The notes under the pieces were generated by a model. The model ran no database searches and was not told the origin of the DNA. It saw only the letters and a list, made by a program, of their open reading frames with translations. From positions 3,224,001 through 3,288,000 of the forward strand of contig JAQFVV010000010.1 in assembly GCA_028023455.1 (NCBI GenBank): 64,000 nt of DNA, written 5' to 3'. This document shows, piece by piece, positions 1 to 64,000 of the stretch (within the stretch, counting starts at the first letter, position 1; each line of letters begins with the position of its first letter). The position numbers were made by a program, and so were the translations under genes. The DNA comes from Epiperipatus broadwayi. Lineage: Eukaryota; Animalia; Onychophora.

Positions 1-1080
1 AATAGTAAAATAATTGCTTTAGGAAAACTATAATTTTTTCTCTTTTGAATTGCTTAAGACACATTCATATAAAAATCTATTTATGAGATTTTTATTTAAT
101 CATATTTGATCATGGGTGGAAAAAATATCAATAAATTCACTAAGAGTTAATTATTATTTATGATTTCTCTTACTTAATATTGTTACCAAATTTAAAAAAC
201 ACAGGTCATGCAACATGGTGAAGCAATATATATATATAAATCTGCATTAACATTTATGTAAGAAAATTTCATATGAAATTAGAATCTTTATTTGTAGAAT
301 TTAAGATGTATAGTTTATTAAGAATCTGTTTCTCATTGAAGTTTGACTTCTATTAGTTGTTTTCTTGTTTCTTGCACTTTCATTGTGTTTATACCAAACT
401 CATGACCCAGTTACATAAATATGTTGTTTGTTGTTTTTTGATGTATTCAGAATTTACATACTAGTAATTAATATTTGACTTGCAGTTTTTACATCTTTCA
501 CTTGCTATTAGGGTATTAGTTCATAATCTTTTTTGAATGCAGAATGAAATAAGTAACAATTGGCCTTAAATATTAATAACATTTAATTTTATTTTTTTAC
601 AAAGCAAAATATAAATTATTGACTTATAAATATGATATAAAAATATCAAAAGTGCTCTAGATTAATGGTTATCAAGCTTTGATGAGAAAAATATTTTTAA
701 TTGACTGAAAATTTTTTGTTTCATGGATGAAGGTTCTAATTTTGTATTAGTTTTTGCTATATGTATATCATGATCATCATTTTCAATTATTATTGCTACA
801 CTGCAGAATGAAAGTCTTTCCATGTTTACTCCAATTTTTTTAATCCATAGTGAATTTTCATATCACATCAATAAACTTACTTATTTCATCCATCCATCTT
901 TTGTATGTTCTCTTTCTAAGTCTTTTACAATTACTTGGGATCTAATTTAAAACTAACTGTTCATCTCTTATCATCTCTTTTAGTAATATATTTAGTACAG
1001 CTCCAATTCAATTTTTTAATTCTCCCAGTGATGTCAGTAGTACCTATTTATTCTTTCATCCAAGTATTTTATTTTTAGTC

Positions 1081-1672
1081 TGTTGTGTTTGGTTAGGCTT
1101 ACAGGTTCATTTCCAAGCCAACAGACACAAAAAGAAGAACTACTCAGCAATTAATATGTACAATTTATTAGTCAAAAAAATTATACACACATTAGTTAAA
1201 CAAATTAATAAATACAGATGATACAATTGAATGCTGAGATAGTCGAGTCGAGTATGGAACTCACTTCAAGCTAAATGATTATCCTGCCTCATGAGCTCTG
1301 CTAAGACTTCCAGCTATGTATTTAGCTTGCCTCAAATCGGCTCTAATATGGACATAGTAGTTTCCAGTCCATAGGTGGACTTGCCTCACTGCTTGGACAT
1401 CATGATAATGACTGGAGAAATACCTTTGCTGATGGCAGAGGGTTTAATGAAGAGCACATTCTGTCATTCAGGTTAACAGAAGTAATTGCTCTCTACCTTG
1501 CCTCCAAAAGGCTGACTATCTAATGGCAGATCCTCTATCTTACTGGAAACTTGCGGATTTGGTGTGCGAACCCCAGTGAAGGATTTAATCCCTTTGGATA
1601 GCAACTGGGTGCTAGCCAATCAGGTAAGGAATCTGGAATAGTCCATTTTTAAAGGCAAGATCAGATATGACA
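1081..1672 (-). mobile_element. Solo LTR related to the LTRs of the element at 41875..45261
   Basis: TG...CA termini; 5-bp flanks tagtc (1076-1080) / cagtc (1673-1677) differ at one base; the end (aggaatctgg..tagtccatt..aaggcaag..gatatgaca) aligns with 42493-42539 and 45215-45261. Confidence 0.75.
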
Positions 1673-1966
1673 CAGTCCCTTCTTGTTACACATATATATG
1701 TATTTTACTATAATTCATTATTTTAATTATATATTGTCATTTATTTCCAGTTAAGATATATATGTGTATGTGTAAATAATGTAACAAAATATAATCATGC
1801 TTTTGAGAATGATCTTCCAAATTCATTGCTTTAGATTTTTGATTCAGTTATGGATATATTAAAATTATAATAATACAGTATTATTTTTAATGTATGGTTG
1901 TTAAGTCAATTGCTTTACTTATGATTGTTTACTTATAAAAGCATGAAAATCATTTTTATTTTTTAG

Positions 1967-2030
1967 AAAATTTGGTGTGATTGTCGATTTAGGCTCAGGT
2001 CGTGGTTATGTTGGCAAACATCTTACTAAG
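1967..2030 (+). CDS. NDUFAF5: NDUFAF5 exon (64 bp), SAM-binding motif I
   Basis: ttttag|a aaa ttt ggt...act aag|gtaaat; encodes [21 protein letters not shown]. Confidence 0.95.
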
Positions 2031-5000
2031 GTAAATAGATTAAATATGTACATATATATATATATTTGCATAATTATATTTTAAAGTATTGGTAAAATTG
2101 ATATTGCAATATTTAAAATGTCCCTAATTTTAATTACACCTTTATTTTCAAAATACTAAACCCCCACCCCTTCTGTCATTGTTTAATATAAATGTTTCAA
2201 ATTCTATTGAAATTCAGCATGAATAAATTTAAAAATTACCAAGTTATTTTTTTATCAAATGATATAATTTTAAATTGCAAGTGTAATATGAAGTTATAAA
2301 TATATACACATTTACCCTGCTTAGCGATTGACTATTTAGCGATATTTCACAATAGCGATCATCATCAATTTATACCCACTACTTTGATTTACAATCGATT
2401 TTTCACTTAAACGGTCAAGAAAAAATTAAAAAAAAAAAATTTTTGTCAGACATTTTGAATTTTGTGTCACTGATGACATCAAAGATAGGTATATTAAATT
2501 CATTTAACCCAAAAGCAAAAGTATATTATTGTAATATGTATACAGGTAATGACTTTGCTGTAATTGTATATACATACAATATTTTATTCATAAAACACTT
2601 AAAATATCTATAATTACTGAACCTATAATATTGTATACATCATATATAATAACACAGCAAATGTTCATCCACTTTTTTAAAAAAAATACGTATATATGTT
2701 CTACAATAATATCAATAAATTAAAAATCCTCCTTTTTCTTTTCAAAAACTTTATTTTCTTATCTCAATACTGAACATATACAGTATATATATTTATATAA
2801 TACAAAATTCCAACATTTCAACGTTGATTTATAATTAAATAATGTAAAAGAAAGAGTAATAAAATATAGCAGTGGGAGAGAGATATCCTTGAAAATGACT
2901 GTATGAAGATAAACAGTTGAAATGTTGGAGTTTTGTATTATATAAATACTGTATATACAGTATATATATATATATATGTTCAGTATTGAGATAAGAAAAT
3001 AAAGTTTTTGAAAATGAGAAGGATTTTTAATTTGTTGATAATACTGTACATATAAGTGTTGAATGTCTTTAGAAAAATTAAACTTTATTTAAATACATGT
3101 ACAGTACTTGGATTATTTAAATAAAGTTTAATTTTTCTAAAGACATTCAACACTTATATTAGATGATGAAATAGTCCAATATATAAATACAGTACAGGAC
3201 AACTAAAATATCATCATCACAAACTTTCAGAAAAACACTAAATATGAATATTAAACTGTGTGTGTGTGTTTCTTAATTACGATATATTATTTTTAGAACA
3301 CCTGGATAATTATGTAAACATAGTTATTGATTTTGTAACTTCTTTTATAAACATGTTGTTTACACTCAAGTTGTTTCAGATTAAAAGAAAAACAACATTT
3401 TAAAACGCAAATGTCGAATTAGATAAGTTTAAAAAGAAAAACAGATTGCATTTAATTAATAATCTTTCTACTCGAATGGGGGGGGGGGAGCACTATTACA
3501 TTAATAAAAATATACAGTAAGAAAAATAAACCTAGCTATGTTTTAGAAAATTAGAAGTTAGATTTTTTACTTTTAAAATAAGTTGATTTTTTACCTTCTA
3601 AAGTTGACTGCTTTACTATACGCATTAAACATTTTGTTACTGTGGAGTGTAGTAATAAGTCTTTATGTTCAATTAAATAATTAAACATTGTTTTTTAATT
3701 TGAATAATTTCACAAAAGTAATAAACATAAATGTACAGTAATATATACTGTAATACAAAGTTAAAAAAAAAGCACTTCAGTATGGATTTTTTTTTTCATT
3801 ACGATGAAAAACTTCTGTGGAAGAATATAAAAACTTTTAAATTCAAATTTAGTTTCACTTTCTCTTTCTCTTTGCTGTTCTGTACTTTTTAAAATGAAAA
3901 TATGCATTTTTTTTCCTAGTGATATAAAATTTTTCTTTTTAGATACCATATTTAGTCATCACTGTCATGAAAAAATCAAGAAATTCTTTGAGCTTGGAAA
4001 CCAATGTTGATATTTTATGTCGACTGGAACTGACCAATTTTTTCCCCATAGACCCCCATTATAATTACGTATTCTGTATACGATATTCTTGCTTAACGAT
4101 GAGTTTTGGAGGACCAATTGTCAGCGCTAAATGGGGTAAAGGTGTATATATATATGAACAAAAAATCTCATGTTGGTTCATATAACAAATCTGGATAAAA
4201 TTTGAAAATTTTTTTGATAGGTGAAGATCTCCAAGCATACTTAGGATTTTCTTCAAATAACAACCTATCTGAGAAATTAAGGATGATATAAGATATACTT
4301 AATTTTTCAAGTAATTCAATAGCATATTTAATATTATAATGATGAAAGTCTTCCTTCTCTTTGCTGTCATTCTTTTCTTCATCTTCATCATTAATTAGTG
4401 ATTAAAAAAATGACAAATACAATGAATATGAACTTTGAATATGTTTATGAATTTTGTTGTTTAAAAAGTTTTTGACTTTGTATTAATGCTTTTAAAATTG
4501 AGAAAATTGAAATAACTTGTATTTATTTATTAATAAATTATAAGCTGCCATTATTTTATGTGACAAAGTAAACATGTTATAAGGCATTTGTATTTTTATA
4601 TTGGACTATTTCCATCATCTAATATAAGTATTGAATGTCTTTAGAAAAATTAAACTTTATTTAAATATTCTAAATACATTCAGCTGTTAGTAATAGCATA
4701 TCAAACAGGTTAATATATGCACAACATTTTGAGAAGTATTATTTCCCCCTCTTCTTCAAGTGTTTCTGGCTTGACCAGTAACAGTACTAGTATGGGATTC
4801 AAACCTGAACCCTTATATTCTTGAGTATTGAATTTTAAAGTAACACTCTAACCAACTGAGTCATCCTGCCAAAGGCAACAGTCAATAGAAATTTCATATA
4901 CTTATCTATGAGGTTCTCCTGATTTTTCCACTTTTTCCTAAGAGCAAAGTTGATTAGTGATTTCCATACATTATTTATAGTCACACTAGGTTGTCTCATG

Positions 5001-8000
5001 GGATTTTTTGCTATTGTCATGTGAGCCTTAAAATTCAATATTCAAGAATCTAAGGGTTCGTGTTCGAATCCAATGCTAGTACTGTCACTGGTCAGGCCAG
5101 CAACACCTGAAGAAGAGGAGGAAATAATACCTCTCAAAATGTGCATATATTAAGCTGTTTGATATGCTATTACTAACAGTTGAATGTATTTGGAATATTT
5201 AAATAAAGTTTAATTTTTCTAAAGACATTCAATAGTTATATTAGATGATGGAAACAGCCCAATATAAAAATACAACTAGAATACCATCATCACAAATCTT
5301 CAGGAAAATACATGTTATAAGACAGTTTTCTCAATCTCTTAGGAAAAGATTGCTTTTTAGTAAAAGGTGTTGTTGACTTAATTTAACAATATAAGCATAT
5401 ATTATTGAAAATTTCAAATTGAAGAAAAATGTGTATTATCATGGTACACTTTTTAAAAAATTGTTGCTACCATGGTTCATCAAAAATAAGACCAGGTCTT
5501 ATATGAATTTTTGTACCAAAAGACACTGCAGGGCATATTTTTTCATGTATAAAAATTACATTTATTGACATACAAATATATACATCTATTCAAAATCTCA
5601 AAGCTACTTCCCAAACATGTTTTTTCAGCAATTCTTCTGTAAATATTTTAATTTTCAGCTAATGATACACATTGGGATATTTATATTTATTTAAATGCAC
5701 AAAAACTTGTCTTGGGTCAAAATATTATTCCATTTAAATTTACTATTAAATCAAGTGTTAACTGAAGACTAACGAGATAGGAATGGTAACAAAAATTAAT
5801 ACAAATAAGAATGATTATCCATACAAAAGCAATGAAAAAATGCAAGGACAAAAATTCCAGTTACAACACACTGCATATTAAATTACAAATATTTATATAA
5901 GACACAACCACATCCATTTATTATCAAGAGCATACATTATAAACATTTTCCAAATTCTTCATAATAGCGCCATTTGGCTATTCTTTTTTAAAACTTTTCT
6001 TTAAGAGAAAGATTGATTTTAAACTCTTTTAGGGGAGAAACAAAAACATTTAAGAAACAAAGCTGATTTTTCTTTTATCTTAGAGAATATTTAATAGCTA
6101 CCATAATCAAATTCTAAAATTAAGTCAAGCATTCTAAATCTAAATATTAAATAAAATAAGTACTTAAAATTACATAAATGAAATTATAAATTATTCAATA
6201 TACTGGTTTGTGGTAAATAAAATTTTAAAAGTTTGTTAAATTGTTAATAAAATAAATAAATTGGTTATCTTAAATACAAGATTTGGCTAAAGGGAAATTA
6301 TTTCTCTATGCACATAGAATTATGTTTGTTGAATGTTCATTAGGAAAATAAATACCATTATAATTTCTATTATCGTTTATTTAAAGCATTAATGTCAATA
6401 TTGTTTATTTATACATTCATTACTTTAGAATTCAATACAGACATTGTGTATTTCAACAAATGAAATCTGTTTATCTGAATGATGCTCTTAACTAGGGCTT
6501 ATATTACAAGCATCCTGAAAAATCATGATAGGGCTTATTTTTTGGTCAGATATTATTTTCAGGGAAACATGGTATTTTAAAATATATTTTCAAAGTCTAA
6601 AGATAAGTACTATTATACACAAACAATAATGATTTCTAAACTATTTCTTTGTTTTATTTAATATAAAATGTTTTGACTATTACATCTTACATTCTTCTTT
6701 AGACTATCATTTTATCTCAGTTATAAAACACGTATTTAAAGAAATGTACTTGAGATGTTTGTTGTTAGTATTATTTTTATATATTGTAGAGATATATGCT
6801 TTAGAGAGAAAAACAAATTTTGTTTTATAAATATCAATTATCATTATGATAAGCCTCTTGAGGATAATAGTAAATACATCCACTTGTTATGCCCATGACT
6901 TAGAGTTCAAATCCAGGCCAAGTAAATCTTGAAAATATTTATAAGTTTACATAAAGCTTAGAATGGTTTTTTTTTTTTTTAAAAAGACAGCCAATTTCAA
7001 TCCATCTATCCATTCATTATCATTTGGTAATTGGAGTTAAAGGGTAAAACAAATGGAAAATTATACAAATTATCACCATTTAGCAGTTGGAAAGCTTGGA
7101 AACTAATGCTTTCTTTATAGTTCTCTAAAAGATGCTGCTGGAAAGACTTTTGCTCTACAGCATGTCATTTACAAGCTGTTTTATCTTTACCTACATGAAC
7201 TATTTCTGATTAACACAAATTTGAATATATGGGAATAAATTTTAAAAGGAAAAACATTAGACTTGTATTATCTAAAAATATAGTAAAACAGGCAAAACTC
7301 TCCATACAGTAGTGCCACTCAGTGCCAGCCAGAGTAATCAATGGATGCCAGAAGGCTTGTGCACTGAGTGGCACTACTTTATGGAGAGTTTTGCCTGTTT
7401 TAATAACAGTTATGAGCAAGCATAAGAAATAGTGATCATGTGATATTTACTGGTTTAAAAATATAGTAATGGAAAAGAGGATATTATGTTTATTTAAAGT
7501 ATAGGAATAAAAAAAACCTAATATAATAAAAAAACTTTTAGATTTATTACAATATATTTGAATTTATACAAGCATTAATGTAATTGATTTATTATAAAAA
7601 TTAAAAATTTTAATAAATTAAATAATTCTTGATAGAATATGAAGTAATGAAGTATTCTTGTGGAAAATTTAATTCAATATCACATGATAAGATCAAAATA
7701 TTTGCTAAGTCATTATGGAAAAGAAAACTGCAAATCATTTGTGAGAAGTAATGGAATATTAATAGATGATGAAAGTGATATTTACATTAATATGTAAAAG
7801 TTAAATAATCATAAATTAATGATAATAAGATAAAAAGAAGAAAAACAAATTTAAATAGAAGTCTAAATAATTAATTTTGAAGTATGTAAAATCTTTTGCC
7901 CTTATTTTGAGATTTTTTTTGTTTCTTTATTTTTATCCTTTTATTTTTGAAATAGTTTTCATTGTAATGACAATCATTATCAGTTTTTTAAACTGAAAAT

Positions 8001-11000
8001 TGGAAGATATTTAAATAAAATGATTGATAATGATATTTAATGATCTCATTGCTAAAAATAAAAACATAATAAAAAAGTGTGTATTAAGTGAATTTTGTCA
8101 AGACAGTTTTGTGAATTTTAAAAAGTATTTTGGCAAGGAAAATTTGAGATAATGTAAAAAGCACTTGTTCATTAGGAGTAATTAAATATTTAAGTAAATT
8201 AGAAATTATCTGAAAAGAAATGTAGATAATTGATTAAATATAGAAATAAGTTAATATCTGTCTTAAATTTTAATAATCAAGAAATACTTTCATTTGTTAC
8301 TTTTATATAAATTAAAAAGTGTTTTGTATGATTTTTTTTCTTTTGTGTAGGATACAGTAGATATACTCTACCAGTGTGAAATCTCTGATGTTATGTTGGT
8401 AAAAAAATTTTGCTATTTATTTATTATTGTACTAGCTTGTGTGTGTGTATATATATATATGTATGTATGTAATAGAATGAAACTCAGTCATTGTTACATA
8501 TAATTTAGAGCCACTATAATAGAGTTCATTCCATAAGTATGATCTGAACACAATGAAAGTATAAATAATTAAATATGTTCACTTTACTTTATCACTGTTA
8601 CAATACTTGTTTTATTTAACTCAATCAGCCTAACGGTTTCAATTGACCAGAAGTCTTCTTCACAGCTATATTAGAGTTTAAAAATAAAAATTTTAAATGG
8701 ATACTCTGTAATAATGTCTTTATTATGTGTATGTTTGTATAATTAATTATATATATGTACTTATATTTAATATAAAAATTAATTTAAAAAAAATATTATA
8801 AAAAAAAAATATTAATATATAATTTTATTTGTTGTTTTTTAATTATTTATGTGTGTACATTATATATATATATTTTAAAAAAATGAATATATACATACTA
8901 ATAAATAATATTTAACACAGCATTACGCTGTTGCACATGCGCTTTGAAAATTTTAACTATAAATGAATGAATACTAACACTCAACCACATGATAAAATCT
9001 TTGGGAAAAAAAAAAGATTTATTTACATACTAATAAATAGCAACTGCAGTATAAAATATTTAAGAAACAACTTTGTAGGATAATCAGCAGATTTATGTTT
9101 TCTACTAAAAGACAGATTAACTAACTATACATTATTGCTAACTAATTATATTTAATTATTATTGATAGTAGTCTACTATTGCTTATCATTGCATAATCTC
9201 AACTATGGAGCTACATCAAAAATTTTAATGAATCCTGTGTGCATCATTGTTAGTTTAACAAATTTAAGTTGATCACTGGTTTTTCATATAAAGCTGTAGA
9301 TTACATGTTTTTTATTGGATTATCTGTTTAAAAGTAAGTCTAATTACCCAGGCAATATTGTGGGATTTTTAGAGGTGGAAAGTACATGGTTCATGATATT
9401 ATATTAACACAATTTGTTTTAATGACCTGTATTTATATAATTACTTTATTATTATTTATATACCAAGCACTGATTCTAAGTTATGAAATGTTATTTTTAT
9501 ATTCTTTTAATTAATTTTTTATTTTTAAAAAAGAACAAAACATAAACAGATAGTTTTCCAAAAATATTTATTAATTAATAGCTTATATGACTGGCTCTAT
9601 GAGATCTGATACATACACAAATATAGACAGTAGAACTCTTTTTTGTTTATGTAATAAAAAAAAAAGCCAATTACAATTATCTTCAAAATAGTCCTCTTCT
9701 AAGTTAGCATATGACACCGTCATTTTTTACAACAATGTCAGAATTTATATACTATAAAATTGCTGAGAATCTCCATTATTTAGATTTCATACTTTCTACT
9801 GCTAAAAAAATGGATCTCTTTAAAGAATGAAAATGAGAAAGACTATGAATTGATGCATTAAATATAATCATATTAAAATATACATATATGTGAAAGAAAG
9901 ATGTTTCATTTACAATACATTTACCTAATGTAATTAGAAGGGCTTTAAACTCACACTTTTAAGCTCCCTATAGCTATCCACTCCATCTTATACAACTAAT
10001 ATACATGACCACATACATGTGAAAAAGATAAATGATTTCCAATATACGTATTTCATCCTGAAACAGCAGTTATCATTTGGTCCAGATCATCATCTCCCAC
10101 ACATATATATAATCAGTGCTTAGTTTATATTAAGATAGTAAATCTTCAATCTTTAATGAACAGGCTTCAATCTTTTCCACCTATCAACTCTTCAGCTATC
10201 TATATTATTGAAATACATTTGTCTGTAACTTCAGGGAATTTATAATGCCATTTTATATATTTTTTATTGTATGATTTTCTAAGATTCTAAGATTGTTTCT
10301 CACATTGTGTTATTTAGGGCATATGTGTGTTGCCAAGAAAATAGATTATTTCAAAAGTCTTTTCAATTTCCCAATGAAAATTTTACTTATATATGTATGT
10401 ATATATGTATGTTTGTCCCAAGAAAACATTTTCTACTTCTTAATCTATATGTATATATTTCTATAATATCACAAAATATATAGTGTAACCATATGTTTTG
10501 GCTCAATGATAGTCAGATTTATTCAGTGGACCAGTGTGTAAAATTTTAAATTTTAAATGGGTAATAATTTGTTAAGATATTGAAAATAAGTGTGTAGAGA
10601 TTAATTATAGAGTGAAATGCTTGTGGATTATAATTTTACAACCAAGCAAAAGCTCACTAAGAAATATCTTGAAAGTAGTGATGATCTTGACTGTGAGACA
10701 CTGGAAAGTCTGATAGAGTGGATAAAAATCTCATAAACCTTTTATCACAAGTTTCAGTGGCAGCTATTTCAATATAATATTTTAATAGTTAAACTAATTT
10801 GGAAGCATGAAAATATATAACACTTTATTAGTATTATTAAACAATAATTAAAAATAAACAGCAAAATCAATTTATAAGTCTTCTAAATTTTCTTTATAAA
10901 CAATCTTTAAATATATTATAGTTTAATTTAAATTGAAATATAAGTCTAGATTTTTTTTATCACTAGAGGGATAAAACTATTAGGCATTTAATACAAAGAA

Positions 11001-14000
11001 TAAATACTATGACAAGTGTAGAGGGAGGGGACTACTAAGAAATGTAAATCGGAACAGGACTGTAACTCTCCACTTATGAAATAAAATATAAGGAATAAGC
11101 TAGAAAATAATAATTTTGAAAATTAATTTGGACAAAATTTCATGATTATATGGATTTGAACAAAATGGAGTAAAAACTTAATAGCCCTGTGACATCTCTG
11201 CACTACTTTTCATCGATCTTAGATTCTTAACTTTGCCTACTGAAGAAAAAACTGGAATGACCGCTATTTGGATAAATATTTGCCTAAACATGTACAATTT
11301 GGAATGAAAAATAATACCAGAAAACATAAGCAATTATTTTTGTTTTCTTTATTTTAATCAATTGTCAGAACTAATAATAACACAAACGTTATTTAGTTTG
11401 AAGAGAAAAAAAGATTAAAGTATTTTGATTTTCGTGCTGCCCTTAGGCTGTAAGCAGAAAAATATATTCGTTTTCAAATTATCTTTTCAGTGAAAATAAT
11501 TCGAAATCATTTTTAAGAAAAGTTTCAAGAGATAATGAAGGCACTAAAATTTCATTTTTAAATCATATAAAGTAATTAGTTTTAAAAGAAAAATGCATGA
11601 ATTATTTCTTATTTTCATTGGGGAAAGAACTCATCTGCTCTGATATTTCCCCGCAAAGTTGTCACGTATATTTTATTAATAATTATATACTATTGAATCA
11701 ATTCTGCTTAACATTCTTAAATATGAATTAATTTGCTGATAGTAGTAAATAAAGAAATATTGATTTTTTTTTATCTTGATTATACAACATATAAATTAGT
11801 AATATTTTAAGTGTTTAAAATTGCCCAGATTATTTAAAAATTGTGACAATTACCATGGACGGAAAAACAAAGTAAACAAAATCCATAAATGATTTTAAAA
11901 AGTTTGTTTTAAAGATCATAATAAACTTATTTTAATTGTGCTACATTTGGAAAAGTATAAGTTATATATTAATTAAAAATGCATAGAAGATCATATTTAT
12001 AACTGAATAGATTTTTCTCAGTATAACTAAAAACATCCGAATTTGCTGATAAAAGGGAAGTGAAAGAAGTATTTATTTATTTTTATTGTTAGTGAATAAC
12101 TTGCCAAGTAATAATATTTTAAACTGTTTTAAAATCACCCAGATCATTTAAGAGTATGACGGATCTTCGCGCAGATGGAAAAGCAAAAATAGACAAATCA
12201 ATAAATACTAATTAAACCTATTTTAAGTGTCTTATTCTCGAAAATGTTTTAATATTGCTTCATTATGCTTACATTAGTACATAAACCGATAAAGTATTTT
12301 TATTGCCTTTGGAGAAGTGTTTGAATTTTGTCTGAAGATGCTAATAAATATTTAACAGGATAATCAACTATTACTTAGGAATGTTTGCTTATCATATCCA
12401 TTTTCATGTTGTTTTGCTTATAAGAATGTATCAAACTTTGATAAAATCCAATGGGAGAAAATGTAATGTTTGTTTATTTTTGTTATTACTATATATAATA
12501 TTGTAATATGTTTTTTTTTCCTTTCATGTGTTATTCAGGCATTAGGTTTTTTTTTATATTTATATATCAGGGTATAGAATATACTTAGTAATGATGTAGC
12601 TGTGTATAAAGTTATATACATTTATTACCCATATTTTTGTTATTTTTCCAATGAAGGGAAAGCATAATGTTAAATATCATTTATCTAGTAAGAAAGAGAA
12701 ATGTTTATTTCTTTCACTGCTAAAACAGATATTAATATTATATTGAGGAGGGGAACAAACAGACCCAAACTGGTCAAAATTATACACATAATGATACAAT
12801 TGTTCTATTATATAAAATAATTTAATAAGCATTTTTTTTATTGCTTAATTTTGCCTATGAATGAAAATGTCCACCGTAAATACAAAATGTAGTTTAATCC
12901 TCCTTGTTTACATGTACATGGCTTGCTATAATAAAAAGTATAATTATTATTTTAAAATAATTAATGGTCATTTTACTGATATTGGTGATTTGTTTATAAA
13001 ACATTAACATTTTCTGCAATGTGAAATGGAATATTTATGTATCCACTTATATTATTAGTGTTGTTTTACCTTGCTATTGTATTGATCAGAATTTGTGATA
13101 GATTTTAGGATGAGTTTGTGCTACATATAAGAGCATTAGATATAATAATATTAATATTGTGCATGGGATGATGGAGAATTTCTCATTGTTGATTAATATG
13201 AGAGTATGATATTGTTGAGGCTAATTAAGAGTTAGTGCTTAGAGCATAGTTAATCCTAAAAAAGGATGATCCCCATGGTCTGAATTCTATTTCCCAGTGA
13301 AGAGACACTGCCTGCACTTTTATACCTATGAAGGTATTGGAATTGGCCATATTATTATACAACTATCATGTTGTTTTGTAGAGCCTCCCTTTATTGTTAG
13401 ATCCCTCATGAAGTTATATAGTTAGTTTTCCACCATGTATGGTGAAGTTTCGTATTTCATAATCAATAGCAAGGATAAGATAAAGTCAGATTATGGGACA
13501 CTGATGTAGCTATAGTGTTTGTCTAATTGGAATAGGGTCTTTCTGATGTTGTGTAATCTTCATCAGTTTATAAACAGACCAACCAAAACTTACTAGTGAT
13601 TGTAGAACTTCTATATAAAAGAGCAAGGTATGTACATGGACAATATGGATTGGTTTTCAACAAGTAGTTATTCGCTGATGGATCGGTAATATTAGTTAAT
13701 TAATAAATGGTTAAGTTGTGGACATAGTGAATGTTTGGTGTCATATGTGCATTTAATTTATGATGTTTGCCCCATATCAATACAATGAAATTTTTTTTAT
13801 AGTAAATTGTAATAAATTATTACTTGTATTGAATATGATAATTGCCCTTATCATATTCTAATAACTCAAACAGCTACAGTTTGATATAATAAATTATAAT
13901 TTAGAGTTTTTACATTTAAAAAGTTGCGTATATCCAAAGGACATTAATACATTTGTTTGCAATTTAAATGCCAAGTTAGCTCAAATAAGGTTTAAATATC

Positions 14001-17000
14001 TTATTCTATGAGATAGAATAATAAAGAAACATATCCAAAATGTTTGTCATATTAGTTTGTCATTACTTACTACATAATTAATTTCCATCCCTGATTTTAG
14101 TAATGGATTTATCTTGTTTCATGTAATGTGTCTGAAAGAGACTTGTACATAATGTAAATAAATCTTGTTGTGTTAAAAATTTATTTAGTTGTCAGTATTC
14201 TTATTGCTAATCAACATACCCACACATTATATTTGTTATTGCTATCGACATATCCTATGATTATATGGAAATCGTCATCAATCAATATTGTAAAGGTCAC
14301 TATTAAGGTATATCAGAATAATTGTGTTAAGCCCTATAATTTATGAGTATATCTAGGGCATCATAACTTAATAATTAAACATACTAACCTAAAGAATATT
14401 ATTTTAAGTGATATACTAAAAGATTAAACACCTAATATTGGTTTGATCAGTTCATTTGAATCCACAGCTCTATCATTCACTGGTCTTGATCACCTTGTTT
14501 CTAATTAATGGAGAAAGAAAGTTGGAAAGCTATTGCGTTTAGCTATTGAAAAATCATTCCTACTTATTGAAGCTTAAAGTTTATCATAGTTAGGGAATTT
14601 ATAGAAGTTATTTGAAATTACTAAATATTGTTTGGTAATTCAATTCGATATTAAGAGCTATTTGGTGTGTTATGCCTGGGTAGTGGTAAAATCCCTCTCA
14701 CTGACCCAAGTGTATCTTGTATAACACCCTTTAAGCTATGTGAACCCTGAGAAGGATAAGTTATATCAATTTGTGATAGGATTTGAAGTTATGGTAAATT
14801 TATATCCAGTTAATTATTGTAGTTAGAGTGGAATTGTGCTACATTCACTGTAATATGAAAGGTCAACCAAACTTTAAAGTATCAATTGCTTCTTTTGTCT
14901 GAAATGTATAGTTGGTTTTGACTTTATGGTGAATATTCTGGTTTTAGTAAGCTTAGAATCCATATTTTATTTAATTGTCTTATTATCATTTAATTTAATA
15001 TCAAATTTAGAGTTCTAGACATAATCTTTCATCAACGTCATTCTCTCATCTGTCATTTCAATCTTTCTTTATTCTTCTTTCATCCTAATTCATTATCCTA
15101 ATTAACTCATCATTCATTAGCTCTTATTCCATTATCATATTAATCTTCCATTAACTCTTATACATCTCCATTCTTTTCTCTTCATTCTCAGACTCATTTT
15201 ATTTTATTATTTAATTATTACTTATTTTATCATCCATTTAATCATTTACATCCTCATTTACTTATTGCCTAATTTATACTTTTAACTTCATATTCATTCC
15301 ATTGATCTAATTATTATTTATTTATTGGTTTGACAAATATTAAGTTTATTTTATAACCTTTTGTTTGTTAGCTTGTTCATGGATTTTGAAGCTAGTTTGA
15401 CCAGAAATTATTAATCACCTTGTGGTCTTCTTTAAGTATACAGTTTCATGCGAGCTTAGTCAATAAAGACATTATCTCTTTAGTTTAACACTTATTTTAG
15501 GTGTATATTCTAAATTAGTTGTAGTTAGGAAGGTTACAGAGAAAGATATTCTCAAATGTGTAATTTGACTGGTTAGATTAGTGGGCAGGCTACAGGGGAG
15601 ATTATATCACCTAAAATGTGTGGGATGATTCGTTTATGATTACAGTGAATTAGGAGAAGGCTACAATAGACACAGTGACTTTTAAATTGGTATAAGTACA
15701 TTTTAAATAAACATATTTAAAAATGGTTTCTGTAAACAATATTTTAACTTCTAAAATAATATTAAAACTTCTAGCTTGATTTCATATCTAAAATGAAATG
15801 CATGTAATTAAATCATCTGAAAGATATAAAATCCATCAGAGAAATTCTCTTGCAGTATAGATGTAATTCTCATATTTGGTAATATTTATAAATCAATATT
15901 TTAATCATGATAATAACAGTATGAGTATAAAAAGTGATATGCTCAAAACTGTATTTATTGTATCAATCACTTATTGATTAATCTTTGACTAACTATTAAC
16001 ATAAGGTATCATTTCTGTACTAATCAGCTTATGGGTATTTCGTTTTTATCCACTCCACACACACTATCAAAGATACAATTTATTGGATTAATAATCTCTT
16101 CCACAACTATGTATAATTTTACTAAGCTTAATTATATATATATATATTTAATATAACCATCAGCAATTAGCCAATGGATCATATGGTAAAGAAATATTTG
16201 CAATTAATGAGTCCCAGCCTTATTTTTATTTCTATAACATTCCACTACCACATGATAACTTAATCCTTATTACAATTCTTAATTTCAAGGCTGGTATTTA
16301 CCCATAAATGCTAGCTTTTAATTTTTTTCGATGCAATTAGTTATATATAAATTACATATGCACACATTTCTAATAGATTAGGAGTAATTTGACAGGTTGC
16401 TAGGAATAAGAATGTGGAGATTATAATAAAAGTAATATTTTAATAATACTAGTAAAAAAAGTGCATCAAATATCACCTTTTAATTTTAAATTCCTAGAAA
16501 TAAAGAACATTTTCTTTTTGCATAGAACCAACAATAATTATTTAAAATACATAATCACAAAAGAAAAATATTTAAAATCGCATTAAATACAAACTACTAA
16601 CATTAATAATGAAAAAATAACAATACATTTAATTAATGTATTCTCACAAAAACTTTATTTGTTGTATATATATATATACACACACAACAAATAAAGTTTT
16701 TGTAAAGAAAAGAGGAAGTGTTTTAATTATAGAATTATATGGTTATATGTAATGTATATTTTGAAAAGAAAAAAAGATTGAGTGATGATTAGAAACAGAA
16801 GTAAATGGATTTATATATGTTTTCTTTCCTCTAGAATTGTTGATATTTGGATATGTTGATATGTGAGCATATATGTTCAATGTCACTTTGCATACTTGTC
16901 ATAATTCTGGTTAAAGTTCATTTCCATGGTTAATAATTGATGATTGATACTTCTGTGACTAGGACTATCCTACTTACTAGTTTGTGTACTATCTTCCACA

Positions 17001-20000
17001 ATACATTCATGTACTATAATAATTCTATATTTGTTTGCTGGTCTGGTTTTTAAAAAGCTTTGGCTATGAAGTTACTTCTTTTAGTTCAATTTCATTTTCT
17101 CTCCTCTTGGCAGTCTATTTATATATCACACATTTATCAGCGAAGGACATTTTAAGCAATCGGCAGCCATGTTGGGTGAACAAATGTGGTAAGTATTTAA
17201 AAAAGTTGGATTTTAGCTGTTCATGTTAGCTCTTTTGTTATTTTACATTTCTGTATACTATAAGTGAGCTTGATAATTAAAAGCAATTTATACCAATGAT
17301 TGAATCTTTTTTTTCTAGTCCTTCCTTCCAAATCAGCTGCTAGCATAATGGGAGAGAACAATAAAGACACACTTCTTTTATACATGACCAGATCCACATA
17401 GACCTAATCAACAAAATTTTTGCTTATTTTTATTTTTTATTTTTAATTAATCTTTATTTTTAAAAAAAACCTGAATTAATAGATCTGTAGATTTGTTTAT
17501 CTTCTAATTACAAAAAATAGTTACCTCAAAAGAAAGGAAGTTCCTTCATTTTAAATATTTACCTTTTAAAAAAAAAAAATTGTTACAAAATTATTTGTTT
17601 TTCCTTTCCTTTTTTAAAGTGTAATAAACCTGAACACTTTATTTGAATTATGTAGGGACATACAGGACTTTACATATATTTTATATCATTGGAATCCATT
17701 GATTAATCACAATAAATACAATTAAAAAAATACGATTTGAATTTTTTATATATTTATATTAAAGAAAATGCCCTTTTTGTTTTGAGTGAAATAAACATTG
17801 AAGGGTTTAAATCCATGTACCATAATGTTCTGGTATATATCCTTACTAAAAATAAAAATGGTCATAGTGTTTAGTTTTTTTTTAATTCATTTTATTTTCA
17901 CCAAATTATGAGTTCTAAACATCTAATCTGTTTTTTTAAAACAATATTTTGCTATTTAGTCATTCTTTTGCAGTCATAAGTCTTTTAGCACTTGATGAAC
18001 TGTGGAGTGCTTCAAAATTAATATGTATCACAACCTTCTGATCCACAATCACTGAAACATGCAGATGCATACTCCTGAAAATATCCAAAATGATTCTATA
18101 GTGAGAATCAAGTATTATATAATAATCAATTACAGATATTTGGTAGCAAACCAGGATTATCTACTATTACAAGCCAACAAATATAGTAACAATAAGAAAA
18201 AGTCAGGAATTCCTCTACTGACTCTAAATATGTAACTATCTAAAATAGGAAACTCATTTATCAAAAGCAAAATGCTGCTCTTGGCAGATAATAATGGCCT
18301 AGGAGATCCCAACTGGTACCTTAAAATGCTCACATATTTTTCAAAATAAAATTGCACCTCGTCAAACTCATACTAAGTAACATTCAGATATATCAAGAAT
18401 GCTGACCAAAACACCACAATCCTGAGCTCTCAAGCAGCTCTAAAAATCTCATCACATACCATTTCATCATAATTAATTTGTATAAACATTTTTAACTAAC
18501 TTCCAAATTTCAGGCATTATATGGCCTTTAATTTCTTTAGTTATCCATCTAATATCTTTTTATACAAAAAAAAAAAAAATTAATATAATTTTTTTTCCAA
18601 AAACATCATAAATCTATCTAGAGTCATCAACAATCATCTTTCTACCTTTCTCAGTTCTTACAGCAAGTAAGGTACTTTTTCATTGGTGATGGTGCTGTCC
18701 TATGTGTTGACTTGGGATAGGTTCTACCATCATCTGGGTTAACCTTAAATCAATAAACATCACATGATCTCTTATGTACATATAGTGAGTTTTGCCTGTT
18801 TATCATTAAATCCTTTTCAGATATATTTTTGCTCCTAAATCGATAGTATCTTACTGGTGCCATGCAATGAGATCCAACTGGTGATCAAGCTGGACTAATT
18901 GATTCTCTTTGACTAGAGTAGCTTCTAGATCACCTTATAATTCTGGTTTGATTTAGGCTGCAATACTGCTTTTTCTTTTCCAACAGGTCTCAAATCTATT
19001 ATTATTTTCTATCTCCAAACATTGTATTTGATATTCTTTCTTAAATCTATTAAAGGCCTTGCTGTCCTCACTCTTATTACCATGCTGACCCTGTGTACTT
19101 AGATCAATGGCATTAAGAAACTCTGCCACTTGTTCGATGATCCTTCTATCCATGCTTAAAATCATCTGCTCCATCATAAATGGCAGATTACAGCTTACTA
19201 TTCTATTGATTTGGCTCTCTATTAACCTACAAGTATTAAAGGTTCTCAATTTCACCACTTTATGTCTGAAAAACTGGGTATAGCTTTTCCCACTACCCAT
19301 CCAAAACCTTTCCTGCGTAACTTGGTATTGGATCTCTTCTTGCATCTCATTCCAAAAATTATTTAGGATGTCTTTATGATACTGTATATAAAATGGTGGT
19401 TTAGTTACTAAAGAATTACATCACTCTTTTGAAGGACCTTGTAGGTGGTTGTATGCTACAGCCACTTGCTCCTTTTCTTTTAAGCTGTTCAATTGAAAAT
19501 AATTGCCCAGGCTCTCAAGGTGCTCCATTGGTGATTCTACAGTATTACTTCTAAATACTTGGGTTTTTACAAATTCATTTATGTTGAAATATAAGAGTTT
19601 CTTATGAATTCTGTGTGTAAACTTATATTTACTTCTCTTGCCAAACCTATAACTGACATTCTCTTTCATGCCATGTTTACAACAGTTTTGATTGTCCTCT
19701 TTTATTTAGTATAATCTGTTTTTATTTTATTAATTATACTATCCACCTCTCTTTGGGCCTCCCTCATACTCTCTTGAGTGGCTCTCCAACATTGTTGCTA
19801 TTCTTCCTCTTTTCTTAATTCTTGGATTTCAAGTTTTTCCATTCTTTCTGTGATGATCTGTATCACTTCTTACACCTGCACCTGGCTTCCATGTATTCAT
19901 TTGTTTTCTTATTCTCCATTCCAAATATACCTGCTTTTTTATCTGTACCATTGTATCTTTTTTACTATTTGTTGCAACCTCATGTATGATTTCTCCTTAC

Positions 20001-23000
20001 TTTCTAGCAAGCATATGTTAAGTGCCTCCTATTTTTTTTTAATTTACTTTTTTCAGCATTTTTAGCTTTTCCCTTCATATTTCTTGCAGCAGCATCTTTG
20101 CATTTTCTTTGTTTTATCTTGCTCATTTACTGCATTTCTTGTAATGTTAATTTATTCCTTTGTTGCATTTCTTGTAATGTTAATTCATTCCTTTGTTGCA
20201 TTTCTTGTAATGTTTTTAAGATTATATTCATTGAAGGTACTTTTTTTTCAGGCTTGTCCACAACCTCTTCCAACTGATCTTCTCTTAGCGCTGTTGTTTA
20301 TATACTATCTTTTTCACAATACAGCCATGTACTATAATAATTCTATATATTTATTGGTCTGGTCTTTTAGAAAGCCTTTGTGAGGAGGTTACTTCTTTAC
20401 TTGAATTTCATTCTCTCTCTTCTTAGCAGACTATTTATATATAACATTTAGTCAGCAAGAATGTTCTAAACAATCGGCAACCATCTCTGATAAACAAATA
20501 TGGTAAGCATTTATAAAAGTTGGGCTTTAGGCATTCATGTTAGCTCATTTATTATAGAAATTGTTATTTTCCATCTCTGTATACAAGTTAGCTAGTACTT
20601 TAGTCTTGGTAATCAAAAGCAATTTATAGCAATGGTTGAATCTTTTATAGTGGTTAAGTTTGCTTCCTTTCTTCCAAGTCAGTTGCCAGCATAAAGAGAA
20701 AGAACAATAAATACACATTTCTTTTATACCTAAAAATCTCTGAACATATGACCAGATCCACCCAAACCTAATTAAAAATTTGTTTACTTATTTTTATTTT
20801 TGGTTTTTAATTAATCTAATTTTGTTATTTGCAAAAATAATTAAATTACTAGATGTGTAAATTTGTTTAACTGCTAATTACAAAGGTAAGTTACTACAAA
20901 GGAAAGGAAATTCCTTCATATTAAATATTTATCTTTTTTAAAAAAAAAAAATTGTTACAAAGTTATTATTTTTTGTTTTTCCTTTGGGTTTTTTCAACGT
21001 TTAATAAACCTTAACACTTTATTTGAATTATGTAGAGCTGCACAAAACTTTACATATATTTTATATCATTGGAACCCATTAATTAAATAAACCTTGAAGG
21101 GTTTATGTCAATGTGCTATAATACTCTGATATATTATGGATTACAAAATTTACAGATTTCTATTTAATAAAGGAAAAGCAATTGATTTAACAAAAATACA
21201 TTGCTTTTATTATTTTCATTTCATAAAAAACTTCAAATATAAAGTTTGCTTAGATCAGTAGATTAATTCAATCTGAATTTCTTTTATTTTACATTCTTAA
21301 TATCAATTATAGCTATTTATTTGAACCCTGGCATCGGACTTTTCTTCAATTAATATTTTTTATAACAAACACTTTAATTATAATAAATTATGGGCAATCT
21401 CTTATAAAAATAGCAGCTTTTTATTGGTGGGTAACCATGTCTTCTGGATATTACAAAATGGTATTTGTTCCTAAAAAATAAGCTTACATCTAGCTAAATG
21501 ATTGTTCACAAATTGTCACTTAGATGCATATACTTCAAGTTATTTATCTTGAGCTCTTTAATTTCTGTGTTTTATGTTCACATTGTTTAAATCTTTTTAC
21601 ATTTTTGATAGTTTTTTTTATGGATCCTTGCCTAGCAATCCTTCACTTCTGAATCTTTGCTTCTGTAATATGACAAAATGTACAGTGATTTTAAAATTTA
21701 ATATTTAAAAATAATTTCTTTATGTAATATTTTTATAATAGTATTACTAATATTAAAACATTTTAAATGCCAAAGTTATTAATTTCAATAAATATTAATT
21801 TGTTACTTACATAAAATGTTAATTTGGCATAATTATAAATGGAAGAATTTCTCGTAGTTGTATTATTTTTTACGTAAGAAAAATAATGTGTCCAGTTCAA
21901 ACTCAACAAATGCAGAGGTAAAAGTTATTGGTTTATAATTCATTATGGTAATAAATAACAGTTTGTGGCAATAAAATAAAAACTGAATATGTCCCAAAAG
22001 AATTTGCTTTTTTTTTTTTTTGCAATACATTCTGAATCATATATCACAGTACGGGTAATATTCAGTGAATTAATCCATATTTATCATCATAAAGTTGATA
22101 ACTAAATATGTATTGATGATTTAATGTCATATGTAAATGACAATGGACAACTTCTAAAAACACTAAATGGCAAAATTATGTAATGGACACAAAATCTTGT
22201 ACATTGAGAAGAATTCACTGTGATCTTTACTTCAGGCTTGTCTAGAATTAAACTCAAAAATGTTGTGAAGTCTTATATTGAATGAAATGAAGCTTTAAAA
22301 TGTAATAACATATATGTCTATGAAAGATTTTAATTAGAATGAGTAATTTTGTTTCAGAAGAGATTTTAATGAAATATATAGAAGAGGTATAGTTTATCTC
22401 CTGTTTTGTTTTAAATATCTAATATAAACATCAACTGATTATCTTAAAAACACTTTGTGAGTAGTGAAGATGATATTTATCAGGCATAACACAAATGGAC
22501 AAATGATTAGAATTATAAACCTTAAAATGCATTAATGAACTTAAAAATATTTAAAAGATTGGACAAATTGCAAAGGAGATAATGAAAATGAAATAAAAAT
22601 TGTTTAAATGTTTTGTTTGGCTGTAACATTATATGTATCTGAAATACAGAAAATAAAAAAAAAAAGAACATTTTGAATTTCTAAATGACTTGCTTTTTAT
22701 AGTAAGAAAATAATAAATAAATTACAAGATAAAATTCCAACTTTTTTTTTCTTTTTCATTAATTTTTTGAAATCTTTAATAACAATCAGCATTACTTTGT
22801 ATTAAAAGAATATATAAATTATATTATTATGTAATTGTGAGTTAATGTGTATCACTTTAGTGATATGATTCGGCATGATGAAAACATTTCAAAAAAAGTA
22901 ATGAAAATATTAAAAGGCAAAAATAATAGCAAAAAAAAAAGGAAAAACATTTGGAGTTTGTTTGAAGTGTGGGTATGAAGAACAATATACAAAGTAAGTA

Positions 23001-26000
23001 GATTAAATAGAATTAGGAAAGAAACAAAAAAAATTACTAATGAAAAAACTAAAAGAAAAAATTGAATAGTGAATAGTATTTTTTTTGAAAGTAGATATTT
23101 TGAAAGATATTTTACAAAGATTGTAATGGAAGATAGAAAAATATATGATCATGTAGAAAGTGTAATTATACTTATTTAAGGCAGAGAACTAAGGCTAAAG
23201 AGATATGAAAGTGTTTCAAAACTATAGAACAAGCTTTTTTATATGTGGTTGAAAATATTAATTAGCAAAATTATAAATAAAATCAAAAATCATTAAAGTT
23301 AAAATTAATTGTCATCCTTTTTGCAGATAAAATAAATGTTTTTGTGTTTGCTATATTGATATATATTATGCCAAATAAAATCACACTCAAATATATAAAT
23401 CTTTTGTTTCTAAATAAACTCAAGACAAAAAGCTATTATGGGCTATTAGAACAAATAGTTTAATTTAAGAGCTATCAATAATAATTAATAATTATCTAGC
23501 AACCTCATTGCTAATCTATTTCTCTAAATATTCCTACCCATTCTTTTTTTGTTACATATTGTAACCAGTTGGTTACATAGCTGCACTAGAAAAAAATAAA
23601 TAATTATTTAGTTGGCAGCATGTTCCTCAGGTTTGAGAATAAAAATTATTTTATTAATGGGGGGAAATAATATTTAAATTTTCTTAGGTCTATTTTTAAA
23701 GGGTCATTATTTAACTCAATATATATATAAAATTCCCATATGATAGTATGAGAATTTCCAAACCTTAAATATATTTAAGAGTTTTTTTTTTAAAAAAAAA
23801 AAAAAAGAAAGAAAGGGAATAATAATAATAATATTTTAATTTTATTAAAACATGCAAAACTCTCCATACAGTATTGCCACTCAATGCAAGCCAGAAGGCT
23901 TGTGCATAAAATCCCCATCTAGTGCCTACTCATCCAATATCCTCAGACTAGTTTCTGGCTTGTGGCCTTTGTCAGTGAGGAGCCTTGTGTCTGAGAGCAC
24001 TGCACCTAGGTCTTAGGATCTAATGCAACCCTCCAGAAGCCACCTTTTATCTACTTAACTACAAAACTATGAGTCTTAATTTGAAAACACAATATTTTCA
24101 ATCCAAGCTCATTAGCTTATATAACCATATGTGTCTGAACTCAGTTCAGTACCCATACATTTTGATGTCTTTGGTTCTTTAATAACCATAGGGTTGCATT
24201 AGATCCTGAGATTTAGGTGCAGTGCTCTCAGATCCAAGTTACTCACTGATGAAGGTCACAAGCCAGACACTAGTCTGGGAATATTGGATGAGTAGGCACA
24301 AGATGGGGATTTTATGCACAAGCTTTCTGGCATCCATTAATTATTTCTGGCTTGCATTGAGTGGCAATACTATATGGAGAGTTTTGCCTGTTTTAATAAG
24401 TTATAAACAAGCATAAGAAATGGTGATCATGTAATGTTTATTGGCTTAAAATCAATCCTGCCTAATAGGATAGTGGTGGCTATGGTTATTAAAGAACCAA
24501 AGTCACCAAAATGTATGGGTACTGAACTGAGCTCAGACCTATATGGCTATATAAGTTAATGAGCTTGGATTGAAAATATTGGTGTTTTCAAATTAAGACT
24601 CATAGTTTTGTAGTTAAGTAGAGATAAAAGGTGGATACTGGATAGTTGCATTAGATCCTAAGATGCAAGACTCCTCACTGATGAAGGCCACAAGCCAGAC
24701 ACTAATCTGGAGATATTGGATGAGTAGGCACTAGATGGGGATTTTTTTGCACAAGCCTTCTGGCATTTATTGATTATTTCTGGCTTGCATTGAGTGGCAA
24801 TACTATATGGAGAGGCACTAATTTAATAACAGTTATAAGCAAGCATAAGAAATGGTATTCATGTGATGTTTATTGTAAATTTTATTTTTAATTAATTTCT
24901 TTATCTCTTTTTAATGAAAAAGAAAAATCAAATCAGTGCAATTAAGTGATTTTCTCATTTTTTATTGCAAGATTTTGTTTTTAATTATAAAGGAATGTCA
25001 AGAATTTTATATTAATTTAAGTTCTTGACTTGTTTTCAATGTCTATGATTAAGGAGGGAATTGAACAATTGTATTTATGAAATTTTATCTAATTAGTTAT
25101 TAAAATTATCATGTAAGAGATAGATTCCAATCAGCTTGTGGGCATGATTGTTCTAAAAAATATATGTGGGGGTGTGAATTAGTGATATTACTCAAATGTC
25201 TGGTGAGGGTAACTGTTGAAGAGATAGCAGACAAGTGTTAATCCTGATGCTGAAAAAGACAGTAGGAAAAGACATTATTCCTAACTTAACTGTTGAAGAG
25301 AAAGCAGTGAAGTTTTAATCCAACTGCTAAAGAGAAAGAAGAGAAGTTTTTACCAAACTGTGGCATAATAGAGCAGGAATCTTAACCAGGCTATTGCATA
25401 TAATATCAGTTTAATCAATGTTTTAGCATACTATGAGTAATCATAAACATGGTTCATACAATGAAAACCATGTCCTAAATTCAGCTAAAATCTAGGCATC
25501 ACCTTTCTCCATGTGACCTACCTTCACTGGAAAAAATGTAGGAAAGGTAAACCCTCCTAAAGTAGTCTGCAATCGTGCCTTCAACTAAGAGCACAAATCT
25601 GTCTCTTACCTGGAAATTCAAGAGAACCAAATGGACAAAAATTGATACTTTTCATTTACCTGGAGTTGCTAAAGACCCAGGAAAGAACAAATTTAACCAG
25701 GCCCATATTTAGAAGCCTTTAGTGAAAAATCCCATCAGAAGCAACTGGAAAGCCCTGCACAAACAAGAAAGACATGGCTAGAGATATTATTTTTTATGTG
25801 TGCACACTCTATTACATTATTGTGATATGTGTTTTTAAGGTTAAATGATAATGAATTCATTATTGTACAACTTTATTTGATTTTTTGAAACTATAGATTT
25901 GATGTTAGAATGTCAAAACTACATTAGATTGCAATGACTTCTCCCTACATTAGAAAGAATTCTTTATAAGTTTTCAAAAATTAATGGATTTTGAATAATA

Positions 26001-29000
26001 ATGCAAATATATTTTTCCAGGAATCATGATGGCATAGAATTGTGAATGGTTTATTTTTATGGGTATCAAATTATTCTGGTGCAGATTTTTAAAAAAATAT
26101 AATTATTTTGATACACTTTTATAAGTAATATCAAGCATTGTATGAGGAGTTTAATTTTTACAATTGATCTCATTACAAATATTAGTCCAGCAATATGTGC
26201 CCTGCATGTATATGTGATCTTTTATTACTTTTTATATGGCATTTTTAATGTTAAGGATAATTAAAAGTGCTTTCCATAAGCTGTAATTTAAAAAAAAAAA
26301 TATTTTATTGAATTAATTATATCAACTATAAATAATATTTGTAAGTTTGCTTATCTATGCGGAAGTATAAAAATAAATATAATTTTTGATCTACATTCAA
26401 TGTGTATATTTTTATGATATTATTTTTTTGTAATAAAATCTTAAACCATCTGTTTGTGTAAATATTGAGAATATAGTTTATTAAAATGAAATCTAAAATA
26501 AAATGATGTATATTATTGTATATAAAATAAAAAAATATTGTTTAAAAAAAAGGAACTGTAATATTTCACATAGACTAACTATGAAGATTATACATTGTAT
26601 TTTTAATGATATTGGCTTTATTATTTAATATTAACTACATCAAGTAGGCATGATGATTTATGAACACTAAATTATAGTTTATACTTTGTGTGTTTGGTTT
26701 TACTTTATTTATTTTATAAATATTATTGTTTTTAAAAAAAAGTCAGTATTTTATAATATAGTGAGATACTTTTGTAATAATGTAATTTTTTTAAAAATAA
26801 ATAAATAAAAATTTATTATTTGATGTAAACAAAAATAAACTTATATGTAATTGCTTATATATAGGAACAGAGTTTTGATTCAGAAGTTCCTACTATCAAA
26901 TTACTCGCAGATGAAGAATTTCCTCCATTCAGAGATAACTCTCTTGACTTAGTCCTTAGTTCCCTTAGGTGAGCATTCTGTTTTTCTTTAATAAATTTAA
27001 TTAACAGCACAATTAAAATATTATTTGTTGATATATAAAATATTTATTAACAATAATGATTTTATTTTCAACATAATATTGATATTAATATAACTTAAAT
27101 GTTTCTGTCTTGAAATATACACCTGTGTTTGTATGGATTTTATTTTTCTTCTTAGTACTGTTATTATCCAATAATATTAACTGTTATTCTAATTCACAAT
27201 TGTTATTCTTATTCTATTCATTATTTTTTTATATGCAATAATGTTTTGTTTCAATTTTCTTCTTTATTATAAATATATATAAATTCAAATGTAATAAATG
27301 TTAACATAACCTTTATCAGTGTGTTTACTACAAAACATCTCATGATCACCTTTTCATATGCTTATACATGCTGTTAATAAGAGTTCCATACAGTAGTACC
27401 ACCAAGTATAAGCCTTCATAATCAATAGATCAGGAAGGTTTGTTATAAAATCCTTATATAGTGCGTACTCATCTAACATTAGATTCTAAAATCTGTGCAG
27501 TGCTCTCAAATCTAAGCATAGTCACTGATGAAATTCACAAGTTAGAAACTAATCTGGGGATGTTGAATGAGTAGGCATTAGATAGGGGTTTTATGCACAA
27601 ATCTGCCTGTATCCATTGATTATGAAGGCTTTGCACTTAGTGCATTACTGTATGGAGAGTTTGATATTCTTTATCATTCTTATAATATTAAAATGAGATT
27701 TAAATTAATAGTTGTGTTGTAAGGCAAGAGATTATAACTGAGATAATTCTTGGAAAGATTTTTGACAATTGATAAGAATATAATTAAATCTCTTAAAGTT
27801 ATGATAAAAAAAAAGAGGTTTGATAGAATTAATGTTTGTTAGCAGTTATGACAGACTCCATTAAAGTTGAGTAGTCAGAAAAGATAATTTAATTTTTCAA
27901 TGTCTAAGTATCAATTAAAAATGAATTAATTTGGACATAGAAAGATGCAATTGCATTTGTAAGAACTATTGTTGAGAAATAGTGAATAGTAAGAAAGAAG
28001 GCAATAGTCATTACACTTTCCAATTACTGGGCAATATAGATTTGATAATTTTCTATTGTCATTTTACCATCTAGAATAAAAATAAGCAGATATCTATTTA
28101 TTGATCAATACTGGATGATTAGTTGAGCTAGTTATTTGATAGAAATGTCCTAAGCTTGAATGCATTCTGAAAATTTTTGAGATGAATGTTTTGAAAAGGA
28201 AATATAATAGTTTATTCCTACAATATGCTCGAATGATTGTAATGAAATCAATCCTGAGATCAAAACAAGTTTCAATCAATTTTATTATGAAATACACTAT
28301 ACACAGTAATAATTAATATTAGTATAATTTTTCATTAACAATGAAAATTAATGTTTTAAAACTGGTGAATACATATACCATTGATGAATTATATGGTTTT
28401 CTTTATCTCTTGATAGAATTGTTTGATTGATTGCAAAGTAGTGAATAATAAACCTAATTGTAGATCATGTATTATGATTAAACTGATGTAATATTTTGCA
28501 ATAAATGAAAATAGAATTCATATTACAAAGTATCTAAGAGTTTAAATATATATTCAAACTTTATTAGAATAGGCTACTGGTTCAAACTTTTAGTTTCTGA
28601 GTAATTGTTCTCAATTTAATTTTGGTACAATATTAAGTGATATATGTGCATAACATAGTTAATATCTACATTTAAGAGAATCAGGGATAAAGAATATAAA
28701 ATCCAAATTAATAGACTTTGTTTAATTCCAGAATTAGAGTTACTGGATTGTCAAATTTCAGACTGATTAAATCTTAACCCTTTGCATATAATACTTATGT
28801 TCTCTATGAATTTGTCCACAGCCACATTCTGATAACATTAAGGTTTATCATTTCTCTTAGTATAAAATACAAATCTAATTTAGAAAATGAAAATTGATCT
28901 AAGATTTAACAATATTTTTTAATGTTTGACTTTGAAAATGTATATAGTATATTGAATAAAATATTTGGAAAATCTGCACATATATAATGCAATATAAATA

Positions 29001-32000
29001 AAGTGTATTTATTTGATATACTCACATGTATTATTTTCACTCATAATTACTCTCTAAAATTATTTTAGAAAATTAACAAAGAGAGTGCTACAAATAAACA
29101 CATGAAAAGACATGTGTATGTAAATTATGACATTTGAAAAAAACTGATATAAAGATGTGGGGAGACTACTCCTGCTCAGCAATGAGACTGAAAGTGTTGG
29201 GATTGTTTTAAAGTGAAAATGCAAAAGAAACAGCACTCAAAAGGCTAAAAATAGTTCCGAAGAAAGTGTAAAACATTAGAACTCTGTTAAACTGTACTTA
29301 TGGAATTAATAGTGGATATGCTTATTATTGTTATTGTTATGATAGTGAAGTTAAGCACATATTGTCTAAATGTTTTCTAGTTTAACGTCTATCTTATGTT
29401 AATAAGCATTATTATATACCTATTTTTGGAAATTGTTTAATTTATTTTTGCTGTCTGACTGGTCTTTAGGGATCCTCAGAACATAGCAGAATGGTTGGAA
29501 GTTAACAATTGGCAGATCCAGTGAAGTGAAAGGATAAAATTAGCAGATAAGAACAGCTTCTATTGTGAATAACAAAAAATAGCAGCACTAAATTTTGTGA
29601 TTACGGAACTTTGATATAAATAACATGTGCTCATGGAAAAGATATGTAGAACATGTAGAATACATTTTCATTTATAAAGTAGAAGATGCTTCTCTATTTT
29701 TCTAGTCAAGACATAATACAACTTGCAAATAGACTTACTGATCCTAAACAATCAGAGGAATAAAGAAGTTATAGAAATATTAAATGGTTATTTTAATCTG
29801 AAAATATCTAAATGGGCAGTGGAGCTGAGATTGAGAAATCTGAAACAATTACCACAGGAAAAATACTTAGATTACCTTGCTTTAAGGAAGTTAGTGAAAC
29901 ACTGTGATTTTGGTCCAGAAATATTGATTTTTTTATTAGAACAATTTTTATACAGTATAATGGATGAAAGTTTTAGAAAAATACTGCTGAGTGATCCTAA
30001 TTTAAATTATAAACTACCAATGGATAAATGTGTCATGCAAGAGACTATGTTAAGCAATGTCTCCCAAGTATGGATTGCTTCAAAGTTAGAAAAATTTTCT
30101 ATTACTACAGAAATTTTTTTTTAAATTTGCTGATTTTCATTAGAGAGAAAAAGGAGCAGACATGTTATTGTTGCAGGAAATCTGGATGTTTAAAAATTAA
30201 TTGCAAGCATAACAAAAAAATATTGAGAAATTATGTCTAAAGAAGATTTAGCTGCTGTTTGTTATTTCAAAGATCATGGAGCTACTAATAAGAATAAGGC
30301 AGACTACAATCTTGGGAAGAAATGGAGTTTAAGAAAATAAATATTAAAACATTAAATGATAGCATAATGGACCACATATTATTAGTATTGCGATAAATAG
30401 GTTACTTGAAGTTGACAGTGGAGCTGTGTTGTTACTGAAGTCATTTAAAAGAATGAATTAAAATCAGTGAAAACTAAAAAAAAGAAAATCACACTATAAA
30501 ATACTGATATGATAGCAACAGATATTAATAGAAACAACATCAATATTTGCAGAAAAATAATAGTTCTTGTCAAGCTGAATTCGAGGTGAAGGTTTTTTAC
30601 ATTGCACATAGTAAATAAAGATTTTTCATCCACTCTTAGGAAGAAACTGGTTTGGACCTCTAGATATATACATAAACATATTAAAAACAATTCAAGTGGA
30701 AATTCTTATGAAAAAGAGATACTCAGGATTATTTAGATCCGAATCAGCTGAACTGAGAACTAGACCAGTGAATGTTGAATTGATGAAAGCTTCATAACCG
30801 ATCATAGGCAAACTTTGTAAAGTACCATTTGCCTTGATGGATAAAGTTGAGAAAACATTGAATGAGTTAGTCTCTAAAGAAGTTTGAACATCAAATGAAG
30901 ATTCCTCATGGTCACACCAGTAGTAAAGATTGTAAAACCAGCTGAAAGTTTGCAATTGTGTGGCAATTACAGCCTGAGAAAATATATAAACAAATATTCA
31001 TATTCGATTTGAAGCATATGTGAAGAATTCGTGCTAATTAGTTCACGAAAGTAGATCTAAAGGTTGCATTCCATCAAAGACCATTAACAGAAAAAAACCG
31101 CAGAATTGTTAACTTTAACCACTCATAATGGACTATATAAATGTAATAAATTATCTTATGGTATTTCCATAGCACCAAACATTTTCCAGACAAAAATGGA
31201 TATGCTGTTTAGAACTAGGATCAGCATAATTTTCTACCTAGATGACATCTTAATTACTGCAATAATAGAAGCATATTTAGAAAAGTGAGTGGATATAGTC
31301 TGCTCAAAACTAGAAAAAGTCAAAGCCAAAGTAAATGCTAATAAATGTATATGATCTATGAAAGAAATAAAATTTTTTGGACATATAATAAATGCAAATG
31401 ACTGATATCATCTACACTCTGACAGAGTAAAAGCAATAAAAAATGCTGAGAAACCTAAAAATGTAAAAGAACTGCAGGTGTTTTTAGGACTTTTTAAATT
31501 TTTACAAAAGTTTTGTGAAGGAAAAATCATACTGTTTACTGCTATTGTACTAACTTCTCAAAAAGAAGCAATGTTGTACCTGGACCAGTGAATATAACAT
31601 GACTTTTAAAAATGCTAGACTTGTTAACCTCATAAAATTACCATAGTTATCTGGATATTATAATAATAACTGATGCATCCGAATAGTATCATAGTTGTTA
31701 TGTCACATCTGTATTATGGAGAACATCCGATCATCTATGTTTCCAGGATTTTTACTTCGGTTGAAAAAAAATATAGTCAAATTGATAAGCAAGCATTGAT
31801 CATCATTTTCACAATCAAGAACTTCCATCAATACATTTATGGGCAGAAATTTCAAATTTGCACTGAGTATCACCCCCATAACAGGTATTTTTGGCACAGA
31901 AAAAAAATCCCAAACATGTGAGCCATTGAATGCTACATTGGATAAATAGGTTGCCTAGTTATGATTATGAATTACTTTACAAACCTGGAAAAAAAATTGG

Positions 32001-35000
32001 TCATGCAGATGCTTTTTTCCAATTACAAGGAAAAAGAATGTGTAATTAAAGAAATAAATTACATAGACTCAATGAACTCTGACAATATAAACAGCATAGT
32101 TACAGCCAAGTAATAAAAGATATGCCAACTTATGAAGTGGATCAAATTTGGCTGGCCAAAGACACATCTTTGGGAATTAATAAATCAATTTGGAATGTAT
32201 AAGATGGGCTTACAGTTTGCAATGGATGCATGCTGATCACCAATTGCCTACTTGTTTCTTCCAAGGGCACAGCACATGTATTGAATCTGTTACATCAAAG
32301 CCATCCTAGGATTGTCAGGATGAAAATGTTGATTTGATCATACGTATGCTGGACAAATTTAACAAGCAACATCTTTGCACATGGTTAAAAAATGCTGTAA
32401 TTGTCAACAAAGGGCTAAATTGCTGATTAAATAATTAGAAATGTGGAAAAGGTCTATGACTCCTTGGACTTATATTCATTTAGACCATACTGGCCCATTG
32501 AATGGATATATTATCTTGATACTGGTAGATGTCTATTCGTGATAGATTGAATATAAGTTGATGAAAAGTACAAGTACGCAGTGCATAATAACGGTTTTAA
32601 ATGAAATATTCACTATGCATGCATTCTCCAATCTGACAGTGATAGACAACAATACAGGCTTTACATCACAAAAGTTTAAACAGTATTTGCAGGATAAAGG
32701 ATCTTTATTCTATCGTATCATTCTGAAAGTAATAGAATTGGAGAGAAAGCTGTACAACATGTAAAAAACATGCTGTTAAAAACAAATAAAGAATGTATCT
32801 GAAGCTTTAGTGGAAATGATGTATACTCAGCACTTTATGTCTAGCATTGCAACAAATAAGAACCCAGCAAAGCTATTTATGTGTCTCTTTCCACATCTTT
32901 TAAACAAACTATTATCTACTAATAGTAGAGATAGAAATCAAAATTAGATAAAATTTTTGGCAGGTGAAAATATGTGGATGGATCCACAATCTACTAAAAC
33001 AAAAATGGATGCCTGGTATAATAATGAAAGTGTTATTGAAGCAAGTAAGACTAGTAAAATTACAGAATGGAAGAGAATTTAAAAGACATATTAATCACCT
33101 TTGCCATTGTTATGAGGACACTTTGCCAGATATTTATCAAAATAAAGTGTTGGAAAATAAAGTAATGAAAAGTGATCCATTATTGGATGATGCAGATATT
33201 GATCTAGATTTAGAAGTATTGACAGAAAATAAGGAAGAGATGTACATGAATAACAACATAGTTAACATCTCTAATAGATGAAGTCGAGAGAGTAATTTTT
33301 AGAACTTCACAAATTTGCTGACTGCCTGTTAAATTGAAAGATTATGTCTGCCACTAAGTCTGTGAGTTTCTAGAATAGGAGAGAAGTGGAATTTCTGCAT
33401 ATATATAATTTAGTATAAATAAAGTGTATTTATTTTATATACTCGCACAGATTATTTTCACTCATAATTACTGACTAAAATCACTCTAAAAAATTAATAA
33501 AAAGATTGCTGTAAATAAATACATGAAAAGACAAATGTATGTAAATCAGGATGCTAGAAAAAAACTGATATAAAGACATGGAAGACTACTCCTATGCAGC
33601 AATAAGACTGAAAGTGTTTGAATCATTTTAAAGTGCAAATGCAGAAGAAGCAGCCCTCAAAAGTCGGAAATATGATTCCGAAGAAAGTTTAGAATTTTAG
33701 AACTCTGTTAAACACTTAAGGAATTAATAGGGGTTATGCTTATTATTGTTATATTAGTGAAGTTAAGTGCATATTGTAAATATTTTCTAGTTCAATATCT
33801 ATCTTATTTCATGCTAAATATTTAATTTATTGTCACTATCTGATTGATCATTAGGGATCCTCAGAACATAGCAATGTTGAAAATGATTTGAAAATTTTAA
33901 GACTTTTCAATTGAATCTAAAAGAAGAAATATTTTTTAGTAAAACATTTCTATGCATTCCTGCAGCAATATTTAACTATTTTTTAAACATTATATACTTA
34001 AGAAATCTTCATAATATAAACATTTTATAATCAAAAATAAATATTTGTTTTAAGTTATAGAATATAGCAATGTACACATTTTTATTTATTCTGGTACAGT
34101 TTAGCATAATAATTAAAATGGCAAATTTAAAGACTAAATGTTTTTGGATTAATTCCGAGCTGAGAAAAGATTTTAATATCAGTTTGCTCAGTGAATGGAA
34201 CTATTATTTTGATGTTTTAATATCACTCACTTTCCAAGCGACTGACTTTATAGTAATTAATATTATTATTACATTAATAATCATTTCTTTCTTCTTTTTT
34301 TTTTTTTAACAGTATGCATTGGGTCAATGATTTACCTGGATGTTTTAGACAGGTAAGATTTCTGCAAATGACTATATCTATATGTGTGTATATATGCTAC
34401 ATACGCATGTATTTGTAAATATAATATAAGAGAATCTTTCATAAAATCATATCAGTTTGAATTTTTGTCATAATATCAAAAATATTCTGTAAATAATACT
34501 GATTATTATTAGTGTATCAGATTTTTATTTTTTTGTTTAAAAAAAAAACCATATATCATCAAAAAAAATCAACATTACCATTAAAAAATTAACTTGGAAA
34601 CTTCTTCTAAAAAGATTTTAAATCAAATTTAATTATAGATTAAGAATATTTATGGTTTCAGAATTATTATTCATATAGATTGATTACTGTTACTATATTT
34701 TTAAAAAAATATATTGGATGTCATATGCTATTAATTTATATACATCTGTATTTTGAAAATAAATATAGTTTTAATTTACGACTTTAATTAAAAATAAAAC
34801 ATTTTCTTCAGTCATAATAGTTCTTATTTTATATGTATATATACAAAACAATACAATATTATTCTCACTTAAATTATTTCTTTTCTTAATTTGAATATAA
34901 AAATTAATATTAAACCTATATTTTTAGAGCATGACCAATATTAAAAATATATAATTATAGAACATGAAATTGAGTCTAGCCACAATTTCTATCTATTTAA

Positions 35001-38000
35001 TATTAAAGTCATTTGCACTGAGCATAGTGATTGAAAAATAAATAAAATAACATCAGCACAATAAATAAGGAATAAATGGTATATATAAATTATTTAACTT
35101 ATAAATTCTCCTTATATAAACATGCTAATAGAACAGTACCCATTTTTTAATAAATTTATAATTTTTCCAGAATAGTGTACCTTCACTATTAATTTTTTTA
35201 AATACAATTTTTTTTTTGTTTGCAAAATTTGTAACTTAAATATATATTTGTGCATATCTTTGTGTTTTAGCATATATTTAATTAACAAATTTAGTTAAAA
35301 AAATAATAAATATTTAATTTTGAATAAAATTTAATTGTCAGTTAAGAAATAGAAATTTATTTTATGCACATTAAAAAGATTTTTTATGCAAATGTCTTCT
35401 TATATTTTCATCCTATATTATTAAATGTGTGTTCACACTCATATAAACCATAAATTCTGAATACAGAATAAAACAAATATAAGCAAAAAAATATTGAATG
35501 AAATAAAAGTTGACTTCTTGAGCAACTGATAAATACAACAAATTAAATAAATGGTTACTCCACTCAAATATTCTTATTTGTTTTATGAAATATAATCAGT
35601 AATTAATTTATGTAAAAAAGTAATATGATATACAATGGGTGATGAATTTATAAACTCATTTATCAGTCAGCCATAGAAATGTCATTTTGTGCATTTTGTT
35701 TGCACTTTTCATGGAGTTTTTATTATTATTATTTTTTATATAAGTTACTAGGAATATTACATTAAACTATTTCTAGAAGGAAACTCATTGAAAATTCTGC
35801 AAATTAGATATCTATAAAAGTTAATAATAACATAGTGTAAATGAAAATTACATTTTAGAAAGAGATCTGCTTGGGTTTTTATGATAAGTACATATCTGTT
35901 TTTAATTTATTAATAAATGTTTATACATTTTGTTTAATAATAAATTTAATTTATATAATTTTGAAAAAACTGAAAAAAAAAACCCACTAATTTATTATTT
36001 TAAATTTATAACAATATTAACACATTATATATTCATCCAAAAATTTATGATGGTGACATTTTATTTGTAGTTATGTGTTAGACTATTTATTCCCTTATCA
36101 AGTTGAATTGTTAAATACTTTTAGAAAAATTCTAAATTTATTTATACTTTTCCATATTCTTTTCTTTTTTAGGTACTGTTGTATTGGCATGAGAATTGAA
36201 CTCTTGACCTTTAGATTCTGGAATGCTCAATTCAAGGTGGTGCTCTAACCAATTAGGATCTTCTGTTAAAACAATAATTAATATAAATTTAATATATTTT
36301 ATTGATGAAAATCCTCTTGATTTTTCCTTTTTTTTAAAATAACAAGTGTTTAATCAATGTTTTCCAAACACACTAGTCCATTTATTGTATTATTTGTGAT
36401 TGTTATTTGAGCATTTTCTTTAAATTTTTTAAATAAGATTTAGTTTTTGCAGAGATTAGGATTTCTAATCATTTGTTAGGGCTTTGAAAAGCTGTTCTTA
36501 TATTGATTACAGATTTTTTTTTTTAGTTTATCATTTAAGCTGCTCATATAACAACTCCATAAGTCAACCTTGAATGATTAACCATAATATTAGAAAAACA
36601 CTCATTAACTTTGTAATGAAAAAGAAAATCTGCAGAAATCAGAAGAAATTTCATAGATGAGTATACAAAATTTCTACTAATATGTCTTTGACAGAATAAC
36701 CTAATTGGTTAGAGCATTATCTTAAATTCACTATTATTGATTCCCATGTTAATAGTGTCACTGGTCATGTCAGAAACACCTAAAGAAAATAAAGAAAATA
36801 ATATCATGTAAAACATGTTTTATATTATCCTATGTTTTATTATTTAACAGTTAAATTAATCCTTTATTCTTTATGTTATGAAATTTAATATTTTTGATAA
36901 AATATGGATTGATGTTTCTCTAGCTTGTGGTTGTACAGAATCGCATTAATGCATACTTTCATTTTTATTTGTCTTTTATATTCTTATTAAGATCCTGTAT
37001 GGTGTTGTGATTAAAGCATTCGTTTACTGAATCTGGATGGAGCTTGAAATTTTTTCAGGTAGTTGAAGATTTTCGAAGTTAAGTTAGGATATTTTTCTGG
37101 TAACTGATCCATAGTCAATATGACCAAACATTTTTCAATATAAGTTGATAAATGAGAATTTATATATTCTTAAATGAAAGATAAAGTTCTCAAGATACTC
37201 CGAATTGCTTGATCAATGGCTATTCACATGTCAAATAATGATCTTAATACCATCTTCTTCTTCAGGGCTAATAGTTATATCATATTACAATCATATTTAT
37301 TTCCCTCATCAGTGCTAATAGCTGCATGATATTACAATCATTTTATATTTTCACTTTTTATTTCAAAAAATATTTATATATCTTTTTTTTTTTTCATTTT
37401 AGATTTTTAATGCCTTAAAAAATGATGGTGCTTTTATTTGTGCTATGTTTGGAGGTGAAACACTTCATGAATTAAGGGTCTCTCTTCAACTTGCAGAATT
37501 AGAAAGAGAAGGGGCAAGTTAAAATATTTTATTTACAATTCTATTAGAAAAAATGTATTTTTTAACTTGTATATATGAATGAAGGGCCTCTTGTGATTTA
37601 TTGGTTAAATATTCACCAGTCATGCTCAAAAACTGAGATTTGAATCTAGGCTGGATAAGACTTGGAAAAATTTGTCAACTCTAATCACTCATTTTCTCTG
37701 CAGTGAGCTATTTAAAGGCTGTTTCATTTTTTTTACTTCTGGCACATGTGCTAATATTATCATTTTCAAAAATCAATAATAAACAATTCTTTGACAATGC
37801 TATTCAATAGATTTTTTTTTTAATTATTCATAATAAATGTATTTTATTTATTTATTTAAATTTTATGTCTAATACTGAGTCCATATTTTATAATGAATCT
37901 TTGGATTAGAAAATACTACAATAATTGTTAAGGGTTTATGGAAATCAAAAGTAAACTACATCTGTAATAAGCAAGTATTTATTTTTACATTATTGGAGCC

Positions 38001-41000
38001 AAATTATTATTTAATCTATATAAATTTTGGCATAAAATAATTATGCCAGTTCATGTTTCTTGTCATTTTTTTTAAAAAATAGCTATCTTTTATACTATTA
38101 AAAAAATGAGAATAAATCAAAGAATAAATAAATACATTTATATCATATAGAACATATAATTAATATCATTGTTTTGAAAATTTAATATAATATTTATGTA
38201 ATATATTAAAATATATACAATAAAAAAAAGAGTAATAGTAAATATTTATAGAATTTTCAGTTATTTATAAAATACTTTTGCATATCCATAACTATTACAA
38301 AACCTTGATTATGAAACTTATGAAAGTTTACTGAGAATAAGTTTTTTAATTTTAAACTTATTTCCATAGTTATATATATATAATCAAGATTAATACTCCA
38401 ACACTGAAAAAAGTTTGTATTTATATATTGTTATGAAGTTATTGAACATATCATATAACTATGCAATCGTAAAAAGTTCTGTTAAACTTAGGTATGTTTA
38501 ATCTCTTATTTGACCATAAAATTAATAATAGAAGGATTGTTTTTAAGAATAAATTCAATTAGAGTATAAACATTTTAAAGAATGTGATGTTAATATCTTG
38601 CTTATAGTGCAACTCAAATGCAGTTTATACCTTTGACTCATAATTAGGTTTCCAGAATTCTATAAGTTCAAATAAAAAAAAAAAACAATCAAATCTTTGC
38701 ATGCTATAAGAGATTAAGCATTTGGTACAGAAGTGATAAAGAGTCCTATACTACAAGCACTATACCTTAAATAATTTCAGAAAAAGACAAAATTTTTTTG
38801 ATTTTCTAAGCTTGCAGCAGCATTGATTAATGATGAATTGGCCGTACTTGAATCCTATGAAGTTAATAAATTAATAAATCTCTAAAGAATATCTGTGATG
38901 ATTCAGAAAAAGATATGCGAATATATGAAAAAACTGGAAGCTGATTTTAAATTGGAAAAGGCACTAGATGAGAAGATTCAATCTCTCTAGAAACTTCATT
39001 AAACATTTGAAGAAAAAAAAAAGAATAATATCAAAAAAGCAAAGAAACATTTGTGTCTGAATAAATTTAAAATATGAAGGTGGCATTATAATCAACCGAA
39101 GAAAATGATGACACACTGAAACCAAATTTAAAGATTCTAAACAAACAATAGAAAGATATGTATGATATATAAACATGATCAAAACAAAATCACTTGTAAT
39201 CTAGATGACCAAAATAAAATAAGATTAAGAATATCTAGCATATGTATAAACGATGGGTAGGATTGATAAAATAAAGTTATCAGGTTACAAATCAAATTAG
39301 ATATACAGATATGAAACATAGTAAATGATTCAATTAGAATAAATATTTGAGAAGACCCGCTACAGAAAATGATTGACAATTGGTGTTGGAAAAATGTTTC
39401 CAATGAAGAAGTATATATTAAAAAGAAATGAATCAGAAATTTGATTAATTGCTAGAAAGAAATGAGCAAAGTGATTTTATTTAAATAAAAAAATTTCAAT
39501 ATGAAACCTGATATTTATTTTTTTATTGATAGATTCTTAATTTTAAAACAATACTATATATAAATAATAATTTTTAATCAAAAAAAAAAATTAGATATTA
39601 GTGTTATTGATATAGCAGTACAGAGATGAGAAACCATCATCCCCATTCAATACATTAAATTAAATATAAAAGGAATAAGAATATGAGCAGAGAATCAGCA
39701 TAAATTAAGTTATAATGATCATCACCAGCACTATATAAGAAAATCAAATCTTCATGAACAACAATTATTAATCAACAAAGAACAATCAAAAATCACAAAA
39801 TCAACATCATAAAATCAACAGTCAAACTTGTGACTAGATTTAAAAGAGATATACTATAAAAGAGGCTAAAACCACTGCCAAACTCATGTCTGATTATAAT
39901 GTGCTAATTTTAACCCATTTACCTACTTAAAATTTTCACTCCTATATACCCTTAAGTTTATTGATCACTGTCTAGTATTTATAATTAATTCATGTGCCAA
40001 TCTCTTTTTCTATTCCAAATGACACTTTTTATATTTCATAGTCATCTTCCATTCGGACCCTGTATTTTTATTTCATAGCACTACTATATATTGTAATGGG
40101 ATGGGGCTATCCGGTTGTAGCAAATTATTATAGTTAACTCCTTAGAGCAACTAAAAGTATAATTATAACTTCATCAACCAGCATTATAGATAAGTAAAAA
40201 GTTATCTATCAACATATTTGATGGGATATCATCATCAAAATAAATCAATACTACAAATCAGAATAAAATCAACAGTCCATCTTGTGGTTGGATTTGAACA
40301 ATAAAAATATAAATCAATAGTCAATCTGGTGACTGGATTGGAAATGAGTCCTCTGTAGACCAGGCTAACTATTTAGCCCTTGCCAGCTTATGCTCATCCA
40401 TAAGAAATATATAAAAATCAGAACAAAATGCTTGGACATTAAAACATGCGGTTGTGTTCTGATCTATCGTGTCAGCCGTCTCATGGTGTTGATGCTAACC
40501 AAAAACACATTAATATAATGTTCCCGGGTTAGCAATTCTCTATTATTATTGACTTTTTTTTTTTACTAATTTTACTTTCTTTCGTTTCTAAATTATTTTT
40601 CCCAAATAATATTTTTGACAATGGGATAATAATAGTTGTTTTTTAATTTTTATTGACAAAAGGGTCTTTTTTGGTGTATATTAAAATATTAATTTAGGTT
40701 TTTTAAATAGTATTACTGTTTTTTAAAATTTGATTAACAAAATTCAAGAGAGAATAGTTTTTTTTATGTATCTTTAAATAATAATTTACGTTACTTTTAT
40801 TAGTTTACATTTGATTGATAACAATTAGTGGGAGGGTTGTTTTTATGTATGATTAAATAATAATTTACTGTTACTTTTTTTTTTACATTTGATTGCCGAC
40901 AACAATTATTGGGAGAAGGGTTTTTTTTGTGTGTGTTTAAATAAATTTAAGTTACTTTTATTTTACATTCGATTGACAACCAATTTTACTTTCTTTCGTT

Positions 41001-44000
41001 TATAAATTATTTTTCCCAAATAATACTTTTGACAATGGGACAATAATAGTTCTTTCTTAATTTTTATTGACAAGAGAGTATTTTTTGGTGTACGTTAAAA
41101 TGGGTTATGTTTAAAAAATAATTTACCTTACTTTTTATTGGTTTACATTTGATTGACAATAATTAGTGGGAGAGATATTTTTGTGTATGTTTAAATAATA
41201 ATCTACGTTCCTTTTATTTTACATTTGATTGCCGACAACAATTATTGCGAGGTGTTTTTTTGTGTACTGGTAATCTACAGGGATCACATTTACCTAAAAT
41301 TAATTGGTAAAACTTTTATAGAGTTATATATAAAATAGCTAAGGATGGAGATGATTGAACCTAAAAATTGGTTATATTTTTCAAAGTGACTAAATGTCAA
41401 CAAGGGTATGACAATAAGCTAATCAATGGGGATTTTGAATGTTTCATCATTGGATTTTCAATGATATGGATGGCTGAAGAGTTGGAGGGTGGAGAAGGAT
41501 AAAGTTTGTACATTAAAGTTTGAAGGTTTGCTATCTTAATATAAACTCAGCACTGATTGTATATATGTGTGAGGGATGGTGATCTAGACCAACTAATGAG
41601 AGCTAGTTCAGCACAAATTATGTATATTGGAGATCATTTATCTTTTTCACGTGTATGTGATCATGTGTATAAGTTGTATAAGATGGAATGCATAGCTGTA
41701 GGGAGCTTGAAAGTCTGAGTTGAAGTCACTCCTAATCATTTACATATATATATATATATACACACCCATTCACAATTTAATGTACATTTATTTAGAATAT
41801 ACTTATATGTTCAGATTTTAATACTGAATACATGTAAAATTTATCAAGTCTATTTTAAATAATAATTGAATGGCTGTAGTGTTCAGTCATGATTATACAT
41901 ATAAACACAAACAAGTATACATAGTTTTATAATATATTTATTAGTAATATATAGATACAAACATACACTTGATTCACAATTGTTAATTATAAATAACTAC
42001 ACTTAGCTTGCTACTGTTGTCAAGATATAATTTCCTGTACTAGGATGAACTGTTGAAGAAGGGACTGTGTTTTTTAATACATTTCCTACTAACTTCCAGC
42101 TGTACTTAGCAGTCTGCCTCATGAGTAAGTATGGTGCTTGCCTTGAGTAAGCTTTGGTTTTGGCAGCTTCCAGCTCTGAATATGGACTTGCTTCACTTCA
42201 TAATGGTTAGCTTAAATAATCTGGAAGCAAGCACTGCTATTCAGGTTAGCAGCATGTTCCCTTTGACTGTATATGGAGAGCTAGGCTGCTGTTATTCAGA
42301 TTTAACAGTTGTTTTCTGACCTTACTATCAAAAAGGCTGAATATTTATTGCTAGATCCCCAACATTAATGGAAATATTTGGATTCAGTGAGTATCATTGC
42401 CTATTGGCCTGTTTTTGCCTTTGGCTATGCATTATCTCTTTATATATGCATTGGTTAGTGGCAATGAATGCTGAATCCAATCATGATAAGAAAGGAATCT
42501 GGATTAGTTCATTATTTGAAGGCAAGGTAAGATGTGACATTCCCTTTCTCTGGATAAAATTAGCCCTGGAGAATGTAGTCATGCAGGTGCTTTGGAAGAT
42601 GTCTTCTTCACTTTGTTATTTCTTCTGGCTTGATGGTGTTTTCAGAAGGTCTACTGTTGTCACTTGGGTTTTTTTGAACTGAAGGTTTATTGCAATTGGT
42701 TAGTAATTCATCACTAGTCCATTGCAACTTTTTCATCTGATGAGGTTTTGCTGATGGCTGGTCTTGGAACTGTAGATTCCCACAATCTGGTTGATGACAC
42801 ATAACTATTAACTTGTCACTTTTTCTTATCTGATAAGGCTTTGCTGATGGCTGGTTGTGAAACTAAGTTCATTACAACTGGCTGATAATGTGTAAATTAA
42901 CCCAAGTTTGTTTCTGTGATGACGATGTTGTTTTCCATCAACAGTTTCAACCATGACCATTTGTGGTTTTGATTTTGATCATGGCTGCTGGAACCCAATT
43001 GGTGGTTCTCTTAAATATGCAGCATAAGACATAAGTACCTATCTGTTTTTTGCACCCAGTTTTGTGCATTATTTTAGGATTCAAACTTGGATTAATTATT
43101 TCAAGACTGTGAGCTGGTTCACTTTAGTCACTATAAAACCTACGTGAGTGAACCAATCACATCCTAATAAATTGCTCTGCTGACCACCAGATACAATAAG
43201 AAGCAGATGTCTCATTCTATTGGTCATTGTAATCTTCACTCTTGCTTTCTCTTGCCTGAAGCAAGAGTGCTACTAGATTGATTGCCTTGGTAATCAGTTA
43301 TTGTTTTGCTATTAGGATACAATTGAAATTTATTATTCATATTAATGATAGACCATGTCTTGTTCGACACTATGGACAGTGCAGACCCTGTGCAGTTCCA
43401 TTGTGACCAGCATATCATTATTAAGGATTCTATGTTTGATAATAGAATTACTGTTTTTCACATTGTTTACACAGGCAATTTGTTTTGTTGTTTTTTTTAC
43501 TTTAAAATTGCCTTTTGGGATGAATTCATGCATTCTGTCATTATCTATTTGTTGTTTCCTTATAAAACAAGCAGTTTTTGTGTGACTAGCATGCTTGCAG
43601 TATGTACATACTGTATAGCCATGTGAACATTCTGTGCATGCATGTGTAAGTTCATTATATTTATAAAAATGCTTTTCACTTGCCATTTTTGATTTTACTT
43701 AATATTTTGAATCTTATAATTCCATTTTTGTCAATGGCTTTGCTTAACTAGCTGTTGATTTTACTAGTGTTGCTTGAGATAAAGCAGATTCAAAGGTTAT
43801 GTCAGGATCCATTAGCTTGGCTCTTAAGATTATGATTGCTTATTCTGCAGATAAATCTACCTCATAGATCATTGTTAAAAAGGTCTTTAAAATTGTATTT
43901 TAATGCTAATGAACATATTCTAACAGCAAAATTTCTAACTTTTTCTCCTTCCCCTTGAACACAAAGACTGAAATGATATCTCTGAAATATTGTTAGGGGT

Positions 44001-47000
44001 TTAGGAATAAAAAAAAAATGGTTAATAGAAATAATGCTTCATCAAATTTTAGGTCAGCCAGTATCTCTAACATTGTTTGTGAATGCTTTATCAAATCTAG
44101 GTCAGCCAATATCTCTGACATTGTTTGCGATTTAAACACCTCGTAAATCTGGGATCTGATTACTGACATAAGGATAGCTAATTACAACTCAGGCCTCTTG
44201 ATTTGAATAGCCTGTAAATAAAAGATTATTCGATCTTTATAGCTTGGCCAATTCTCTGTGTAGACCTGAATGAATGCTTTAATTGAACCAACATTAGCCA
44301 TTCTTTTATTTTCCTTTGTCTTTATATCATGAGAGAGAAAAAATTCTTTAATTTATCAAGTCATCATTTGGAAGGATCTTTTAATATTTATTTGACAAGC
44401 TACTGTTTGCATTACTGTCAATGTCCACTAAAAACTAAATCTAACAATGGGAGAATTTCTGACTTTATTACTAAGAGTAACCACTCGTTTGATTCTACAA
44501 AGTTTTATTGACATGTCAATAACATTTGTGGTCAAATTTTTCTGAATAATGGGAGCAGGGGGCAAGTTTGGAAAAAAATTTGTCGACTGCACCAAGTGTT
44601 TAGTCACGATTTTTATATATAAAAACAAATGAGTATACATACATTTTATATTTATTACTAATATATAGATACAAACATAGACTCTATTTACAATTCTTAT
44701 TTATAGTTAGCTATACTTTGTCTGCTATTGTTGGTGAGGTATAGTTTCCAGTACTAGGGTGAAGTGTGTAAGTTCCCTTATAGATTTCTTACCCACTTTC
44801 AGCTGTACTTGGCAGCCTGCCTCGAAAGTACATTGACTCTTCTGACTGTAATGACAGTTTGCCTTGGATTGGCTTTGGTTCTGGCAGCTTCTAATCCTCA
44901 TTGTGGACTTGTCTCACTGTATAATTGTTATCTTAAATAGCTACTGGAGAACAAGCACTGCTGTTCAGGTTAGCAGAAGTTTTCTTCGATCGTATATGGA
45001 GAACCAGGGTACTCTTGTTCAGATTTAACAATTGTTCTCTGACCTTAACTTTAAAAAGGCTGACTATTTATTACCAGATCCCCAACCTAAAAAGAAACAT
45101 TCAGGTTCAGTAAGCATCATTGCTTATTGGCCTGTTCTTGCCATTGACTATGCACTATCTCTTTACATACACTTGGTTAGCAGCAATGAATGCTCAATCC
45201 GATCGCATTAAGAAAAGAATATGGATTAGTCCATTATTTGAAGGCAAAATGAGATATGACAACTGCCCTCCTGCTGCCATATTGAGGGCACTTCAATTAT
45301 TATTTAAAGTAGATGTGATAAATTTCATATGACATTATATTTACATGCTCATATATTACTGTTAATGTGTACTCCTTTATTTAATTAATTAGAACAAATT
45401 TGGTTATTTTTATATTACACTTAAATGTTTAATTTTGAAAATTGTACTGACCAATCTCACTTACTTTAAGAAAATTAATTTGTGATAATTTTTTTATCTA
45501 TTTATTAAATAAACCACAAGATTGAAAGATCAATCATAGTAATCACATAGTTGATTTGAATTCCCCAATAGTATTTACTTTTCTCATAGTCAATTAATAT
45601 AGTTCATGGAAGTGATAACTTCCAATTACTGCCAACTAATATAGGATATTACATGCTGGTGTCTCCTGTAAGCAGAAATTATAAGACATAAACTTACTTA
45701 CAATAAAAGAACTACTATAAAGAGACCAATATAAAATGTAAAATGATACTGTCACAGCAAAACAATCAACTGGCAATGATATCTGGATGTCTATAGAACC
45801 TTGCATTTATAAGGGAGTTCATTGCCGTCTTTCTCTTTGATTTAAAGAATTAGATTCATCTTAGTGTAATGTAAACTATTTCCCAAAAGAAGTCATGCAT
45901 GAGATTTTCTTTTCTTTCTTCCATATAAAAATAAGTGCAATAAAATAATTAGAATAAACAATTTTGTCTCAATCTAAGCACAATAAATATGTTTTATATA
46001 GGTTTTAAATATCTTTCAAAATCACTGTTGTTATTATTATTAAGATTGATTTAAAGGATCATTGATGTAAATTAGCATTGGTTTGAATTTTAACATATAT
46101 AAATTAAATGTATATAATTTTCAAATAATAGTCTTAATTTTATTTATTTGAATTGTCACTTATATGTTTTGTTTTATGGCATTTTTTGTGTGAACTATTT
46201 TATATAAATAAATCAGTTTTGTTCTTCATAATACAAAGATATGATTTTATATATACATAAAATAAAATAAAATTTCTGCAATATCAGTTTAACATTTTAT
46301 GCCTCTGTATACAGATATACATAAGAATTTGTGTATAACTATTTTATTTCTTAAAATAATTATTTTAATGTCATTTTTCAATATTCATATTTTTTATTAT
46401 TACTGTTTTTGTATTTTTCTTTCTAATTTGTTTCTCATTTATTATATTTTCAATCCTGATTTTTTTTTTTTTTATGTTTGTATATTAATATTGAATTAAT
46501 TTAGACTTTGGTGAATTCAGGGTTTTACTTAAATAAATTAAATTTGTTTTTGGCATTCTTTGCATTTTATTTTATAAATATCTTTTGCATTATTTTTATT
46601 AGTATTTATATATTTATTGATCATATCTGTTTTCCATGGAAATGTCAATTTTTTTCTATTGATAGGTTAGAAAAATAAAAAAACTCAAACTATTACTGCC
46701 ATATAATTAATAGAAATAAAGAGAAACAATGGATATTGCTAGCTGAAATCTCTATAAAATATTTTAAATGCTCTATAGCATATTAATTTCAGCCACACTC
46801 CCCCTTTTGAATGGACTGCAAAATTCAAGCTGGTCTTTATTTAAATGGGAAATGTGGCTGAAAATCCTCTAGTTATAGGGCATTTAAAAATATTTTAATA
46901 GAAATAGTATGCAAAAAAATTGGAATATGAGAATATAAGTAACAAAAAAAATATTGTATTAAGTTCATTAGTTTTATATTAATCATATATATTACTGATT

Positions 47001-47219
47001 GCATTTAATACCACATTAAGCTTTTTTTTAAATAAAAAAAATACGTATATTATAAAAATATGTAATTGAATTCCAAATTATTTTATTTTTTAATTTTGTG
47101 CTTTATAAGAATGTAAATATCTTTTTTTGTAGGGTTTTGCTCCTCATGTTTCACCATTTACTGAAGTTCAGGATCTTGGAAATTTATTGTCTAGATCAGG
47201 ATTTACAATGTTAACAGTG
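1967..47219 (+). CDS. NDUFAF5: NDUFAF5 (NADH:ubiquinone oxidoreductase complex assembly factor 5), partial spliced CDS: join(1967..2030,8351..8398,26865..26968,34313..34352,37403..37513,47133..47219); 5' and 3' exons outside window
   Basis: Six AG-preceded exons splice in phase into one open frame: [151 protein letters not shown]. This matches the NDUFAF5 motifs as recalled (DLGxGRG SAM motif, ADEE, SLSxHWVNDLP, AMFGGxTLxELRxSLQLAExEREGGFxPHxSPF). Confidence 0.96.
2696..3053. mobile_element. Palindromic Penelope-like/hammerhead-bearing element (family HH-C)
   Basis: Arms ~2696-2822 and ~2916-3053 are reverse complements; the inner right part carries a degenerate hammerhead-like motif (2885-2930) followed by an AATAAAGTTTT-containing tail. 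Confidence 0.65.
2885..2930 (+). ncRNA. Degenerate minimal hammerhead ribozyme-like motif
   Basis: atcc-TTGAAAA-T-GACTG(loop)CAGTT-GAAA-TGTT-ggag. Reverting two CpG>TpG changes gives GTCGAAACGTT; stem II GACTG/CAGTY; stem I tcc/gga. The CUGANGA box is mutated at two positions. Confidence 0.5.
3051..3240. mobile_element. Collapsed tail-only palindrome of family HH-B
   Basis: tataagtgttgaatgtctttagaaaaattaaactttatttaaata (3051-3095) and its reverse complement (3114-3158); the right arm continues into sequence homologous to 5240-5309. Confidence 0.8.
4584..5309. mobile_element. Head-to-head palindromic element: tRNA-like module + hammerhead-like motif + AT tail (family HH-B), 12-bp TSD
   Basis: Arms 4588-4840 and 5028-5275; acatgttataag directly repeated at 4572-4583 and 5310-5321; A-box-like gactcagttggttagag (minus arm), B-box gttcgaatcc (plus arm); CTGAAGA-AGAGG..CCTCT-CAAAAT motif at 5103-5144. 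Confidence 0.85.
6853..6930 (+). mobile_element. tRNA(Asp-like)-derived SINE head, decayed
   Basis: gcctcttg...gttcaaatcc B-box-like; homologous to 37586-37665; spacing and (c)tgt(c/t)a(c/t)gc region resemble tRNA-Asp as recalled. Confidence 0.5.
7287..7455. mobile_element. Short palindromic insertion of family HH-A tail, 14-bp TSD
   Basis: Arms 7284-7326 / 7361-7402; taaaaatatagtaa repeated at 7273-7286 and 7456-7469; homologous to 24350-24450. Confidence 0.85.
8351..8398 (+). CDS. NDUFAF5: NDUFAF5 exon (48 bp)
   Basis: ttttgtgtag|gat aca...atg ttg|gtaaaa; [16 protein letters not shown]; phase 0/0 fits both neighbours. Confidence 0.88.
8626..8667 (-). ncRNA. Degenerate hammerhead-like motif of a further family
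   Basis: Minus strand agct-GTGAAGA-A-GAC ttctg GTC-aatt-GAAACCGTT-A-ggct; C3 mutated and stem II/GAAA junction irregular. Confidence 0.4.
16644..16703. repeat. Small palindrome of an AATAAAGTTTTT-type tail around a (TA)n core
   Basis: cacaaaaactttatttgttgt...acaacaaataaagtttttgt. Confidence 0.7.
18751..18801. mobile_element. Minimal ~50-bp inverted fragment of family HH-A tail
   Basis: caataaacatcacatgatctcttatg (reverse complement of the distal tail) abuts tatagtgagttttgcctgttt (forward proximal tail, same variant as 54110-54127). Confidence 0.65.
20131..20215. repeat. 33-bp tandem repeat (2.6 copies)
   Basis: tgcatttcttgtaatgttaatt(t/c)attcctttgt starting at 20131, 20164 and 20197; minus strand can read [11 protein letters not shown]-type coiled-coil repeats upstream of gag. 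Confidence 0.85.
23940..23981 (-). ncRNA. Type-I minimal hammerhead ribozyme motif (G8>A variant)
   Basis: Minus strand TCCTCA-CTGACAA-A-GGC cacaa GCC-A-GAA-ACTAGT-C-TGAGGA: perfect 6-bp stem I, palindromic stem III, GUC cleavage triplet. Confidence 0.75.
24241..24280 (+). ncRNA. Type-I minimal hammerhead ribozyme motif (GAAA>GACA variant)
   Basis: actca-CTGATGA-AGGTcacaaGCCA-GACACTAGTC-tggga. Confidence 0.65.
24672..24713 (+). ncRNA. Type-I minimal hammerhead ribozyme motif (GAAA>GACA, GUC>AUC variant)
   Basis: tcctca-CTGATGA-AGGCcacaaGCCA-GACACTAATC-tggaga. Confidence 0.65.
26865..26968 (+). CDS. NDUFAF5: NDUFAF5 exon (104 bp)
   Basis: tatag|gaa cag...ctt ag|gtgagc; [34 protein letters not shown]. 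Confidence 0.95.
27333..27662. mobile_element. Older palindromic copy of family HH-A
   Basis: Left arm is the reverse complement of the A tail; right arm has gtca-CTGATGA-aattcacaagtta-GAAACTAATC-tgggga at 27521-27560; no clean TSD. Confidence 0.75.
28966..33873 (+). mobile_element. Full-length decayed Ty3/Gypsy LTR retrotransposon (LTRs 28966-29488, 33387-33873)
   Basis: Two homologous ~500-bp LTRs (tgga...cagaacatagca); flanks atatt / atgtt; polypurine aggagagaag before 3' LTR; frameshifted RT ([17 protein letters not shown]; [13 protein letters not shown]; YLDD near 31240), RNase H ([21 protein letters not shown]) and integrase (IHLDHTGP; [14 protein letters not shown]) remnants in Gypsy order. 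Confidence 0.93.
34313..34352 (+). CDS. NDUFAF5: NDUFAF5 exon (40 bp)
   Basis: poly-T tract then aacag|t atg cat tgg...aga cag|gtaaga; (S)[13 protein letters not shown]. Confidence 0.95.
36175..36270 (-). mobile_element. Family HH-B tRNA-like module, minus strand
   Basis: Minus strand cctaattggttagagcaccaccttgaattgagcattccagaatctaaaggtcaagagttcaattctcatg; divergent partner at 36545-36860. Confidence 0.65.
36545..36860 (+). mobile_element. Family HH-B copy including ~150 nt upstream of the tRNA-like module
   Basis: 36545-36700 aligns with the reverse complement of 4865-5010, then gacagaataacctaattggttagagc, gtcactggtcatgtcagaaacacctaaagaa and aaaacatgtt. Confidence 0.7.
37403..37513 (+). CDS. 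NDUFAF5: NDUFAF5 exon (111 bp) ending at a GC donor
   Basis: ttttag|att ttt aat...gaa ggg|gcaagt; [37 protein letters not shown]. Confidence 0.95.
37586..37665 (+). mobile_element. tRNA(Asp-like)-derived SINE head, decayed
   Basis: gcctcttgtgatttattggttaaatattcaccagtcatgc...gatttgaatc; homologous to 6853-6930. Confidence 0.5.
39330..39470 (+). mobile_element. RTE-type LINE reverse-transcriptase C-terminal remnant
   Basis: [19 protein letters not shown] resembles the RTE pattern FEMWCYRRML..W...VxNEEVL; similarly weak fragments near 23000-23240 and 27950-28020. Confidence 0.4.
40570..41260. repeat. Degenerate tandem array (~60-70-bp subunits inside a ~410-bp higher-order duplication)
   Basis: ttttactt(t)ctttcgttt..aaattattttt cccaaataat at ~40572 and ~40984; recurring ttacgttacttttatt..tttacatttgattg..aacaatta..gggag units. 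Confidence 0.8.
41875..45261 (-). mobile_element. Internally deleted Ty3/Gypsy LTR element (LTRs ~44597-45261 and ~41875-42539)
   Basis: Homologous ~660-bp LTRs starting tgtca(t/c)atc on minus; PBS tggtgcagtcgaca (44581-44594, tRNA-Ser-like); PPT gagaaagggaa before the 3' LTR; Gag knuckle [14 protein letters not shown] (CX2CX4HX4C); frameshifted protease ([12 protein letters not shown]); integrase C-terminal [20 protein letters not shown]; no RT/RNase H seen. Confidence 0.88.
47133..47219 (+). CDS. NDUFAF5: NDUFAF5 exon (87 bp)
   Basis: ttttgtag|ggt ttt gct cct cat...aca gtg|gtacct; [29 protein letters not shown]. Confidence 0.94.
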
Positions 47220-49971
47220 GTACCTTTTTAACTATTCAAATTTTAATTATATTTACAATTAGATGATTTATCATATCTTAAGTTTATTAATATGAGCCAA
47301 TCATTTTGCTTTTTTTTTTTTGTTAGATGGAATTTGTATAAAAATATAAAAAGGTAATACATGATATATAACTTGGTTAAATGACTTTATGACTCTTTTA
47401 CATAGGTAATTGTATTTGACAATAGTGGAAGATTTGTTCATTAGTGTAAATGATTTATAGAATGGATATTAAATGCTATAGCTAAATTGCTTCCTATGAG
47501 TCATTTTTAACATCTTAGTGTTTATTTAGATGGGTGACTTCCTTAGCATTGTATTTATTTAATAATTTGTTTTTGTTCTATTATATAGAGTAATGACATA
47601 AAAGTTTCAATACTCCAGGGTTTTGAACCTTATTTAGCTTGGATATCAGATTATGAATAGTTGCTCTTGAAAAGCACAACTTAAATATTTGTTCCTGCTG
47701 GAATGAGAACTAATTTCTCTAGATAATTGCTTTGCATTATTTGTTGCAGAAGTAGAGATAATGGAGTTCAAGATTCATGGATCATGCCGAGTTCTGTTAC
47801 TTCCAGTGTTCTAAATTGTTATGAACACCCAAACTAATAAAACATTTGAATATTATTATTATTATTATTACCCAGAAACTGAATATGAAATCATGAATAA
47901 TAATCACCCTTGTAGAAAAAAAAAATCCTATATTATAAAATTCAATCAATTCACCTTCTGAAATTTTATAATAATAAAAAACTCTCTAACCATTTGTTGA
48001 TATCTGTATAATTAAATTTATATGACTAAGTGCTGAGTCATTCAGAAGCTTAAGAGTCTTTCTTTTACCATTTTTTTAGACAGAAATTTGTATAACAGTA
48101 AAGAAAATATCAGAACAGCATTCAAAAAAAAAAAAAAAAAAAACCCCAACTGGAGTTTTATAAAGATCTGCAGATCCAGTCTCCATAGATCTTGGAAACC
48201 AAGATTAGCACTATAGGGTTCACCAATTTTCACTTTAAGCAGTGCACTGTGCAATTGCACAGCAATTTTGAAAAGACAGTGTACTACTTGGTGGCTTCTA
48301 CATACTCCAGATATTAGCTGAATAATTTAGATTTAAAAAATTAATAAATAGAATTGATAAATAGAAATTGATCTGTACTTGCAGTGGTGGCAGGGATATT
48401 GCTATGGAAATTTTAGCTTAATAGTGTTGTGGGCTACCTGAAACAACTAAAGCAGATTTCAATACTATTACATTTCCAACAATATGGGACTGCAGCTTGA
48501 GTGTGATGAGTCTTGTAATTTAAAAAAAAAAAAATCATCCAATTTATAAATATTTTATTTTTAAGCACGTTTAGCAAATCAATCTAAAAATAAGAAAAAT
48601 GAATTTAAATATCAATGGCTCTGCTAATCACTTGAAAGTGAAATGCCATCTCCATCAAAAATTGTAACTACTGTATTGAAATTAGGGATGTTTTTAGTTG
48701 TCAAAGCAATTCAGGTGACATCATATGCAAAATTTGCTGTCAATCAAATCCATAAGGTGAATTTACTACCAGTAGAAAGTCAGCAAATAGAAAATAGACT
48801 GTTTAAAATGACATTTAAGTCAAAAAGTTCATACTGATTCAGTTATTGCCCATTCAAAATATAAAGAATAGAGGAATTTTAAGAATTTCAATTGAGATTG
48901 GAAAATACTGAATGCAAGAAAACAGCAAAAACATGATTAAAGTTCTAATAGACAATATTATCTTAGAAATTATCATCAATTTGTGGATGCTTTTTATTCA
49001 ATCTATACATGATAATATAGGAAAATATATTAATATTTCCAAATCATGGTGTAGCAAGATTATTCCTTCAAATTTATAGGATGTATAAATTTAATCAAAA
49101 ATTAGGAGATTATTGATGAAGTTCAAACATCTTTATTTCATGGTTTGATTGTTGATGAAGTATGGATATTTTGGTCAAAAAAAAAATACAGATCAAAATT
49201 TGAATCCGGTTATCAGACAAAAAATTTTGATATTGTTAAGCTCATTGCATGTTAATAGTCATTCTATTGTAATAGGGATAAAAAAAAGTTTTATAGAGAG
49301 AAAAATTTTCATTTACAAAAAATGATTATGTTCACCATTGCAATGATAGGAAAAACAGATGTTGTGGCTGCTCATTTATGAATTGATATTTCACATTTAA
49401 TTCAACAATACTGTGTTGCTCACAGGAAAGATCCATGCATGGAAGCAGATTCCACTTCTTAAAGATATTGAAACCCTTTTAAGGACAATATATACAATGT
49501 TTAGTGGATCACTTACAAAAATTGAAAAAATTTAAAAATTGGCCAAAATTTTATAAATTGATGTTATTATATCATTTAAACCTCTCAAAGAAGTAAGATG
49601 GCTATCTAGATATTAAATACTCTGATAATAAAGTATGATATTTTAATGTTATTGTACAGAAGAAGTTGAACAATTCAATGTCCCAATAAATAAATATTGT
49701 TTAAAAAGCTTTTAAAACCCACAAAATCAGATAGCATATGTGATTCTTCAAAATATATTTAAGGAAATGTTAGCATTAAACAAAATTATAAAGAATAAAT
49801 TTATTCTCAATGGAGATATACCAGTTTGCAAAGGCAAAAATTAATAAGCTAAGAGTGCAATGTCTAGATAATATCTGTTGCAGTGTAGTCATTCAAAAAA
49901 TTTTAAATTCCAATGATTATTTAGTTAAGGCTTTACTTCATTAGTGTTTGAAATCAATTAATATATATATA

Positions 49972-50583
49972 TGTGCTCTGCGCACAGATAATGAAGCTAT
50001 TCAATGTACATAAAATTATCAAAAGTTATCGCCAAGCGCTTTTGGGACAGTTTATAGTCCCATATTCATGGCGACTTGTATTTGGTTAAGAACTGTAATA
50101 TTAATTCAAATTTTATGCAAATTCATATGCAGATGCTACATAGACCATTTTCGAGACAGAGAAAAGTAGGCCTCTCTTCTAGCTCAACATAGATACCTTT
50201 ATAACAGAACTAAAACAAAGTTTGAAGGCAATTCAGTTTTCATTGAGCATGAGAGAGCCACTGGCCATGCTTTTCTACCCACCACAGCCATTGTCATTTG
50301 CTTTGAAATAAATGATATTAAACGCAAAGTCAGGTGGGCGTGCTACATTGTAAGTGACCCAGCAGCAATAAATAGAAGAGAGGCCTGCTTTTCTCTGTTT
50401 CGAAAATGGTCTATGTAGCATCTGCATCTGAATTTGCATAAAATTTGCATTAATATTACAGTTCTTAACTCAATACAAGTTGCCATGAATATGGGACTAT
50501 AAACTGTCCCAAAAGCGCTTGGCGGTAACTTTTGATAATTTTACGTACATTGAATAGCTTCATTATCTGTGCTCAGTGCACAT
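49972..50583. mobile_element. Long-TIR MITE/foldback element in a (TA)n site
   Basis: Arms 49972-50181 and 50373-50583 are near-identical reverse complements; ~190-bp spacer; both ends run into tatatata; CpG-rich relative to surroundings. Confidence 0.85.
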
Positions 50584-51014
50584 ATATATATTAATGATTA
50601 TTTAGATACTATGCCAGTGCTTAAATTTAATCAACTGCTTTGTAATCATTTGAATACTAGATTTCCAAAGGAAGATATAGATGACTGGAATGCCTTGGAT
50701 CCTTTTATAATGAAAAATAACATAGAGCATGGAAAAGAGTCTAAAAGGTTTATTTGTAAAAAAAAAATATAAATCCATAATAAATAATAATGATAAAAAT
50801 CATATACGCTTATATATAATTTTAGAACAGTATGGTAATGAAATTTTTAGTGAATGAAAAAGTTAAAATTGAAGTAATCAAATTATTTAATGATTTAGTT
50901 TCCATATGTCTTAAAAGACCAAGAATATAAAGAGTTTTTGGTACTTGTTATTTTTGTGTGATTTTTCAAGCTTCCAGCACCAATTATGAACATGATTTTA
51001 GTATAATGAATACA

Positions 51015-51837
51015 GTCAAATATCAGCCTTTCACGCTAATTGTGCATACGCTTTGCAAGTGTTAATAATAAATGAATACTTTCTCATCAATACAAGATAT
51101 AGTATTTATGCAGGAATAAAAGGAATCATCTTATTCCTACGACTCAAACGCTTATATATGAGCAAATCTGAAGTACTGGCAAAGAAAGTGTGACGATGGA
51201 ACAGTCACTTTAAATTACTATATATAATGTCTGAATGAATGACGTCGCTGAAATTATCTAGAATTTACTAAACATCATTCCAACTGAAACTTAATAATAT
51301 GTAAATAAGCATTTATTTTATATAGTGAATGTAAACAATTGTATTACAGTCAAATATCAGCCTTTCATGCTAATTGTGCATACGCTTTGCGAGTGTTAAT
51401 AATAAATGAAAGTAACACTCGCAAAGCGTATGCACAATTAGCATGAAAGGCTGATATTTGACTGTAATACAATTGTTTACATACACTATATAAAATAAAT
51501 GCTTATTTACATATTATTAAGTTTCAGTTGGAATGACATTTAGTAAATTCTAGATAATTTCACCGACGTCATTCATTCAGACATTATATATAGTAATTTA
51601 AAGTGACTGTTCCATCATCACGCTTTCTTTTCCAGTACTTCAGATTTGCTCATATATAAGCATTTGAGTCGTAGGAATAAGAGGATTCCTTTTATTCCTG
51701 CATAAATACTATATCTTGTATTGGTGAGAAAGTATTCATTTATTATTAACACTCGCAAAGCGTATGCACAATTAGCATGAAAGGCTGATATTTGACTGTA
51801 ATACAATTGTTTACATACGCTATATAAAATAAATGCT
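51015..51837. mobile_element. Palindromic concatemer of a 334-nt monomer, 13-bp TSD
   Basis: tacagtcaaa at 51011 and 51345; tttgactgta ending 51466 and 51800 (period 334 on both arms); inversion point 51410-51413; tataatgaataca at 51002-51014 and 51838-51850. Confidence 0.92.
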
Positions 51838-53726
51838 TATAATGAATACAATAAAATCAAAATTCCATAATAGTACTCTTTTATAATGAACATTTGGATA
51901 ATGTAATAATAATTAAGTATTATATCTTGTCAGAAAAGCAAATAAACCTAGACAGTTATAAAATTTGAGTAAATCATAAAGAATGATATGAAAAAATAAA
52001 GAACTAATTATTATTATTGAGTTATTATTTTTAAATTATGTTCTATAATTTTCATTACATATAAACTATTTGGTGCACCAACTATTTTATATGAAAACAT
52101 GCAAATAAATTCTATAATTTGATGTCTTTATATATTTTTTGTTGCACATTGTTTGGTTTACTGAGCTCAGCTCTTGTATTTTTAGCTCAGAAACAGTCAA
52201 CTTTTAGAAGGAACTGTGGTATTCACCTATCTATTAATGATTATAATTCTTTATGGAAAGGCAGCACAATTGCAGATCAGAGAATCTCACCAGAATCAAA
52301 TCTTTATTTAAAAAATGAAGTACCTAAGTTATTCAGGGATTAATTTATCTATTCATTTATTGGCAGTTTAAGTATTATAATCAATTTTTTACCATCTTTA
52401 TTAACACCTTTTAGATTGTTCCATTCAGTTAAAAATAATTTATTTATTGCATATAAATTAATATCTTAATATTGGATGAACTCATTTTGCACTTTTAAAA
52501 TTTACTACAAAACTCAGAAAGGCTGATGCTTAAATTTTTATAGATTTGTTGTATAACTAAAAAAATATTTTTGATTTCTTTTACCATCTTAATATCACTC
52601 TTCCTTTTTTTAATCTCAAATTGATTATGCAATTATTTGCTTGTTATTTACATCATCTCTGAAATGAAAATTGTTTTTCGCTCCACCACTTTGTCTTTTG
52701 TTATGGTATAAAACAATGTGTTTTCTCCACTTGAGTTTTTTTTAATGATCACTATCTATTGCAACAATCATTGGGTTCCTTAATTAATTATTTTGCCTGT
52801 TATATATCTATTAACTTTGCATCAATTCTTATCCAAGAAGATTTTTTCTATCTTTTACTATTTTTATTATTTTGTGCTCTCACTATTTTCTTTCTTTTAG
52901 TCTTTTGTTGTTTATTTGTTTTTAAACATTTTTTGGTATACCCATTTTGTTTTAGTTTACATCTCATCCTCTCTAAGTTATAGTAACTTTAATTATAAAG
53001 CAAATCACTCAATTCTCTAGCTTATATAATACATGACAAAATAACTATAATGCCATCTTTAATCAACTAAAATGATTAGTGATTCCCATATTGTTCTAAC
53101 TTTCAGGAATGAGACTCTTGCACTCCTATCTGATAACCACTTATTAGTCTTTCTATAAATGGCACTGGAGTAGAAAGCTGCTATGATTTTATCATGCAGT
53201 AACTTTACTTTTTCTTATCATGTTTTGCTTTAGTTCTGGACTATACTTTTTTTTTTTAATACATTTTAAATATAATTTTTTTTAAATGCTTTCTCATTGT
53301 GATCTGGTATTTATTATCATTGTTTATTTGTTAAAAATATTTTTAAATTAATTTTAAAAAGCTGTCTTATGTTTTTAATAATTAAAGATGGATTATGTCT
53401 AAATTTGAATAATTTAAAATGTTCAAAAATGAAAATAATAATGATGTAATTATAAGAATCTATTCATAGTTGATACTATGAAATTTGAATTATAAATTTG
53501 TCTTAAGTTTTATTCATTAATCTTGCTTTTTTATTATTACCATATAATTTGTTAATATTCCAATTATTGTTAACTGTAGAAAGTTATTAAAACCAGAAAA
53601 ATAATATTGCTGCTAGTGATTGGATGTTACATTGATTATCACATGAAGTTACATCTTGATAAATAGGGGGGTCTTGTAATTCATCTCAAATCTTTTAAAA
53701 CATCAAATCTAACTAAATAGTTTTCT

Positions 53727-54130
53727 GCCAATAAACATCACAAGATCACCATTTCTTATGCTTGCTTATAACTGTTGTTAAAACAGGCAAAACTCACTAT
53801 ACGTATTGCCACACACAGCAAGCTAGAGTAATCAATGGATACCAGAAGGCTTGTGCATAAAATCTCCATCTAGTGCCTACTCATCCAATATCCCCAGACT
53901 AGTTTCTGGCTTGTGGCCTTCGTCAATGAAGAGCCTTAGATCCTAAGATCTAGCTGCAGTGCTTTCACATCCAAGGCTTGTCACTGACGAAGATCACAAG
54001 CCAGAAACTAGTCTGGGGATATTGGATGAGTAAGCACTAGATGGAGATTAAATGCACAAGCCTTCTGGCATCCATTGATTACTCTAGCTTGCTATGTGTG
54101 GCAATAAATATAGTGAGTTTTGCCTGTATG
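53727..54130. mobile_element. Palindromic copy of family HH-A, 12-bp TSD
   Basis: Arms 53783-53935 / 53975-54127; aaatagttttct at 53715-53726 and 54131-54142; hammerhead motifs at 53891-53932 (minus) and 53978-54019 (plus). Confidence 0.9.
53978..54019 (+). ncRNA. Type-I minimal hammerhead ribozyme motif, catalytic boxes intact
   Basis: ttgtca-CTGACGA-AGATcacaaGCCA-GAAACTAGTC-tgggga; stems I and II weakened by substitutions. Confidence 0.7.
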
Positions 54131-56974
54131 AAATAGTTTTCTAATGACTTTTTATAGAGATAATTGTGTAAATAACTGCTTTATTTCTAATGATAGATTG
54201 TTATCTTTTTCGTTTCTGTGATACTAAAAATTATCAAAATACAATCAGCCTTTATCACTTCCATTTATGTTTTTGATTTCAGAACAGAAATCATAACATA
54301 CTGATATAAAACTATCAAAAATATATTTTCATCTCTTGTAATTAAAATGATTGTTGTCTACTTTTATTTTCATTATGTCTTTATTTTGTCTATTCATATT
54401 TTGTTTATTTTTAATAGTTTTTAATGTGACAGTGTATTAGTACATCAGTCTTTCTATACTAACTGTTATTAAATTTTAATATATATTTTTAAAATATATA
54501 TTTTGTAAGTGTTGTTTGCTGTAAAAAATAAACTAATACATTTAATTATTTACTTTTTTAGAATGTAGTAATATTTTTAAATTGTAATGGTTTAATTATG
54601 AACTTATATTTAGATCTTGATTTTATATAATAAAAGTAAAAATACAATCAAAGTTGATATTTTCTAAAACATATAACATTAAAAAAAATATTACGCTTAA
54701 AAATTTAAATAAAAAAATATATTTATTTTCAAACACTGTTATAATTTATAACCTATTTTAAATTTCAGTCTACTGACAAATGATATTTATGAGAAAAAAA
54801 TCAATGAAGAAAATAATCCTTAAACAGTTAAATGTTACGTATTTATTAGTCAGAAAAAAATTACAAAATAATACATATTTTCTTATTAGTACAGTAATTT
54901 CAAATTGGACTTTTTTTAAAAAGAAGAAATGATCCCTCACCCTCCCCAATTTATCATTGGAATATCAACTGAGGGTCAATTCAGCAGCAGTAAAAGATCA
55001 AGTTCTCTATTGGAATTATTTTAGGAAGGAAAAAATTATATTAATAATAAAAAATCTACTGCTTCTAATATGTAAACAGTTATAAGTTTCACTTTTGTGT
55101 GTGTGTGATATACCAAAGATTTTCTTTCACTTTATCATTGTTTAAATTTTTAACAAATGTAGATTTTCAGTATTCATTTAGCATTTTTTTTTTTTTTCTG
55201 TCGTAAAACATTTGAATTAATTATATTTGAGAAATGAGATTCCCTACTGCTTGAAAAAAAATAATTTCTTTATATTGAAATTATTAATAAGATACTAATT
55301 TTATTATTACTGTAAAATAAATTACATTTGATAAACTTATTACCATAATTCAAGTTGGTATGGATTACTTTTTTGTGTTTTTATTTTGCCATTTTATTTA
55401 TTTATTTGACAAATAAATAAATATATTTAATTTCTTATGAATTATTTGCTTCATTGATGTTTACTCTAAAGCATCATTCAGAAGTTGAAAGTGAAATTTA
55501 AGATAGATCACAAGCTATAACCTTATCTATTTTTAATATATCCTATATTCTTGTTTATATAGCTGTTTTTTCCCCCTCTTATTTTTAGTTTGAAATGTAA
55601 TTAATATATATAAACTTATTCACAGATCAATGAAGTTTGATTATTTTATAATTCACAATTCAGATTTTAAAAAGTCATTTTAACAAACTTGAAAACAAAA
55701 CCTAATCTCTCATATTAATGTTAATTTATTGGTCACATAAAAAGTAATCACTTTTATCTGATGAATGGATTACATTAATATAAGATAATGGGTATTGTTT
55801 ACAAATTTGTTAAAATGATTTTTTAGGAATCTGATTAATGAATTATAGGTTCATGAATAAACTTAATGTATGTGTGTGTGTGTTAATATCAAATACCATT
55901 TTATCATCATCAATGAAAGTTCCCCCCCCCACTTTTGCAATATATACTGCTCAGTTATTCTATAGTAACATCTTTGCATATAATACTCTTATTTGTTTAT
56001 GTAGCCATTGTGAACTTCTTTTATAAGAACAGCATATTTTTAATAATAAGTTTGAATAGTTACAACTATCTTCTTGATAGTTATCTTGGAAATGGGTGTG
56101 TGAAAGAGCCTTGCTATGCAATGCAATTACATATGGTTTATGCATATTTCAAATACTTTCTTAAAATTTAATTATGTGGACAATTTTATATAGCATTGAA
56201 TACAATTCTCTATGGCAGGTTTGCTACTTGTAATTATTGAAGAAGTATGCTAAGAATATATAATGCAATATTTTTCTTTTTCCTGAAAAGTAATAGAACA
56301 AATCACATTATTTTATCCATTCTTCTGACTTTATACTCCTGTCATCAGATAGTTTTTTCATCACTATGGTTTTAATTTGTTTTTTCTTCACTTGAGTGAC
56401 TTGTTACAACAGAAACCTTTTCAGCTTGGATAAATACCATGGTTATTGTTATATAGCAACTCTATTTCAATTTTCTTCTCTCACTTTCTTTTGTTTGACT
56501 CAGTAAAGAATGACCTAATGAGTTAACTGTGTACTAATTATGAAGGTACATATTACAAAATTTCCTCTTATTTTTTGCAATCTGGTTATGTATCAGTAAT
56601 TTCTTTGTTTGTTCAAAATATAATTGCCTTTGTAATCAGCTGAAGAAACTAAAAACGCATTAACACAACTTATTTAAATTTGATCATAATTTATAGTTAT
56701 CCTTTTAACATCTATTATTTATCAGAATCTATTATAGTTTCAGTTTCTCATTTTTGAGTCAAAGCACAAATTCATTGTGTTTAATGCAATTTTTTTTTAT
56801 TTTGCTGTTTTTATTTTTCAGCATTGATTACATCATTTTCAGAATTACAAATTGTTTTAATTTAGAAATGAATGAATTCGAAAACTATTGCAGTCTATTT
56901 CCACTAACATAACAATTCTTAAATGAATCATATAACAAATCTCTTTTTTAATTATTTTCTCTGCACTTGGAAAA

Positions 56975-57205
56975 TATGTATCTAATAAATAATAAGTTTA
57001 TGAGATTGAAATTCGCAATAAGAAATAGTTGGAAATAAGATTAATTAAAATGCTTTAATTAAATTATTTTGTGTTTAAAAAATCTGCAACCAAATACATA
57101 ATTGATATGTATCTAATAAATAATCAGTTATAAGATTTAAATTTGTAGTGAAAAATAGTTGAAGAATAGATTAATAAAATGCTTTAATTAAATTGCTTTG
57201 TGTAA
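56975..57205. repeat. Tandem duplication, period ~131 bp
   Basis: tatgtatctaataaataat...aaaatgctttaattaaatt..tttgtgt occurs twice. Confidence 0.8.
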
Positions 57206-57734
57206 AGAATAAATTGCTATCTAAAGGATAAAAATTTCAGATAATGAAAGAAATTTAATTACTACAAATAATAAATACTAATTAAATTTACAAAATACAA
57301 ATATGAATTGATAAGACACCATCCACTTCAAACCATGCTATTGGCTAGTTTACTCCAGATCAACAAAAGATCCGAAAAATATAAAAAAAATTATCAGAAG
57401 AAAAAAACGTGCTTTTCTCCTTTGTCTACAAAACCTATTTGGATGCAACCATGAAACGGCAGAAGAAAACCATTGGGGGATGTCTAATTCCCAGGACTTT
57501 AGCTCCTGAAAGTCAACAAGCTGATTAGGAACTTGAGCAGATTGCCCCGATCTTATTGTTATTATTTAAAATGCCTTAAGGGCCACTAAATAGAAGAGAC
57601 AGTGAAGGTAGTGTAAGGTAAATTACTGCAATAAATATTTAGTAAATAGACTTAGTAATTGAAATTATTAGTCCTAACTTAACTATTGTGCACAACCTTA
57701 ATTAGAATAGCTTGTATCTATTTAGAACAGTGTG

Positions 57735-58045
57735 TATTCAAGGAGGGAGACCAAAAATAACCGGAATCATTTTCTGGTAACCATGCCTATTGTAGTACAT
57801 GCTTCTGTTTTTAAATATCTTGTGAGGACCTGTCATTGTGTGCAATCGTGGTCACACATACTACATTTTTTTTATAAAATGTGTTTAAAGTATTTGTCAA
57901 TTTTTGTAATGGCCAAAAAATTGTAACAACATGAAATTCTATTTTCTTTTAGGGAAAATGGCAGAAAAAACAGTTGTAATGCTTGAAAGAGCTTACAACC
58001 AAGTTGCTCTGGAAAAACACAAGTTTATGTGTAGTCTAACATCTA
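57735..58045 (+). mobile_element. 5' fragment of a mariner transposon
   Basis: ATG at 57909; NMKFYFLLGKMAEKTVVMLERAYNQVALEK then frameshift to TQVY, matching the mariner N-terminal HTH pattern (KFCFxLGKxAxETxxML..AY....xTQVYEW); TIR-like ccaaaaataaccggaat upstream. Confidence 0.7.
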
Positions 58046-59516
58046 TTTCTATTTATAATTAAAAAAATAAAGGTTGTTGGTAATCATGAGTTAGATTCAG
58101 AGTTTATAAATTGTGCTGTGTCTCCAGCTCTGGCTGAGCGACCAGAAAACATAAATATACACATTAAGTAAACAGACCAACAATTTAAAACATAGCACAT
58201 TTTTATTAATACTAAACAATTTAACAAAACATGATAATAATTATGAAATTAACATGAATAAATAAACCCTGCCTTCACCAGTATAAGAATAATTTCTTGT
58301 ATCAAAATGGATTTTGATTCAGATCCAAAAGTCTATAGTTATATACTAAATACCTTTCCCTGACCTTGAGCTCATACCCTCGAAGAGCCTCTTAGGGCGT
58401 TTATAAAATATATAAGATCGGTGCAATCTGTTTCAGTTCTAAACATCTGGATTACCTCCAGGTGCCAAGATCCTGGGATCATAGTTCACCGATGATAGCC
58501 TTTGCTGTGGTGACAATGTACTGGGAAACAAACAGTCTGCCCAGCAGCAACATGGAAAATACACTGCTGAGATGTACAAACACAACCACAGCAAAGACCA
58601 CACAAGGGAAAAGAGAGCGTGTGAGTTTTCTGCATGCTCTTATATTCCACTCATTCATAATCATGTGTGCATCTCCTGTTTTATGGAGTATTGTTTTTTA
58701 TGTGTATTTTTTGGGTGTGAAATCCAGATTTAATTTGATCCATTACTTCTATTCGATTAATCTATTTTAGTACAAAACATCTCCTTTTATTTAATTTTAT
58801 TAAAATGCAATAGTAACTCTAATCCGTTATCAGTTTCCAATATTACAATTTAACTATATATATATCTTACTCTATTTTTTATTCACTAAATAAAATTTAC
58901 TCTATATATATATAACAAATTGGATTTAGATTTTACAATTATCATTAGGTTTCTGTATATTATATGCACACAAACACACATAGTTATAATGTCTGTGTTC
59001 AAAAATAAAAGGTAGTGTTTATTTTTTATTTAATTTTAAAAGATATTTATGTAAGTTAAATAAATTTGTTTAAAAGTTATGTTATAGACAGGAAATCAAA
59101 TAATTTTCTTTAATGAAGAAAGGAAATTATTTTTAAACAAAGTTGAATTAATTTTAACTAAAAAGATCAGATTAATTAAGAAAATTTTCATATAAAATAG
59201 TTTATCACAATATTATAATAAATCCTTTTGTTTGGTGTTTTGCAAATAATTTCAAATTTTAATTAAAAATATTTTTAGACATTAAGATAAACTAATACTG
59301 CTCATTGTTTTTTATCTAAGGAATTTTGTATAAATGTAGGTTTACTTAAAAATAATTAGTGTCTTGTCTTGATAAGAAAATTTGTAACTGTATACATAAT
59401 TCAAAAATAAATGTCTTCGCTGTTTCTGCTCAATATTCACTGAGACCATCATTATTACTGTGTATTTTGAGAAAGTAGTCTTATTATATAATATATAAAA
59501 TAATGATGCTATAGTT

Positions 59517-60190
59517 TGTTAATAATTTCTTAATGAATTATACCACTTATCATTAGTAATAAAAAGATATGATATGTTGGACTATTTTCATTATTTATGA
59601 GTGAATGTTGAATGTATAGAAAATTGTAAACTTTATTTAAACTTTCCAAATACAAACAACTTGTTAGTAATAACACACAATTAGATAATACAGGTTAGTA
59701 ATTACCCAATGTTTCAAATAGTATTATTCTCCACTCTTCTTCGGATGTTGCTGGCCTATATATACAGTGACAATATTCACTTAGAAATTGAAATCCACAT
59801 CTTTAGATTTTTGAATATCTAATTCAAGGCAAATGCTCTTCCAACTGAGCCTTTGACAGAATAGCTCAGTTGGTAGACCTTAAATTTGATATTCAAGAAT
59901 CTAAAGGTGCAGGTTTCAACTTCTAAGCGAATATTGTCACTGTGCATATAGGCCAGAAACACCTAAAGAAGAGTGGAGAATAATACTACTCAAAACATTG
60001 TGTAATTACTAACCTGTATTGTCTAATTGTGTGTTATTACTAACAAGTTGTTTGTATTTGGAAAGTTTAAATAAAGTTTAAAATTTTCTATACATTCAAC
60101 ATTCACTCATAAATGATGGAAATAGTCCAACATATCACATCTTATTATTACTAATGATAAGTGGTATAATTCATTAAGAAATTATTAACA
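59517..60190. mobile_element. Head-to-head palindrome of family HH-B with 13-nt spacer
   Basis: Arms 59517-59850 and 59864-60190; two divergent gctcagttgg A-boxes; hammerhead-like motifs at 59705-59750 (minus, retains GAAAC) and 59958-60003 (plus); no TSD found. Confidence 0.85.
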
Positions 60191-63100
60191 TACTCTTATT
60201 GTATTATTCTTAATATTAAATACATCACTATAGGATTTCTTAATATATTACTTTCCTGAACCATTAACATTGTATAAATCATTAAAAACATTGTAAATAA
60301 ATATATATCTTTCTTAAAATAATATTCAAACTTCTTAACATTTCATACCTTGGACACCAAGAAGATTAAAATAAAAACAAACAAATAATTTATAATACAC
60401 AATTTATCATAAGTATTATAATGGTCGACGTAACCTTACCAACTTAATCTGCCATACCAGCACACCACCAGGCCATTTGAACCTGGAAAATTTATATAGT
60501 AGGCAGATATGAATGGGAGAGGTTACTCTTTTATCGAACTGAAAGCACCAGTTATTAGCTCAGGGAGAAGCTGAACTTAAAGTATCATACTGAATGTTCA
60601 AATTTCTGATTCTTAATTTTAAATAGTAATAAAATATATAAAATAAGTTACTGCCAAAATTAATTCAACAAAACATTTTATTATAATGCACACTCACATT
60701 AAAAGAAAATTCTGAAAATTAAATTAACTAGCGAATATATTTAACTTAAATTATATGCACAGATGGAAGCATTTAATAGATTTAAACACAATTTTAATAA
60801 GCGTGAATATGCTACATAGATTACACATATAACCAACCCAATCCCTTTTAATCCTAGGCTAAAATCTTGCATTTAAACCAATGCTAGCTTACTGATATAC
60901 CAATGTGACCAATGCAAAATGAGATTATTAGCATAACACAATCATGCTAACAGGAATTTTCATCTGTAGCATGATATCATTTGAGAAATAAAGAATCATG
61001 GTGGGAAGGAATGAGCATCTTCCCCATGATACAAGAACAAAAATATTTGAAATATATATGTAGGAGTTGCTCTGAAAAATGAAGATAGTGGTCTTTGCCA
61101 GCTTACTGTCCCAGTCAGAGCATAAGAAAATCAATAATAGCATAGGAAACATGTCTACGACCATTAACAATGTGATGACTACTCTTTTGGGTCATACGTT
61201 CAGGTGGATATTATGCCCTGTATGCTAACGCAGTACAAGGGACGAATATCCAATGCACCTACTCAAATTACATTGACATAAAACATCCGTACATCCATCC
61301 ACCAGCATCGATCCAACTAAGAAACAATTAGCCCAAAAATTAACACCTTTAAACTAAACAATCTTACGAATCTATGAAGCCATTTACGCCTTTTTTTTTT
61401 TTAATTATTAATTTAAATAAAATTTATGAGAATGGAAATGATATCAAACACATATATAAAATATAATAAATAATTTAAAATTTTAAGTGACATTTAAAAT
61501 ATTTGAAAAGTTTGTATTATCTAATTAATGTTCATACTTCATTTAAAAGAAAAGTGTATACTTTCCAATGCTGTAGGTAAAGTTCATTTTTGTAGTACTT
61601 GATGCATAGTAGAATTCAAAGTTCTTTTCATTTTATATTGTTCTATGTGGAGAGACAGTCCATTGCTGGCCAGTTTCTCAGGAACCATCATGCTCTGGAG
61701 ATCGCTTCAGCTGCTAACCCCTACATTTTGGAGATCCGCAATACACTTACAAATATGTTTAATAAAACACAATCAGCAAGAACAATCCAAAAATCCTCAA
61801 TCCAACTTCAAAGTTTTCTTTTTATATCTTTCTGAAATCTTATCAGCAAATTCCGGATCAATCTTACATGGCTTGACTTTTCTCTGTGGACAGTGTGTTT
61901 ATTTTCATCCATATTGGTCAGCTTTTTTTAGAGCTGGAACTCAAAATTTTATCATGAGTACTTTTTTAATTTATCTCCTATCTGACTTTATGCCCAAGGG
62001 CCTGTTTGCAATTACGTCAATATAGAAAATCATTTCCATTCTAAGATTAAAAATAAGTAATTAACAACCTTTTTTGGATTTTAACTTTAAAAAATTATAT
62101 AATTTGTTTGCCATCTGTGTATTCTGCATATTAATTCAAATAAAATTATTAAATTTTTTTTATACATATATTTCTACTTGAGGGTGATTTTATAATTTTT
62201 TTTCCCTTTCATTTAAAAGAAATGTAACGGCATATACTTATTCCGTTACAGTATACTAAATTAGTTATTTTTAACTTATTCAGAGATCAATTATACATAT
62301 ATTTGATAATCATATACAGATTATAATAACTAGTTCACCCTCTGTAATTTACCTTTACATGAATATAAACATAATAAATATTATACATATTTATTTTATC
62401 TGAATTTTGATTTGAATAATCCACTACCAATATCTTATATTAAATAATAGTAAATTAAAGTTACCTTAATCATAATATACTTAGGATTGTTATTAATGAC
62501 CCACTGGTTGATACAACTTCTTGACATTATAGAATCATAATAAACAAAACCAATAAAAAATTTAATTTTTTTTCTTTTTTTTATACCACAAAATTCTAAT
62601 ATATTTAAGTTTTAAAAATAATAAGATATTAATAAATAATTATAAATAACTAATATTAACTTAAAGACTACATTATATATTACAATAATAAAACAAAGTT
62701 TTCTTCCATTCTTTGAAATGAATATTTTCAAAGGGAAGCATTAGTTGTATATCATTGACAAAAATTCCTTCATGTTAATAAATAGTTATTTAAATGTTTA
62801 ATAACAACATTTATTAAATTTGAAAAGTTTCTTTTCATTCATTCAACTTTTAAAACATTTATTGTAGAATTATAGTTAGAAATTTTCTAAATCCTTCTCA
62901 TTTAACACATTAATAATTCAATATTTGCTAGCAGATCATATAAAGTTTAAAAAATTTTAAAATTATTCATGTTTAACATGTTATCAACTTTAATAATACT
63001 TGCTATTAAAATTATAAAGCTCTAGAGTTCATTTCCTGGATAATCCATATTTATCATGTTAAAACAGTTATTAATTATTATTTAAATGGAATGACAGTAG

Positions 63101-63744
63101 ATATATTTTTACTAAAAATTAGTCAACACTATTTTTCCTTTTAAAATATTATCACTCAGCTAAAATCACTATAAATTTAAAACAGGAAATGTTAATAGCT
63201 TTTCTGAATAAAAGCCATTATTTTATCACTGCTAATTATTAAAGTTAATAGAAAATGTTCTCTGTGATTCAGCATATGAAAATGAATAAATATAAATTCC
63301 TTACTTATCCTACACATAGTTCTGTAGGCAAAATGGTTTGATATTCTACAAAGTTTTTTAACTAAATACATTTTTATCTTCTGAAATAGATTATTTTTTT
63401 CCATTACCATAGATTTCTAGTTGGCTCCTGTAATATACTAATGAGGATAACTTACTTTTCTATTCCATAGTCAAATTAGTACATAAACTTTTTAAGATAC
63501 TTCCCATAGTTTTACAAGTTATTATTACTATTTTTCAAAGTCAAAATAATAAAATTTATAATAAATTTAGACTTAGATTTTCAATCAAAAGGAATACAGT
63601 TATATTCCTCAGAAAATTTAATTTCACTCCACTCCCACTTCATATCTGATCACCTATATTTATAGGGAAAAAATACCAATATCTGATTGGTTAATTAAAT
63701 CAGACACTTGCTAAAATTTACGTATTAATTATTTTTGTCTAGAT

Positions 63745-64000
63745 CAGGGGTCCCCAACCATATACCCGTGGGCACCATGGTGCCCGCAGACTACTTTACG
63801 TGTGCCCACCGCTATCCAAACACGATGAAAAATTATTTATCTGATACAAATAAATTTAATTTTTAAAATTTCTTATAAATTATTGTATTATATTGTAATC
63901 AAATTGTAGGGCATACTATACTTTTATAGTGTAAATATAAACGTTAATTATATGTTAAAATTTTATTTTTGAAATAAATATTTTTTGTACATTATGTGTA
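63745..64000. mobile_element. Left end of a hAT (Buster/Charlie-type) element or MITE, continuing beyond the window
   Basis: caggggtccccaacc terminus preceded by the 8-mer gtctagat (nnnTAnnn target type); subterminal palindrome gggcaccatggtgccc. Confidence 0.7.

Follow-up and report, generated by a model that had tools for sequence, protein, structure and literature searches.

The element at positions 23842-24875 of the window (the whole 64,000-nucleotide stretch of Epiperipatus broadwayi DNA that was analyzed) is, with high probability, a non-autonomous hammerhead element mobilized by Penelope-like element (PLE) machinery, that is, an animal non-LTR retrozyme. We established the anatomy of the insertion, the fixed ends and target site duplications (TSDs), the copy number, and the family hammerhead consensus. 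The original prediction of a retrozyme or Penelope-like kind of element is supported by this anatomy, which is that of a non-coding hammerhead retroelement. No new principle is proposed, since the class of short hammerhead retroelements in animals, the dimer-type hammerhead, and the link to PLEs are already published (PMC4209133, PMC7229834, bioRxiv 10.64898/2026.07.22.740005). The value of the present case lies in its clean anatomy: the full PLE insertion signature was present on a non-coding, retrozyme-type element in 4 of 4 insertions.

At locus 1 (23842-24875), copies of a non-coding unit of 432-452 nt, with a GC content of approximately 33%, lie as an inverted pair, head to head. The upstream inverted copy, B-A, occupies 23842-24191 on the minus strand (identified by inverted-repeat blocks, blastn, and alignment); its 5' truncation falls at the boundary between x and B, and at the 3' end it reaches the "short" site, ...GCATGTTTTAATAA, without a tail. 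The direct copy occupies 24190-24875 on the plus strand (direct repeats, blastn, and alignment) and comprises 1.6 units, A1-x-B-A2, with A1 at 24190-24443, x at 24444-24479, B at 24480-24640, and A2 at 24641-24875, all on the plus strand. This copy is a partial tandem, or pseudo-LTR, and terminates in a tail of approximately 45 nt, ...ATGTTTATTG, placed by alignment at 24831-24875 (plus strand), with an internal counterpart at 24399-24443. Direct repeats in the plus arm were spaced 452 and 432 nt apart because of a 20-nt indel, and the minus arm (23842-24191) was the reverse complement of B-A, with seven inverted-repeat blocks at 89-97%. The repeat analysis thereby confirmed the layout and coordinates first described for this locus, namely a plus arm that reads A-x-B-A, a minus arm that reads B-A, and a period of 452.

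A probable left TSD at locus 1, degenerate and approximately 10 bp long, was read directly from the sequence at 23832-23841 (TATTTTAATT), and its probable right copy at 24883-24893 (TATTTTTAATT); the assignment is uncertain because the flanks are low-complexity and AT-rich. The longest ORF in locus 1 was 64 aa, in agreement with the earlier claim that the element has no ORF and needs a helper reverse transcriptase (RT). With no ORF, the element is non-autonomous at best. No PLE RT/GIY-YIG ORF was found among window ORFs of at least 75 aa, in a scan that was not exhaustive. When the ten longest window ORFs were scanned against Pfam, the sole match was an LTR-type RNase H at 31673-31918. Locus 1 represents one insertion, old and mutated, of a non-coding element with a very high copy number.

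Three further loci of the family were found within the window, at 7284-7455, 27319-27668, and 53727-54130. Locus 2 (53727-54130, element on the minus strand; inverted repeat, blastn, and alignment) consists of a direct copy with tail at 53727-53941 and an inverted, tail-less copy at 53969-54130, which form an inverted repeat with 164-nt arms (91%). It is flanked by a 12-bp TSD, AAATAGTTTTCT, at 53715-53726 and 54131-54142. Locus 3 (7284-7455, plus strand; blastn and alignment) is heavily 5'-truncated, with an inverted, tail-less copy at 7284-7363, a direct copy with tail at 7360-7455, and an 11-bp TSD, TAAAAATATAG, at 7273-7283 and 7456-7466. Locus 4 (27319-27668, minus strand; blastn and alignment) is the most diverged (70-77%), with a direct copy with tail at 27319-27480 (minus strand), an inverted, tail-less copy at 27477-27668 (plus strand), and an 8-bp TSD, CTTTATCA, at 27311-27318 and 27669-27676. 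Since the TSDs of 12, 11, and 8 bp enclose the whole inverted structure at loci 2 through 4, each of these loci arose in a single insertion event.

The same anatomy was present at all four family loci in the window. Each is a head-to-head inverted pair, and the partial tandem is present at locus 1. The inner 5' ends are variable, lying at unit positions 37 to 343 across the 4 loci, with the truncation points meeting in the middle of the insertion. The outer 3' ends face outward and lie at two fixed sites approximately 45 nt apart (4 of 4 loci): at each locus, exactly one arm stops near ...GCCTGTTTTAATAA and the other continues approximately 45 nt beyond, to ...ATGTTTATTGG. Neither end of the family insertions carries a poly(A) or simple-repeat tail, and no tRNA-like or Pol III promoter module was found. 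In the minimum free energy structure, the one-sided tail is an imperfect hairpin; the consensus fold of five copies was weak (-2.1 kcal/mol, with one compensatory pair).

The hammerhead motif sits in A, the duplicated portion of A-x-B-A. A search of the window with the 30-nt hammerhead core gave five matches at 3 or fewer mismatches, with 0 expected from shuffles, and a sixth, more diverged copy was located at 27519-27560, within the inverted copy of locus 4 (27477-27668, plus strand); the earlier count of six copies in the window was thus correct. Locus 1 contains three of the core matches. Copy A1 (24240-24281, plus strand) is decayed, with deviations in stem I (TTACTCA), stem II (GGTC), and the core (GAC for GAA), and its predicted cleavage site follows C24275. 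Copy A2 (24672-24713, plus strand) is also decayed, with GAC for GAA in the core, AAUC for AGUC, and UGGAGA as the 3' strand of stem I; its predicted cleavage site follows C24707 and is 432 nt away from that of A1. The copy in the inverted arm (23940-23981, minus strand) has intact GAAAC, GUC, and 6-bp stem I, and its CUGAUGA box reads CUGACAA (G8 to A). The motifs at locus 2 lie at 53891-53932 (minus strand) and 53978-54019 (plus strand).

All six window copies have at least 2 core or stem changes each, so that the hammerhead consensus originally proposed stands as a consensus but does not describe any individual copy. When a minimal-hammerhead descriptor was run on the raw window, 0 family copies passed; one probable chance match was seen at 5755-5802. 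Rfam scans, which took in the mutated window copies, detected no hammerhead in the whole window at the gathering score and none in two loci at E<=10. For the two loci, the scans returned sub-threshold generic miRNA-hairpin matches only, which are due to the inverted repeat. The minimal hammerhead search in the 2014 paper likewise needed its own relaxed descriptor (PMC4209133). The hammerhead core had 0 matches in two metagenome scans. Contrary to the expectation that the core would be conserved above its flanks among copies, mismatches among window copies amounted to 11.8% in the hammerhead and 12.7% in the rest of the unit; as the six copies are dead, this comparison is uninformative about selection in the source copies. 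The window copies are dead and decaying neutrally.

The family consensus was a different matter from the individual copies. In public assemblies of DNA and RNA, the majority letters restored the hammerhead at 5 of the 5 positions at which A1 deviates (24239, 24241, 24256, 24268, and 24280); at 24268, A stood in place of C in 89% of the depth in DNA and in 99% of it in RNA. The family-majority sequence has the full conserved core (C3 U4 G5 A6 N7 G8 A9, G12 A13 A14, A15.1-U16.1, and H17). The corrected sequence passed the minimal-hammerhead descriptor (6-bp stem I, CUGAUGA, bulged A, 3-bp stem II, GAA, ACUAGU, and C), which has a chance rate of 0.25 matches per 128 kb, or 0 when a palindromic helix III is required. 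Helix I, UCCUCA/UGGGGA, has 6 bp, one G-U pair included, and helix II, GGC/GCC, has 3 bp closed by the loop CACAA. In a subfamily from the RNA runs, the closing pair of stem II was changed from G-C to A-U, as read from a loose-end consensus with an agreement of only 0.66-0.68. After CUGAUGA, the sequence has the usual bulged A, and a second, atypical A lies between C11.1 and G12 (CUGAUGA-A-GGC...GCC-A-GAA); this additional A opposite the bulged base could pair with it as A.A or produce a symmetric bulge.

Helix III, ACUAGU, consists of 1 A-U pair and the palindromic loop CUAG. In a cofold of two copies, a 6-bp intermolecular helix III was predicted with the core unpaired, as in a double hammerhead, and the predicted dimer had an energy of -23.8 kcal/mol versus 2 x -10.4 kcal/mol for the monomers. 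In sequence, the family consensus matches a complete minimal type-I hammerhead with a predicted dimer fold. The monomer RNA as a whole folded at -124.4 kcal/mol, compared to -101.7 +/- 5.6 kcal/mol for shuffles (z = -4.0).

One DNA run yielded 118,484 assembled contigs of the family. DNA contigs bridge the tail into x-B in many genomic copies, and the opposite-strand joints occurred in independent assemblies as well. The family was also present in RNA-library contigs from three organisms; as assembled contigs, these show neither strand nor read ends and may include DNA carry-over. On these contigs, RNA depth per letter read was approximately one-fourth that of the DNA run. One RNA-library contig contained a more-than-unit joint ("goes back 416").

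The mechanism that we propose is drawn from the anatomy together with published PLE biochemistry. PLE insertions have partial tandems that form pseudo-LTRs, next to which lies an inverted copy truncated at its 5' end, and a tail of 30-40 bp occurs at only one end (PMC8557442). In PLE biochemistry, both strands of AT-rich targets are cut and extended, and two adjacent internal RT start sites delimit the tail (PMC11167929). For the element described here, we infer a helper enzyme and self-cleavage, with circular RNA as a further inferred part of the explanation. A PLE RT/GIY-YIG protein would bind element RNA of more than unit length in trans, and its endonuclease would cut both strands of an AT-rich target with a stagger of 8-12 bp. 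Reverse transcription would then be primed by each 3' OH, starting from either of two internal sites approximately 45 nt apart, so that one cDNA would have the tail and the other would not. Both cDNAs would be extended toward each other for variable distances and joined midway. The expected product is a tail-less, inverted, 5'-truncated copy beside a direct copy (1.6 units at locus 1), flanked by a TSD. On multimeric transcripts, the hammerhead may work in dimeric form and set free 432-452-nt monomers, which a host ligase could circularize.

The original prediction held that the unit is circularly permuted and that a circular RNA was reverse transcribed past unit length from both target ends. 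Copying beyond unit length from both target ends is upheld, whereas the permutation is not: the arms differ in their 5' starts but end at two fixed 3' sites, and fixed ends, which the prediction itself had set against free permutation, were found at 4 of 4 loci. A circular template is possible but is not required, because fixed 3' ends with variable 5' ends amount to 5' truncation plus a partial tandem. The leading alternative is a covalently closed circular RNA of approximately 430-450 nt, produced by hammerhead cleavage and ligation and copied in rolling-circle fashion from both target ends to give permuted arms; we regard it as a possibility, though a rather doubtful one. The direct arm does exceed one unit, the monomer folds stably, an RNA-library contig contains a more-than-unit joint, and animal retrozymes are known to produce circular RNAs (PMC7229834). 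In addition, A1 and A2 share three variants absent from the inverted arm, as if one unit had been read twice. This last signal is weak (3 variants shared by A1 and A2 versus 2 shared by A2 and the minus arm), and one of the shared variants is the GAA to GAC change in the catalytic core, which would block self-cleavage if it was in the template. A linear multimeric transcript accounts for the same data, tandem genomic copies yield the same joints as circles, and the ends are fixed rather than permuted. Moreover, PLE protein in vitro used RNA that had not been processed, and insertion persisted when the ribozyme was mutated (PMC11167929).

It is very improbable that the family is a MITE-type or foldback DNA transposon whose terminal inverted repeats are long, whose variable middle reflects internal deletions, and whose hammerhead-like motif is incidental. 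Such a transposon is superficially similar in its fixed outer ends, variable interior, inverted arms, and flanking TSDs, and the hairpin of locus 2 was scored by cmscan as a generic miRNA-like precursor, below threshold. However, the ends are unequal, in that at each of the 4 loci only one of them bears the 45-nt tail; TSD length varies (8, 11, and 12 bp); one arm holds a direct tandem of more than 1 unit; and the arm junctions are different at every locus. Contigs also bridge the tail "end" into x-B in many genomic copies, and chance is very unlikely to have produced the full hammerhead of the family consensus.

The chances are slimmer still that a LINE RT inserted a SINE or processed RNA with twin priming and consequent 5' inversion. 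Twin priming does produce head-to-head inverted segments within one TSD of about 7-20 bp, yet it gives neither a pair of fixed 3' termini nor a 45-nt tail confined to one side, and the poly(A) or simple-repeat tail and the tRNA-like or Pol III module were not found here. Inversion was present at 4 of 4 loci, a rate far above that usual under L1 twin priming. Least credible is a satellite or assembly artifact, that is, a collapsed or chimeric tandem satellite with false inverted joins: the family is extremely abundant and assemblies are known to have difficulty with tandem and inverted structures of the PLE type (PMC8557442), but the four loci have differing junctions, a TSD each, and unique flanking DNA, the arms are diverged by 4-10%, which an artifact would not give, and the opposite-strand joints recur in independent assemblies.

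Reading the element as a PLE-mobilized retrozyme places it beside several known systems. With the autonomous PLEs Penelope/Poseidon, Neptune, and Naiad (Craig et al. 2021, PMC8557442; Frangieh et al. 2024, PMC11167929), it shares frequent 5' truncation, the partial tandem, the inverted upstream copy, a tail at one end, two neighboring RT start sites, use of both strands, and AT-rich targets. The tail quoted for autonomous PLEs is 30-40 bp, compared to approximately 45 nt for the window family, and autonomous PLEs carry a telomerase-like RT plus GIY-YIG ORF, whereas the window element has none. Because the template of the window family is a non-coding RNA of approximately 450 nt, the recognition module must lie within it, and both RT start sites must be specified inside the same RNA. 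PLE hammerheads have been reported as pairs on opposite strands, 100-700 bp apart (PMC4209133). As in the PLE pseudo-LTR hammerheads of Cervera and de la Pena (2014, PMC4209133), the motif lies in the repeated part; in those elements, an RT/GIY-YIG ORF lies between the repeats, unlike in the window element. Schistosoma PLE motifs have a helix II of 7-8 bp, whereas stem II of the window family has 3 bp, and with its 6-bp stem I, the family is nearer to canonical metazoan type-I dimensions.

Like the window family, animal non-LTR retrozymes (Cervera and de la Pena 2020, PMC7229834; Li, Clavereau, and Pollet 2026, bioRxiv 10.64898/2026.07.22.740005) have short, AT-rich units that are non-coding and bear a single type-I hammerhead; further shared features are a (partial) tandem, very high copy number, TSDs longer than 4 bp, a stable monomer fold, and the lack of LTR, PBS, and PPT. 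The dimer-type helix III is common to the window family and amphibian retrozyme families. Published retrozyme RNAs are 170-400 nt long (repeats of 150-450 bp are also quoted), and the window unit of 432-452 nt is at or slightly above this range. The window family differs in occurring as dispersed inverted or partial-tandem insertions, in contrast to the long arrays of published animal retrozymes, and in the additional A that faces the bulged base at stem II. Animal non-LTR retrozymes have been proposed to be PLE-dependent (PMC7229834; bioRxiv 10.64898/2026.07.22.740005), a proposal hitherto based mainly on co-occurrence and pseudo-LTR similarity, and the anatomy described here supports PLEs as the helpers. 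Plant LTR retrozymes (Cervera et al. 2016, PMC4918200) resemble the window family in their non-autonomy, their terminal-repeat hammerheads, and a monomer freed between two ribozymes; their type-III hammerheads, true LTRs with PBS and PPT, 4-bp TSDs, and Gypsy-type helpers have no counterpart here.

Two unrelated non-coding families in the window showed the same inverted anatomy with a one-sided tail and a 12-bp TSD, and one of these two (51014-51837) is without a recognizable hammerhead. The PLE-type signature, comprising an inverted upstream copy that lacks a tail, a one-sided tail of approximately 40-45 nt, and a TSD of 8-12 bp, is common to three unrelated non-coding families in the window. 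Tentatively, and against what we would hold likely, the PLE machinery of this genome may mobilize a guild of short RNAs by way of a small 3' recognition module in the tail region. If so, the hammerhead would be dispensable for insertion, and these elements of approximately 330-450 nt would be natural minimal templates with which to define what PLE RTs need for their two-site start. For genome annotation, the hammerhead family accounts for a very abundant repeat class and for many intronic and intergenic hairpins formed by inverted repeats.

The repeat structure of the element at 23842-24875 (locus 1) was as originally predicted. Its plus arm reads A1 (24190-24443), x (24444-24479), B (24480-24640) and A2 (24641-24875), all on the plus strand, and its inverted arm (23842-24191) is the reverse complement of B-A, with seven collinear inverted-repeat blocks (89-97% identical). 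The direct repeats of the plus arm were 91-95% identical and had a spacing of 452 nt in the leading 20-nt block and of 432 nt thereafter, because A2 lacks 20 nt. This direct arm of 1.6 units shows that the RNA template exceeded one unit. The expected absence of a coding ORF was also borne out, as no ORF in the element exceeded 64 aa. GC content of the window was 22-35%, which is very AT-rich.

We compared the plus arm to the window by blastn and found three more sites of the same family, at 53727-54130 (locus 2), 7284-7455 (locus 3) and 27319-27668 (locus 4), each a head-to-head inverted pair. Nine arms were aligned and then placed on a 432-nt reference unit. The inner (5') ends varied by locus (unit positions ~37, 190-220, 270, 305 and 343). 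Only two sites accounted for the outer 3' ends; at each locus one arm terminated near ...GAGAGTTTTGCCTGTTTTAATAA and the second extended ~45 nt beyond, to ...GATGTTTATTGG. When the longer arm sets the reading direction, every insertion consists of an inverted copy that is 5'-truncated and lacks this tail, followed by a direct copy with the tail at its end. Target-site duplications (TSDs) were AAATAGTTTTCT (12 bp) at locus 2, TAAAAATATAG (11 bp) at locus 3 and CTTTATCA (8 bp) at locus 4; for locus 1, a degenerate TATTTT(T)AATT in low-complexity flanks is proposed only. The TSDs flank the entire inverted structure; therefore, each inverted structure represents one entry event. Four of 8 arm 5' ends (one of locus 1, both of locus 2, one of locus 4) lay in or adjoining a near-palindromic stretch, UUAGAUCCUAAGAUCUAG, at 53942-53968 and equivalent unit positions ~190-220, immediately upstream of hammerhead stem I. 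This stretch may be a favored joining point of two cDNAs.

The 30-nt hammerhead core consensus had five matches at ≤3 mismatches in the window compared to 0 in 100 shuffles. With a sixth, more diverged copy at 27519-27560, these account for the six copies first noticed. None of the six was intact: A1 has GAC instead of GAA with stems I and II broken, A2 has GAC and AAUC, the inverted arm of locus 1 has CUGACAA, and those at locus 2 carry U3, or stem I and II mismatches. Rfam hammerhead models, proposed as a check, gave no match to these decayed window copies, whether the whole window was scanned at gathering score or two of the loci at E≤10. The hammerhead was no better conserved among window copies than the remainder of the unit, which is the neutral-decay expectation for dead insertions and is silent on source copies. 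The GAA to GAC change is common to both plus-arm tandem hammerheads (24268 and 24700), and the inverted arm retains GAA; GAC was either present in the template or spread via gene conversion.

The monomer 24190-24662 was compared with public assemblies. The family is enormous: 118,484 contigs matched this monomer at ≥80% in the DNA run of the organism in which it was best represented. Majority letters repaired the motif at 5 of the 5 hammerhead positions where A1 deviates: 24268 (C to A, restoring GAA; 89% of DNA depth and 99% in three RNA-library runs), 24256 (T to C, stem II), 24239 and 24241 (T to C and A to C, stem I 5' strand) and 24280 (A to G, stem I 3' strand). The restored motif, UCCUCA-CUGAUGA-A-GGC(CACAA)GCC-A-GAA-ACUAGU-C-UGGGGA, satisfies a minimal-hammerhead descriptor with a background in shuffled windows of 0.25 matches per 128 kb, and 0 with a palindromic helix III. 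Its helix III is a single A-U pair with the palindromic loop CUAG, and its second A preceding G12 is atypical. Contig loose ends in two RNA runs indicated, with moderate agreement, a subfamily consensus of AGC...GCU versus GGC...GCC, in which the stem II closing pair changes from G-C to A-U. A double hammerhead is the predicted fold of two copies (dimer -23.8 kcal/mol versus -10.4 per monomer), in which stem I and a 6-bp ACUAGU helix III join the two molecules, stem II forms within each of them and the core boxes stay unpaired. The 432-nt monomer RNA folded much better than shuffles (z = -4.0), a stable fold like that reported for retrozyme circles. Assembled RNA-library contigs carried the family as well; per letter read, its depth there was roughly one quarter of that in the DNA run. 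These strandless contigs included one more-than-unit joint plus opposite-strand joints. The family is likely transcribed.

Penelope-like element (PLE) insertions are frequently 5'-truncated, form partial tandems that yield pseudo-LTRs, carry an inverted 5'-truncated copy directly upstream, and have a tail of 30-40 bp confined to one end (PMC8557442), an anatomy matched by the insertions of this family. With purified PLE protein, an AT-rich target is cut and extended on both strands, and reverse transcription begins at two adjacent internal RNA sites, the tail being the interval between them (PMC11167929). From these matches, we infer a PLE protein acting in trans. Such an RT/GIY-YIG protein would make a staggered double cut at the target; one cDNA primed at the distal start site would carry the tail, another primed at the proximal site would lack it, and the two would be joined at variable points. 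Dimer-type hammerheads on multimeric RNA would free monomers of 432-452 nt; in this element, the monomer would run from the base following C24275 to C24707. The ribozyme fits metazoan dimer-type and minimal PLE hammerheads. The features listed for the latter are a bulged base following A9, a G10.1-C11.1 pair and a palindromic helix III, and the restored motif shows these, with its second A set between C11.1 and G12; motif pairs on opposite strands, 100-700 bp from each other, had also been noted for them (PMC4209133). The element also fits animal non-LTR retrozymes (PMC7229834), recently reinterpreted as non-autonomous PLE derivatives (bioRxiv 10.64898/2026.07.22.740005). Small differences are a unit atop the size range, the ~45-nt tail and an additional A at stem II. 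The element fits an already described kind, animal non-LTR retrozyme or non-autonomous PLE derivative.

The original prediction derived a circular RNA template from circular permutation of the unit. A circle would likewise yield more-than-unit cDNA. However, with 3' ends fixed at two sites, also at the three further loci, the differing start points are 5' truncations and the permutation argument for a circle falls. A circle is also unnecessary, since in vitro the PLE protein works with unprocessed RNA and insertion is just as good with ribozyme mutants (PMC11167929), and the inactivating GAC of both plus-arm tandem hammerheads may have been in the template. The shared-variant signal among the locus 1 A copies was weak (3 versus 2 sites). 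We consider a circular template possible but rather doubtful. The tail found systematically on one side only, the varying TSD length, the direct tandem inside the element and contigs that continue into x-B past the supposed terminus all contradict a foldback or MITE DNA transposon. LINE twin priming is contradicted by the two fixed termini, the lack of an A-rich tail and inversion in 4 of 4 loci. Separate junctions at the four loci, each locus with its own TSD, and arm divergence of 4-10% contradict an assembly artefact.

Two further non-coding families in the window, unrelated to this one, share its insertion signature. The first, with a 334-nt period, at 51014-51837, has head-to-head arms, each longer than one unit and 97-99% identical, a ~40-nt extension at the right end only and a 12-bp TSD, TATAATGAATAC (51002-51013 and 51838-51849). 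It is a young insertion, and no hammerhead core was seen in it. If it is truly hammerhead-free, the PLE machinery here would serve a guild of small RNAs via a short 3' module, and insertion would not require the ribozyme. A third non-coding family, at 4584-5309, is a head-to-head inverted pair whose right end alone bears a tail, of ~38 nt, and which has a 12-bp TSD, ACATGTTATAAG (4572-4583 and 5310-5321); a CUGAAGA box adjoins a hairpin, the GAAA box is absent, and ARAGORN found no tRNA there. LTR retrotransposon remnants lie at 29723-33281, where an ORF (31673-31918) matches RT RNase H domains PF17917/PF17919 (E = 2e-14) and adjoining ORFs, with no Pfam match, resemble gag and integrase fragments. 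Across 53861-54049, the two inverted arms of locus 2 make up a long hairpin, to which cmscan matched a generic miRNA-precursor-like fold far under gathering scores; if transcribed, inverted-pair insertions of this type could supply small-RNA pathways.

Follow-up and report, generated by a model that had tools for sequence, protein, structure and literature searches.

A hammerhead-less 334-nt repeat with a Penelope-type insertion footprint in the onychophoran Epiperipatus broadwayi

How does a concatemer of a short noncoding unit come to lie in a genome as a near-perfect palindrome between the two copies of a target-site duplication when its sequence holds no recognisable ribozyme? The question is raised by an insertion at 51011-51840 of a 64,000-nt stretch of the Epiperipatus broadwayi genome (hereafter the window, 26.7% G+C). 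The original prediction likened it to the hammerhead-bearing family in its circular-template architecture and proposed that the monomer may be processed by a different or unknown self-cleaving motif or by host enzymes. We consider it probable, at roughly 0.68, that this is instead a nonautonomous, noncoding, hammerhead-less retroelement with a 334-nt unit that relied for its insertion on Penelope-like element (PLE) machinery.

The insertion is a 334-nt monomer concatemer in two inverted arms that are 97% complementary, a left arm of 400 nt (51011-51410, minus strand) and a right, direct arm of 428 nt (51413-51840, plus strand). The core of the palindrome pairs 388 nt at 51011-51398 with 388 nt at 51413-51800, likewise at 97%, across a 14-nt spacer, and the match reaches further, as far as 51410 in the left arm and 51840 in the right. 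Direct repeats within each arm recur at a spacing of exactly 334 nt (66 nt at 97% in the left arm, 94 nt at 99% in the right). With unit positions 1-334 set by window positions 51011-51344, the left arm runs through unit 1-334 and then 1-66, and the right arm, read on the minus strand, through unit 295-334, then 1-334 and then 1-54. The earlier reading of the arms as each longer than one unit (1.20 and 1.28 units), exactly periodic and begun at different points of the unit is borne out, the starting points lying 40 nt apart. The inner ends, at unit 54 and unit 66, are separated by only 12 nt.

Read in the sense direction, from the centre outwards, the left arm consists of a 66-nt partial upstream unit (51410-51345) and a full 334-nt unit (51344-51011), and its 3' end (...GACTGTA) has no tail. 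The right arm consists of a 54-nt partial upstream unit (51413-51466), a full unit (51467-51800) and a 40-nt extension (51801-51840, plus strand), a "tail" of unit sequence that continues past the point at which the left arm has its 3' end and that is found at the right end only. The outer end of the right arm reads ...ATGCTTA, and the left boundary of the insertion reads ...TACAGTC. At the centre of the inverted junction, 14 nt are unpaired (51399-51412), of which 51399-51410 are 12 nt of unit sequence carried by the left arm only and the AG at 51411-51412, absent from both arms, is filler. Since each arm has sequence that is missing from the other (12 nt plus AG on the left, 40 nt on the right), both DNA strands must have primed cDNA independently, and an origin of one arm from the other by fold-back (self-priming) is ruled out on the same grounds. 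Alignment of the arms shows 12 differences in 388 positions (8 transitions and 4 transversions), which makes the insertion fairly young but not brand new.

Two copies of TATAATGAATACA, identical at 13 of 13 positions, flank the insertion at 51002-51014 and 51838-51850; at 27% G+C a 13-bp repeat has a chance of about 0.31^13 = 2e-7 per alignment. The last 4 nt of the left copy (TACA) are also unit positions 1-4, and the first 3 nt of the right copy (TAT) are also the next letters of the unit, giving junction microhomology of 3 nt on one side and 4 nt on the other. Because the outer TAT and the inner TACA are also unit letters, the true duplication is 6-13 bp. Excision of 51015-51850 leaves the open reading ...FQASSTNYEHDFSIMNTIKSKFHNSTLL without interruption. 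This frame had been taken for a restored hAT C-terminal motif; the uninterrupted frame stands, but Pfam recognises no hAT in the restored flank peptide, nor in a 79-residue version of it. Two DNA contigs of a public run link about 50933 to 51840 and skip the insertion, as would a paralogous empty site.

A known ribozyme is absent from the 334-nt unit by every test that we ran, in agreement with the original prediction. Rfam gave no matches in the whole window at the gathering threshold and, at E values up to 10 over 50900-51950 on both strands, returned only microRNA-hairpin artefacts of the palindrome centre; the two arms together present every circular permutation of the unit to this search. 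The string CUGANGA occurs on neither strand of the insertion, again as first noted. Hammerhead descriptors covering the full type I and the minimal dimer type, with any Watson-Crick 3-8 pair and at most one core mismatch, had a background of 0.085 matches per mononucleotide shuffle of the unit and in two scans found 0 matches in the unit itself, a count to be read with the caveat that they also missed the decayed hammerheads of the window, leaving them without a positive control and of unvalidated sensitivity. ATGAATA, an A3-U8 hammerhead core string, occurs once (unit 62-68, inward strand) and was judged a chance match, with no helix II or GAAA downstream.

Pfam, run on 10 of the 11 open reading frames of at least 85 residues in the window, found no domain, and there is no reverse transcriptase, GIY-YIG or PLE reading frame within the window. 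Conservation and, by the depth table, abundance are both highest within the unit in a core at 51608-51719 (plus strand; mirror image at 51104-51215), which contains a GTGAC/GTCAC hairpin, a TATATAAG box and an AGGAAT.../...ATTCCT hairpin of 11-14 bp. The outward-facing strand folds more stably than its shuffles (z of -2.95 and -1.90), and the inward strand no better than shuffles (z of -1.16 and -0.15). We infer that the RNA sense is the outward-facing strand, plus in the right arm and minus in the left, because of the target-primed polarity, the tail and the orientation of the hammerheads in a neighbouring element.

PLEs combine a telomerase-like reverse transcriptase with a GIY-YIG nickase. 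In their footprint, partial tandems occur together with a 5'-truncated copy in inverted orientation and, at one end, a tail of 30-40 bp (PMC8557442, PMC3846280), as well as head-to-head arms, inverted-junction palindromes, microhomology joints and short target duplications (PMC3846280). Such a tail is found only in PLEs, and its length matches the spacing of two sites at which reverse transcription starts (PMC8557442, PMC3846280, PMC11167929). The present insertion has the partial tandem, or pseudo-LTR (54 or 66 nt of a partial unit ahead of a complete one of 334 nt), the inverted head-to-head copy with a near-palindromic centre of 14 nt, the one-sided tail of 40 nt at 51801-51840, and the short target duplication of 13 bp with microhomology joints. 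What it lacks is the hammerhead that the canonical animal clades (Penelope/Poseidon, Neptune, Nematis and Athena) carry in their repeat. The Naiad and Chlamys clades are themselves without hammerheads and have nonautonomous derivatives (PMC8557442), and in vitro the insertion of PLEs is equally efficient with hammerhead mutants (PMC11167929). Because the layout is the published footprint of PLEs, the absent ribozyme calls for no new self-cutting RNA and no circular template, and this part of the original prediction is not supported.

In vitro, a PLE protein in purified form nicks the two strands of the target, extends both of them and starts reverse transcription from two adjacent internal sites of unprocessed multi-copy RNA (PMC11167929). 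For the present insertion we hypothesize the following course of events. A nickase would have cut the two target strands about 13 bp apart, and reverse transcription of the unit RNA would have been primed by each freed 3'-OH at either of two sites that lie 40 nt from each other, the tail at 51801-51840 marking the second of them. The template would have been a linear RNA whose transcription started within one unit of a tandem donor and continued into the following unit; each cDNA, some 400-430 nt long, would have reached the 5' end of this RNA, which would yield the pseudo-LTR-like partial tandem. Finally, the 3' ends of the two cDNAs (unit 66 plus a nontemplated AG, and unit 54) could have served as templates for each other and so closed the near-palindromic centre. 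One detail differs from the in vitro reaction: its start sites were not homologous to the nicked DNA, whereas microhomology of 3-4 nt is present at the two junctions of this insertion.

Among the alternatives, the one that would preserve a circular RNA is a retrozyme-like cycle, in which a self-cleaving motif that escaped recognition, or a host nuclease, releases the unit from multimeric transcripts, ligation closes it into a 334-nt circle, and rolling-circle reverse transcription makes the arms exceed one unit, with integration still carried out by PLE enzymes. The exact 334-nt period and the length of both arms are what such a cycle would produce, the greater structure of the sense strand relative to shuffles is in keeping with it, and circular RNAs with high expression are established for animal hammerhead retrozymes of 170-400 nt (PMC7229834). 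Contigs from RNA libraries of two organisms also contain 30-41% of the sampled words of the unit. We nevertheless regard this cycle as unlikely. The searches detected no ribozyme family on either strand at E values up to 10 with all permutations covered, and relaxed hammerhead descriptors that allowed for 3-8 covariation gave 0 matches; ordinary PLE insertions, moreover, produce partial tandems without circles (PMC8557442, PMC8969392). The RNA-library sequences are Logan contigs, not reads, a form that does not display transcript ends, strand or back-joints; their profile is the same as that of DNA, and their excess of the unit over its flanks is no greater. A circle also does not predict that both arms should end within 12 nt of one unit position. 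Two random points on a 334-nt circle fall this close with a probability of about 0.075 (7.5%), whereas a linear RNA that exceeds one unit and has a fixed 5' end predicts the proximity of the inner ends and is the better fit. That the conserved core (sense strand, about 51608-51719) might encode an undescribed self-cleaving or self-processing RNA motif that replaces the hammerhead in such a cycle is a long shot.

Priming on both strands is also known outside the PLEs. In L1 twin priming, an inverted and a direct segment are joined with microhomology, and the length of the target duplication varies from about 7 to 20 bp. If a LINE, or some other reverse transcriptase outside the PLEs, had used a tandem-repeat transcript in this way, the inverted and direct segments, the duplication and the microhomology seen here would also be expected, and the two processes share the principle that cDNAs from the two strands of a staggered break are joined midway. 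We consider this origin highly improbable. The marks of a SINE or LINE, namely a Pol III head derived from tRNA, 7SL or 5S RNA and an A-rich or microsatellite tail, were not found: ARAGORN predicted no tRNA-like gene, Rfam returned nothing, and tails of A-rich, poly(A) or microsatellite sequence are missing from both 3' ends. Unlike in L1 inversions, the sequence shared by the two arms exceeds one unit in length, and the 40-nt offset between their 3' ends corresponds to a fixed tail, which is specific to PLEs (PMC11167929). The same kind of offset, of 44 nt, recurs in an unrelated hammerhead family in the window.

That family lies at 23842-24875, where its hammerhead strands face outwards and the 3' end of one arm is 44 nt longer than that of the other. 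The hammerheads of the neighbouring elements in the window are decayed. Local alignments of the 334-nt unit to the window's two hammerhead-bearing elements score no better than shuffles, and BLAST finds no second copy of the unit in the window. The recurrence of the footprint in an unrelated family within the window speaks in turn against a repair-mediated capture of satellite or extrachromosomal circular DNA at a double-strand break, in which hairpin or fold-back repair would have made the palindrome. The high repetition of the unit, the junction microhomology and the 2-nt filler could be reconciled with such a capture; the clean 13-bp duplication, the asymmetry of the arms and the 40-nt tail do not suit it, and we hold it to be very improbable.

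Least plausible of all is a DNA transposon of the fold-back or MITE type, with long subterminal repeats, suggested by the long inverted arms and by the TACAGT at the left boundary, where the TACAGTCAAA end had been likened to a Tc1/pogo terminus. The two ends that border the duplication do not mirror each other: the right arm continues for 40 nt past the complement of TACAGTCAAA, which places the counterpart of the left end 40 nt short of the right boundary. The duplication measures 13 bp (6-13 bp with microhomology) and is not TA, both arms are permuted, exactly periodic copies that exceed one unit, and inverted junctions elsewhere fall at many positions. We know of no cut-and-paste superfamily that would fit a duplication of 13 bp or of 6-13 bp.

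Public data place the locus in a wider family. In a public run, 8598 DNA contigs matched the stretch, with a summed word depth of 4e4-9e5 over the unit versus about 1e2-1.5e3 over the flanks, and the 334-nt repeat family is thus highly repeated and present at high copy in the genome. Inverted joints occur in these contigs at many unit positions (e.g., 51049>51569, 51118>51644, 51178>51700 and 51221>51702), a scatter that indicates variable 5' truncation of head-to-head copies elsewhere. The depth peaks in the middle of the unit, unlike the 3'-end peak that simple 5' truncation predicts, and 70 DNA contigs stop at 51687; the family may be mosaic or share a module with another element. Exact-pattern scans, two of metagenome contigs and one of viral contigs, gave only chance matches of 18-25 nt.

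The closest kin of this layout are the pseudo-LTR and inverted pseudo-LTR insertions of Penelope, Naiad and Chlamys and the MRC1 element of Chlamydomonas (PMC8557442, PMC3846280, PMC11167929). Shared with PLE insertions are the partial tandem in each copy, the inverted 5'-truncated head-to-head copy with its near-palindromic junction, the one-sided tail (30-40 bp there, 40 nt here), the short duplication, the microhomology and the priming of both strands; Naiad, Chlamys and MRC1 also share the lack of a hammerhead and the multi-copy head-to-tail insertion of short noncoding units. At 13 bp, the duplication somewhat exceeds the 8-10 bp reported for Adineta vaga. Metazoan non-LTR retrozymes, tandem A+T-rich units of 150-450 nt with a type I hammerhead and circular RNAs (PMC7229834), resemble the family in unit size, low G+C, noncoding sequence, concatemeric insertion and a target duplication of more than 4 bp, and differ from it in their defining hammerhead. 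They have recently been argued to be nonautonomous PLE derivatives themselves (bioRxiv 10.64898/2026.07.22.740005). In its insertion architecture, a retro-inserted concatemer, the unit matches the hammerhead-bearing families of the same window and genome, as originally proposed.

The 334-nt family combines high copy number and a full Penelope-type footprint with the lack of a hammerhead, while neighbouring families in the window with the same footprint do carry hammerheads. If PLE machinery inserted it, the family would be a natural counterpart to the in vitro finding that PLE integration can do without the ribozyme. It also cautions that concatemeric, permuted insertions are not always evidence of a circular RNA template. 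With its independent arms, 40-nt offset and 2-nt filler, the insertion is clean enough to be usable as a worked example of how both strands of a target may be primed and the resulting cDNAs joined.

The insertion at 51011-51840 is a near-palindrome of 830 bp in a window with a G+C content of 26.7%. Its arms (51011-51398 and 51413-51800, 388 nt each) are 97% complementary and are separated by a 14-nt spacer, with complementarity reaching on to 51410 on the left and to 51840 on the right. Each arm contains an internal direct repeat spaced at exactly 334 nt (66 nt at 97% in the left arm, 94 nt at 99% in the right), and each therefore passes more than once through a 334-nt unit, as the original prediction had stated. 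With the unit taken as 51011-51344, the left arm (400 nt) comprises unit 1-334 and then 1-66, and the right arm (428 nt), read on the minus strand, comprises unit 295-334, 1-334, and then 1-54. Because of these unit phases, the arms are offset within the unit by 40 nt at their outer ends and by 12 nt at their inner ends, so that the different starting points proposed for the arms are borne out; the AG at 51411-51412 is part of neither arm. The arms differ at 12 of the 388 positions, and where their near identity had been read as a sign of youth we would call the insertion fairly young. It is genuine, and the element is high-copy, noncoding, and devoid of a hammerhead.

The target duplication, TATAATGAATACA, is found at 51002-51014 and again at 51838-51850. 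TACA at the left joint and TAT at the right joint are also the unit sequence expected at those places, so that each joint has microhomology and the duplication measures 6-13 bp. Removal of the insertion plus one repeat leaves an uninterrupted reading across the site, and two contigs from a public DNA run jump from ~50933 to 51840, as expected of a paralogous empty site. The proposal that this restores a hAT C-terminal motif thus holds for the continuous reading and fails for the identity of the peptide, in which Pfam recognized no hAT. One frame of the flanks contains motifs reminiscent of a decayed hAT transposase (KEVRWLS and S..YE.DFS, for example), a resemblance unconfirmed by Pfam. No Pfam domain was found at E values up to 0.01 in 10 of the 11 window ORFs of at least 85 residues, and the window appears to consist of decayed repeats and to lack any intact gene. 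The target site also has a 9-mer, AATGAATAC, in common with unit 58-70 (51068-51080 and 51731-51743), exactly where the two arms meet in the unit; this could point to a preference for targets that resemble the element, although ~0.2-0.3 of such matches are estimated to be due to chance in DNA so rich in A+T.

The insertion carries the footprint published for Penelope-like elements (PLEs). PLE insertions are 5'-truncated and form partial tandems (pseudo-LTRs), often accompanied at the 5' end by an inverted 5'-truncated copy and extended on one side by a tail of 30-40 bp (PMC8557442). The duplications in Adineta vaga measure 8-10 bp, one of the inverted pseudo-LTRs has a 31-bp tail, palindromes occur at the inverted junction, and joints show microhomology (PMC3846280). 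A PLE protein, when purified, nicks both strands of the target and extends them, reverse transcribes an unprocessed multicopy RNA from two adjacent internal sites whose spacing equals the tail, and inserts equally efficiently when the hammerhead is mutated (PMC11167929). This insertion shows all of these structural features: its head-to-head arms each form a partial tandem, one of its ends bears a 40-nt tail, and it has a target duplication and microhomology.

Rfam, run on the entire window, gave no match at the gathering threshold, and at E values up to 10 the region 50900-51950, where the two arms jointly include all circular permutations of the unit, yielded only microRNA-hairpin artifacts of the palindrome center. 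Two hammerhead descriptors, a full type I and the minimal dimer type of PMC4209133, each accepting any Watson-Crick pair at 3-8 and tolerating one mismatch in the core, found nothing on either strand of either arm, with sensitivity unvalidated as the window holds no intact hammerhead to serve as a positive control. A single ATGAATA is present, on the inward strand, followed by neither helix II nor GAAA, and no tRNA-like part was found in the insertion. The reported absence of a recognizable ribozyme is thus genuine as far as known classes go. It calls for no new mechanism, such as the unknown self-cleaving motif once suggested, since the layout is that of a PLE insertion; the Naiad and Chlamys clades likewise show this footprint without a canonical hammerhead, and nonautonomous Chlamys elements give multicopy head-to-tail insertions (PMC8557442).

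We hypothesize that the template was a linear RNA, which would run from a fixed start in one unit of a tandem donor into the next. Each arm exceeds a full unit (66+334 nt and 54+334+40 nt), and the two stop within 12 nt of one another in the unit, a near coincidence that such an RNA predicts. A circular RNA template, which the layout had been taken to reflect, is possible, but two stops placed at random on a circle of 334 nt would fall this close together ~7.5% of the time. Pseudo-LTRs are thought to arise by fixed-start read-through, as the Penelope pseudo-LTR contains the transcription start (PMC8557442). About 32-35 nt upstream of TTCATTT, where the left arm begins, there is a TATA-like CATAAATA, which as a promoter cue is only suggestive in DNA so A+T-rich.

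Under the polarity of target-primed synthesis, the cDNAs would be the plus strand in the left arm and the minus strand in the right, making the outward-facing strand the RNA sense strand. This strand folds better than its shuffles (z = -2.95 and -1.90), an advantage not seen for the inward strand (z = -1.16 and -0.15). At its outer end the right arm carries 40 nt that are missing from the left arm; at the inner end of the left arm, 12 nt and the AG have no counterpart in the right. The simplest account would be two independent cDNAs, one per nicked strand, ending at unit 66 plus two nontemplated nucleotides and at unit 54, each presumably then serving as template for extension of the other. 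Fold-back, a self-primed copy of either arm, would run into the inverted flank or lose the 12 nt.

The unit is present in public runs of two organisms. In one DNA run, 8598 contigs matched 50600-52250, with a summed word depth of 4e4-9e5 over the unit versus ~1e2-1.5e3 in the flanks (50600-51001 and 51851-52250), which are themselves multicopy. Many contig joints connect the two arms at positions that do not mirror each other, and represent inverted junctions of other copies, truncated at varying points. Depth peaks at unit 138-205, the conserved core, and 70 DNA contigs follow the unit as far as 51687, at the loop tip of a long AGGAAT.../...ATTCCT hairpin, past which they diverge into heterogeneous A+T-rich sequence (consensus agreement, 0.45). 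This break could mark either a second 3' terminus or the edge of a module that also occurs in another family, and the family may have a module in common with another element. Three further runs (X6 and X7, labeled "RNA?", and the unlabeled X8) show the DNA depth profile with an excess over the flanks no larger than in DNA, in contigs that are blind to ends and circles. An abundant variant in an "RNA?" run of organism B (51675 G to T with 51697 C to G) turns one long-hairpin pair from G-C to U-G with pairing kept, a single case that lends the hairpin weak support. In one subfamily the loop of the GTGAC/GTCAC hairpin (51597-51630; mirror, 51181-51214) is longer, with the stem largely kept; mirror-image loose ends are seen at 51205 and 51606 in 17 and 18 contigs.

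The hammerhead-bearing head-to-head element at 23842-24875 has no similarity to the 334-nt unit. Its hammerhead strands point outward. The terminus of the inverted arm reads ...TTTTAATAA and that of the direct arm, 44 nt beyond, reads ...GTTTATTG; the duplication of this element seems to be a decayed TAA(A)TTTTATT. Both insertions are built head to head and carry a 40- to 44-nt tail, and the occurrence of this layout and tail in two unrelated families of the same window points to one integration machinery behind both.
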